From Anaeramoeba ignava BMAN (taxonomy: Eukaryota > Protista > Anaeramoebae), in contig JAPDFW010000070.1 in the NCBI GenBank assembly GCA_028826165.1, positions 806,001 to 870,000 of the forward strand: DNA of 64,000 nt, in the 5' to 3' direction. The translations under genes and the position numbers were made by a program. The notes beneath the pieces are model-generated. The model saw only the letters and a program-made list of their open reading frames with translations. It was not told the DNA's origin and ran no database searches. Below, one piece after another: positions 1 through 64,000 of this stretch (position 1 is its first letter; every line of letters starts with the position of its first letter).

Positions 1-870
1 AAAATTATTTATAAATTTATTTATAAAATTATTTATAAAATTAAATATAAAATTATTTATTAAATTATTTATTAAATTATTTATAAAATTATTTATAAAA
101 TTATTTATAAAATCATTTATAAAATCATTTATAAAATTATTTATAAAATTATATATAAAATTATTTATAAATTATTTATAAAATTATATATAAAATTAAT
201 TATAAATTATTTATAAAATTATTTATAAAATTAATTATAAAATTATTTATAAAATTATATATAAAATTATTTATAAAATTATTTATAAAATTATTTATAA
301 AATTATTTATAAAATTATTTATAAAATTATTTATAAAATTATTTATAAAATTATTTATAAAATTAAATATAAAATTATTTATAAAATTCTTTTATTAAAT
401 TATTTATAAAATTATTTATAAAATTATTTATAAAATTAAATATAAAATTATTTATTAAATTATTTATTAAATTATTTATTAAATTATTTATAAAATTATT
501 TATAAAATTAAATATAAAATTATTTATAAAATTATTTATAAAATTAAATATAAAATTATTTATTAAATTATTTATTAAATTAAATATAAAATTAAATATA
601 AAATTATTTATTAAATTATTTATTAAATTAAATATAAAATTATTTATAAAATTCTTTTATTAAATTATTTATTAAATTATTTATAAAATTATTTATAAAA
701 TTATTTATTAAATTATTTATAAAATTATTTATAAAATTATTTATAAAATTATTTATAAAATTAAATATAAAATTAAATATAAAATTAAATATAAAATTAT
801 TTATAAAATTAATTATAAAATTAATTATAAAATTAAATATAAAATTATTTATAAAAATATATTTTAATAG
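1..870 (+). repeat. Intronic 12-bp minisatellite (ATAAAATTATTT and variants) in the lectin gene
   Basis: Dozens of tandem 12-mers, almost purely A/T, ending in TAG at 868-870 just before the lectin exon. Confidence 0.9.
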
Positions 871-2490
871 CCAAATACAATGAAATATTGGTCTTCAATC
901 ATTACATTTCGAATTTCAAGTAGTAATAAAAGAATTGGAGCAGATGGATTTGTATTTTGGTATACAGAAAAACGAGCAATAACTGGAGAAACTTTTGGAA
1001 ACCAAGAAAATTTTAAAGGAATGGGAGTTTTTCTAGATACATTTGATAATGATAATAGTGTATAATAACAAGATTATAAAATATACAAATTTAAGAATAA
1101 TTGATTTATTCTTTTTTTTTTTGTTTATTTAAAAGGGAGATGCTCCTTTACTTCAACTTATGATTAATGATGGAACTCTTTTTTATGATAATTTAGTTGA
1201 TGGTAAATCATCTGTTGTTGCAAAATGTACTTTTAAATGCAGAAATTTACAAGATACATCAAAAATTAAAATTACTTATTTTAATGATGAAATTATTGTG
1301 TGTTTTTTATTATAAAATTTCAATTTAAATCAAAATTTCAATTCAAATTAAATCAAAATTTCAATTCAAATTAAATCAAAATTTCAATTTAAATCAAAAT
1401 TTCAATTTAAATCAAAATTTTTAAATTAAATCAAAATTTTCAAATTAAATCAAAATTTTTAAATCAAAATTTCAATTTAAATCAAAATTTTTAAATTAAA
1501 TCAAAATTTCAATTCAAACCAAAATTTTTAAATTAAATTAAAGGTTGAAACTTCACTTCAACCAAATGAACCTTGGCAAGAATGCTTTACATTCAAAGGT
1601 GTTGATCTTTCTCTTGGATATTATTTTGGAGTTTCTGCTCAAACTGGAGGAGTTTCAGGTTTGATTACTTATTTACTTATTTACTTATTAAATTTATTAA
1701 ATTTATTAAATTTATTAAATTTATTTATTTTATAAAATTTAAAAAGATAATCATGATATTTACAGCATTAATACACAAGATTTAACCAACAAAGAAGATT
1801 CTTTAGCTCAAAAACAAAAAGAAAAACAAAAAGAAAAACAAAAAGAAAAACAAATAATAGAGGAAAAAGAAAATGAAAAGGATTTATTACAAGATATTGA
1901 AAAATTAACACAAGAAATTGTTGATGAAATTCAATCAAAACGAAAAGAAATCCAACAAGAAATGTCAAGTCTTGAAAAAAATGAAGATTTTCATTTAACA
2001 CAAGAAGCTCTTAAAGAATTTGAACAAACAATCGAAGGTTTAAAAATGTAAATCGGAAAAAAAAATATAAATGATTATAATTTACAAATTTCATTTCTTT
2101 TCATGTATTTGAATAATTTTCATTTTCAAACAAAAAAAAAGTCACCAAAAAAGTGTTTATGAAAAATATTCTCATTTAGAAACGCAAATCAGAGAACTTC
2201 ATGAATTTATTGGAAATCAAATTTCAGGAGGAAATGTGGAACTTGCAACATCATTAACAACTTTTACTAAAGTTCTTTCTCATTTGCATTCAGTTGTCAA
2301 AGAAACTGAAACTGAATTCAAAAAAACTGATCCAGCTTTCCAAAAAGAAGCAGAAAAATTCCGATCCAAAATAGAGAAAACAGGTTCTTTTGCTTTTGGT
2401 TTTGTTATTTTTATTCTATTCCAAGTTGTTGTTGGTTTTGCCTTTTTATTTTGGAGAAAAAGAAAATTGTCAAAAAAGAAGATTTATTGA
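871..2490 (+). CDS. L-type lectin cargo receptor (ERGIC-53/VIP36 family), 5' part outside the window; exons ~871-1059, 1136-1298, 1544-1658, 1747-2047, 2142-2490
   Basis: Motifs GADGFVFWY, FKGMGVFLDTFDN, GYYFGVSAQTGG and DNHDI, then a coiled coil, a TM helix (FAFGFVIFILFQVVVGFAFLFW) and a dilysine-like tail KKKIY. GT-AG junctions keep the frame. Confidence 0.88.
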
Positions 2491-2706
2491 TTTTACTTTT
2501 ACAAACGAAACAAACAAAAAAACATTCATTCCTTTTTTCCTTCTTTCTTTCTTTCTCTTTTTAGAAAAAATTTTTCCAGAATTAATCAATAATCACAATC
2601 ATAAAAACAAAATTTTTCATTTGGAAATTTAAATTGGAATAAAAATTTTTCCAAAACAAGAAAATTCATTTTTTTCATTCATTTTTCTTTTTCAATAAAA
2701 TTTAAA

Positions 2707-4547
2707 ATGGAAATTACAACTAAAATTACACTTAATGAATATGAAGAAAAATTGTTCATATTCCTTAAAAAGGTTGTCAAAACATACAATTTAGATATAG
2801 TTTTAAGAGTAGCAGGTGGATGGGTTAGAGATAAAATATTGAAGAAAGAAAGTCATGATATTGATATTGCAATTGAAAAAATGACAGGACAAGAATTTTC
2901 AAATTATGTGAATAAATACCTTAAAGAAGAAGAGCATCAAGAAAAACTTCATCACACTGGAATCATTCACAAAAACCCTGAAAAAAGCAAACATTTAGAG
3001 ACTGTGAGAATGAATTTGTTTGGCAGATGGATCGATTTTGCAAATTTGAGAAAGGAGGTTTATAATCCGCAAAATCGAATCCCTCAAATTGAAATGGGAA
3101 ATCCAGTTGATGATGTTTTTAGAAGAGATTTAACAATCAATACTTTGTTTTATAATATTATGAATGGAGAAATTGAGGATTTCACTCAAAAAGGATTGCA
3201 GGATTTAAAAAAAGGAATCATTGATACGCCATTGGATCCAATAAAAACTTTTCTTGATGATCCTTTGCGCGTTCTTAGAACAATACGTTTTGCTGGTCGT
3301 TTTTCCTTTGAAATTTCAGAAAGAGTTCAAAAAGCTATTTATTTGGAAGAAGTTCAATCTGCTCTTTTTACAATGATTTCAAGAGAAAGAATTGGCATGG
3401 AAATCGATGGAATATTTAAATCAAAAAATCCTTTTGAAGGAATTTCTCGAATATTCGAATTCAATTTATATCCCATTGTTTTTTTGCAAGCGTTAAAAAT
3501 ATCTCCAAATATCCAAAAATTCGCTCAATTTTCTGTTAATCATCTTCGTGATTATTTGTTCAAATTATCCTCAGATCTTGAAAAAAATATTTCTGAAAAA
3601 TTCCCAGAATTGAAGGTTCTTCTTTTATCTTGTTTATATTTACCCTTTTTAGACACTAAGATTCCTTGGAGAAAAAAATCAAATTCTCCAACAAGAATTG
3701 TTCATTTTGTTTCTGAACATCCTTTAAATGCACTCAAATTGACAAGGAAAGAATCTTCACTAATTGATTTAAATCATCAAGGTGTTCTACTTTTTCTTAA
3801 TTTGCTCAAAAATTTTCAGTCAGTTGAAGAAATTCCAAGAAAAGAAATTGGTTTTATTCTCCAAACTTTGAAAATGAATTGGTTTGATTCTCTTATTTTA
3901 ACTCATGTGTTTCTTTCTGCAAATCAAAAACTTGTTTTTTCAAATTTAAAGTTGGATGTACAAAATTTTTTATCATCACTATTTGATTTTCAAGAAATTG
4001 AAGAAAATTTGAAAAAACCAAAAATAGAATTAAAAAAGCATGATCCAAAAAAAAATGAAAATGAAAATGAAAATGAAAATCAAAATCAAAATCAAAATGA
4101 AAATGAAAATCAAAATCAAAATGAAAATCAAAATCAAAATCAAAATCAAAATCAAAATCAAAATCAAAATCAAAATCAAAATCAAAATCAAAATCAAAAT
4201 CAAAATCAAAATCAAAATCAAAATCAAAATCAAAATTTTCAACAATTTATTATTCTTCTTAAACAAAAAATTGAAGGAATGAATCCCAAACAATTAATGT
4301 CTACTAAACCTTTATTAACTGTATTAATTTTAATTTTAATATTGACTAAATTTAAATTTAATTTGATTTGATTTTAATTTTAAAAATAATAATAAAAAAG
4401 GGAAAAGAAATTATTAAAGTATTATCAATTAAAGATAAATCAAAAATTGGAGAAATTTTAAAACAACTTCTTGGATTCCAATTTGAAAATCCACAAGCAA
4501 CAAAAGAAGAATGCATTTCATTTTTAAAACAAAATCAAAAGAATTAA
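2707..4547 (+). CDS. CCA1: CCA-adding tRNA nucleotidyltransferase (class II); exons 2707-4320, 4401-4547
   Basis: VAGGWVRD, DIDIA, RRDLTIN, DDPLRVLR and SRERIG motifs. Intron 4321-4400 restores the KPLLT/GKEII C-terminus. Poly-NQ insert. Confidence 0.92.
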
Positions 4548-4899
4548 TTTTTTAGTATTTTTTAATCCCCTTTCCAAAAAAAAAAAAAAGAGGAAAAACA
4601 AATTAAGAAAAATTTAGAGATCAATTTTTTGCTTTCTTCTTTTATTTTCATAAATATTCTTTAAGAAATTCGTTAAATTAAATTAAATTAAAATTAAATT
4701 AAAGTTAAATTAAAATTAAATTAAATTTAAATTAAATCCAAAAAAAAATTTTTTAAAATTAAATTTCATTTTTTTATTTTTCTTTCTTTTTTAAATTTAT
4801 TTAAAATTATTTTTTATTATTTTTTTTTGGAATTGTAAAAAAAGAGATAAGAGTTAATTTTAAATAAATTTGAATGAATGAAAAATGAATAAAAAATTT

Positions 4900-5620
4900 A
4901 TAAATTCAAATCTTAAACAAATATAAAAGAATAAATTTAAAATAAGGAAAAATAATGAAAAAGAAATTTTAAACAAATATCAAAAGAATAAAGGAAAATA
5001 AGGAAAAATAAAAGAAATTTTAAACAAATATTGAAAGAATAAAAGAAAAAAATTCAGAAAAAGTTAAATAAAATTAAAATAGGGAAAAATATTCCGAAAA
5101 TATTTAAATCAAATAAATTGAAAAATTTGATGAAAGAAAAATAAACGAAAAATAAAAGAAAAGAAATTTTAAACAAATATTGAAAGAATAAAAGAAAAAG
5201 TTAAATAAAATTAAAATAGGGAAAAATATTCCGAAAATATTTAAATGAAAATAAAATGAAAAGAAATGAAAAAGAAATTTTAAACAAATAATGAAAGAAT
5301 AAAAGAAAAATATTCCGAAAATATTTAAATGAAAATAAAATGAAAAGAAATGAAAAAGAAATTTTAAACAAATATTGAAAGAATAAATAAAGAAAAATCT
5401 TAAATAAATATTAAAAGAATAGATTTGATAAAAGAAAACTAAATGAAAAAGAAATTTTAAACAAATATCAAAAGAATAAAGGAAAATTCAAACAAAAGAA
5501 AAATAAAAGAAAAATTTGATGAAAGAAATCTAAACAAATATCAAAAGAATAAATAAAGAAAAGTGGAATTGGAAAAAAAAAAAGAATTCTGCAACAAAAT
5601 ATCGAAAGAATAAATGAAAT
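4900..5620. repeat. Degenerate intergenic tandem repeat (AAGAAATTTTAAACAAATAT...AAAGAATAAA core)
   Basis: Core recurs several times with variable spacing. Confidence 0.6.
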
Positions 5621-5768
5621 TTTATAAATCAAAATTAAAGCAAAAAAAGTGGGAAAAAAAGTTTCAAAAAATTTAATTAAGTTGAGATAACAGAATTAAT
5701 CAAAAAATTTTTTATAAAAAAAAAAAGAAAAAAAAATAAAACTTATGAAAAACTTGATTGAATTATTT

Positions 5769-6098
5769 TTAGTTTAAATCTTTTTTTGATTGATTATCTT
5801 GGTCAAGTTGATTCATTTTTTCTTTAAAATTAAGAAAAGCTAAAGCATATTCATAATCATATTCTCTCTTTTTTTCTTTATATTCTTGAATTAATTTTTG
5901 CATTTCAGTTTGATATTCTTCATAAGCTTGAATAATGAGTTCATTTTTTTGTTGAATCAATGCTTGAATTTCAGTTGCAATATCATCTTTTTCTGTTGTT
6001 TGTTTTATGGGTTCTGTTTCTAATTTTGTAAATGATTCTTGTTCAATATTTTCTCTAAATAAATCGTTTACATTATTTTCATCATCTTCACTCCACAT
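5769..6098 (-). CDS. Small acidic coiled-coil hypothetical protein (109 aa)
   Basis: ATG-initiated non-repetitive ORF with heptad-like E/Q/K content; no recognisable family. Confidence 0.55.
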   Translation of the reverse strand: MWSEDDENNVNDLFRENIEQESFTKLETEPIKQTTEKDDIATEIQALIQQKNELIIQAYEEYQTEMQKLIQEYKEKKREYDYEYALAFLNFKEKMNQLDQDNQSKKDLN

Positions 6099-6319
6099 TG
6101 TAAATTAATAAATAAATTAGAATTCAAAATTAAAATTAAAATTAAAAATAAAAATTAAAATTAAACAAAAGGGATTTAAAATTTTTTGGAAAAAGGAAAA
6201 AGGGGTTTTTTATTTTGTTTTTATGAATTTATGAAAGAAAAAAAATGAAAATGAAAAAGGAAAAAATGAAAAAAAAAATTTTTTTAAATTTTTTAAATCC
6301 ATTATGATCATCAAATGGA

Positions 6320-7690
6320 ATTTTTCATTTTAGATTTTGATTTTAATTTTGATTTTATTTTGGATTTTGATTTTGATTTTGATTTTCATTTTGATTTTAA
6401 TTTTAATTTTAATTTAGATTTTGATTTTGATTTTAATTTTAATTTTAATTTTAATTTTAATTTTGATTTTGATTTTGATTTTAATTTTAATTTTAATTTT
6501 CATTTTAATTTAGATTTTAATTTAGATTTTGATTTTTATTTTAATTTTAATTTTAAATTTAAATTAGATTTTAATTTTAATTTTAATTTTAATTTTAATT
6601 TTAATTTTAATTTTGATTTTGATTTAGATTTAGAATTTTAATTTTAAATTTTGATTTTAATTTTAATTTGATTTTAATTTTAATTTTAATTTTAATTTTA
6701 ATTTTAATTTTGATTTTGATTTTGATTTTGATTTTAATTTTAATTTTAATTTTCATTTTAATTTTGATTTTAATTTAGATTTTGATTTTTATTTTAATTT
6801 TAATTTTAAATTTAAATTAGATTTTAATTTTAATTTTAATTTTAATTTTAATTTTAATTTTAATTTTGATTTTGATTTAGATTTAGAATTTTAATTTTAA
6901 ATTTTGATTTTAATTTTGATTTTGATTTTAATTTTGATTTTAATTTTAATTTTGATTTTAATTTTAATTTTGATTTTAATTTAGATTTTGATTTTGATTT
7001 TAATTTTAATTTTGATTTTGATTTTGATTTTAATTTTAATTTTAATTTTCATTTTAATTTTGATTTTAATTTTAATTTTGATTTTGAATTTTAATTTTAA
7101 TTTTAATTTTAATTTTGATTTTGAATTTTGATTTTAATTTAGATTTTGATTTTAATTTTGATTTTAATTTTAATTTTAATTTTAATTTTAATTTTAAATT
7201 TTAATTTCAAAATGAATTTAAATTTTAATTTTGATTTTGATTTTGATTTTAATTTTCATTTTAATTTTGATTTTAAATTTGATTTTAATTTTAATTTTAA
7301 TTTTAAATTTAATTTTAAATTTAATTTTAATTTTAATTTTAATTTTAATTTTAAATTAGATTTTGATTTTAATTTTGATTTTAATTTTAATTTTAATTTT
7401 AATTTTAATTTTAATTTAGATTTTAATTTTTATTTTAATTTTAATTTTAAATTTAAATTAGATTTTAATTTTAAATTTAAATTAGATTTTAATTTTAATT
7501 TAGATTTTGATTTAGATTTTAATTTTGATTTTAATTTTGATTTTAATTTTAATTTTGATTTTGATTTTAATTTTGATTTTAATTTTAATTTTAAATTTAA
7601 ATTAGATTTTAATTTTAAATTTAAATTAGATTTTAATTTTAAATTTAAATTAGATTTTAATTTTAATTTTAATTTTAAATTTTAATTTTC
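6320..7690. repeat. Hexamer microsatellite (TTTTAA/TTTTGA)n, intergenic
   Basis: Visible directly; it generates spurious FN/IL ORFs. Confidence 0.95.
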
Positions 7691-7694
7691 ATTC

Positions 7695-10600
7695 TCATTT
7701 CTTTAAAGAAAAAAGTAACTTAGAAGAAGAAACTTTAATTGAATCAACACGATCTTTCTGTAACTTGATTAACCAACCAACAATAACTTCTTTTGATTCT
7801 TGAGTAATAAAATCAATACTAGAATGAATTTGGAAAAATAAATCAAGTAACTCTAAAGAACGAGAACGAACATTTGAATGCTTTCCATCATTAAATCCAT
7901 CACAAATAACAACAATAAAATCATTCAATATTTTCTTAATTTCTGGTTTAAATGATTTAATCAATTCTTGTTGAGTAAAGAAAATCATTTCGGAACTAAA
8001 AACTTGGAAACTTTTCAAAATTGATAATCTCATAATCCAGTCGGATTTCTCAAGTTTACTAAGTAAATACTGCAGAGTGATTTGCACTTGTGAAAAGTTT
8101 TCCAATTTATGGAAAGGAATTGAAAATACAATGCATTGAAAACAATAATCAACAATATTCACTTTATCTCCTTTGAGAGAATCAAGATCATCTTCAAAAT
8201 TATCAAAAAACTCAGTAGTTTTTGTTTTTGATATAAAACTTTGCTCAATTTTTTCAATCGCGTCTTTCATGATATCGAAAATTTTTTTGTGTAAATCCTC
8301 ATTTAAAAACGCGTTGAAATTTTGCAGAATGATTGCTAATGATTTGGTTGTGATTGTTTTGTAATGAAAATTCTTGTTCTTTTTGGCTTCACGAATAAAT
8401 GCAAGAATTATTTTTTCGAATTTTTTTGCCAAATCAACAACTTTATCAAGTTGTGAATAAAATGTTTTCTTAACAATATTTTTTTGTTGTTCATCAGTTA
8501 AGTTGGAATTTAAATGGGAAAACAAAATGAAGTCTTTGCACGAGATTAAAAGAGAAGATAAAGCTTCAAAAACAGCTTCTTTTCCTGCCCATATTCTTCC
8601 GCCTGCAGAAGAGACTAGAGAATCAATCAATCCCCACATTTTCTGTCCTGAATTTTGCAGTAAATGGTCGCGAATACCTGAACTTGTTAATGCGCTAATT
8701 CCAACGTCTTTGAGACTTAAAGCGCCTAATTTGCGAACGGCCCAAGTGGGACTTCCAAGTACTCCAAGTGAGAGATTATATATTTCAGAAAAATAAACCT
8801 CGATTCCACTTGTTTTTGAAGCGGTATTTTCGCTCCACACTTCTTGGAACAAATCCGCAATTTCTTTGCTTGAATCGTTGCTTCCAATGAAACATAAAGG
8901 AAGAATAATTTTCCCGAATCTGATCAGCATTTTGCTTCGTGAATTTTTGTTAATTTCTGCAATTGCTCGTGCAGAAATTTCGCGTGAAAATTCTTGATCC
9001 ATTTGATCGAAATAAAGTTGTTTTAATTCAAGAAGTAAATTTTCAATTTCAATTCGAAAAACATTGATTTTTCTTTCCTCTAAATTTTCAGAGTTTTTAT
9101 CGGCCTTTTGCCATAAAAGATTTGAAATATATCCTAATGATTTGGCATAAAGTTTGCGTAATGATGGTGATGCATCATTCATGCCTTGTCTAGATAGTCT
9201 GAGTATATGAACAAGATGAACGAGCGAAAGAAGACCGGAATGGAAATCAACAAGATCAACGAAGAATTTTGCGATAAATGCTCGGGATTGAAGACCAACT
9301 GCTGTCTGTGCAAGTTGAATGATATTAGGAATTAATTTGTCAATGTTTGTCTGATCAATTTGGTTTGTGCAGTAGCGTATTGTGTCAGCAAATGGGGATA
9401 TGCTATTAGCAGCAAGTCGGAGGTTTTCAAATTCTTCTTTGGAAACTTCCAATGCTGATGTGTGTGATTGAATATAATTCAATTGGGGTGGTTCTTCATT
9501 GGACATTGCCTGGATAAGTGCAATAATAATTTCGGAGACATGCGGTTTCAAAAGGTCTTTTGCATGACGAGCAATTTCATTAATCATTTCAAAAGATAAT
9601 AATCTTAATTCTTGAGCTGGACTTTGAATTCCTTTTGAAAGTAAAAATTTAAACACAATTTCTATTGCGGGAATTCCGATATCGTTTGGCGAATGTTCTG
9701 GATTGCAAAATCGCAGGCAAACTCCACGCAATGTTTGGTAAAAAGTGTTCGCTGAAATGCGAACTGTTTCTTTAATGTCATCTAACATGCGATGACTTAG
9801 AATCAAGAGATTTTCAAGATTTTCTCCAACGTTCGAAAATGTGCATCCTTTTAGTAAGTCTCCCAAAGCAAAGCAACTTGCTTCCCGTCTTCTCCACAAT
9901 TTGTCTTCCAATCCCGAAATTAATTCCTTCAAAATGGGTTTGAAATTTTGCTCAATTAATTTTGCTCTTTCTTCAATAGATGGGACTAAACTTTTCAAAA
10001 CAGATTCCATTGCAGTTTTGACTTGGTGATTTGGATCAAATTGATATCCATATAATTTGGGAAGTATTAAAGAAATAAACGGTTTGAGTTGTTCGTTGGA
10101 TGTCTGTGCAATTGTTGTTAATCCAAGAGCAGATGCTTTTTTGGAGTTCCAAACATGTTCACTTTTGCCGATGTTAATAAGTTGATAAACTAAATGCGGT
10201 TGTCCCATTTCTTTTGCAATTGAGTAAAGTTCTCTATAAGTAGTTAAATTTCGATTTTGTTTTTTCTCTTTTTGTTTCTCTTTCTCTTTCTCTTTCTCAT
10301 TTTGATTTTGATTTTCATTTTGATTTTGATTTTGATTTTGATTTTGTTGATTTGGATTTTTCTTTTTTTCTTCTTCTTGTTTCTTTTCCTTCTCCTTTTG
10401 TTTTTCTGCGTGATATTCTTCCCAATCAATTTCTGGAATTCCAATTTCATCATCTTCTTTCCTTTCAATTTTGCGACTTCTTCCATGAACCAAAGTATCC
10501 ATAAGTGAATCAACTAACAAATTTTTCAAATTTTGGTTTCCCATTTCATAAACAAAACACAGTCCCTTTGAAGCAAGATTTTCAATCAAAACATTTTGAT

Positions 10601-13600
10601 CGCCAAGTAAATTAAGAAAGGAATTATGAATATTCTCGAGTTTTTTGATGACGACAGGATGATGCTGACAATATTTAGTGATATTAAAAAGCCAAATTGA
10701 GGCTGAAAGACGGACAACAGAACTTCCTGAAATGAGCAGTTTTGTGGATAATGTTTCCAGGAATTGCTCCAAAACAGAATAATCTTGGGATTCCAATTTC
10801 ACTTTTTCGTTTTGATCAAATAATCCTTCATTTTGCTTAGAATCTTTAGATAAAAAGGGATTTCTAATCACTAATGAATCCCATCCAGAAAAAACCAATG
10901 TTAAAGATTCTCCAACGGAAAATTGTATGTCTTCAGCTTTGTGTTTAAGCAATCCGCACAAACCATCAGCTGCTCTTTCTTGTATTTCTTTTGTTTGTTC
11001 TCCAACACTTATAGAGCCAAGTGCATTCACAATTGATTCAAGTCGATTCGCATTATTCATAGTTAATTTCATTAATGAAATGAGTTCTTCAATTACAAAA
11101 ATTCTGTGGAAATGAGGAACAAACATCCCAACAACACCAAGCATTTTAACGGCTGTTGTTGATATTAGATCATCAGTTGATTTTGCCAAATAAAGAAAAA
11201 TGTTGATTGTTTTTATCAATGGAGAGAATAAAGAAATTTTTCCTTCATTTGGATCGTTTTCCTCCCAAAGTTTTATTTGGGATAACGATTGTGATTTGGA
11301 TGTTTTTTCGGTTGAAAACTGATTTGTGATATTAATTGGTTTGCGATTCAAATGATTTTCCAAAGACTCTTCAAAATTATGATTCCAATTCACTCGATAA
11401 AGATTCGCAATTGTAAATCCGATCACAAGAATTGAGGAATGAATATCAATAAGAGATGTTTTCTGGTCGATTCCAACAAGAATTTTAAAATGATATTCAA
11501 GAAGATCCTTGATTCTTTGTGTTTCCAAGCTGGATGCAAGCAATCCAACCATTTTGGAACTTATACTGCGAGTATTTGAGTCATTTGATCTGGTAAATTT
11601 CTTGATAAAATCAAACTCCTTTTGCCGAGAATAAATGCGAGAAAAGGAATCAAATGAGTTGATGAACAAAACAGCGAGGAAATTAAACGAAACAAATTGG
11701 AGTTCGAGGTTTGTGCTTGGAGAAGAAAGGGTTGTCCTTAATAGTTCGTGAATCGAAATCAACGGTTCTGGAATTTTACTTGTTTCCTCCAAATCCATAG
11801 TAATGAATTGCTGTTCATTTGTTGTTTCTTTTGTTTTTGAATCAATTTCCATTTCGTTGCTTTTCGCTTCCTTTTTAGAAGATGATATTTTTTGAGCTAG
11901 AAAATTCGCAATTGTTAAACCTTGTTTTTTTGCGTTATTAATCAAGCATAATAAAAGAAACTTCAAAGATTCAGAAATGACGCGTGAATTAATAAGACCG
12001 ACTGAAACAGTAGATTTTTGTTTTGGATATAATCTTTCGAGCAAGAATTTGGAAAAGGCGAAAAAGTCTGGGAAATCTACATCATTTTCACTAACAGCAA
12101 CATAATTTCTATCATGGAATTGATAAGGAACAAGTCCTCTTTTGGCTTCACTAATGACTTCTTTATTATTGTCACCCATGGAGATCAAATTGACAAAACG
12201 GGCGAAAAAATCGTTGAAAGAAAACACTTGAATCACAAAACTATTGACAACTGAACGAGTGCGATAATCCTCAATCCAGGAAATGTTTGAACGCGAGGAT
12301 AATCCAATGATGTTTTCAATTAAATACCGGATCATCTCACGAACATTCGGAGATGATTTTTGGTATGCAAACGAGAGAAGCATCAATCCTTCACGAATAA
12401 ACGGAACAATTCCACTTTGTTCCTTTTGAAATCCATCAAAGAACATTTGGATTATTTGGATATCCGACTGGAATAAATCTGGCACTCTTTGGCAAACTTT
12501 TCCGATTGCCCGATAAGCAAGACCTTTGATTCCAGGGTTTTTGGATAATGTTTCTATTAATCCTTTGTTTTCAAACGCTAATTTCGGATTTTGCTCACTT
12601 TCAAGTTCTACTTTTTTCTCAATCGTAATAAGCTGCGCCAATCCAGAAGATAAAATGATTGGTGCCATTGCACGAAATTGTTGGTCATTTGATTTCTCGA
12701 TTGTCCATATTACAAAATTAACTCCTGATTCCCTAAGTTTTGGCGATGATGATTGACCGTAAATTGAATGGAAAATGGCTTGCAAAGTTTTCGGGAATCG
12801 GTTTGTTGCCAAAATGGATTTTGATAAATACCCCAGAATTGCAATTTTCAAATCGTTTGAACCTTCTGGAATTTGTTTGTTTTTATCGCCAAGAAATAAT
12901 AAGAATAATTTGTCAATGAGATTTTCTGATTCCAAATTAGGAAGTGTGATTTTTCTTAAATATGTTTCTCCTTCATTTGCAATTATGTTTCGGAAATGGG
13001 TTTTTGCAACTAAAAGTGAAGGGAATATTTCTGCATCACTGAATAATCCACTTGAGAGAAACTGAACTATTAATGATTTTTGTTTTAATGCTTCTCCTTG
13101 TGAATCTGTTTGGAGATAATTGAATTGAATGAAATCAAGAAATATTTCTTTGTCTTTTTGATTAAAAGCAAATTCAAAAAGTTCCTTATGCTTTGATTTG
13201 TCGATTGGAACAAATACAGAACCAAAAATGGGTGCAGTAACTGATAATAATTTGATTTGGTTTTTTGGATCTTGATTTGAAATATTTCTTATTAATTTTG
13301 GAGCGTATAATTTTTTTGTCTTTTAAATATAAATTTTTGAAATAATTTTAAAATAAATTTTGAAATAAATTTTGAAATAAATTTTAAAATAAATTTTGAA
13401 ATAATTTTAAATATAATTTTTAATATAATTTTTGAAATAATTTTTGATATAATTTTTGAAATAATTTTTAAAATAAATTTTTAATATAATTTTTGAAATA
13501 ATTTTTGAAATAATTTTTAAAATAATTTTTGAAATAATTTTTAAAATAATTTTTGAAATAATTTTTAAAATAAATTTTAAATATAAATTTTGAAATAATT

Positions 13601-14675
13601 TTTAAAATAATTTTTAAAATAAATTTTGAAATAATTTTGAAATAAATTTTAAAATAAATTTTGAAATAATTTTAAATATAAATTTTAAAATAATTTTAAT
13701 ATAATTTTTGAAATAATTTTTAATATAAATTTAATATAATTTTGAAATAAATTTTGAAATAAATTTTGAAATAATTTTTGAAATAATTTTAAAAAAATTT
13801 TGAAATAAATTTTGAAATAAATTTTAAAATAAATTTTGAAATAAATTTTGAAATAAATTTTAAAAATAAATTTTGAAATAATTTTAAATATAATTTTTAA
13901 TATAATTTTGAAATAATTTTTGATATAATTTTGAAATAATTTTAAAATAAATTTTTAATATAATTTTTGAAATAATTTTGAAATAATTTTTAAAATAAAT
14001 TTTGAAATAATTTTAAAATAAATTTTAAATATAAATTTTGAAATAAATTTTGAAATAAATTTTGAAATAATTTTTAATATAAATTTTAATATAATTTTTT
14101 AATATAATTTTTGAAATAATTTTAAATATAAATTTTGAAATAAATTTTGAAATAAATTTTGAAATAAATTTTAATATAATTTTTAATATAATTTTTAATA
14201 TAATTTTTGAAATAATTTTGATGTAAATTTCATCTGAATTTACATTTAAATCTAAACGGTTAAACCTAAAATTAAAAATTAAATTAAAAATTAAAATTAA
14301 AAATTAAAATTAAAAATTAAAAATTTAAAATTAAAAATTAAAAATTTAAAATGTAAAAATTAAAAAAATTTGATTTAATTACCCCATTTCAATATAAATT
14401 ACTCCAAAATTTTTTGAAACTAAAGAAACTTCTTTAGATTCTAACATATTTAATAAACTATCAATTGGAAGTTTGCATTGATCTCTTGTTCTTATTCTTT
14501 GGTTAATATAACTTGTTAATTCTAAAATTTTTTTTCGAACTTCTTCATTTTCTGTTGAAAGTTCAACTAAAATAGGTACTAAAAATGTTTCAAGAAATTG
14601 TTCTAAATCTCTTTCATTTGTTGTTGCAAATTGAAAAAGAATTTTATCAAGAAGTGCAATTTTATTTTCACTCAT
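7695..14675 (-). CDS. ECM29: Proteasome adapter and scaffold ECM29 (HEAT repeats); exons 14675-14383, micro-exon 14265-14244, 13319-7695
   Basis: N-terminal LETFLVPILVELS...KKILEL and NFGVIYIEMGFNRL. Central TYRELYSIAKEMGQPHLVYQLI, WNSKKASALG, LPKLYGYQFDPN, WRRREASCFAL and DDIKETVR; late GRIWAGKE. Splice junctions are in frame. Confidence 0.92.
13320..14243 (-). repeat. ECM29 intron 2 filled with ~12-bp minisatellite (TTTTGAAATAAT variants on + strand)
   Basis: GT at 14243 and AG at 13321-13320 on the minus strand; the interior is tandem 11-12-mers. Confidence 0.88.
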
Positions 14676-14775
14676 TTAAAAAAAAATGAAAAAATGAAAA
14701 ATAAAAAATGAAAAAAAAATATTTTTTAAAGTGAGAATTCAAAAAATAAAAATTCATTTTTTTTCTTTTCAAAAA

Positions 14776-16611
14776 ATGAATGAAATTTTATTTTTTTCTT
14801 TTTCAAAAATGAATGAAATTTTATTTTTTGGTCAAAATTTCAGTCCAGTTATTATCGAAAATAAACCAGATACAATAACAAAACCAATTCAATTTAAATT
14901 TGAAAATGAAAATGAAAATGAAAATGAAAATGAAATTAAACAAATTTCATCAACTTATTATTCACTAATTACACTTTTTAAAAATGGAAAAGCAATAGAA
15001 TATTTATTTGCAGATTTTGCATTCCAAAATAATCAAAATCCTTCAAAAATCCAAATTGAAGAAAATATTCAAAAAATATCTGTTGGTTATGAAAATGAAG
15101 CTATTTTAACAAAAGAAGGAAATGTATTTGTCAAAGGAGGAGATATTAATCCAAATAATCCAAAAGAATTTATCAATATTTCATCATTAATTGAAGATAA
15201 AAATGATAGAATAATTCAAGATATTGTTTCTGGAAGAAATTCAATTTATTTATTAACTTCAAATCAAAATGTTTATGGAATTGGTTTAAATCAATTTGGT
15301 GAACTTGGTTTAGATTCTGAAACACTTAATGAAACAGAAAAACCAATTTTAATGATGAAAAATGTTTCTAAAATATTTTCAGGAAATTCTTCATTTTCTG
15401 TTTTTGTTTTAAATTCAAATCAAGAATTATTTGGATGTGGATATAATCATTATGGTCAAGTTGGATTAGGAGAATCAAGAAAAGAAGAAGCAAAAATCCA
15501 AAAATTAACCCAAATTCAAAATATTCCAAAAGGTAAAATAATTGATATTAAATGTGGATTTTATCATTCAATAATGTTGATTGAAGATAAAAATGAAAAT
15601 CCAAAAAGAAAACTTTATTCATGTGGATATTGTCAATATAATGGACTTGGCAAGGAATATGGAAAACATACTTATGAATTTACTGAAATAAAATCATCTT
15701 TATTTGAAAATGATAATAATATTCTTGATTTTTCTGTTGGGCAATACCATACTTTGATTTTAAGTTCTAATAAGAAATTAATTGGATTTGGGAGTAATAC
15801 GTTTGGTCAATTTGGAAATGAAGATGAGCAGATAATTGAAGAAATTCCAATTCAAATTGAACTTCCTAAATTAAGATTTAATGAAGAGTTTTTTAATTAT
15901 CATATACATTGTGGATATGATAATTCATTTCTTTATTATTCTTCTTTTTGTTCTTTTTCCAATCTTGAAGAAGATTTGATAAAATTATTTAGAAGAAAAG
16001 AATTTTGTAATATTTCATTTAAAACAGAAAATGGAGAAATAATCAAAGCTCATAAATTAATATTGAAATATAGATTAAATCAAAATCAAAATCAAAATGA
16101 AAAACTTCAAGAAATTATTTCAAAAAAATCAATTAAAGAATCAAATCAAATATTTGAAATGATTTATTCAAATAATTCTAAAATAAATCCAATATTATAT
16201 TCTGAAATTAAAGAAATTATAAATTTAAATGAAAAAATTGAAGAAACAATGAAAAGAATTTATTTAAATGAAAATGAAAATGAAAAAGATTTTATAATTG
16301 AAAGAAAAGAAAAACAATATAAATTTCCAAAATTAATATTAATAATGAGAAGTGAATTATATCGAGGAATGTTTTTATCTGTAACAGAAGATAAATCCAA
16401 TAAAGTTACAGATTATAGTGAATTAAGTAATAAATCATTTCAATTATTTGAATATTGGATTTATTCAAATCAAATTAAAAATGAAATTGAAGTTACAAAA
16501 GAAATAATTAATGAAATTCAAACAGGAATTGATTATTTTCAATTAAATGAAACAAATCCAAATTTATTTGATTTATTAATTAACAAATTTAATAATCAAA
16601 ATCAAAATTAA
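14776..16611 (+). CDS. RCC1-repeat plus tandem BTB/POZ-like protein (start ATG 14776 or 14809)
   Basis: RCC1 repeats (VYGIGLNQFGELG, FGCGYNHYGQVG, IKCGFYHS, SVGQYHTL, GFGSNTFGQFG); BTB-like segments IKAHKLILKYR and LILIMRSELYRGMF...DYFQL. Confidence 0.88.
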   Translation: MNEILFFSFSKMNEILFFGQNFSPVIIENKPDTITKPIQFKFENENENENENEIKQISSTYYSLITLFKNGKAIEYLFADFAFQNNQNPSKIQIEENIQKISVGYENEAILTKEGNVFVKGGDINPNNPKEFINISSLIEDKNDRIIQDIVSGRNSIYLLTSNQNVYGIGLNQFGELGLDSETLNETEKPILMMKNVSKIFSGNSSFSVFVLNSNQELFGCGYNHYGQVGLGESRKEEAKIQKLTQIQNIPKGKIIDIKCGFYHSIMLIEDKNENPKRKLYSCGYCQYNGLGKEYGKHTYEFTEIKSSLFENDNNILDFSVGQYHTLILSSNKKLIGFGSNTFGQFGNEDEQIIEEIPIQIELPKLRFNEEFFNYHIHCGYDNSFLYYSSFCSFSNLEEDLIKLFRRKEFCNISFKTENGEIIKAHKLILKYRLNQNQNQNEKLQEIISKKSIKESNQIFEMIYSNNSKINPILYSEIKEIINLNEKIEETMKRIYLNENENEKDFIIERKEKQYKFPKLILIMRSELYRGMFLSVTEDKSNKVTDYSELSNKSFQLFEYWIYSNQIKNEIEVTKEIINEIQTGIDYFQLNETNPNLFDLLINKFNNQNQN

Positions 16612-16684
16612 AATTAAAATTAAAATTAAAATTAAAATTAAAATTAAAATCAAAATTAAAATTTAAATTAAAATTAAAATTAAA

Positions 16685-17200
16685 ATAAATTCCAAATGGA
16701 AATTAATAAGAAAAGAAAAAAATTTATTTTAATTTTCTTTTAGGATCCTAAATTAAAATTTAAATTAAAATCAAAACCTAAATTAAAATTTAAATTAAAA
16801 TTAAAATTAAAATGGAAATTCCAAATGGAAATTAATAAGAAAAGAAAAAAATTTATTTTAATTTTCTTTTAAGATCCTAAATTAAAATTTAAATTAAAAT
16901 TAAAATTAAAATTGAAATTCCAAATGGAAATTAATAAGAAAAGAAAAAAATTTATTTTAATTTTCTTTTAGGATCCTAAATTTAATTTAAAATTTAAATT
17001 AAAATTTAAATTAAAATTCCAAATGGAAATTAATAAGAAAAGAAAAAAATTTAATTTAATTTTCTTTTAAGATCCTAAATTTAATTTAAAATTAAAATTA
17101 AAATTTAAATTAAAATTCCAAATGGAAATTAAGAAAAGAAAAAAATTTAATTTAATTTTCTTTTAGGATCCTAAATTAAAATTTAAATTAAAATTAAAAT
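16685..17200. repeat. Five copies of a ~100-bp tandem repeat with TTCCAAATGGAA and GGATCC/AGATCC cores
   Basis: Cores at about 16690, 16820, 16918, 17017 and 17116. Confidence 0.85.
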
Positions 17201-17539
17201 TAAAATTTTTAAATAAATTTTGGCCTAGCAAATTTTTTTTTAATTCAGAAATTGTTTTTTTTTTTAGAATATTTGTTTAAATTTGAAATTCTTGTTTCTA
17301 AAATGGTTGTAATTTATTTGACTCGTTAAATTAAAATAAGAAAAAAGTAAGAAAAACTTTGAGATAAAAAGAAAAAAAAAAAAAAACTCAATTCACTTTT
17401 TTTTTTTGTTTAAGCAATTAATTAATTAATTTGTAAATTAAAAAAAATTTTTTTTTTATTTAAAAATCCACAAAAAAAAAACACTGACGAATTTACTTAT
17501 TTTGGATTTGATAAAAAAAATAGTAAAAACAACATCAGA

Positions 17540-20224
17540 ATGAACTTAATTCTTGCAATTTTCTTAATTAGTAATATTTTCTTAATTGGATCTATTCAAA
17601 GTCAACACATTTCAACAGATTCAGAAACATCAAAATACTATTCTTCTGAAGATCAAAGCTATGTTTGGGGTTTAATAAATAACTTCACAGGTCCATCTAG
17701 CTTTGGGGGAACTCTTGCAATGTATAAAGATATTCTTGTTGCTGGATCTTTTAATATCGAGCAAGTAGCTGTTTTCAGATATAATGGTTCAAAATATGTT
17801 TTGGAACAAAATTTATCAGGACCTTCCGGTTCTTCTTTTGGAAGTTCTGTTTCGGTTTATGAAGATACTCTTGTTATTAGTGCTTGGAATGTAAATAAAG
17901 TATTTATTTATCAATATAATGGATCATATTGGAATCTTGGAGAGATCTTTAATGGTAGTTTAGCGGAAGGATATGGATTTAAGGTTTCAGTTTGGAAAAA
18001 TTTTCTTATGGTTTCGGCTATTGGTGTGGGTAAAATATGTTTTTACAGATATGATGAAATAAGTTGGATTAATGAACAAAATTTGACAAATCCTCTCTCA
18101 CAGGTTCTTGGATGGTCTAATTCAATCTATGAAAATGTTACTGTTTTTGGAGATCATAGAAGGTCAATATCAATTTTTCGATATAATGGAACATCTTGGA
18201 ATCTGGAGGAATATATATATAAAGAGTTGATTAATTCTTTTGGAGATTCTGTTTCACTTTATGGTGATGTTCTTGTAGTTGGAGCGCCTGACCCAGGTGA
18301 AGTATTGATATATAGATATAATGGAACATTCTGGAATAATGAACAAAATTTTACTACACAACTTGCATCAGATTTTGGCAAATCTCTTTCACTTTATGAA
18401 GATGCTTTTGCTGTTGGAAATATGATTACAGGAAATGTAACCATGTTCAGATATAATGGATCAATTTGGAATTTTGAACAAAATTTCACTTTGTTTGGCT
18501 CTTATTCATCATTTGGATATTCTGTTGCAACATATGGGAATTTTACTGCTATTACTTCGTGGAATAACAAAACAGTATTTGTATATCAACACATTCAAAT
18601 TCCTCAAGTAAATACTCTTAATTGCTCATCTTTGTTTTCATCATTTGATTGTTATTGGGATAAAATTGAATTTTTCAGAACTTTGAAATATCAAATCAAT
18701 TATGGATTTGATTGGATTGATATTGATTCTCCAATTCTTAAAGATGGGAATGTTTATTATCAACAATTCAATTCTTCAATTTATGATAATATTACAGGAA
18801 ATGAGTATTATTCTATTCAAATCAAAGCTTGTGATTCGGAAACAATGAAATGTGGTGAAGGTTCTTCTCCTTTGATGAATTTAACAACTAGAATTGATGG
18901 AGTGAAAAACTTCCAATTATCAATCCCAACAAATTATTCAATTAATGTTAGTTGGAGTCATCCTAATGTTGAACTTGATTCTGGAATTCCCAATCTTGAT
19001 CATTATAATCTTTCTTATTTCAAACAAATTCAACCTGATTTAATATCATCAGTTTCACTTGATAATTCTTCAACTTCATATCTTTTCAGTAATTTGTATT
19101 GTGGAACTGATTATAACATTTCAATTTATGGATGTAGAACAGAATTATGCCAAGGAGAAGATAAAGGAGAAGTTGTTGTAGTTTCAATTTTCACTCCTTT
19201 TGAGGAAGTTCAAAACTTAGCATGCTCAATTTCATATTCTTTAGATATTATTTGTAATTGGAATCAACCAATTAATTGCTCAACTCCATTTTATTATAAT
19301 TTTACTTATCAATCAATTTCTCAAAGTGATTCAGGAAATTATCAACCAACATCATTAAATCAACAGTTTACAGCTCAAATCGCAAATCAAGATTATCAAA
19401 TCAATGTATCAGCATGTAATTCAAATGGGAATTGTGGAGATATTTCAACATTTTCAATCAAAACTGATAATTTAACTTCAGCTCCAACAATCCATGAAAC
19501 AATTTCCAAAATTGAAGAAATTGAATTGAATTTCACAAAGGTATCAAATGCTAATAATTATTCAATTTCACTTAATAATGGAACAAATTGGCAAAATTTC
19601 ACAACACTTGATTTAAGTGGAGATAATGTAATTGGAACAATAAATGGAATAGGAGGAAATGTGCAATATAATATTTCAGTTAGAGGATGTTCAGATTTAA
19701 ATTGTGAAACTCCATATTTAGGAGATCCAAGTTCAATATCATCAATAAAAGCTAAACTAGGAAGTATTACTTCATTAAGTTGCTATTCATTAATTAATGG
19801 ATTTGTTTGTAATTGGGATTCATTGATCATTTCATCAGGATTGGAGGCATATTCATTTAATTATAATTCAATACCAGTTTGTGTTCATCATCAAACACCT
19901 TATTGTTCAATTTCTTCAGGACTAAATCCAGGAACAAATTATCAAATTTCAGTTTCTCAATCAGCTGATCCAAATTGTTTATTTAATGAATATTCAGGAA
20001 TGAATTCCACAACTTCAATTACCCCATTATCTCCATGTGAACCAACCCAAAAAACTGATAACTCATCATCCAATACAACAGCAATCACTGTTGGAGTAAT
20101 TGTTCCTATTGCTGTTATTGCAATAATTATTATTGGATTTATCGTTTTTAAGAAAAGAAGAAAAAATAAGATAATTAAACAAATTTACAACGAAAAAGAA
20201 CTTCGTGTTGGTTTGGATATTTAA
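17540..20224 (+). CDS. Type I membrane protein: signal peptide, FG-GAP-like beta-propeller, several FN3 domains, TM helix, short basic tail
   Basis: Hydrophobic N-terminus; about 7 repeats like FGxSVSxYxDxLVVGA...VxIYRYNGxxW; FN3 patterns (W...Y.ISVRGC); TM AITVGVIVPIAVIAIIIIGFIVF followed by KKRRK. Intronless. Confidence 0.85.
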   Translation: MNLILAIFLISNIFLIGSIQSQHISTDSETSKYYSSEDQSYVWGLINNFTGPSSFGGTLAMYKDILVAGSFNIEQVAVFRYNGSKYVLEQNLSGPSGSSFGSSVSVYEDTLVISAWNVNKVFIYQYNGSYWNLGEIFNGSLAEGYGFKVSVWKNFLMVSAIGVGKICFYRYDEISWINEQNLTNPLSQVLGWSNSIYENVTVFGDHRRSISIFRYNGTSWNLEEYIYKELINSFGDSVSLYGDVLVVGAPDPGEVLIYRYNGTFWNNEQNFTTQLASDFGKSLSLYEDAFAVGNMITGNVTMFRYNGSIWNFEQNFTLFGSYSSFGYSVATYGNFTAITSWNNKTVFVYQHIQIPQVNTLNCSSLFSSFDCYWDKIEFFRTLKYQINYGFDWIDIDSPILKDGNVYYQQFNSSIYDNITGNEYYSIQIKACDSETMKCGEGSSPLMNLTTRIDGVKNFQLSIPTNYSINVSWSHPNVELDSGIPNLDHYNLSYFKQIQPDLISSVSLDNSSTSYLFSNLYCGTDYNISIYGCRTELCQGEDKGEVVVVSIFTPFEEVQNLACSISYSLDIICNWNQPINCSTPFYYNFTYQSISQSDSGNYQPTSLNQQFTAQIANQDYQINVSACNSNGNCGDISTFSIKTDNLTSAPTIHETISKIEEIELNFTKVSNANNYSISLNNGTNWQNFTTLDLSGDNVIGTINGIGGNVQYNISVRGCSDLNCETPYLGDPSSISSIKAKLGSITSLSCYSLINGFVCNWDSLIISSGLEAYSFNYNSIPVCVHHQTPYCSISSGLNPGTNYQISVSQSADPNCLFNEYSGMNSTTSITPLSPCEPTQKTDNSSSNTTAITVGVIVPIAVIAIIIIGFIVFKKRRKNKIIKQIYNEKELRVGLDI

Positions 20225-20289
20225 TCCAATTCAAAATCAAAATTTCATTTTTCATTTTTTTTCTTTTCAAAAAATTCGGAATTAATAAA

Positions 20290-22019
20290 TAAGAAAAAAG
20301 AAAATAAAATTTTATTTTTTGGTTTAAATCAATATCCAAAACTTATCAAAAAAGAATCAGATACAATAATAAAACCAATTCAATTTAAATTTGAATATGA
20401 AAATGAAAATGAAAATGAAAATGAAAATAAACAAATTTCATCAACTTATTATTCAATAATTACACTTTTTAAAAATGGAAAAGCAATAGAATATTTATTT
20501 GCAGATTTTGCATTCCAAAATAATCAAAATCCTTCAAAAATCCAAATTGAAGAAAATATTCAAAAAGTAACTGTTGGTCATGAAATTGAAGCTATTTTAA
20601 CAATAGAAGGAAATGTATTTGCCAAAGAAAGGAGAAGATATTAATTCAGATAAATTTATCAATATTTCATCATTAATTAAAGATACAAATGATAGAATAA
20701 TTCAAGATATTGTTTCTGGAAGAAATTCAATTTATTTATTAACTTCAAATCAAAATGTTTATGGAATTGGTTCAAATCAATTTGGTCAACTTGTTTTAGA
20801 TTCTGAAACACTTAATGAAACAGAAAAACCAATTTTAATGATGAAAAATGTTTCTAAAATATTTTCAGGAAATACTTCATTTTCTGTTTTTGTTTTAAAT
20901 TCAAATCAAGAATTATTTGGATGTGGATATAATCATTATGGTCAAGTTGGATTAGGAGAATCAATAAAAGAAGAAGCAAAAATCCAAGAAATAACCCAAA
21001 TTCAAAATATTCCAAAAGGTAAAATAATTGATATTAAATGTGGATTTTATCATTCAGTAATGTTGATTGAAGATAAAAATGAAAATCCAAAAAGAAAACT
21101 TTATTCATGTGGATATTGTCAATATAATGGACTTGGCAAGGAATATGGAAAACATACTTATGAATTTACTGAAATAAAATCATCTTTATTTGAAAATGAT
21201 AATAATATTCTTGATTTTTCTGTTGGGCAATACCATACTTTGATTTTAAGTTCTAATAAGAAATTAATTGGATTTGGGAGTAATACGTTTGGTCAATTTG
21301 GAAATGAAGATGAGCAGATAATTGAAGAAATTCCAATTCAAATTGAACTTCCTAAATTAAGATTTAATGAAGAGCTTTTTAATTATCATATTTCTTGTGG
21401 ATATGATAATTCATTTCTTTATTATTCTTCTTTTTGTTCTTTTTCCAATCTTGAAGAAGATTTGATAAAATTATTTAGAAGAAAAGAATTTTGTAATATT
21501 TCATTTAAAACAGAAAATGGAGAAATAATTGAAGCTCATAAATTAATATTGAAATATAGATTAAATCAAAATCAAAATCAAATTGAAAAACTTAAAGAAA
21601 TTATTTCAAAAAAATCAATTAAAGAATCAAATCAAATATTTGAAATGATTTATTCAAATAATTCCAAAATAAATCCAATTTTATATTCTGAAATTAAAGA
21701 AATTATAAATTCCAATGAAAAAATTGAAGAAACAATGAAAAGAATTTATTTAAATGAAAAAGATTTTATAATTGAAAGAAAAGAAAAACAATATAAATTT
21801 CCCAAATTAATATTAATAATGAGAAGTGAATTATATCGAGGAATGTTTTTATCTGTAACAGAAGATAAATCTAATAAAGTTACAGATTATAGTGAATTAA
21901 GTAATAAATCATTTCAATTATTTGAATATTGGATTTATTCAAATCAAATTAAAAATGAAATTGAAGTTACAAAAGAGATAATTAATGAAATTAAAACCAA
22001 AATCAAAATTAAAAATTAA
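20290..22019 (+). pseudogene. Frameshifted and 3'-truncated paralog of the RCC1-BTB gene at 14776-16611
   Basis: Near-identical DNA to copy 1. An extra AAAG at ~20624-20631 gives a TAA at ~20642. No ATG at the equivalent start, and the C-terminal QTGIDYFQL... is replaced by microsatellite. Confidence 0.8.
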
Positions 22020-22157
22020 AACCAAAATTAAAATTAAAATTAAAATTAAAATTAAAATTAAAATCAAAATTAAAATTAAAATTAAAATTAAAATTCTTTT
22101 TTTCTAATTTTATTTTGAAGAAATCAATATCCAAAAAAAGGAAAAAAGATACATATT

Positions 22158-23319
22158 TTAGTTTATAAATTCTTTCAAACGTGAATCTTCATCATCAGAA
22201 TAAACAAAGTCTTTTATTGTATCAAAATCAGAAATTTGATAAAATTCTAAGTTATTAGAAGAACCAAAACAAGATTCAGAAATTTTTTTCCTCATTTCTT
22301 CATTAAAAACAATAAATATTAAAAAATCCCAAAATCCATGAGTTGTAATAAAAATTGATTGTAAAACATCAACAGAAATCCAATCATTAGGATTTTCAAT
22401 TATAAATTCATGTACTCTCTAAAATAAATTTAAAATAAAATTAAAATTAAAATTAAAATTAAAATAAATTTATTTTAATTTATTTGTTATTGTTCTTGTT
22501 TGAAAATAACAAACTTTTATTGTTGAAGGAATAAGTAAAATTATATAAATTAATGGAATCATAGTCATTCTTAATTGAATTCTTAATTGAGTCATTTGAG
22601 TTTCTTTTGGAATTTTTGAATCAGATTTCATAATTTTTTGAAAATTTCTTTTTAATCTTGCCACAGTTAAAATATAAAAAATTAAACAAAGCACAAGGAA
22701 AGTCCAATAGAAAAAGTACATCATCTAAATTTTTGAATTAAATATAATATATTTTGGGAATTAATTAAATATTTATTTGAAAATATTTTGAATATACTCC
22801 TGTTATTCCTTTTTGTTTGCACCAACACCTAAATAATAAAAAAATAAATAATCAATAATAAAAAAATAAATAATCAATAATAATCAATAAATAAATTAGA
22901 ACAAACCAATAAGTATCGGAATGAGTAGGAGATCCAAAAACTGCAATAATAACTATACAGAAAAAAACCAAAATCCACATTAATAAATGAAGAGATTTAT
23001 AAAGTTTTTCTAAATATTTATCATTCCGATCTTTAACAACTTTCAAATATGAAATGATGGAAATTGAACAAGACCAATATTGAGAAGTAAGTCCTGTTAT
23101 TCCAATTAAATACATTTGAATTGAACAAACTAAACTATCTGTTTTTCCAGGTAAAATATAACTTATTGATTGAGAAAGATCATAAATTGAGAGAATTAAT
23201 ATTAATTTCTTATAAAAAAGTTTTCCTTCTCCAAAATAAACAAATAAAATTATTATTAAAATTGATCCTAAAATCCCAAAAATACTCCCAATTATTGCAC
23301 AAATATCAGCTGCATTCAT
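22158..23319 (-). CDS. 7TM GPCR of the cAMP-receptor/GCR1-like family; exons 23319-22907, 22828-22798, 22724-22515, 22418-22158
   Basis: TM1 GSIFGILGSILIII, LILILSIYDL, CSIQ...SQYWSCSISI, YWCWC loop and QSIFITTHGFWDFLIF TM7. All junctions are GT-AG and in frame. Confidence 0.85.
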
Positions 23320-23521
23320 TTTTATAAATAAAAATCAAATCAAAAAATTAAATTGAAAGAAAAAAAAATTAAAAGAAAAAATGATTAAAAAAATTTTTTG
23401 GTTTTTTTCAATCTTTTTGTTTTTAAAAGCAAAAAAAAAAAAATAAAGTAAAAATTGGTAATTCAAATCAAATTCAAACCAAATTCAATTAATTTCTTTC
23501 TTTTTCTTTTTTTTTAAAAAT

Positions 23522-24488
23522 TCAATTCCAAACAAAAATTTCTAAAATTCGAACCAATCTTTGATCAGTTAAAAAAGCATCTAACAAAGAAATATCTGAT
23601 CTAATTGAAGTGAGAATTTGTTTGAATTGTGGATCTTGTAAATATGGGGAAGTAGTTGAATTTTCTGATAATCTTGACCAAAAATTTGGACTTGTAAAAA
23701 ACTGACCAATTGGATCTTGATTTCTTTGATTAATTGGATTTGGATTTGGATTTGGATTTTGGAATGGATTTTGATTTCGAAGTTGATTTAGTTGTTGTCT
23801 ATTTTGATTTATTCGATTTTGTTCTATTTGAAATAAATTTTGAATTGGATTTTGATTTTGATTTTGATTTTGATTTTGATTTTGATTTTGATTTTGATTT
23901 TGATTTTGATTTGGATTTGGAATTGGATTTGGATTTTGATTTTGATTTGGATTTTGATTTAACTGATTAAAAAAATCACCAAAAATTGAATTTCGATTTG
24001 GATTTGGATTTGGATTTGGGTTTGCATTTGGATTTGCATTTACATTTTGATTTTGGTTTCGATTTAAAAATAAATTCCTTAATGCATTCATTGCATTTTG
24101 ATTTGGATTTAAATTTTGATTTGGATTTAAATTTTGATTTTGATTTTGATTTAAATTTTGATTAGGATTTAAATTTTGATTAGGATTGGGATTAGGATTG
24201 GGATTGGAATTTTGAATTTGAATTTGAATTTGTTGACGAAAAGGATTTTGATTTTGATTTTGATTTTGGTTTTGATTTTGGTTTTGGTTTTGGTTTCGAT
24301 TTAAAAATAAACTTCTTAATGCATTCATTGCATTTTGATTTTGAGTTGTAGTTTGAGTTGCAGTTTGATTTCGATTAGGATTATTAACTATATTATTTAT
24401 ACTATCCCTAAGTGCAAATAAATTAATATTTGGATTTTCATTTCTATTTTCATTTCTATTTTCGTTTTGATTTTGATTTTGGTTTTGA
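23522..24488 (-). CDS. N/Q/P-rich linker plus STI1/HOP DP-type domain; probably the true C-terminus of the Ariadne gene (1-nt frame offset at ~24489)
   Basis: [58 protein letters not shown] resembles the HOP DP1/STI1 motif. The ORF has no credible independent start. Confidence 0.6.
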
Positions 24489-27400
24489 GTTTTGATTTTG
24501 ATTTTGATTTTGATTTTGATTTTGATTTTGATTTTGATTTTGATTTTGATTTTGATTTTGATTTTGATTTTGATTTTGATTTTGATTTTGATTTTGATTT
24601 CTTCTCTCATGATTGTCTCTTATTCTATTCAACCGATATTGAAGTGATTCCTTGAAATTACTTTTTGGATTTTGTAATTTTGATTTTGGTTCTTCAAAAA
24701 GATTTTCATTAGAAGGTTTCAATGGAATATTTTTTGGGAAAAGCTCCTCCAAATCATTATCCCATCTACTCTTCCCAAAAGAAATTTGAGAATTTTTCTT
24801 TACATTATCTTCAAAAAGATTGCCATTTTTATCAACTTCATCTAAGGTTTCCAGCATTGCAAATCTGCGGGATTTTGCAAGTTTTGTTAAAGAGCGAAGA
24901 TGTTCTGTTTCTATTTTGGGGAGATTTTCAACAGAATGGGATAATTCTTCAGTAACTTTTTCCAAATCAGTTTGAGTATAAAGAAACAAATCTTGGACAT
25001 TTCCTGTTGGACAATAAAATCCAAACACATATGAGTATTTCAATGCGTATCGGTTATCCACTAATGCATCCAAAGCCTCAAGAATAGACAAAACCCGAAA
25101 ATATAAAGGGTCTTTTTTCCGCATTTTTTTGATATCTTGAGACACTCTGTTATAGAAATTTTTTTCGAATCCTAGTGAAGTATTGTGGTTTTTGTATCTT
25201 TGAAAATGATGCTGAAATCTACGAATACTTTCTTGATCTTTTTCAAGTTCTTTCTTTAATCGTGTTTCATTTTTTTTCGCATCTTCGAAACGATTACAGT
25301 TATGTGTTACTGTGAAATCTCTTAATAAGAATCGTTTATTACCATCAACAGTGATTCCATAAAATTCCCCAATTCCATTATGTTTCTCAACTTGGAAATG
25401 ATATATCTCTTCTTCTCGTATTTTGATATATGGATTTTCCAACCGATTTTTAAATTGATAAATTTTCAAATAATTCTTTGTCTGAGTTGGTAATAACAGA
25501 TAATTTTTGATCGAAAGCTTGAAATAGCAGTTTTCTTCTGATAAAATTCTTAGTTCCTTTAAATCTTTTTTATTTTTTGTGAAATCTCTTTCGAATTGCC
25601 AAAAATCATGTGCATCTTGATAACTAACAAAAGCTTTAAGCTCAATATGATTATTGTTTCTGTTTTTGAATTGCACAAGATAATTCACTTCATTTTGATT
25701 TTCAAATTTCAAATCCAACAAATGCTTCTCACTTGCAAAGAAGCTTTTCCCATTTTCTTGAGTAACTTTAAATTTGACTTCTTTAATTTTGATTTTTTGC
25801 AATAGTTGTTGCTCAAAAGAATCCAAATTGGAATTTTCTCTTTTTTTATTAGCCAACTTTCTGATCTTTTCTCCCGAAAGTTTAATTTCAATTGAAGAGT
25901 TTTTATTCTCTATAAACTTGGATTGAGAAAAAATCCCAAGAATTTTTGCCAATAATTGAATATCAAATATTAATGGATTTTGCTTATTCAAATGGAAAAC
26001 GACTTCCTCTTCATTTTGTATTGATCCTATTGAGTCAATCAATCCTAACAAAAAATCTTCTTGAATATTTCGAGAATTGAATAAAAACTCATCTGGAATT
26101 TGATTTTGGGAATTTGAATTGATTTGTGATGCATATATATAAGGATTAGATGATGTTTTTTGAGAAGCAAAATAGGTTCCAACTTGATAACCTGAATGAC
26201 TTGATTTCCAGTTCTTGGATTTATGGAAAAGATAATCATGAACACTAATATCTATTTTATCTCCAAAAATTGCTGTTTGATCTGTTTGAATTAATTTGGG
26301 TAAATAAGTTACAATTTGAAAAAAGCAATTCATGACTTGTGTTTTTTTGTATTCATTTGAAATGTAAGAATCATAAATTTTTTTAAAAGATAAATTTCGA
26401 GATAAAATTGGGAGAACTTCTTCGTTCCATAAATATTCCATTTCTAAATCTAAATCTAAATCTAAATCTAAATCTTGATTTTCAAAATTGTCAACATCAA
26501 AATTTATGCGCATTTTGTCATGTGTTTTTTTATCAAAATAAACAATTTGCCAATAAATTTTGTTTTTGTTCTGGTCAAATTTGAAATCTAAATATGGATT
26601 GGAAGTTAATTTCAAAGAGATGAGATGTGATTCGTTGACAACATATGATTCTTCATTTGATTGAGAAATTTCATATAATTTTCCTTTGCTATGAAAAATA
26701 TCTGTAACAAGTCGGCGATTATTTTTAAAATTTTTGGAATCTCCAATTAAAAAATCCCCAACTTTAATATTCTGAATTTCTTGAATTTTTAATTGATTAT
26801 TTTTTGAGACTAATAATTTAGTTCCATAAGCAAGACAATTATAATATGAAGTATGACCTGCCCAGTTTCCTAAGCAAACCCAACAAAACTCATGTTTACA
26901 TTTTGGACAAGTCATATGACTAAGCACAAAAAAAATTTTATTCAAAGTGAATAATTTAATTTAATACAATGCAATAAAACATTTTGATTTTTGATTAATT
27001 AGAGTTAAATTACTTGCAACCTCCGTTTTTTTCTATTAATGTTTTACATTCTGGACATGGCTTTGTATTTTGAGTTATCCAAATTTCAGTTTGTTGATCA
27101 CTTACACCTTCATTAATTTTAATTTTCCATTCTTTTACTTGTTCACAATTTGCAGGACCATGAGGTTCATCATTACAAAGCACACTAACAAATTTTTTGA
27201 ATAAATATTTAAATATTTGAATAAATAATAAATAAATTTTTAAACAAATATTTAAACAAATATTAAATAAATAATAAATAAATTTTTAAATAAATATTAA
27301 ATAAATATTTGAATAAATATTTAAATAAATATTTAAATAAATTTTTAAATAAATATTTAAATAAATATTTGAATAAATTTTTTTATTACCAAAAACGATG

Positions 27401-29206
27401 TCCACATTCACATTTAGCCATACTCAAATATAATTGAGATGGTTGAATAACTCTATCACAACCAGGAGCAGGACACCATTTCACAAACGGATTTTCATCC
27501 ACAAAAGATTTTGCTTGAAAAGATTGAAACTTTTGAAATAATTGATTGTCAACAATTGATTTTATAAATTCTTCATGAACTTTTTCATCACATTTATATC
27601 CAGGACAAGGAATAGCATTTACCTAAATAAAAGAAAGAAAGAAAGATATATAAAGCAAGATAGATAAATATAAATATGAATATAAATAAAATAATTCATT
27701 TTCATTTTTGAATTATTATAATCACTTGTGCTTCTTTAATCCGTTGAGTTAAGTATTCCTTCCAACAATTTTTGCAGAAATAATGTCCACAAGTAAGAGC
27801 AAGTAAATTAGATTGATCATCTTCATAACTCTCTTGACAAATTGGACAAATAACATTAGGAATTCTTTGATTTGATACTTTTTTATTAACTTCATATTTA
27901 ATTCCAGCTTTTTTACAAGTTGTATAAGGTTCTTTAAAATATCTTTAAAATAAATAATTAAATAATTAAATAAATAAATATTTAAATAATTAAATAAATA
28001 ATTAAATAAATAATTAAATAAATAATTAAATAATTAATAAATAAATAATTAATATTTCATTCAATTTATAAATTTATAAATTTACTCTATCAGAAGTTTT
28101 TCTTGATTCCAGTTAAATGCTCTTAATAATAAAAGGCAATCATCTTGTGATCTTTGAACAACTTCTGAAACTTGGAAAATCATTTTTTTTTGCTTTTTAA
28201 AAATATCTTTTTCTGTAAGAAATTTTTTGGATTTTCTTGTTTTAGGTTGTGCTAAAAAAGATAAATCATCATCTTCAAGATTTCCTGGTGTTTCAGTGCT
28301 TTCATTCATCTATTGTAAATTGATATAATTTATTTATTAATTTATTAATTAATTTTTTTTGTTTCAAATTTTCCATTATTTTTTTTTGGAAAATAAACTT
28401 CTTCTTTTTCTGATGAATCTTCCAATTCAATTTCATTTTCATTTTCATTTTCATTTTCTATTTCAATTTCATTAATATTTTCATTTTCATTTTCATTTTC
28501 ATCATCAATTTTATCATGTATTTCTTCATCTGATTCTGTATTTCCCCAAAAATCTTCAATTTTTTTCTTTTTCTTTTTAATTTTTTTTTCTAATCGATTT
28601 TCTATTTGATTTTCTAAATCATTTTGTTGGTTATTTTGGTTTCCTTGAATAATTTTGAGTTCATTTTCTTTTTCTTGATTCTAAAATCAAAATTAAATTT
28701 AAAATCAAAATTAAAAATTAAAATTGAAATCAAAATTGAAATTGAAATCAAAATTGAAATTAAAATCAAAATTGAAATTAAAATTGAAATTAAAATTGAA
28801 ATTTAAAGTCAAATTTAAATTTAAAATTAAAATCAAAATTAAAAATTAAAATTGAAATCAAAATTAAAATTGAAATTAAAATTAAAATTAAATTTAAAAT
28901 CAAAATTAAAAATTAAAATTAAAATTAAAATTAAAATTAAAATTAAAATTAAAATTAAAATTAAAATCAAAATTAAAATTGAAATTAAATTTAAAATTAA
29001 ATTTAAAATTGATTTACTTCATCTTGTTGCTTTTTTTCTTCTTGTTTTCTTTTTGTTCTTTCAAGTTGTTTTTCTTGAATATATAACATTATCATTGGTA
29101 AGTCAAATTCTTCTAATTCTAATTTTTTAATTGCTCGTCTTGATCTATGTGTTGAAATTCCCATTCTTTTTAATAAATAAATAGCACTTGGTTTTTGTAA
29201 ATCCAT
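24456..29206 (-). CDS. ARIH1: Ariadne-family RBR E3 ubiquitin ligase (UBA-like, acidic, RING1-IBR-RING2-Ariadne) with an in-frame intein; exons ~29206-29018, 28680-28399, 28309-28086, 27942-27726, 27622-27390, 27184-27014, 26919-24456
   Basis: [13 protein letters not shown]; RING1 CPIC...[16 protein letters not shown]...CPGYKC; [11 protein letters not shown]...CECGHRFCVLC...PHGPANC; RING2 [42 protein letters not shown]|CNRF; Ariadne domain [12 protein letters not shown]...[10 protein letters not shown]...[12 protein letters not shown]. Confidence 0.92.
25299..26837 (-). mobile_element. Intein, 513 aa (Hint domain plus degenerate LAGLIDADG homing endonuclease), inserted in Ariadne RING2
   Basis: Block [10 protein letters not shown]; IKVGDFLIG; block [12 protein letters not shown]; block E-like [10 protein letters not shown]; block H-like [11 protein letters not shown]; blocks [24 protein letters not shown] followed by Cys+1. 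Removing the 1539 nt restores the conserved YYN-CNRF. Confidence 0.96.
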
Positions 29207-29289
29207 TTTAAAATTAAAATTAAAATAAAATTAAAACAAGAAAATTAAAAAATAAATCAAAAAAAATGAAAAAAATGAAAAAAATTTTT

Positions 29290-30380
29290 TGGATTTTTAT
29301 TAAAATTAAAATTAAAATTAAAATTAAAATTAAAATTGAAATTAAAATTAAAATTAAAATTAAAATTAAAATTAAAATTGATATTAAAATTAATTTAAAA
29401 TTAAAATTGATATTAAAATTAAAATTAAAATTAAAATTGAAATTAAAATTAAAAAATTAAAATTAAAATTAAAAAATTAAAATTAAAATTGAAATTAAAA
29501 TTAAAATTAAAATTAAAATTAAAATTAAAATTAAAATTGAAATTAAAATTAAAATTAAAATTAAAATTAAAATTAAAATTAAAATTAAAATTAAAATTAA
29601 AATTAAAATTGAAATTAAAATTAAAATTAAAATTGAAATTAAAATTAAAATTGAAATTGAAATTAAAATTAAAAATTAAAATTAAAATTAAAATTAAAAT
29701 TAAAATTAAAATTAAAATTAAAATTAAAAATTAAAATTAAAATTAAAATTAAAATTAAAATTAAAATTAAAATTAAAATTAAAATTAAAATTAAAATTAA
29801 AATTGAAATTGATAAAATTAAAATTAAAATTAAAATTAAAATTAAAATTAAAATTAAAATTAAAATTAAAATTAAAATTGAAATTAAAATTGAAATTAAA
29901 ATTAAAATTAAAATTTATTAAAATTGAAATTAAAATTAAAATTAAAATTAAAATTGAAATTAAAATTGAAATTGAAATTAAAATTAAAATTAAAATTGAA
30001 ATTGATATTAAAATTAAAATTGAAATTAAAATTAAAATTAAAATTAAAATTAAAATTAAAATTAAAATTAAAATTAAAATTAAAATTAAAATTGAAATTA
30101 AAATTGAAATTGAAATTAAAATTAAAATTAAAATTAAAAATTAAAATTGAAATTGAAATTAAAATTAAAATTAAAATTGAAATTGAAATTAAAATTAAAA
30201 TTAAAATTAAAATTAAAATTAAAATTGAAATTAAAATTGAAATTAAAATTAAAATTAAAATTAAAATTAAAATTAAAATTAAAATTAAAATTGAAATTAA
30301 AATTGAAATTAAAATTGAAATTAATTTAAAATTGAAATTGAAATTAAAATTGAAATTAAAATTGAAATTAAAATCTAAAT
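29290..30380. repeat. Hexamer microsatellite (AAAATT/GAAATT)n, intergenic
   Basis: Visible directly. Confidence 0.95.
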
Positions 30381-30391
30381 GGAATTCGAAA

Positions 30392-31198
30392 TTAATCAAC
30401 AATATCATAAGAAATCCGAGTAACTGATTTTTTTTGATTAATTTTCTTAATAACAAGTTTTCCAATTTCACCAATATGTTCAACATGAGTACCACCACAA
30501 ATATTTCCTTTAAAATCACCAATTGAAACAACTTGAACAGGATCAAAAAAAACAGTTTGAGGAACTGAATAGCAAACTTCTGGAAGTTTATCTTTACTGA
30601 CAATTTGGCGATGAAGAACAAGTTTATTAGCAATAGCTTCATCAATTGCATTTTGGATTTTTGAAATAATTTGATCTCTTTGAGTTTGGAGATTTTCAAT
30701 TACTCCTTCAAATTCAACAAAGCATTGCTTTGGATAATGATTTCCTTTAAAACCTACTATTGGCAACTTGAGACCTTCTGTTACAATAGAAGAGAGTAAA
30801 TGACCCGCACTGTGTAATCTTGAATTCAATTCTCTTCTATCTTTATCAATTTGTAAATTCACCTTTTGATTTTCTTTAAAAATTAGTTGTTCATTTTTAA
30901 GTGTTCCAAGATGATAAATAGAATTTTGTTGTAGATCCGCTATAACTTCTTGTACTATAAATTCTGCTTGTAAATTCGGATCACTCTCTTCAAGTGATGT
31001 TATTTTCCCAATGTCATTCGGTTGTCCTCCTCCTTTGGCATGAAATATTGTGTCTTCAAGTTCAATCCGATAAAATTGTGTTCCTTTTTTTATTTCATCT
31101 TTTTTGAAGGAAACTACTTTTGTTTCAAATGTAAATAGTTTCGGTTCAAATAGATATTTTACTTCGTTTAATTTTTTTGCTTTTATGCTTTCATTCAT
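30392..31198 (-). CDS. Free-standing alanyl-tRNA editing protein (AlaX, AlaX-M type)
   Basis: LEDTIFHAKGGGQPNDIG, zinc motifs HSAGH and CGGTHV, C-terminal RISY. Intronless. Confidence 0.92.
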   Translation of the reverse strand: MNESIKAKKLNEVKYLFEPKLFTFETKVVSFKKDEIKKGTQFYRIELEDTIFHAKGGGQPNDIGKITSLEESDPNLQAEFIVQEVIADLQQNSIYHLGTLKNEQLIFKENQKVNLQIDKDRRELNSRLHSAGHLLSSIVTEGLKLPIVGFKGNHYPKQCFVEFEGVIENLQTQRDQIISKIQNAIDEAIANKLVLHRQIVSKDKLPEVCYSVPQTVFFDPVQVVSIGDFKGNICGGTHVEHIGEIGKLVIKKINQKKSVTRISYDIVD

Positions 31199-31444
31199 AT
31201 TTTTAAAATCTTTTTTTAATAAATGAAAAAAATGAAAAAATGAAAAATGAAAAAATATTTTTTTCCGTTTTTTTTAATCTAAATTAAATCAAATTTAAAA
31301 CAAGATTTAATTATTTTTTTAATTTAAAATGTTTTTTTAATACTTTTTTCTTGTAAATGCCAAATCAAAATTAAATGTTTTTTTTATAAATTTTTTTCAT
31401 TTTTTTCATTTTTCATTTTTTTCATTTTTTTCATTTCTTTTAAA

Positions 31445-34400
31445 ATGACTTCCGAATTTTCCAAACGATCAATTCAAAGAAGAGGAAAATATAAAAAGAA
31501 AATAGATCCTTCAGAAAACCGAATGAAAAGACAAGAATTTGTTGTAAAATTAAGCAAATCAAAACGTGAACAAGAATTTATGAAAAGACGAAATTTTACA
31601 GAAATAACAATAAAAAAAAAAGATAAAAATGAAAAAAAACTAGAACAAGTAATAAATAAATAAAAAAATAAAATAAAAAATAAAAGATAAAAAAAAAAAA
31701 TTTTTTTTTATCAATTTTGCGTCAATTTTTTATTTTGAATTTAGTTACCTTCTTTTGTTGAAATGGTTAGATCTACTGATATTAGAACTGCTTATCGTGG
31801 TCTTGTTAAAATTAGAAAGTTATTATCTGTTGAACAAAATCCTCCTATTCAACAAGTTATTGATACCCAAATTCTTCCACTTATTATAACTTTTCTTGAT
31901 TCAAATAATGAGGATTTTCAGGTTTTTATTCTTTTCATTCTTTTTATTTTTTTCCCAAATTATTTCAAGAAGCAAATAATGAACAAAAATTTAAACAAAA
32001 ATTTATAAATCAATTTATAAAACAATTTATACAAAAATTTATAAAACAATTTATAAAACAATTTATAAAACAATTTATAAAACAATTTATTAAACAATTT
32101 ATTAAATAATTTATTCAACAATTTATAAATCAATTTATTAATCAATTTATTAAACAATTTATAAAACAATTTATAAAACAATTTATAAAACAATTTATTA
32201 AAATAATTTATAAAACAATTTATTAAACAATTTATAAAACAATTTATTAAATAATTTATTAAATAATTTAAAATCAATTTATTAATCAATTTATTAAACA
32301 ATTTATAAAATAATTTATAAACAATTTATTAAACAATTTATAAAATAATTTATAAAACAATTTATTAAACAATTTATTAAATAATTTATAAAACAATTTA
32401 TAAATCAATTTATTAAAATTTATTAAAGTTAATTTATTAAATAATTTATAAAATAATTTATTAAACAATTTTAAACAATTTATAAAACAATTTATAAAAC
32501 AATTTATTAAACAATTTTATAAACAATTTATTCAAAAATTTAATTTATTAAACAATTTATAAATCAATTTATTAAACAATTTATTCAAAAATTTAATTTA
32601 TAAAACAATTTATTAAACAATTTATAAATCAATTTATTAAACAATTTATTCTTAAAACAATTTATTAAACAATTTATAAAAAAAACAATTTATTAAACAA
32701 TTTTATTAATCAATTTTAAATAATTTATTAAACAATTTAAAGTAAATAATTTATTAAAAACAATTTATAAAACAATTTTATTAAATAATTTATTAAACAA
32801 TTTATTAATCAATTTATAAATAATTTATTAAACAATTTATTAATCAATTTATTAAATAATTTATTAAACAATTTATTAAATAATTTATTAAACAATTTAT
32901 TAAATAATTTATTAATCAATTTGATAAATAATTTATTAAATAATTTATTAAATCAATTTTTATAAAACAATTTATTAAACAATTTATTAAACAATTTGAT
33001 AAATAATTTATAAATCAATTTATTAAACAATTTATAAAACAATTTATTAATCAATTTATAAAACAATTTATTAAACAATTTATTAAACAATTTATTAAAC
33101 AATTTATAAAACAATTTATTAAACAATTTATTAAATAATTTATTAAATAATTTATAAAACAATTTATTAAATAATTTATAAAACAATTTATTAAACAATT
33201 TATAAATCAATTTATTAAATAATTTATTAAACAATTTATTAAACAATTTATTAAACAATTTATAAAACAATTTATAAAACAATTTATAAAACAATTTATT
33301 AATCAATTTATTAAACAATTTATTAAACAATTTATAAAAACAATTTATAAAACAATTTATTAAATAATTTTTAAAAAACAATTTATAAAAATAATTTATT
33401 AAATAATTTTATAAAACAATTTAAAAAAAAATTTATAAAACAATTTATAAAACAATTTATAAAACAATTTATTAAACAATTTATTAAACAATTTATAAAA
33501 CAATTTATTAAATAATTTATAAAACAATTTATTAAACAATTTATAAAATAATTTATTAAATAATTTATTAAACAATTTATTAAATAATTTATTAAATAAT
33601 TTATTAAATAATTTAAAATAAAAATTTATTAATCAATTTATTAATCAATTTATTAATCAATTTATTAATCAATTTATTAATCAATTTATTAATCAATTTA
33701 TTAAATAATTTATTAAACAATTTATTAAATAATTTATTAATCAATTTATTAAACAATTTATAAAAATTTATAAAATAATTTATAAAACAATTTATTAAAA
33801 CAATTTATTAAACAATTTATTAAACAATTTATTAAATAATTTATTAAATCAATTTATAAAATAATTTATAAAACAATTTATAAAACAATTTATAAAACAA
33901 TTTATAAAACAATTTATTAATCAATTTATTAATAATTTATTAAATAATTTATTAAATAATTTATAAATCAATTTATTAAAAATTTATAAAACAATTTATT
34001 AAAAAATTTATAAAATAATTTATTAAATAATTTTAAAAAAACAATTTATTAAATAATTTATAAAACAAATTATTAAATAATTTATTAAACAATTTATTAA
34101 ACAATTTATAAATCAATTTATTAAATAATTTATTAAACAATTTATTAAACAATTTTATTAAACAATTTATTAAACAATTTATTAAACAATTTATTAAACA
34201 ATTTATTAAATAATTTATTAAACAATTTATTAAATAATTTATTAAACAATTTATAAAACAAATTTATAAAACAATTTATTAAACAATTTATTAAATCAAT
34301 TTATAAATCAATTTATAAATCAATTTATTAAATAATTTATAAAACAATTTATAAATCAATTTATTAAATAATTTATTAAACAATTTATAAAATAATTTAT

Positions 34401-36828
34401 AAAACAATTTATTAAACAATTTATAAAATAATTTATTAAATAATTTATTAAATAATTTATACAAAAATTTAAACAAAAATTTATAAAACAATTTATAAAT
34501 AATTTATTAAACAATTTATTAAACAATTTATAAAACAATTTATTAAACAATTTATAAAACAATTTATAAAATAATTTATTAAATAATTTATAAATCAATT
34601 TATAAAACAATTTATAAATAATTTATAAATCAATTTATAAATCAATTTATAAAAACAATTTATTAAAATAATTTATTAATAATTTATAAAATAATTTAAA
34701 ACAATTTATAAAACAATTTATAAAACAATTTTTAAAATTTATTAAACAATTTATTAAACAATTTATTAAACAATTTATTAAATAATTTATAAATCAAATT
34801 ATTAAATAATTTATTAAATCAATTTATTAAATAATTTATAAAATAATTTATAAATCAATTTATAAAACAATTTATTAAACAATTTATAAACAATTTATAA
34901 AAACAATTTATTAAATAATTTATAAAACAATTTATTAAACAATTTATTAAATTAAAAAATTTAAACAAAAATTTATAAAACAATTTATTAAACAATTTAT
35001 AAATCAATTTATTAAATTTATAATTTATTAAACAATTTATAAAATAATTTATTAAATAATTTATTAATCAATTTATAAAATAATTTATTAAATAATTTAT
35101 TAAATAATTTATAAAACAATTTATAAATCAATTTATAAAACAATTTATAAAACAATTTATAAAACAATTTATAAATCAATTTATAAAACAATTTATTCAA
35201 ATAATTTATTAAATAATTTATTAAATATCTAGTTTGAATCTTGTTGGATTCTTACAAATATTGCTAGTGGATCAAATGATCAAACTCAATTTTTGGTGAG
35301 TTTGAATGTAATTGATCCCCTTCTTCAATTATTAATATCTCCAAAAGATAATATTCGTGAACAAGTATATTTTGAAAACAAAAATTATATAATTAAAAAT
35401 TATAATTAAAATTTAAAAAAAATTAGGCAATTTGGGCATTAGGGAATATTGCTGGTGATAATATAAATAATAGAGATCAAATTTTGAATAAAGGAATAAT
35501 AGATTATATAATTGATTTAATTAAAAGAGCAAAAAATATTGAAGTTATTCGAAATTGCACTTGGTGTTATGCTAATTTATGTCGAGGAAAACCAAATCCA
35601 AATTTTGAAATTGTATTAAAAATTAAAATTAAAATTAAAATTAAAATTAAAATTAAAAATAAAAATTAAAATTAAAAATTAAAATTAAAATTAAAATTAA
35701 AATTATAAGGTAATGCCAATGCTTCCAATAATTGCACCTTTTATTACTTGCAATTCTGAAGAAGTTATTGCAGATATTTGTTGGGCTATTTCCTATTTAA
35801 CAGATGCAACACAAAAGGAAATACAAACAATTCTAGATTTAGATATTCATCAACATTTTATTCCTCTTTTATTGTAATTTGGAATTTAAAATATTTATTT
35901 ATTATTTAAAATATTTATTTATTATTTAAAATATTTATTCATTTATTTAAAATATTTATTTTTAGAAATCCAAATCCAAAAATATCAACTCCTGCTTTAA
36001 GAATTGTTGGAAATATTGTAACAGGAAGTGATGAACAAACACAAGCAATAATTGAATGCAATGCAATTCAATATTTAGGAAAACTTTTAAATTCTTCAAG
36101 ATTTTCAATTCGGTAAAAAATTAAAATTCAAATTCATTTAAAAAATTAAAATTAAAATTCAAATTCATTTATAAAATTAAAATTCAAATTAAAATTAAAT
36201 TAAAATTAAAATTAAAATTCATTTATAAAATTAAAATTAAAATTCAAATTCATTTATAAAATTAAAATTAAAATTTATATCAATTAGAAAAGAAGCTTGT
36301 TGGGCTATTTCAAATATTGCAGCGGGAAATTATCCCCAAGCAAAAGAAGTTGTTGATTCAGGAGTACTTCCGCAAATAATAAACTTATGTGATCAAGATC
36401 AATACGATGTCAAAAAAGAAACAACATGGATCATTTCTAATATAATTTATATTGGAGGAGATGAAGAAATGGAAAATTTAATTAATATTGGTTGCATCCC
36501 ACCTTTATGCAATATTCTTGATTATGATGACACAAAAATACTCTCAATATCTTTAGAAGCACTTGAAAAATTGTTAAAATTTGGAGAAAAAAAAAGTTCT
36601 CAAACTGGAGAAAATTATAATTTAGTTGCTCTTCTTATTGAGCAAGCTAATGGTGCTTCTAAAATTGATAGATTACAAAGACATCCTAATGAAGATATTT
36701 ATCTTGTTGCTAGTTATATAATTCATAATTATTTTGCTGAACAAGATAATTTAGATGAAGTTGTTGATCCAAATTTAGAAAATCAAGATGTTCAAGATCG
36801 AGAAATTAAAAATTATTATGATCTTTAA
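31445..36828 (+). CDS. KPNA: Importin subunit alpha; exons ~31445-31648, 31745-31921, 35233-35364, 35427-35612, 35711-35873, 35966-36112, 36288-36828
   Basis: IBB domain (RRGKYKK...KSKREQEFMKRRN); ARM repeats RKLLSVEQNPPIQQVI, QFESCWILTNIASG, EQAIWALGNIAGD, NLCRGKP, PALRIVGNIVTGSDEQTQ and KEACWAISNIAAGN. Confidence 0.95.
31922..35232 (+). repeat. 3311-nt intron made almost wholly of a 12-bp minisatellite (ATTTATTAAACA/ATTTATAAAACA variants)
   Basis: GT at 31922 and AG at 35231-35232 join DFQ to FESCW in frame. Confidence 0.92.
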
Positions 36829-37052
36829 AAAAATAATAAATAATAAATAAAAATTCAAATTCAATTTAAAATTTAAAATTTAAAATTTAAAATTTTAAAT
36901 CAAAACTTTATTTAGTAAAAAAGAAAAAGAAAAAGAAAATCTAATTTTCTAAATAAAATTTTTTGTTCTTCTTTGTTCTTCTTTGTTCTCCTTTTTTTTA
37001 CTAAATTTTTTTTTTGATTGATAAAAGTAAAAAAATCAATTAATAATTTTTA

Positions 37053-37083
<31 letters not shown>

Positions 37084-37192
37084 TTGAGAATTTTGAATTT
37101 CATTTTGCTTTTAATTTTTTAACTTATTTGAACTGGCAAAAAAAAAAACAAAAAGCAAAAAGCAAAAAAAAAATATAAAATAAAAGCAAAAA

Positions 37193-40100
37193 TCATTTCT
37201 GATTGATAATACGAAGAAAATGAACACGACCAGTGTCATCTCCAACAATAATAATTTCTTCAATCTTAAAATCAATAGTGCATTTAATAGAAGAACAACA
37301 AACAAGTTCAGAATCAGCAGTAAATTGAGCAACAACGGTATTTCCAAGAATATCCCATAAAGTACCAACATTTTTAGAAATTGAGAACAATCTTTTCATT
37401 TGGGAAATATAACAAACACCGTTTATACCGATAGCATCTGGAACAGATAAAACGGAAGAACGTCTCAAATTGACGAAATTCCAAACTTCAATCTCGTTGT
37501 TATTTGCAGAAGAAACGACGATATGCTTATCATTAGAGGTGAAGCAGCAGCTTGTGATCCACGACTGTTGCGTGGGTATTTGGTGAAGAAGCTTGCCTGT
37601 TTCGGTTTCCCAGATAATGATTTTGTTGTCATCACCAACGGTCAATAATTGCTTTCCTCTTATTGATAAACTCAGACTCCTGACCCAGTCTGTGTGTGAG
37701 ATGAGCTGATTAATGATCTGGCCGTTGTGAAGATTCCACATTTTCACAATCGACTCATCTGCGCAACTGAATACTTGTGTTGAGTCCTCCATTACCTCTA
37801 AACCCCGCACTCGTACTTTGTGAATTTCTTTGAAACTGTTTCTTTTTTCAAAAGTTTCAAGTGACCAAACATCAATATTTCCTTGTGATCCTGAAACCAA
37901 ATATTTTTTATCCGGTGAAATGCTTAATGCTGTTATTTTATCGGTTTTGTTTGTTAGTTCTGCAATGATTCGTAGTGTTTCGCTTTGCCATATTTTGATT
38001 TTTCCATCTTGTGAAGATGTTGCGAAAATTGATCCATCTCGTGATGAACAAAGTATTTCTACTCGCATTGTGTGTCCTCGCGAGTTTTGTGGTGATGGTG
38101 TTTTTTGGATAAGTGATGTTGTTGTTAAATGGGATATTTGACTTGTTGTTATTGTTGTCGATGATGTTTTTTGTTGCGGAGTCTAAATTTAAATTAAAAT
38201 TAAAATTCAATTTAAAATTAAAAATAAGATTAAAATTAATAAGAAAATTAAAATTAAAATTAAAATTAAAATTAAAATTAAAATTAAAATTAAAATTAAA
38301 ATTAAAATTAAAATTAAAATTAAAATTAAAATTTAAATTAAAATTAAAATTAAAATTAAAATTAAAATTAAAATTAAAATTAAATTTAAATTAAAATTAA
38401 AATTAAAATTAAAATTAAATTTAAAATTAAAATTAAAATTAAAATTAAAATTAAAATTAAAATTAAAATTAAAATTAAAATTAAAATTAAAATTAAAATT
38501 AAAATTAAAATTAAAATTAAAATTAAAATTAAAATTAAAATTAAAATTAAAATTTAAAATTAAAATTAAAATTAAAATTAAAATTAAAATTAAAATTAAA
38601 TTAAATTTAAAATTAAATTTTGATTTACATTTTCATTTTCATTCAATTTATCATCTGGATTTTCATTTGATATATTTAATGTAATATTTTTATTTCGATC
38701 TTTAGTTCGAGGAAGATGAAAAGATTTACTATTTTGAGGCAAAACAGAAGGTTTTACAAGTTTAGGAGAAGGAGATTGAACTTGAGGTAAAACTCTTTTA
38801 GTCTCACCATTTAAAGAATGGGAAAAGACACTAAAAATGAGAATCAAAGAATTATCAAGAGCACAAACAAGACGGGAATTATTAAGTGCAAAAAGAAGGG
38901 CGTTTGCATGAGCTGAGCCTATTTTTCTGACATCAGAAAGAACAGTACCATCACTAAGTCTCCATAATTTGACCTCACCGTCAAGAGAAGCTGAGGCGAC
39001 AAACAGACCATCGGAAGAAACATCGAGAGCACATATTGGGGCGGCGTGTTCTGAAAAGACGATGATGGGGGTTGTGGGGTCTTTAGAGGAAGTATCGAAG
39101 ACGCGGACAGTGCTGTCATCCGAACCTGTCAAAATGAACATTGAATCAAGACTTTCTCCAAAAATATTGAGAACATTAATAGGCATACTATGCGCGCGGA
39201 ATTGTCTTTCCTGACGCTGAGTCTTGATGTCCCAAGTAATAACCATGCCGTCCTCGCCTGCAGAAACGATGTAGGATTCAAAAACCATTTTGACAGCGTT
39301 GACAGGACCTTGATGTGCTTCGAATTTGTACTTTTGTTTTGCAAGAATAACGTTTGTGACAAGAACATTTGAATCATCAGAAACAGTTGTTGCAAGAGTG
39401 GCAGTTTTGTTTGTGGCAACACAGTTTATAAAGGAGTTATGGATTTTGATATTTTTATGGACAAGTTTGGTGCGCGTTGTCCACATCTTAAGAGTAAAAT
39501 CATTGGAAACTGAAACAGCCTTCTGGCCGTTAGTAGAAAGAGCGATGGATCTAACGGCAGCATTGTGGATTTTTGTGATTTTTCCAACGGCTTTTCCCTT
39601 TTCCAAATCGTAGAGCATAACACTGCCGTTTGCATCGCCTGAGACAATGAAACCCCGGGAATCAGAGTCGGCAGCAAGACAATAAACAGGCACAGGATGC
39701 TCCGAGACAATCTCATGAAGCACGCATATGCTAGACGGCTCCTGACCGTTTCTGAAGAAGTAATCAAATGTGTATCCCGAGCTGTCAGTCAAACTTGCTG
39801 TCAACGGACACATCCACACTGGATCGACCGAGTCTGTCCCTTCCTTCAAAAGCTCATGGACGCGCTTGTCGAGATAGCGGAGAAGAGATATGCGCGCAAA
39901 CAACTGGGTCAGAAGCTGCTTGTTATGCGAGGCCAGAGCATGTTTTGATCTCTCGAGTGCATCGAGCACAAACTTGGTTACTGTGTCCTTTTTGTCTGTC
40001 ACTTTCCGCTTAAAAATCCCGAACATCTGCCCGCATGTATAGTTCGACATCAACCATTTGTAGTCGAATAATGAGTCCTTTTGCGTCGGGCTCGTCGGCT

Positions 40101-43100
40101 TTATGTTCAATTTTGTCCGATACGGAAGTGTGTTTCGGAACCCGATTTTTCGCGCTAAATCTCTTGTCTCAACACAAACAACAATTCCAAACTTCGACAA
40201 CTTCTTCAGAAGCTCCTCGTCAAGACTCATCACTTGTGTTGCAAGAAGCATCTTTGAAATGTACTCATTTTCGAATTTGGATGTTGTGATGTCTTGGCAC
40301 TTCTCGAACGCCTCAAGTGCCTCCATAAGCGCTGTTTTGTTTTTCTTATTGACTTGAGTAGCATCAGCCCCGTTTTCGAGGAGAAGATCAGTGAACTTAA
40401 CAATATCATCGATGTTTCGGTCGCTTAGTTGTTTTGCAACAACATGTAATGGTGTGTCCAAACTCGACCAAATTCGTGCGTTGATATCTGTTTCCTTTTG
40501 AAGAAGTATTTTCGCGCCTTGGAAGTCAAGTTTCTTTGCGCAAAATAAAAGCGGTGTGATCTTCTCGTTGGAAATGTCCATTGATAATGTAGGCATTCCA
40601 TAGTCGTTGATGTTTACAAGTTGCACAAGTGATTCGAGAAGATCGTATTTTTTTTGTTCAAGAAAAATTAGTGCGTTTGAAGCAAATGATTGGTTTGTTG
40701 CTTGTTTATCTTCCGTTTTGATTCCGAATTTGATCAGTATTTTCAGTGACTCAATATCGTTCGCATTTACTGATTTGAGTATCCAAACTGTCTTGATATT
40801 TGTATCAAGTTCATATCCAATTTGATCGAAATAATTTAATATAAAATCAAATATTTTTGGATCTGCGAATGTGCAAAGAAATGATGCTAATTCTTGTGGT
40901 TTGCATCGATCAAATTCTTTTGATTTCGATAGATCATATCCTTTTTGTATTAAATCGTTTATTACTTTGTAGTTGTTTTGTTGAAGCATAAATAGAAATA
41001 TTCCAAATCGGGATTTGTTTTGAAGTGGATATAAATGTTCGATTTTGAAATCGTTTTGTTGCATTAATTTTGGGAATTGTTTCAATTCGATTTGCTATTT
41101 AGAATTTTATTTAAATTTTAATTAAATTAAATTAAATTAAATTAAATTGAATTGAATTGAATTTTGAATTGAATTTTATTTAAATTTTATTTGAATTTAA
41201 ATTAAATTTATTTGAATTTTATTTAAATTTTGAATTGAATTGAATTAAATATTAAATTAAATTAAATTGAATTAAATTAAATTAAATTAAATTGAATTGA
41301 ATTAAATTGAATTGAATTGAATTGAATTTTATTTGAATTTTATTTGAATTTTATTTGAATTTTGAATTAAATTTTAAATTGAATTAAATTAAATTAAGTT
41401 ATTTTTTTTACCTTAATTATATTCATTTTATTTTCAAGCCCTTGATTTAATTCTGAAACTAAATTAATTGCTAATATCCATCTTTCACTTTCTTCAACGA
41501 TATCAGTTGAAATTGAATAAGAATTTTTCCCACAAATAATTTCAATAATATTTTTAACAGTTTTTTTAGAAATTTCCGCTCTATTAATTTTTGTAATATT
41601 GGAAACCAAAATTTTTGCTGCAATTTTTCCTCGTCTATTATATGTTTCTTCATTCTTGTAAAATGTCAAATGTTGGTCTGTTAATACTGCAAATGATGAT
41701 TTCCAAGCTTTTCTACGTCCTGTTTTTCTATTCAAATTTCCTTTATATCTTGGTGCATCAATCATTCCCTTTTAAATTTAATTTTAATTTTGATTTTAAT
41801 TTTATAAATGAATTTTAATTTTATAAATGAATTTTAATTTTAATTTTAATTTTAATTTTGGTTTTAATTTTAATTTTTATTTTAATTTTAATTTTGATTT
41901 TAATTTTAATTTTGATTTTAATTTTGATTTTAATTTTAATTTTGATTTTAATTTTGATTTTAATTTTAATTTTAATTTTGATTTTAATTTTAATTTTGAT
42001 TTTAATTTTGATTTTGATTTTAATTTTAATTTTAATTTTAATTTTAATTTTAATTTTAATTTTGGTTTTAATTTTAATTTTGATTTTAATTTTAATTTTG
42101 ATTTTGATTTTAATTTTAATTTTAATTTTGATTTTAATTTTAATTTTAATTTTGATTTTGATTTTAATTTTAATTTTGATTTTGATTTTAAATTTAATTT
42201 TAATTTTAATTTTAATTTTAATTTTAATTTTAATTTTAATTTTAATTTTGATTTTAATTTTGATTTAATTTTAATTTTGATTTTGATTTTAATTTTGATT
42301 TTAATTTTAATTTTAATTTTTAATTTATAATTTGATTTTAATTTTAATTTGATTTTAAATTTAATTTTAATTTTAATTTTAATTTTGATTTTAATTTTAA
42401 TTTTAATTTTGATTTTAAATTTAATTTTGATTTTGATTTTAATTTTAATTTTGATTTTAATTTTAATTTTGATTTTTAATTTTAAATTAATTTTAATTTT
42501 AATTTTTGATTTTGATTTTAATTTAAATTTAATTTTTGATTTTAATTTTGATTTTGATTTTGATTTTGATTTTAATTTTAATTTTGATTTTGATTTTGAT
42601 TTTAATTTTAATTTTAATTTGATTTTGATTTTAATTTTAATTTTAATTTTAATTTTAATTTTGATTTTAATTTTAATTTTAATTTTAATTTTAATTTTAA
42701 TTTGATTTTAATTTTGATTTTAATTTTGATTTTAATTTTAATTTTTGATTTTGAATTTAATTTTAATTTTAATTTTGATTTTAATTTTGATTTTAATTTT
42801 GATTTTAATATTAATTTTAATTTTGATTTTAATTTTAATTTTGATTTTGATTTTAATTTTAAATTTGATTTTAATTTTGATTTTAATTTTAATTTTAATT
42901 TTGATTTTAATTTTGATTTTAATTTTAATTTTAATTTTGATTTTGATTTTAATTTTAATTTTAATTTTAATTTTAATTTTGATTTTGAATTGATTTTAAT
43001 TTTGATTTTAATTTTGATGATTTTAATTTTATTTTAATTTTGAATTTTAATTTTGATTTTAATTTTAATTTTAATTTTGATTTTAATTTTAATTTTAATT

Positions 43101-43710
43101 TTAATTTTGATTTTGATTTTAATTTTAATTTTAATTTTAATTTTGATTTTAATTTTAATTTTAATTTTAATTTTAATTTTGATTTTGATTTTAATTTTAA
43201 TTTTGATTTTAATTTTGATTTTGATTTTAATTTTAATTTTAATTTTAATTTTAATTTTAATTTTAATTTTGATTTTAATTTTAATTTTGATTTTGATTTT
43301 AATTTTAATTTCAATTTTGATTTTGATTTTGATTTTGATTTTAATTTTAAATTTAATTTTGATTTTAATTTTGATTTTAATAAAATTTTGCTTTTCCTTT
43401 TAATTTTAAATTGTTAAAAATAAAAGAATTTTTTTTTTTAAATAATAAAAAAATCAAGAAAATTGGAAAAAAAAAAAGAATAAAAAATAAAAATATAAAA
43501 ATAAAATACTTGTTGAAGAGATAAAATAAAAGGGAGAGCAGGAACCGAATTAACAAGCCAATTTCTAAACCAAAGTTCAATTGCAATAGGCTTTTCATCA
43601 TTCAAACTAACAAGAATTCCACCTCCATCTCTATAACCTTCACTTTCATTAACAAGAACATAACGAATAAATCCTTCTGCTATTACTTCACGTTCAATTT
43701 TTTGTGTCAT
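37193..43710 (-). CDS. PH + ankyrin repeats + NWD-type helical linker + two WD40 propellers; exons 43710-43510, 41768-41412, 41094-38629, 38182-37193
   Basis: PH (YKGNL...WKSSFAVL...LTFYK...ESERWILAI); ankyrin (TPLLFCAK, TPLHVVAK, TALMEA); many GH/WD-type repeats ending VGDDTGRVHFL. All four exons join in phase 0 at GT-AG. Confidence 0.85.
41769..43509 (-). repeat. 1.7-kb intron of (AAAATT/AAAATC)n hexamers on the sense strand
   Basis: Visible directly; bounded by GT/AG on the minus strand. Confidence 0.9.
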
Positions 43711-43934
43711 TGCTTTTTATTTATTTTTTCTGTTTATTTTCTTGTTTTCTTTATTTTTATTTCACAAAGTTTTTTTTGGTATTATTTTTAAATGTGGATT
43801 TAATATAAAAAAAAAACAAAACAAAAAAAAAATGATTTTTATTTTTTTAATTTTTTTATTTTTTATTATTTCAATAAAGCAAAAAAAAAATTCTTTTTTT
43901 ATTTAATCTAATTTTATAATCAAAAAAAAATAGA

Positions 43935-45485
43935 TTATTTTAAAATTATATTTTAAATAAATTTATAAATAAATTATTATTAAATTATTATTAAAATATA
44001 AATGAAATTGAAAATATTTTAATTTAAACAAAAAATTTAATAATATTAATTTAATATTTATTAATAAATTATTTTAAAATTATATTTTAAATAAATTTAT
44101 AAATAAATTATTATTAAATTATTATTAAAATATAAATTAAATTGAAAATATTTTATTTTAAACAAAAATTTAATTATATTTATTTATTATTTATTAATAG
44201 ATTATTTTAAAATTATATTTTAAATAAATTTATAAATAAATTATTATTAAATTATTATTAAAATATAAATGAAATTGAAAATATTTTATTTTAATCAAAA
44301 ATTTAATAATATTAATTTAATATTTATTAATAAATTATTTTAAAATTATATTTTAAATAAATTTATAAATAAATTATTATTAAATTATTATTAAAATATA
44401 AATGAAATTGAAAATATTTTAATTTAAACAAAAAATTTAATAATATTAATTTAATATTTATTAATAAATTATTTTAAAATTATATTTTAAATAAATTTAT
44501 AAATAAATCATTATTAAATTATTATTAAAAATATAAATGAAATTGAAAATATTTTATTTTAAACAAAAATTTAATAATATTTATTTAATATTTATTAATA
44601 AATTATTTTTAAAATTATATTTTAAATAAAATTATAAATAAATCATTATTAAATTATTATTATTAAAATATAAATGAAATTGAAAATATTTTAATTTTAA
44701 ACAAAAATTTAATTATATTAATTTAATATTTATTAATAAATTATTTTAAAATTATATTTTTAAAATTATATTTTAAATAAATTTATAAATAAATTATTAT
44801 TAAAATATAAATGAAATTGAAAATATTTTAATTTTAAACAAAAATTTAATAATATTAATTTAATATTTATTAATAGATTATTTTAAAATTATATTTTAAA
44901 TAAAATTATAAATAAATTATTATTAAATTATTATTAAAATATAAATTAAATTGAAAATATTTTATTTTAAACAAAAATTTAATTAAATTAATTTAATATT
45001 TATTAATAAATTATTTTAAAATTATATTTTAAATAAATTTATAAATAAATTTAAAATAAATTATTATTAAAATATAAATTAAATTGAAAATATTTTATTT
45101 TAAACAAAAATTTAATTATATTTATTTAATATTTATAAATAAATTATTTTAAAATTATATTTTAAATAAATTTATAAATAAATTATTATTAAATTATTAT
45201 TAAAATTTAAATTAAATTGAAAATATTTTATTTTAAACAAAAAATTTAATAATATTAATTTAATATTTATTAATAAATTATTTTAAAATTATATTTCAAA
45301 TAAATTTATAAGTAAATTATTATTAAATTATTATTAAAATATAAATGAAATTGAAAATATTTTAATTTAAACAAAAAATTTAATTAAATTAATCTAATAT
45401 TTATTAATAGATTATTTTAAAATTATATTTTAAATAAATTTATAAATAAATCATAATTAAATTATTATTAAAATATAAATGAAAT
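43935..45485. repeat. ~133-134-bp AT-rich tandem satellite, about 11-12 copies, between divergent genes
   Basis: Unit starts at 43935, 44069, 44202, 44335 and 44469, and continues to ~45485. Confidence 0.9.
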
Positions 45486-45604
45486 TGATATTTTTCCCTT
45501 TTTTTTTTATTTTTTTTTCATTTTTCATTTTTCATTTTTTTTTATTTTTTATAAGTTAAAAAAAATTTTTTTTTATTTATTAAATTTTTTTCTTTAAAAT
45601 ATAA

Positions 45605-47032
45605 ATGACAACAGATCAATTAATTCCATATGCCAATGTCAATTTAATTAGACCAGAAGAATATTCAGACATTGACAATTTGAAACTTGAATGGGGAAAT
45701 CAAGATAATTACGCAGTTCTACAAAAAATCGGACATGGAAAATATTCTGAAGTATTTCTCGCAATAGAAACGAACACTGAGAAAGAGTGTGTAATAAAAA
45801 TATTGAAACCAGTAGATAAAAGACGAATCAAACGGGAAATAAAGATACTCCAAAATTTGCATGGCGGTTCCAACATTATCCAGTTATATGATATAGTACG
45901 TGACCCAGTAAACTGGATTCCATCTCTAGTATTCGAGAGCGTTCAAAGCGTAGATTTCACTGTACTTTATCCAATGCTCGAGGAAAACGATGCCAAATTT
46001 TACATGTTTGAGCTCTTAAAAGCAATTGATTACGCACATTCAAACGGAATTATGCACAGAGATATCAAGCCTCAGAATATTGTGATCGACCACAATCTGC
46101 GCAAGTTGAGACTTATAGATTGGGGATTGGCAGATTTTTACTATCCAGGAAAAGATTATAACGTCCGCGTTGCTTCCCGTTATTTCAAGCCTCCTGAGCT
46201 TCTTCTTGGTTACCAGCGCTACGATTACTCCCTTGATATATGGTCCTTTGCTTGTGTTTTCGCGGGACTTATATTCCAACGCGAACCGTTTTTTCGCGGC
46301 AGAGATAATTTTGATCAAATGGCAAAAATTGCAAGAATTTTGGGAACTGATGATCTTTATGATTATCTTGAAAAATTTGATATTGATTTGAATCCTCAAC
46401 TTGAAGTCGCTATTGGTGTCCATTCTAAGAAAAAATGGTCCCGTTTCGTTAATCCTGATAATAGACATCTTGCTACTCTTGATGCTATTGATTTGTTGGA
46501 TCATTTGCTCGTTTATGACCATACTAAACGTTTATCTGCTAAATCTGCTATGAATCATTTTTATTTTAATTCTTTAAGACCTAAAATTGAAAATTTGGAT
46601 GAAAATGAAAATGAAATTAAAATTCAAAATGAAAATCAAAATGAAAATCAAAATAATGAAAATCAAAATGATGAAAATCAAAATAATCAAAATAATGAAA
46701 ATCAAAATGAAAATAATGAAAATCAAAATGAAAATGAAAATGAAAATTTTTCAGATTCAGAATTCACTGAAAATCTTGATTCAAAATGGGGAATCCCAGA
46801 AGAAACTCAAGATAATACTGAAACTTATTCAATTGATTCTCAATTTCAAGACCAAGAATTCTCAAATTCATTTTCATCTCTTCAAATAAATCAAAATCAA
46901 AATCAAAATCAAAATGAAATTCAAAATCAAAATCAAAATCAAAATCAAAATCAAAATCAAAATCAAAAATCTCATTCATCAAAAAAAGCAAAAATGAAAA
47001 CCATTTTTAAAAGATTGTTTGGTAAAAAATAA
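45605..47032 (+). CDS. CKA1: Casein kinase II alpha subunit with an N/Q/E-rich C-terminal extension
   Basis: [57 protein letters not shown] and YDYSLDIWS. Confidence 0.96.
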
Positions 47033-47205
47033 TTTAATATAAAAAAAAAAACATAATTTTTCTTTTCTTTTCTTTTTTTTTTTTCTTTGATTAATTTTAG
47101 AAAAACAAATTTAATCAAAATCTTTAAAGAAGAAAATAAAATTAAAATTAAAATTAAAATTTTATTTGATTTTATTATTTTTTGTTCAATTATTTCTTTG
47201 CAAAT

Positions 47206-50200
47206 TTAAATAATTGAACTTTCATCTTTTGTCATTTTCAATTTTGTGAATAAATCATTAAATTCTTCACTTGATTTAAAAGATATCCAAAAAGAAAAAG
47301 GAAAACCAAATCTTGACAAAGATAATCTTCTTTTTTTTTTATATTTAGAACGAGGTTCTTCTTTGATAGTACAATTTGGATCAATATCAATAACATCTAT
47401 TGGAATCGATAAAGTACTTTCACTTGGTTCATAAACCGCCAAATATTTTCCTTTTAGAACCAAGTGTCTTTTTTTCCATGCCTTTTTAATCCCCTTAATT
47501 TTCACACAAACTAAATATTCTCCTTCAATAATTGTTTTTTTATTCAATCTTTCTTGTTGTGAATAAAGTGCAATTTTATTGTTTGTTGAAAATTTCAATC
47601 TTTTCTGATTCTTTTTCAATTCATGAGGTTCTTTATAAAATAAACTATCCAAATCTGGTGTATTTGTTTTATCTGTTTCAAATCGGAACAAAAATTCTTG
47701 GAAAAACTTGAAAAAAATTTCTAACTTTTCAATTTCTTTAATCATTAAATCCATTTTCTGATGGAATTGTCCAATTTTGCAAATTGTTGATTCTCCAAAA
47801 TATTTATTTTGATCTTCTTCATTAAATTGATCAATAATAAGAAAAATATCTTGAGCAAAAAGATCTGTTGTTGTTTGCTTTTGGTTTTCTAAGCATAATG
47901 TTTGGGGTCGGAAATTCACTGTTTGAAGTTGTGTTGGTTGAGCTTCATTAAAAGATTCTTCAAAAAGGAATTGAGAATGTTGCTATATTTTTTTTTTAAT
48001 AAATCAAAATTAATTTAAAATTCATTTAAAATTCATTTAAAAAATCTTACAGTTATTTTTTGGAAAAATTGTTTCAATTTCTTTTCATTTTTTGAAATTT
48101 CAGAATTCATAAATTTCATATAAGATTTTGATTCTCCAAATTTGATTCCTGTTGCTAAATTTGTTAAAATGGATGCAATTAATACTAATCCTCGTTTGGC
48201 TGTTTCCTTTAATTCCCCTAATAAAAGAAGAAATATAGAAAGAATTTTGATTTTAATTTTGATCTTAATTTTATAAATGAATTTTAAATTTCTACAATCA
48301 ATAATTCCAAATGAATGAGGAGAAACAATTGCAGGACAAAAACAACGAATAAAAAGAAACGTTCCTAATATATCAAATTCAGTTTGAGGGAATTTTGCTG
48401 ATACTTCAGATTTAATATGCTGGCAAATGGATTTAAAATGATAAGGAATTAAATGAACAGAGTTAAAAATTGATTGTAGAAAAATCTTGAAATATTTGCG
48501 TAAATGAGATGTATTTTTGGAATAACTTGAAGATAATTCAGGATTCACTTCAAAATTAAAATTGGAATCATTAATTTCCTTAATTAAATGAGATAAAACT
48601 GTTTTCAAATATTGGTTTCCATAAAACTTGGCAAAATTTGTTAATGAAATGGATGTGATTTCATTTGAACGAAATAAAAAAGATGGAGTGCTTGTTTCAA
48701 AAACATGTTTTGATATTTGAAACTTAAGAAATGCAAGATGACCAAATGGTTCAAATAAAGTTGTTATTCTTGTGCTTAAAGATCCAATTGCTGTTTGAGT
48801 TAAATCTAATTGCATTAAATTATAAAGATATTCGATATCTTTTCTTCTTAAAAACGTCCCTAAATATTTCTCTCCTTTTTCAATGCAAGTCAGTAAAGAT
48901 GTTGATTCTGTTGGTTCTTTTTCATTGTTTCTAATTGATTTTTGATTTGCTTTGTTGTCTTCAAAAAGATGTTTTGTTACTAATCGCAAAATTTTTCCAA
49001 CAGATTGTTTTCGCGAATTTTCAATCATTTCTTTTGCTTTCTAAATTTATATTTATTATTATTATTTTAAATTTTTTTATTCAATAAAAAATTTTCTTTT
49101 TCTAATTTTATTGCTTTTTTTTTCTCTTTCACCTTTTCATGCTTTTCAATTCCAAATCTTTCAAGTAATTTAATTAAAACTTCTTGTAAAAAAGGAATAT
49201 CATTCATTCCACCAACTGTTTCATTAAAATATTGATGAAGTAATCCATAAATTTTAAAAGAATAACCTGTTTCAAAAAAAAAAAGAAGAAAGTCAATAAA
49301 AAATTAAGGAAAAAATGAATAAATATTCTTTTCACCTTGTTGAATAATTTTTTCTTCAGAGATCAGAGAAGTTAATTTAAAAGTGAGTTTTCGTTTGAAA
49401 TTCATGCAAATAGAATAAAAATCTAAGAATGAAAAAATATAATTTTTCAATTCTTTTGGTTCATCTTTCCAATAATTATCAGTTTCAAAATAATCATTCA
49501 ATTCAAAGTAAATCTGAAAAGGATCAACCTCGAAATTATCGCCTCCAATTAGAATTCTTTTCAATTCAAAAAGAGAATTCTGTTTTTTTTGTATTATTTG
49601 ATTTTCTTCCAAAAAATTGGTAATATTTTGGAATAGCGTGTCAAATGCAAGATTTATCGAAATTCCCTTTAAATCAATAACCATGTTCTGCAACTCCAGA
49701 AAGAAGGGATTATCCCGAAGCTTTTCTATTTTTAAATTCCCAATTATAAATATTAATATCTGCTGAATTTGGTACTCGAAATCTTCCAATGTGGAAATTT
49801 CAAATAAATTCGATAAAATGAACTCATTAAATTTATCCGAATATTTTTCAATATTCTCGTCAGAAACAGAGATATTGAATTGATATCGTTGATTTTCCGA
49901 AATTTCATGTGGTTTTACATAAAATGGATTTGTTGGTATTTTTTCCTTTTTGATGTTTAATTCCTGAATTTTTTTGTGATTCCGAAAAAGTTGAGATTTG
50001 AGATTATCAATCAATTTAATTTTTTCTTTTTTGGCCTCTTCCTTGTTGATTTCTTCGATTGTCTGCGGTGAAAGATTATTGTTTCCCTGATTTTGCAGGG
50101 TTTTCTTGTCTGTGTTTTCATCCATTTTTTTCTTCACTTGATTTTCAAGAAAAATATCAATTGATTCTTTTTTATCGAAATGTAGAAAATACTTCTTATT

Positions 50201-52203
50201 TTTTTGGTTCTTATTCTTGTTTTGATTCTTATTATCTAGGAAATTATAATCAAATCCCTGAACAGTAAAACTCTTTTGCAATGAATTCAGCGCTAAATCA
50301 TCCATAACTTTTTTCTGCGTTGAAGTTTTTTCAGGACTTTCTTGACTTAAATTCTTGATCAAATCTCTATTCAATTTTGGGGGTTTTTCAAATGAGAAAA
50401 ACTTTCTAGGTTTGTATCTTTCATTTGATATTCTTCTTTTATTGCGGCTTTTTAAGCCCTGCACATTTGGATCTGATTTTTGTCTTTCAAGCTCTTTTTC
50501 AACGGCTTGTTGAAGCCATTTAAATGTTTTTGTGTTTTGGTTCTCCATTGATAATCTTTTATGAATATTTTTGGCTGTTCTTTTATTAAATTTTGGTTCG
50601 ATTACAGTTAAATTTGCATTTTCTCCAATTCCAAGTGAATTCAATCTATTCAACTGGAATCTTGTCAATATTTTATCAAGCTTTTCTTCACTTGATAGTG
50701 TTCGGTTTGGTTTGGTGTATACAATATATTGTTCTATATCATCATTTTCAGAAAAATTTACAACAGGATCTTGAATTGAAAAATTCAAAGATTGTTTTCT
50801 TTTTTCTTTCGGTTTGATATTTTTTGGGAATAGTTCAGAAAATGGTTCAAATTCTGGTGATGCTTTTACATGAATCCAAATGTATAAATAGGCAATAAAT
50901 TTCAAGATATTATTTTCTTTTCCCTTTTTAATTTTAATATTAATATTAATATTAAATTTAAATTGAATATTAATTTTAATTATAATTTACATTTGCTATA
51001 TCTTTTGGTAAACATGTAAATCCTGAATAATCTGTTTCAGAAAATTTTTCTAACATTTTTTTGATTCTATTTTGATTTCCATGAATTTTTTCAATTTCAG
51101 GGAAAATAAGATCAGGAAATAATTTTGATAAAAGGTTTTTTAAAGGAGCACCATTCTAATAATCAATTTAGAATTAAAATTAATTTAGAATTAAAATTAG
51201 AATTAAAATTGAATTTAAAATTAAAATTGAAATTCAATTTAAAATTAATATTCAATTTAAAATTTAGAATTAATAATCAATTTAAAATTAATCAATTTAG
51301 AATTAATAATCAATTTAAAATTAATAATCAATTTAAAATTAATATTCAATTTAAAATTAATAATCTTAAATTAAAATTAATATTCAATTTATTCAAATTA
51401 GAATTAATAATTTAGAATTAATATTCAATTTAAAATTAAAATTAAATTTAAATTAATATTCAATTTAAAATTAATATTCAATTTAAAATTAAATTGAAAT
51501 TAAAATTAATATTCAATTTAAAATTAAAATTAAATTTAGAATTAATATTCAATTTAAAAATTAATAATCAATTTAAAATTAATATTCAATTTAGAATTAA
51601 AATTCAAATTAAAAATTAAAATCAATTTAAAATTAAATTAAAATTAAAATTAAATTAATATTCAATTTAGAATTAAAATTGAATTTAAAATTAATATTCA
51701 ATTTAAAATTAAAATTAAATTTAAATTAATATTCAATTGAAATTCAAATTAAAAATTAATTTAAATTAAAATTGAATTCAATTTATAATTAAATTTAATA
51801 TTCAATTTAAAATTTAATAAATTAATATTCAATTTAAATTATTCAATTTAAAATTAATAATCAATTTAAAATTTAATATTCAATTTAGAATTAAAATTAA
51901 AATTCAAATTCAATTTAAAATTGAATTTAGAATTAGGAGTGTAAGTTTTTTTTTCTATTTTAATTTCGAATTTCGATTTTTTCTTTATTCTTCTTAAATT
52001 AAAATTAAAATTATAATAACAACCTTCCAATCTTTTGAAAAATTTGATATTTGTAGAGGATCAATAAGAGAATTAACCCAATTAATTAAAATTTTTTGAG
52101 GTGAATAAAGAACTTCATCATTTTTTCCAAAACACTTTTGATGATTAATTTTTGTGACATTAGCTAAAATTATAAGTAATTCTGGTGGTTGTGGTCTTGA
52201 CAT
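47206..52203 (-). CDS. Calponin-homology + RasGAP + C-terminal PH protein, multi-exon (~52203-52024, 51155-~50991, 50923-~49336, ~49266-49133, ~49041-48296, 48217-~48051, ~47982-47206)
   Basis: CH (PQKILINWVNS..ISNFSKDWK/NG); RasGAP arginine finger FLFRSN, FEVNP, FLFIRCFCPAIVSP and RGLVLIASILTNLA; PH (EGEYL..WKKRHLVLKGKYLAVYE). Some boundaries are approximate. Confidence 0.85.
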
Positions 52204-52439
52204 TCAAAATTTAATAAGAGAAAAACAGAAAAAAAAAAGAAAAAATTGAAATTGAAAAAAAAAAAAATTTTTTTAAAAAAAGAATAAAAAAAAATTTTAA
52301 AATAAAATAAAATAAAAAAAGGAAACAAAAAGAGAAAAATTTCCGAAATTGAAAAATTGTTCCGATTGTAATAAATTAAGTTTTCTTTTCCTTTATTTTT
52401 GATCAACAAAAATTTTACAAAACAGTTTCTTATTTTAAT

Positions 52440-53550
52440 TGTAAATTTTGATTTTGATTTTAATTTTGGATTTATATTTTGATTTTGGATTTATATTTTT
52501 TTTGATTTTGATTTTGATTTTAATTTTGATTTTAATTTTGGATTTAATTTTGATTTTGATTTTTTGATTTTAAAAATTTTGATTTTGATTTTGATTTTGA
52601 TTTTGATTTAATTTTGATTTTGATTTAAATTTGATTTAATTTTAATTTTGATTTTGATTTGATTTTCTAATTTTGATTTTGATTTTAATTTTAATTTTGA
52701 TGATTTTGATTTTTTTGATTTTTATTTATTTTGATTTTGATTTTAATTTTTGATTTTATTTTAATTTTAATTTTGATTTTAATTTTGATTTTGATTTTAA
52801 TTTTGATTTTGATTTTGATTTTGATTTTGATTTGATTTTTTTTTAATTTTTTGATTTTGATTTTGATTTTGATTTCAATATTTTGATTTTGATTTTAAAA
52901 ATTTTTTAATTTTGATTTTTCTAATTTTGATTTTGATTTTGATTTTGATTTTAATTTTATATTGTTTTGATTTTGGAGGTTGATTATTTTGATTTTAACT
53001 TTTTGAAGAAATATTATTGAATATTTTTTTGAATTTAATTATAAATATAATTTTAATTTTTTTTTGATTTTGATTTTGGATTTATTTTTGATTTTTTAAT
53101 TTTAATTTGATTTTTAATTTTGAATATTTAATTATTTTTATAATTTTAATTTTAAATATTTGATTTTGATTTTCATATTTCTTTTTTTTTTTGATTTTGA
53201 TTTTGTTTTTTGATTTTTTAATTTTGATTTTTTCTTTTTGATTTTTGTTTTTGTTTTTTGATTTTAATTTTGATTTTTGATTTTCATTTTGTTTTTGTTT
53301 TTTGATTTTGTTTTTTGTTTTTTTTTTTTTTTTTTTTTGATTTTGATTTTCATTTTGTTTTTGATTTTTCTTGTTTTTTGATTTTTGTCTTAAATTTTTC
53401 TTTTTTGATTTTTGATTTTGATTTTGATTTTTCTTTTTGGAATTTTGATTTTGATTTTGATTTTGATTTTGATTTTGATTTTGATTTTTTGATTTTTGAT
53501 TTTGATTTTGATTTTTGAATTTTGATTTTCATTTGATTTTTGATTTTTTG
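52440..53550. repeat. Degenerate (TTTTGA)n microsatellite
   Basis: Visible directly. Confidence 0.85.
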
Positions 53551-53553
53551 ATT

Positions 53554-55053
53554 TTAATTTTGATTTTGATTTTGATTTTGATTTTGATTTTGATTTTGAT
53601 TTTGATTTTCATTTTGATTTTGATTTTGATTTTGATTTTGATTTTGAATTTTTGGTAAAAATCTTCCATGTTGATCACGTCCTCTTTTATTAGCTTGCTC
53701 AATACGTCTTTGTCTAGATCTTGGATTTGAAAAATCAAAACCTGTTATAAGTTCTGCTTCTAATTGTAATTTAAATAATTTTTGTCTTTCTTCTCGTCTT
53801 TTAAGAATTCTGCTATATTGTTTTGGATTAACAAATCTTGGAGGTTGATTATCTTTTGCAAAAACCTCCATATTTTGAGTTAAAGCTTGAATAATTAAGA
53901 AGAAATATAAAAAATATTGAATATTATTTAATATTATTGAATATTATTTAATATTTATTGGATATTATTTAATATTTATTGAATATTATTGAATATTATT
54001 TAAATAAATATTTAATTTATTTGCAAATTAATTTGAATCATTTCTTCTATTTCTTTTTATTTGTGTTTTTTTTGTTTTGTTGTTTTTGTTTTTGTTTCTG
54101 TTTCTGTTTCTGTTTCTTTTTCTGTTTCTTTTTGTTTTTGTTTTTGTTTTGTTTTTTTGTTTTTGTTTTTGTGTTTGTTTTTGTTTTTGTGTTTGTTTTT
54201 GTTTTTGTTTTTGTTTTTGTTTTTGTTTTTGTTTTTGTGTTTGTTTTTGTGTTTGTTTTTGTGTTTGTTTTTGTTTTTTTTGTTCTTCTTGTTTTTGTAA
54301 AAAATTTTTCAATAAATTTAATTCTTCTTTCGTTTTTCTTTGTTTGGTTCGTTTATCTTTGATTTTTTCTTTTTGTGGAATTTTTCTTTTCACTTTCCTT
54401 TTTTGAATTGAATTTGATTTTGAAATAGAATTTGATTTTGATTTTGAAATTGAAATTGAATTTGATTTTGATTTTGATTTTTAATTTGAATTTAATTTTG
54501 AATTTGAATTGAAATTTAATTTTGATTTTGAATTTAATTTTGAATTTGAATTTGAAATTGAATTTGATTTTGATTTTGAATTTAATTTTGAATTAGATTT
54601 TGAATTTGAATTAGGTATTGAACTTGGTACTGAACTGGGAATAAAATTAGACATGAAATTTGAATTAGAATTGGAAATAGAATTTAATCTTGAATTTAGT
54701 TCTGAAATTGAAAAAGGTTTTGGTGTTGAATTTAAAAAAGGTATAAATTTTGTATTTGTATTTGTATTTGTATTTGAAGTTGAAGTTGAAGTTGATTTTT
54801 GATTTGAAAATGAAAAAGAATTTGGTGTTGAAAGAGGATTTAAAACGAAATTTGAATTTAAATTTGAATTTGTATTTGAATTTGTATTTGAATTTGTATT
54901 TAAATTTGAATTTGAATTTATATTTGAATTTGTATTTATATTTGGATTTGAATTTGAATTTGAATTTGAATTTAAAGTTAAATTTAAAATGGAAATTTTT
55001 TTAGAATTTGAATTGGAAGTTGATTTAGAATTTGAATTTGAAGTTGAATCCAT
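53554..55053 (-). CDS. NFYA: NF-YA/HAP2-like CCAAT-binding subunit (conserved domain 53871-53655); the upstream S/N- and Q/K-rich part is interrupted, so the model is uncertain
   Basis: PRFVNPKQYSRILKRREERQKL matches the NF-YA A1 helix, and R.RDQHGRF matches the A2/GRF end. Upstream ORF pieces 55053-54481 and 54480-54028 share one frame, separated by a TAA. Confidence 0.7.
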
Positions 55054-55223
55054 TTTAAATTTTAAATTTTTAAATCAAATTTTTATATTAAATTTTTTTA
55101 TTAAAAATCGTTGAAAAAAAAAATGAAAAAAAATGAAAAAAATTTAATTTTCATTTTCTTCTCTTTTTCTCTTTTTTTTTATATTTTTTTATTAAAGAAA
55201 ATTATTTAAAATCAAATTAAAAA

Positions 55224-57489
55224 ATGGATAAGGAAAATAATGATATTAGAATTTTAGTTATTGGTACTGGTGGTTCTGGAAGAAGATGTTTAATTATTCG
55301 TTTTGTTCAAGATCATTTTATTGATTAGTTAAAAATCTATTAATCTATTAATCTATTTTCTATTAATCTATTAATCTATTAATTTATTAATTTATTAATC
55401 TATTAATTTATTAATTTATTAATTTATTAATCTATTAATTTATTGATTTATTAATTTATTAATTTATTAATTTATAATATTTATCTATTTATTAATCAAT
55501 TTATCTATTAATTTATTAATCTATTAATCTATTAATCTATTAATCTATTAATTTATCTATTAATTTATTAATTTATTAATTTATTAATCTATTAATTTAT
55601 TAATCTATTAATTTATTAATCTATTAATTTATTAATTTATTAATCTATTAATCTATTAATTTATTAATCTATTAATTTATTAATTTATTTATTTATTAAA
55701 TAGTTCTTATGATTATTTTTATGATTCGGAATATGAAAGAAAATGTATAGAACTTGATGGTGAAAAATTATTTTTGCAAATCCGTTTCTTTACTTTATAT
55801 GATGAATACATACCAAGAGAAGATCTTCATTTTGCAAACGAAGATATATTTGTTATTGTAATTTCAATTATAAACAGATATGGTGAATTGGATGAAGTTA
55901 GAAATTTAATTCAAAAAATTAAAAGATATAAAGATATTGATGATTTGAGATCAACAACTGTGATCTTAGTTGCTAATAAAAAAGATTTAGAAGAACAGAG
56001 ATACTTATCAACTCAAGAAATGGAAATGTTTGCTAAAGAAAATGATATGCTATTTATCGAAATTTCAGTTAAAACTCGAGAAAATGTGGATGAATGCTTT
56101 TATAAAGCAATTCGTGATTATTTACAGAAAAAAAAACAAATTCAACTTGAGAATGAAAAAAAGAACAAAAAAAATCAAAAGAAGAAGTTTTTTGGCAAAA
56201 TTTTCCACTCAAAACAAAAAAAACAAAAACAAATCCCTCCAGAGCCTAAACTACCAAACCCTTTCCCAAAACCCATATTAGAACTAACTCCAAACACTTA
56301 CCAAAATGATTTTTTCCAATTATTGAATGATAAAACCTTCTCAGATATTGAATTTGTTATCATATCAAACGAAAAACAAGTCGAATCTTTGTTTGTTCAT
56401 CGAATTGTTTTGTATTCAAGAAATGAAATATTCAAAGAATTTTTGGATAAATTTTTAAACAATTCAGACGATTTGGAGGAATTTTCACAAAGATATTTCA
56501 TGAAAATTCAAAAAAAAGAAGAGATGAAAGAAATAAAAGAAATTAAAGAAATTAAAGAAATTAAATACTCCATCTCTCAAAATCAAACCGTAATCCATGT
56601 TGAATATCCATTTCTCCCATTTTATACTATGATCAAATATATCTATTGTGGAATGATTGATGAAAAAGTGATGGAAAATCCAGAATTAGTGATTCAAATA
56701 CTCTCAATTTCTGATTTATTTAAAGTTAAAAGACTTAATTTGATTATGGAGAGTCTCAATAAAAAAAACCAACCAAATCAACAAATCCAAAGCCAAATCC
56801 AAAACCAAGGAAATGAACTAACACATGAACAAAAAATAGAAGGATTATTGAAATTGGAGGTTGATTTCATGCAAAATTGTTTCAGTAGATTAGTAAAATC
56901 TGGAACATTCAGTGATTTTTCTATTGTTGGATGTGAAGGAAATGAAAAGCAAATGGTAAAAGCTCATTTGGCAATATTAGCTCAAAGATGCGACTATTTC
57001 AAATCACTTTCCCAGCATCAAATGAAAGAAAATATCCAAAAAGAGGTTGTTTTCGAAGATATTGGCATAGAATCATTGCTTATGATCTTGGAATACATTT
57101 ATTCAAATCGTTTTTTCCCTCCAAATATTGATATTGCACTTAAAGAAGATAACCAAACTTTCATCTGCAACTCAAATAGAACAATGCTTGAACTAATGAT
57201 TTTAAGCGATTATTTCCAAATAGAAAGATTGAAAAGATTGACCCAAATCAATTTGTCACAAACTTTAAGCCATGAAATGCTGATTCAAGCTCTTCATGTT
57301 TCAAAAAGATCAAATGCTCCATTTCTGCAACAATTTTGTTATTGGGAAATTGGAAGAAATTTCCAAAAATTTTCAAAAACAAAAAATTTCAAAAAACTAC
57401 CTCAAGAAGATAAAGAAGAAATTACTAAATTAAGATTTCCTCCAAAAGAGTATGATGATTATCAAAAAAAATATGGGAATCGGAAATAA
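55224..57489 (+). CDS. Ras-like (probably pseudo-)GTPase plus two BTB domains (RhoBTB-like layout); exons 55224-55327, 55704-57489
   Basis: ILVIGTGGSGRRCLIIRFV, VILVANKKDLEEQR and FIEISVKT; BTB1 FSDIEF..VHRIVLYSR; BTB2 FSDF..AHLAILAQRCDYFKSL..LEYIYS. The intron is filled with a 9-mer repeat. Confidence 0.88.
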
Positions 57490-57579
57490 TTCTTTCAATT
57501 AGAAAAAAGAGAAATTTTAATTTTTTCATTTTTTCTTTTCATTTCAAAAAATAATTAAAGCAGAGAGAAATAAAAAAAA

Positions 57580-60500
57580 ATGGATATTTGGGAAGCAATT
57601 AGTCAAAATAATATTGAATTTATAAAGAACATTCAAAAAATTCCTGAAAATGAATTGGAAAAAGAATCAAAACCAATTTTGCATTTTGCAATAGAGAAAA
57701 AAAGTTCTTGTGAAATAATTAGAAATCTTCTTGAAAAGGGAGCTGAATTAAATTCAAAAAACAAACTCAATCAAACAGCACTTCATTTAGCAATTATTCA
57801 TAAATCTGAAATTGAAGTAATTGAATTACTAATAGAAAAGGGAATTGGAATAGGAAATTTTGACAAAAAGAACAAAACACCTCTTTATTATGCAATATCA
57901 ACTTTAAGAGAAAATAGATTAGAAATTATCAAGATTCTTCTTAAAAACCAAATCAACATTAATTCGGTATCATCAAGTTATAAAAACCCTTTGCAGACTG
58001 CTTGTAAGCAAAGAGATTCTATTGAAATTGTTAAGTTTCTTGTTGAAAATGGAGCTGATATAAACGCAACAACAGTGATGAATGAGACTGCTTTGCATAT
58101 TGCTTGTAAGCAAAGAGATTCTATTGAAATTGTTAAGTTTCTTGTTGAAAATGGAGCTGATATAAACGCAGAAACAATATATCTATTTAGTGATGAGAGA
58201 AAAACGCCTTTTCATTTTGCTTGTGAATACAACACAATTCAAGTGATTGATTTTTTAATTGAAAATGGAGCTGATATACATGCAACAACTGATGAAAAGA
58301 AAAACGGTTTACATTTTGCTTGTGAAAAAAATACAGTTGAGGTGATCACTTTTTTGATTGAAAAAGGACTGAATATTTATTCAAAAGAAACCAGAAAAGA
58401 ATCCAATTTGCATCTTGCATGTAAATCAAATTCATTTGATGTTGTTAAGTTTCTCTTTGAAAAATATCCTGATAATGATATGAAATCTGATCAAGATATA
58501 ACTCCTCTGCATTATGCTTGTTTAAATAGAAAAGATGCACCTAAAATTGTTAAATTCCTTATTGAAAATGGAGCTGATGTAAATGCTAAAATGAAAGAAA
58601 ATCAAACCCCTTTGCATTTTGCTTTTCAACCAAGAAGAGATCCATTTGGAGTTGTTAAATGTCTTGTTGAAAATGGAGCTGATGTAAACGCAAAAACAAT
58701 TAGAAATGAAACACCTTTACATTTTGCTTTTAGGTACGATACTTCATTCGAAGTTGTTAAATGTCTTGTTGAAAATGGAGCTGACATAAATGCAAAAACA
58801 AAAGCAGATAAAACTCCTTTACATTTAATTTGTGAAAAATCAGATTATTCATTGGAGATTATCAAATTCCTTGTTGAAAATGGAGCTGATATAAACGCAA
58901 AAACATTCCTAAATCGAACTGTTTTACATTTACATTATCATTTTTGAAAATTTGATATAAAAAAAACATTCCTAAAATCGAACTGTTTTACATTTTTATA
59001 AAAATTCATTTGAATTGATTAAATATTTCGTTGAAAAAGGGTTTGATATCACTTCAAAAACAATTAAAAACGAAACAAATTTGCATTTTGCTTGTAAGCA
59101 TAATTCTATTGAAATTGTGGAATATTTTATCGAGAAAGGTGTTTCGATAAATGAAATAACACACAACCACGAAACAGCTTTCCATTTTGCTTGCGAACAA
59201 AATTCTATTGAAATTGTCAAATTATTGTTTGAGAAAGGAGCTAATATACATCTAAGAACAAATCAAAACGAAACAGCTTTGCATCTTTCTTGTAAAAAAC
59301 AAAATTCACTTGAGATTGTGAGGTTTTTGGTGGAAAAAGGAGTTAATCTGCATCTATTAAATAAATACAAAGAAACAGCTTTGCATACTGCTTGTCGTTA
59401 CCAAAATTCACTTGAATTGATTGAATTTCTTGTTGAAAATGGAGTTGATATCAATGCAAAAACATCTAGACAGGAAACAGCTTTATATTTAATATGTAAT
59501 CAAGAAAACTCATTTGAAAGTGTCAAATATTTAATTGAAAAAGGTGCTGATATCAATGCAAAAACAGAGAAAAACAAATCTCCTTTGCATGTTGCTTGTC
59601 GGCAACGAAATTCAACAGATACAATCAAATATTTGATTGAAAATGGAGCTTATATAAATGCAAATACTCTTTTAAATAAAACACCTTTGCATATCGCTTG
59701 CAAATATAAGCACACAATGGATGCTATCAAATTACTTGTTGAAAAAGGGTCTTATATTAACGCCAAAACATATCAAAATAAAACACCTTTGCATATTGCT
59801 TGTGAATACCAAGAATCGCTTGAATTGATTAAATTTCTTGTTGAAAATGGAGTTGATATCAATGAAAAAACAGCTCAACAGGAAACAGCTTTGCATCTAG
59901 CAAGCAAAAAATTCAAATCTTATGAAATTATCGAGTATCTGATTGAAAAAGGGATTGATATCAATTCAAAAACAAAAGAAGATAAAACAACCTTAGATTT
60001 TGCTATCATTAATCATAATGAAAATATCCAAAGATTATTATTGATGAATGATGCAAATGTTTTTGAGTTGAAATTCCGTCAAGCCACAAAGCAATTTATT
60101 GAAACTTTCTCAATTATTTATTCAATTAACGAAGATTTCCTAAATTTATTTCAATCAACAGATAATTTCTCAAACTGGAAAATTGAATGCAATGATTCTT
60201 CTAATTTTTTTGTTCACAATTTAATATTATCATTAAGACTTGATAACAGTGATTCAACTGTACAAAAATTTATCAATCTTTGCTATCAAAAACCAAGAAA
60301 AGATGTTGAACTTGCTTTGAATTTCATTTACACTGGATTTCCTAATTTGCAAAAAATAACCAAAAAACTTCTTAAACAACTAAATTTTACCTCAAATATC
60401 TTGATAAACCCACAACACAATCCTAATAAACAAACCCAATTACAACTAATGAAACTCCAAGAACAAGAAGATTGTGAAAAAGAAAAGGAAATTTCCAAAG

Positions 60501-60925
60501 AATTCGAGATGACGGAAGAATTCTTCAAAGAAATTGGATTAAATTCAAATTGGATGAAACAAAAAAAAGGAAAAAAAGGAATATTAAAAGATTTGCATAA
60601 ATTGTATCAACAAGAATCAACAAAAGATTTCACAATAATTTGTGAAGAAAAAGAAATTAAAGTTCATAAACTCATTTTGTTAACAAGAAGTGATTTATTT
60701 AAAGGAATGTTTCAATTAAATGTTTCCGATAAATCAAACCAAGTTCATGATTATTCAGGAAAATGTTTTGAAACTTTGAATCAAATGGTTTATTTTTTCT
60801 ATCATGACAATTTCAATCAATCACAAGAAATTAACAAAGAAATGATTAAAGAATTTGAAGATGTTAAAGACTATTTTCAATTAAATCAAAATTCGATGTT
60901 GGATTTGCTTTTGAGATTTATTTAA
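57580..60925 (+). CDS. Long ankyrin-repeat plus tandem BTB protein, broken at ~58920-59015 (pseudogene or assembly error)
   Basis: About 20 ankyrin repeats (TPLHxAC...LVENGADINAKT) across two ORFs in different frames; C-terminal KDFTIIC..IKVHKLILLTRSDLFKGMF..DYFQL. Confidence 0.85.
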
Positions 60926-60952
60926 TTGAAAAGAAAGAAAGAAAGAAAGAAT

Positions 60953-61798
60953 TTATTTTTTTAAAAATTTTTCTTGATAATAAAGTAATGTTGATTTGGG
61001 ATTAAGTTCAAAATAATCCAAAAAAAATTCAAAATCAAAATCAAATGATTCTCCATGTTTTTGTATATTTTCATTATAATCTTCATCAGTAATTTTATCA
61101 GTATAAAGGAATTTAATGAATAAATTCAATGAATCAAAAGATTTCCCAGAAAAATCTTTTGTTCTGTTTGAATCATCATTAACAGAAATGAACATATTCC
61201 TAAATGTTTGAGATCTTACTTGAAGAATCAACTTATGGGCTTTGATTTCTTTTCCTTCAACTTCAATTGTAAAATCTTTTGTTTCTTCTTGAGTATATAA
61301 TTTTGCTAAGTCTTCGTGAAAATATCTTCTTCTTGGATTTGTTATCCCAATTTCTCCAAGAATAGAAATCCGATCTTCTTCTTTCCTTTCATTTTTATCA
61401 TGAAAATTTTTGTCTTTTTTGGGTTGATCTGGAATTTTTTTAAATGTTCCTGAATAAATCCAAAGGAGTATTCTTTCTTGTTCTTTTTCTGAATATTTCC
61501 TAAGAATATTCTGAAGCTTTTCAGTTGATATCGATAATCGATTTGATAAAATTAATTTATGAACAGGAAAATTAAGGATTTTTGAATCACAAAACTCTTT
61601 TTTTTGAAAAAAATGTTGGAAATCTTGTGCAAATGAAGGACTTGATTCATAATATTTTTTCAAAATATTACTACAATTTTCAATTGGTTTTTTGTGTTGA
61701 TAACTTGATGCAATGAAATTTGCTCCTTTTTCAATTAATATTCTCATCATTTCTTCATTTAGTGATGGATTACTACATAAATAATGTAATGGTGATAG
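60953..61798 (-). CDS. 3' exon of an ankyrin plus tandem BTB protein; 5' exons not identified
   Basis: AG acceptor at ~61800, SPLHYLCSN..RILIEKGAN, FPVHKLILSNRL and KDFTIEVEGKEIKAHKLILQVRS..DYFEL. Confidence 0.75.
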   Translation of the reverse strand, partial: LSPLHYLCSNPSLNEEMMRILIEKGANFIASSYQHKKPIENCSNILKKYYESSPSFAQDFQHFFQKKEFCDSKILNFPVHKLILSNRLSISTEKLQNILRKYSEKEQERILLWIYSGTFKKIPDQPKKDKNFHDKNERKEEDRISILGEIGITNPRRRYFHEDLAKLYTQEETKDFTIEVEGKEIKAHKLILQVRSQTFRNMFISVNDDSNRTKDFSGKSFDSLNLFIKFLYTDKITDEDYNENIQKHGESFDFDFEFFLDYFELNPKSTLLYYQEKFLKK

Positions 61799-63761
61799 CT
61801 AAATAAATAAAAAATATTTATAAAAAAAAATGGAACTAAATTTTTTATATTTGAATATTTATTTACTTCCTTTTTTTTTGAAAAGAAAAATATTTTGAAA
61901 AAAGAAAAAAGATTTAAAAACAAAAAGAGATTTACTTTCTATTTCCAAAAAAAAAACAAAATAAAATTATTTTTGTTTTTGTTCCACTTTTTCTTTTTTT
62001 TTGGGAATTTGAAAAAAAAAAATGAAACAAATGATTACAAACTTTTTTGTTTTTTGAAAAATTATATTCTGATTAGATTCCCTTTTTTTTTTTATATTAA
62101 AATATTATTTAAAAATACTTCCTATTAACAATTTTTTTAGATTAAAATGTCTTTTCTATTATTTTTTTTTCTATTATTTACTGACTAAAAATATCAAAAA
62201 AGAATAAAATAAAATAAAACAAAAAATTTAGAAAAACAAATACATACTATTTTTATTTTTATTTTTATTTTTATTTTTAATTTTAATTTTAATTTTTAAT
62301 TTTTTTTTTTTTTTAATTTTCCTAATAACTATTTTATAAAAAAAAAAACTAACTTCCTAAATTAATTAAAAAAAAATTTTTTTTTCATTCCACTTTTTTC
62401 GTTTTTTTTGTTGATTAAATAATAATAAAAAAAAATACCCACTTTTTATTTTGTTTAAAAAAAAGAATTATTATTTAAATTGAGAAAAAGTTTTTTCAAT
62501 TTTCTTACATACTTTTTATTATTAAAAATTAATTTTTTTAATTAATTAAATAAATTAAAAATTATTACATACTATTTTTTTAAAAATGTAAATTATTTTT
62601 ATGAGGAATTTAAAAATATTTTTTTCCTTTTTCTTTTTTTTTGTTTGTTTTTTTTTAAAGTTATTTACAAACTGAATACTGTTTTAATTATAAATTTAAT
62701 AAAAACTAAAGTTGAATTTCTTTTCTTACAAACTTTTCTCATTATTTAAAATTATTTAAGATTATTTAAGATTATTCAAAATTATTTAAAATTATTTACA
62801 TGCTAAAAATTACAAATTTAAATTAAAAAAATTGATCAGGAAAAAAAAATTTTTTTTTTCTTTTTGGATTACCCACTTTTTTTTAATTAAATATAAATAA
62901 AAATTTAATTTAATTTAATTTAATTTAATTTAATTTACTTTTGTTAAATTAAAATTAAATTTTTTCTCAATTAAAAATTTAATAATTTCAACTGTAATTG
63001 ATTCATTTTCACAAATATAATGAAATGGAGATTTCTAAATAATAATAAACAAAATTAATAAAAAAGAAAAAGGAAATTATTCTATTGAATTTTTGTAAAA
63101 AGAATTAATTTAAAATTACAACCTTTTTCATATTATTTAATATTTATTTTTTGATTAAGGAAAACTTTTCGATTAAAATAATTTACTTCCTTTAATTTTA
63201 AATTTTAAATTTTTTAATTTTTTAATTTTAATTTTAAAAATAAATTTTAAATTTACATTCTCCTTTTTAATAATTTAATAATTTAGTAAAAGAAATTATT
63301 TATGGAAATAATAATTCTTACATGGAAATAAATAAAATTTTCTCCATTTTCAATTAAATATTGAAGGATTTGGAAATTTATTGGTTTTATTTGTGCAAAA
63401 AATTTAAAAAAAGTTTGTTTTGGTTTATCCTTTTGTTTTTTTTAAAAAAATTAAATACTTAATTTATAAATTTGCTTTTCTTTTTTTTTTTTTTTTTACA
63501 TTTTGTAATGTTTCAAATTCATTTCGAAGAATTTTTAATTCCTTTTCAATTTCTTGATCTAAAATTTGTTTATTTTGAAAAATTTTATTTTGAAAAATTT
63601 TTTATTTGGAAAATTTGTTTTTACTTTCATTCGTTTTTGACATTTTTCTTTAAAAAAAAAGAAAAGAAAAAAAAATGAAAAAATTTTTTATTTTTAATTT
63701 TTAATTTTTGATTTTCTTTCCAAATGAGAAAATAAAACAAAAAAAAAACAAACTGAAAAAT

Positions 63762-64000
63762 TTAAAATATTTTTGGGAATAATTCTCGAAATTTTCGAAA
63801 AACATTAATTAAATCTTGATTTAAATTTTCAAATAATCCAATTATCAAAATTTCAATTAAATCTCTAATTGATTGAATTCCAATCGCTTGATGAAATAAA
63901 TTAATAACTTTATCTATTGTTTGAGAATAAATTTGAAAAGATTTATTTTTCATAATTTCTTTTATATTAACTTGAAAATTTGATTGAACTATTCTATAAT
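63762..64000 (-). CDS. Probable 3' end of a gene entering from beyond the window
   Basis: Non-repetitive open frame running up to about the window edge; no recognisable motif. Confidence 0.35.
   Translation of the reverse strand, partial: YRIVQSNFQVNIKEIMKNKSFQIYSQTIDKVINLFHQAIGIQSIRDLIEILIIGLFENLNQDLINVFRKFRELFPKIF

What the first reader, a model, noticed from the sequence alone, without database searches (positions are those of the whole stretch)
25299..26837. Intein inside the catalytic RING2 domain of a nuclear, intron-containing Ariadne RBR E3 ubiquitin ligase
Seen: a 1539-nt (513-aa) in-frame insert that starts CLAYGT and ends VTHN before Cys, splitting the conserved RING2 end H-T-S-Y-Y-N|C-N-R-F. 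All splicing residues look intact (Cys1, block B His in NESH, penultimate His, terminal Asn, Cys+1). Established: eukaryotic nuclear inteins are rare and mostly known from VMA1, PRP8, RNA polymerases and a few enzymes, so a ubiquitin ligase is an atypical host. From memory, intein-rich Anaeramoeba genomes have been reported, so this locus may belong to that expansion; whether this insertion site is already described needs checking. Inference: the mature ligase needs both RNA splicing (six upstream introns) and protein splicing.
Basis: partly seen in the sequence, partly recalled or inferred. Interest (0 to 1): 0.93.

Follow-up and report, generated by a model that had tools for sequence, protein, structure and literature searches.

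The report
Intein in amoeba Ariadne ubiquitin ligase
A ubiquitin ligase gene of the amoeba Anaeramoeba ignava carries a real self-splicing protein insert at its last zinc-binding cysteine; this host type is already on record in GenBank, but the insert also has an extra, apparently undescribed half-copy of its own splicing domain.

Summary
Confirmed, on the minus strand: a 513-aa class-1 intein of the VMA1/PRP8 (Hom_end) family in the last exon of a 7-exon Ariadne RBR ligase gene. Its +1 Cys equals human ARIH1 C389, the last RING2 zinc ligand. The catalytic Cys lies 29 residues upstream and is not split.

The genome is Anaeramoeba ignava (103 inteins, Gallot-Lavallee 2023). A paralog with a 550-aa intein at the same site is named 'intein-containing E3 ubiquitin-protein ligase ari5-related precursor' in NCBI (KAJ5076673.1). 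So host and site are on record, and this copy is probably catalogued too (dataset not readable here).

The homing endonuclease is decayed in both copies. Two other Ariadne paralogs lack the intein. No other organism with this site occupied was found.

Apparently new: both Ariadne inteins carry a second Hint block-B/DNA-recognition module after the endonuclease. It is absent from about 215 other single inteins checked, and may come from two fused tandem inteins. Zinc-gated splicing is an untested idea. No RNA or protein evidence was obtained. The scan had noted the paralog on other DNA (s1-698185).

The parts
29018..29206 (-). Exon 1 (ATG at 29206), N-terminal region
   Evidence: open frame, weak match to paralog N-terminus (13/55); least certain exon
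28399..28680 (-). Exon 2, acidic low-complexity N-terminal region
28086..28309 (-). Exon 3, UBA-like domain of ARIH1 type
   Evidence: PF21235 E 1.6e-10
27726..27942 (-). Exon 4, RING1
   Evidence: zf-C3HC4 E 5.6e-8
27390..27622 (-). Exon 5, IBR domain
   Evidence: PF01485 E 3.5e-11
27014..27184 (-). Exon 6, end of IBR and first half of RING2, with the catalytic Cys codon at 27018-27016 (ARIH1 C357 equivalent); intron 6 splits the next codon
26838..26919 (-). Start of exon 7: RING2 His (H359 equivalent) and three zinc site II ligands (C372, C375, H382 equivalents); end of the N-extein
25299..26837 (-). Intein, 513 aa, class 1, Hom_end/VMA1-PRP8 family
26172..26837 (-). Hint N-part (blocks A and B: C1, N68, H71) with an enlarged DNA-recognition-region insertion, aa 1 to about 222
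25782..26156 (-). Decayed LAGLIDADG endonuclease, aa about 228-352: first motif degenerate and most of the first LAGLIDADG domain missing; catalytic Asp of the second motif is Ile270
25449..25772 (-). Second copy of the Hint block-B / DNA-recognition module, aa 356-463, His kept, block-B Asn lost
   Evidence: family HMM E 7e-8; alignment; folds alone at pLDDT 85
25299..25433 (-). Hint C-part (blocks F and G; H512, N513)
25296..25298 (-). Cys+1, equal to ARIH1 C389, last zinc ligand of RING2 site II
24858..25298 (-). Ariadne domain (C-extein); ARIH1 S427, F430, E431 and E503 equivalents kept
   Evidence: PF19422 E 7e-8; ARIH1 E 2e-14
24456..24857 (-). C-terminal tail with a Gln-Asn repeat, to the stop codon

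Best explanation
A domesticated-by-trapping selfish intein. A VMA1/PRP8-family intein of the kind common in large DNA viruses entered an ancestral Ariadne gene once, just before the last RING2 zinc-ligand Cys. The gene later duplicated (window copy and contig C61 copy). The endonuclease decayed, so the element no longer homes, but it stays because imprecise loss would break RING2. After removal of six introns, a 1259-aa precursor splices by the standard class-1 route: N-S shift at Cys1, transfer to Cys+1, Asn513 cyclisation, S-N shift. This gives a 746-aa Ariadne ligase in which Cys+1 becomes the fourth ligand of zinc site II. Before the duplication the intein gained a second half-Hint module, most simply by fusion of a full intein with a tandem mini-intein; that module is probably a passenger. 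Shown: sequence, motifs, fold, site, paralogy, endonuclease decay, extra module. Inferred: expression, splicing, viral source, fusion route.
For: Splicing residues invariant across the family and kept in both paralogs at 38% overall identity; F/G end 58% and A-B 45% identical against 21% for the insertion. PI-SceI fold. The two Ariadne inteins form one clade, SH-aLRT 99, and share the extra module. Host gene is intact with all RBR parts. Both LAGLIDADG motifs are intact in 35 of 66 viral relatives but in neither Ariadne copy. Relatives are abundant in IMG/VR, including giant-virus genomes. Three other Anaeramoeba inteins were shown to splice (PMC10710043). For fusion: aa 351-513 align to the end with a 194-aa endonuclease-free mini-intein lacking only its first 42 aa (score 216, next 152); copy 2 is no closer to copy 1 than to outside inteins (21st-83rd percentile); tandem or near-tandem junctions occur in 5 of 151 public hits.
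Against: No RNA, proteomic or splicing data for this locus. The extra 108 aa could hinder splicing; in the full-length model residues 341-381 and 458-477 are low confidence, though the alignment did not cover them. The tree does not resolve the donor. An old internal duplication cannot be told from fusion with only 32 anchor columns. A later paralog-to-paralog homing event could also explain the shared intein.
Confidence: 0.78

Rival explanations
1. Zinc- or redox-gated switch. The N-extein already holds three ligands of the weaker RING2 zinc site, so Cys1 (which sits exactly where the fourth ligand belongs) or Cys+1 can complete the site in the precursor. Zinc would then stall splicing and control the amount of active ligase.
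For: Geometry: Cys+1 equals C389. Site II is C372, C375, H382, C389, is thought to be the weaker site, and RING2 unfolds without zinc (PMC3772753). Zinc blocks the related Prp8 intein by binding Cys1 and the terminal Asn (PMC6805012). The intein is kept in both paralogs.
Against: All class-1 inteins start with Cys/Ser and need a Cys/Ser/Thr at +1, so a conserved Cys is an expected landing site. Zinc inhibition in vitro is general to inteins. With about 100 inteins in one genome, some odd sites are expected. No data on regulation.
Confidence: 0.12
2. The intein no longer splices well. The precursor, or an N-terminally cleaved RING1-IBR-RING2 fragment without the Ariadne domain, is the product, while the intein-free paralogs (C71, C81) do the essential job.
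For: Two intein-free Ariadne paralogs exist. The extra module is abnormal. Catalytic Cys and His are in the N-extein, and Cys1 could stand in for the last ligand.
Against: All splicing residues and the F/G block are the best-kept parts across long divergence. The Ariadne C-extein is 63% identical between paralogs, more than the intein, so it is under selection.
Confidence: 0.07
3. The insert is removed at RNA level, or is an assembly artefact.
For: No read evidence could be obtained.
Against: Open frame of 513 codons at 26% GC; ends are not GT-AG; full intein anatomy; an independently diverged copy at the same site on another contig; one public run holds 69% of the sampled words, although it may be the source data.
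Confidence: 0.02

Closest known systems
Anaeramoeba ignava KAJ5076673.1, 'intein-containing E3 ubiquitin-protein ligase ari5-related precursor' (contig C61 paralog)
   Same: Same genome, same host family, same insertion site, same exon layout, same decayed endonuclease and extra module; inteins are sister sequences.
   Different: Separate gene: intein 550 vs 513 aa, 38% identical; -1 residue Thr vs Asn; long Pro/Thr-rich tail vs Gln-Asn tail.
A. ignava intein expansion (103 inteins; probably cluster 15 of Gallot-Lavallee et al. 2023, PMC10710043)
   Same: Hom_end-family class-1 inteins related to those of large DNA viruses, placed at conserved motifs of unrelated hosts; at least 41 PF05203 matches in this genome.
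   Different: The main text never mentions ubiquitin, Ariadne or RING. The other 29 own-genome inteins checked have one block-B module. Cluster assignment could not be checked.
PI-SceI (yeast VMA1 intein) and fungal PRP8 inteins
   Same: Hint fold with DNA-recognition insertion plus LAGLIDADG domain; same splicing residues.
   Different: Endonuclease truncated with both catalytic motifs lost; larger DNA-recognition insertion; second half-Hint module.
Human ARIH1/HHARI (Ariadne RBR E3)
   Same: UBA-like, RING1, IBR, RING2 and Ariadne domains; catalytic Cys/His and all zinc ligands kept.
   Different: No intein in ARIH1, in 80 metagenomic Ariadne loci or in the two other A. ignava paralogs.

Membership tests
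Class 1 intein | In-frame insert between exteins that are contiguous in homologs | tested here: met
Class 1 intein | Cys/Ser at 1, block B His, His-Asn end, Cys/Ser/Thr at +1 | tested here: met
   C1, N68, H71, H512, N513, Cys+1
Class 1 intein | Hint fold | tested here: met
   PF05203 over cut-off; predicted model matches PI-SceI, E 7e-13
Class 1 intein | Self-excision with extein ligation | not testable with these tools
   needs a reporter or proteomics
Class 1 intein | Retained in mRNA | tested here: inconclusive
Active homing (LAGLIDADG) intein | Two LAGLIDADG motifs with catalytic Asp | tested here: not met
   first motif degenerate, most of the first domain missing, second-motif Asp replaced by Ile (Met in the paralog)
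Canonical single-Hint intein layout | One block-B / DNA-recognition module | tested here: not met
   two modules in both Ariadne inteins; one in 29 own-genome, 120 public and 66 viral single inteins, sets that may overlap
Ariadne RBR E3 ligase | RING1-IBR-RING2 followed by an Ariadne domain | tested here: met
   exon-by-exon Pfam; PDB matches to ARIH1
Ariadne RBR E3 ligase | Catalytic Cys-x-His and eight RING2 zinc ligands | tested here: met
Ariadne RBR E3 ligase | Ubiquitin thioester and ligase activity | not testable with these tools
   needs biochemistry
Published A. ignava intein set (PMC10710043 Dataset S1) | This gene is listed in the dataset | tested here: inconclusive
   supplements not held; paralog carries the NCBI intein label and the maximum size of 550 aa; this copy hits it at E 6e-70, so the authors' iterative BLAST should have found it; about 80% likely

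The most novel reading that the evidence does not exclude
A chimeric intein with a second half-Hint module, sitting on the last zinc ligand of an RBR ligase, acts as a zinc/redox-gated maturation switch: Cys1 or Cys+1 completes RING2 zinc site II in the precursor and splicing sets the level of active ligase. This would be conditional protein splicing controlling ubiquitin signalling in a eukaryote.
Probability: 0.1. Interest if true: 0.75.

Novelty: new variant of a known kind. Interest (0 to 1): 0.3.

Why it matters
The headline, an intein in an RBR ligase, is already deposited in GenBank for the paralog, though the paper's main text does not discuss it. Two points still have value. First, the extra half-Hint module is a layout I found in no other intein examined; if it arose by fusion of tandem inteins it shows a way to reshuffle intein parts, and it raises the question of which block-B His acts in splicing. 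Second, the +1 nucleophile is a structural zinc ligand with its three partners next door, which gives a clean natural test of whether extein-bound metal can gate protein splicing.

Tried and rejected
Nothing suggests the contig is human; it is AT-rich protist DNA.

So the NCBI name of this copy is unknown. The last-exon ORF and the intein alone are not in the collection as exact sequences, which says little.

3. Other organisms with this site occupied: none among 150 best intein relatives, long RBR proteins of 794-2527 aa, 80 metagenomic Ariadne loci, mostly fungal-like, or 66 viral inteins. These searches are insensitive: one search missed even the paralog. A. flamelloides could not be searched directly.

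4. Active homing: rejected (motifs lost).

5. Recent internal duplication for copy 2: not supported (copy 1 vs copy 2 local score z about 0), but an old one is not excluded.

6. Donor lineage: tree unresolved.

7. Fold searches with copy 2 alone were weak: PI-SceI takes Foldseek ranks 1-8 at E 0.14-0.7; Prp8 intein Z 5.5, tied with unrelated chains; Atlas TM 0.46. The sequence evidence carries that claim.

8. Alignment A2 had a wrong coordinate range and was redone as A3.

9. Paper supplements are not held.

Full report
Observation. On the minus strand, 26837->25299 is an open frame of 513 codons that begins CLAYGT and ends VTHN, between ...HTSYYN and CNRF. Pfam gives Hom_end_hint (E 3.8e-8, over cut-off), Hom_end and a sub-threshold LAGLIDADG_3 hit. 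In an alignment with 50 relatives, C1, N68, H71, H512 and N513 are invariant. The alignment profile hits PI-SceI at E 1e-40 and PRP8 inteins at 1e-19. An AlphaFold model (pLDDT 79) matches PI-SceI at Foldseek E 7e-13. The insert does not have GT-AG ends.

Host gene. Seven exons (29206-29018, 28680-28399, 28309-28086, 27942-27726, 27622-27390, 27184-27014, 26919-24456) joined by six GT-AG introns of 89-337 nt keep one frame: 466 aa N-extein, 513 aa intein, 280 aa C-extein. Exon by exon they encode UBA-like, RING1, IBR, RING2 and Ariadne domains; best solved relatives are ARIH1 and ARIH2. The model rests on sequence and on agreement with the paralog, not on RNA. Cys+1 aligns with ARIH1 C389. In ARIH1, zinc site II is C372, C375, H382, C389, and C357 is the catalytic Cys (PMC3772753). 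So the intein sits just before the last zinc ligand; the catalytic Cys (-29) and His (-27) are in the N-extein. The Ariadne domain keeps the S427, F430, E431 and E503 equivalents, which from my own knowledge govern ARIH1 autoinhibition.

Genome and prior art. The genome (42.8 Mb, 147 contigs) has at least 41 Hom_end_hint matches. The closest relative of the intein by far is on contig C61 (E 6e-70): a 550-aa intein at the same site of a second Ariadne gene. That protein is KAJ5076673.1, named 'intein-containing e3 ubiquitin-protein ligase ari5-related precursor [Anaeramoeba ignava]'. Gallot-Lavallee et al. report 103 inteins in A. ignava BMAN, maximum size 550 aa, found by iterative BLAST and HMM searches (PMC10710043). 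The host family and site are therefore on record. The main text does not mention ubiquitin, Ariadne or RING and the dataset is not held. I put it at about 80% that this copy is catalogued too.

Paralogs. Four Ariadne genes were found: C60 (window) and C61 with the intein, C71 and C81 without. C60 and C61 have Ariadne domains 63% identical and inteins 38% identical. The two inteins form one clade with SH-aLRT 99 on a long stem; deeper placement is unresolved. The simplest history is one insertion followed by gene duplication. C81 has an intron 35 nt upstream of the empty site, and C71 has one at the same position; C60 and C61 lack it. This fits the intron-intein exclusion described in the paper but is weak, because C71 and C81 have more introns throughout.

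Endonuclease. The family consensus has two intact LAGLIDADG motifs, as do 35 of 66 viral relatives. In both Ariadne inteins the first motif is degenerate, most of the first domain is missing, and the catalytic Asp of the second motif is Ile or Met. The element is very unlikely to home.

Extra module. A profile built from 123 public relatives hits each Ariadne intein four times. The third hit (aa 356-463, E 7e-8; E 9e-5 in C61) repeats the block-B and 'IS-x-x-Y-L' part of Hint after the endonuclease. It keeps the His, aligns with N-terminal modules of other inteins at z 9-15 (alignment), and folds alone at pLDDT 85 with the same order of strands and helices as copy 1. Structure searches with it are weak but led by PI-SceI and Prp8 inteins. 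None of 29 other own-genome inteins, 120 public single inteins or 66 viral inteins has it; three apparent cases were tandem inteins. Residues 351-513 align to the very end with an endonuclease-free 194-aa mini-intein minus its first 42 residues, and copy 2 is no closer to copy 1 than to outside sequences. Tandem or near-tandem junctions occur in 5 of 151 hits. I infer fusion of a full intein and a tandem mini-intein by a deletion that removed F/G of the first and A of the second (about 55%), against an old internal duplication (about 40%). I found no description of this layout, but could not read the paper's supplement.

Distribution. No other organism was found with an intein in an RBR protein: not among the 150 best relatives, whose hosts are mostly P-loop proteins cut at GK|T, nor long RBR proteins, 80 metagenomic Ariadne loci or viral contigs. 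These searches are of limited sensitivity. Relatives are common in viral contigs, including giant-virus genomes, in line with the paper's view of a viral route.

Mechanism. Most likely the precursor splices by the class-1 route and releases a 746-aa ligase whose RING2 site II is completed by Cys+1. The intein persists because loss must be exact. The selective pattern fits: the F/G end (58%) and blocks A-B (45%) are the best-kept parts between paralogs. The rival is a zinc switch: three ligands wait in the N-extein, Cys1 occupies the fourth position in the precursor, and zinc blocks the related Prp8 intein through Cys1 and the terminal Asn (PMC6805012). Nothing here shows regulation, and a conserved Cys is an ordinary landing site.

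Limits. Splicing and expression are untested.

Verdict. A real intein at a site already annotated in the paralog, with a dead endonuclease and an apparently undescribed second half-Hint module. Interest 0.30.

Noticed in passing
G000:C61:538789-540438 (L035): Paralogous Ariadne gene with a 550-aa intein at the same site; NCBI KAJ5076673.1; long Pro/Thr-rich C-terminal tail.
   Followed up: yes
G000:C81:67733-67614 (L037) and G000:C71 near 593594-592911 (L036): Both intein-free Ariadne paralogs have an intron about 35 nt upstream of the empty site and two more in the Ariadne domain; the intein-bearing paralogs have none there.
   Followed up: partly
window 27013-26920: An intron splits the codon between the catalytic Cys and His of RING2; the same intron position is seen in all four Ariadne paralogs.
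   Followed up: partly
L010, L026, L029 (G000:C71, C1, C102): Three inteins inserted directly before the Cys of a VAVH|CKAGLGRT phosphatase loop (CDC14-like); their N-terminal modules are the best profile hits to copy 1 of the Ariadne inteins. Another case of a functional Cys used as the +1 nucleophile.
   Followed up: partly
L016 (G000:C106:82084-85302): MCM-type intein with what looks like two block-A starts in tandem (548 vs 375 aa readings); may be two neighbouring inteins or a partial duplicate.
   Followed up: no
P0003, P0019, P0025, P0038, P0073: Public proteins with tandem or near-tandem inteins, where one intein's His-Asn end is followed at once or within a few residues by Cys1 of the next.
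   Followed up: partly
own-genome inteins: None of 31 A. ignava Hom_end inteins has both LAGLIDADG motifs intact by a strict pattern, against about half of viral and public relatives.
   Followed up: partly
window 14731-16611 and 20613-22019; 55774-61750: Two RCC1-BTB genes flank an FG-GAP/fn3 membrane protein; a Ras-BTB gene, ankyrin and ankyrin-BTB genes and a BTB gene cluster at the window's end.
   Followed up: no
window 29299-30379, 32000-35225, 38185-38617, 41770-45488: Long AT-rich tandem arrays (6-, 12- and 134-nt units), the 12-nt one about 266 copies.
   Followed up: no
window 2707-4371, 7695-12935, 37193-41085, 45605-49028: Ordinary eukaryotic genes: CCA-adding/poly(A) polymerase family, ECM29, WD40 protein, protein kinase, RasGAP-PH.
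   Followed up: no
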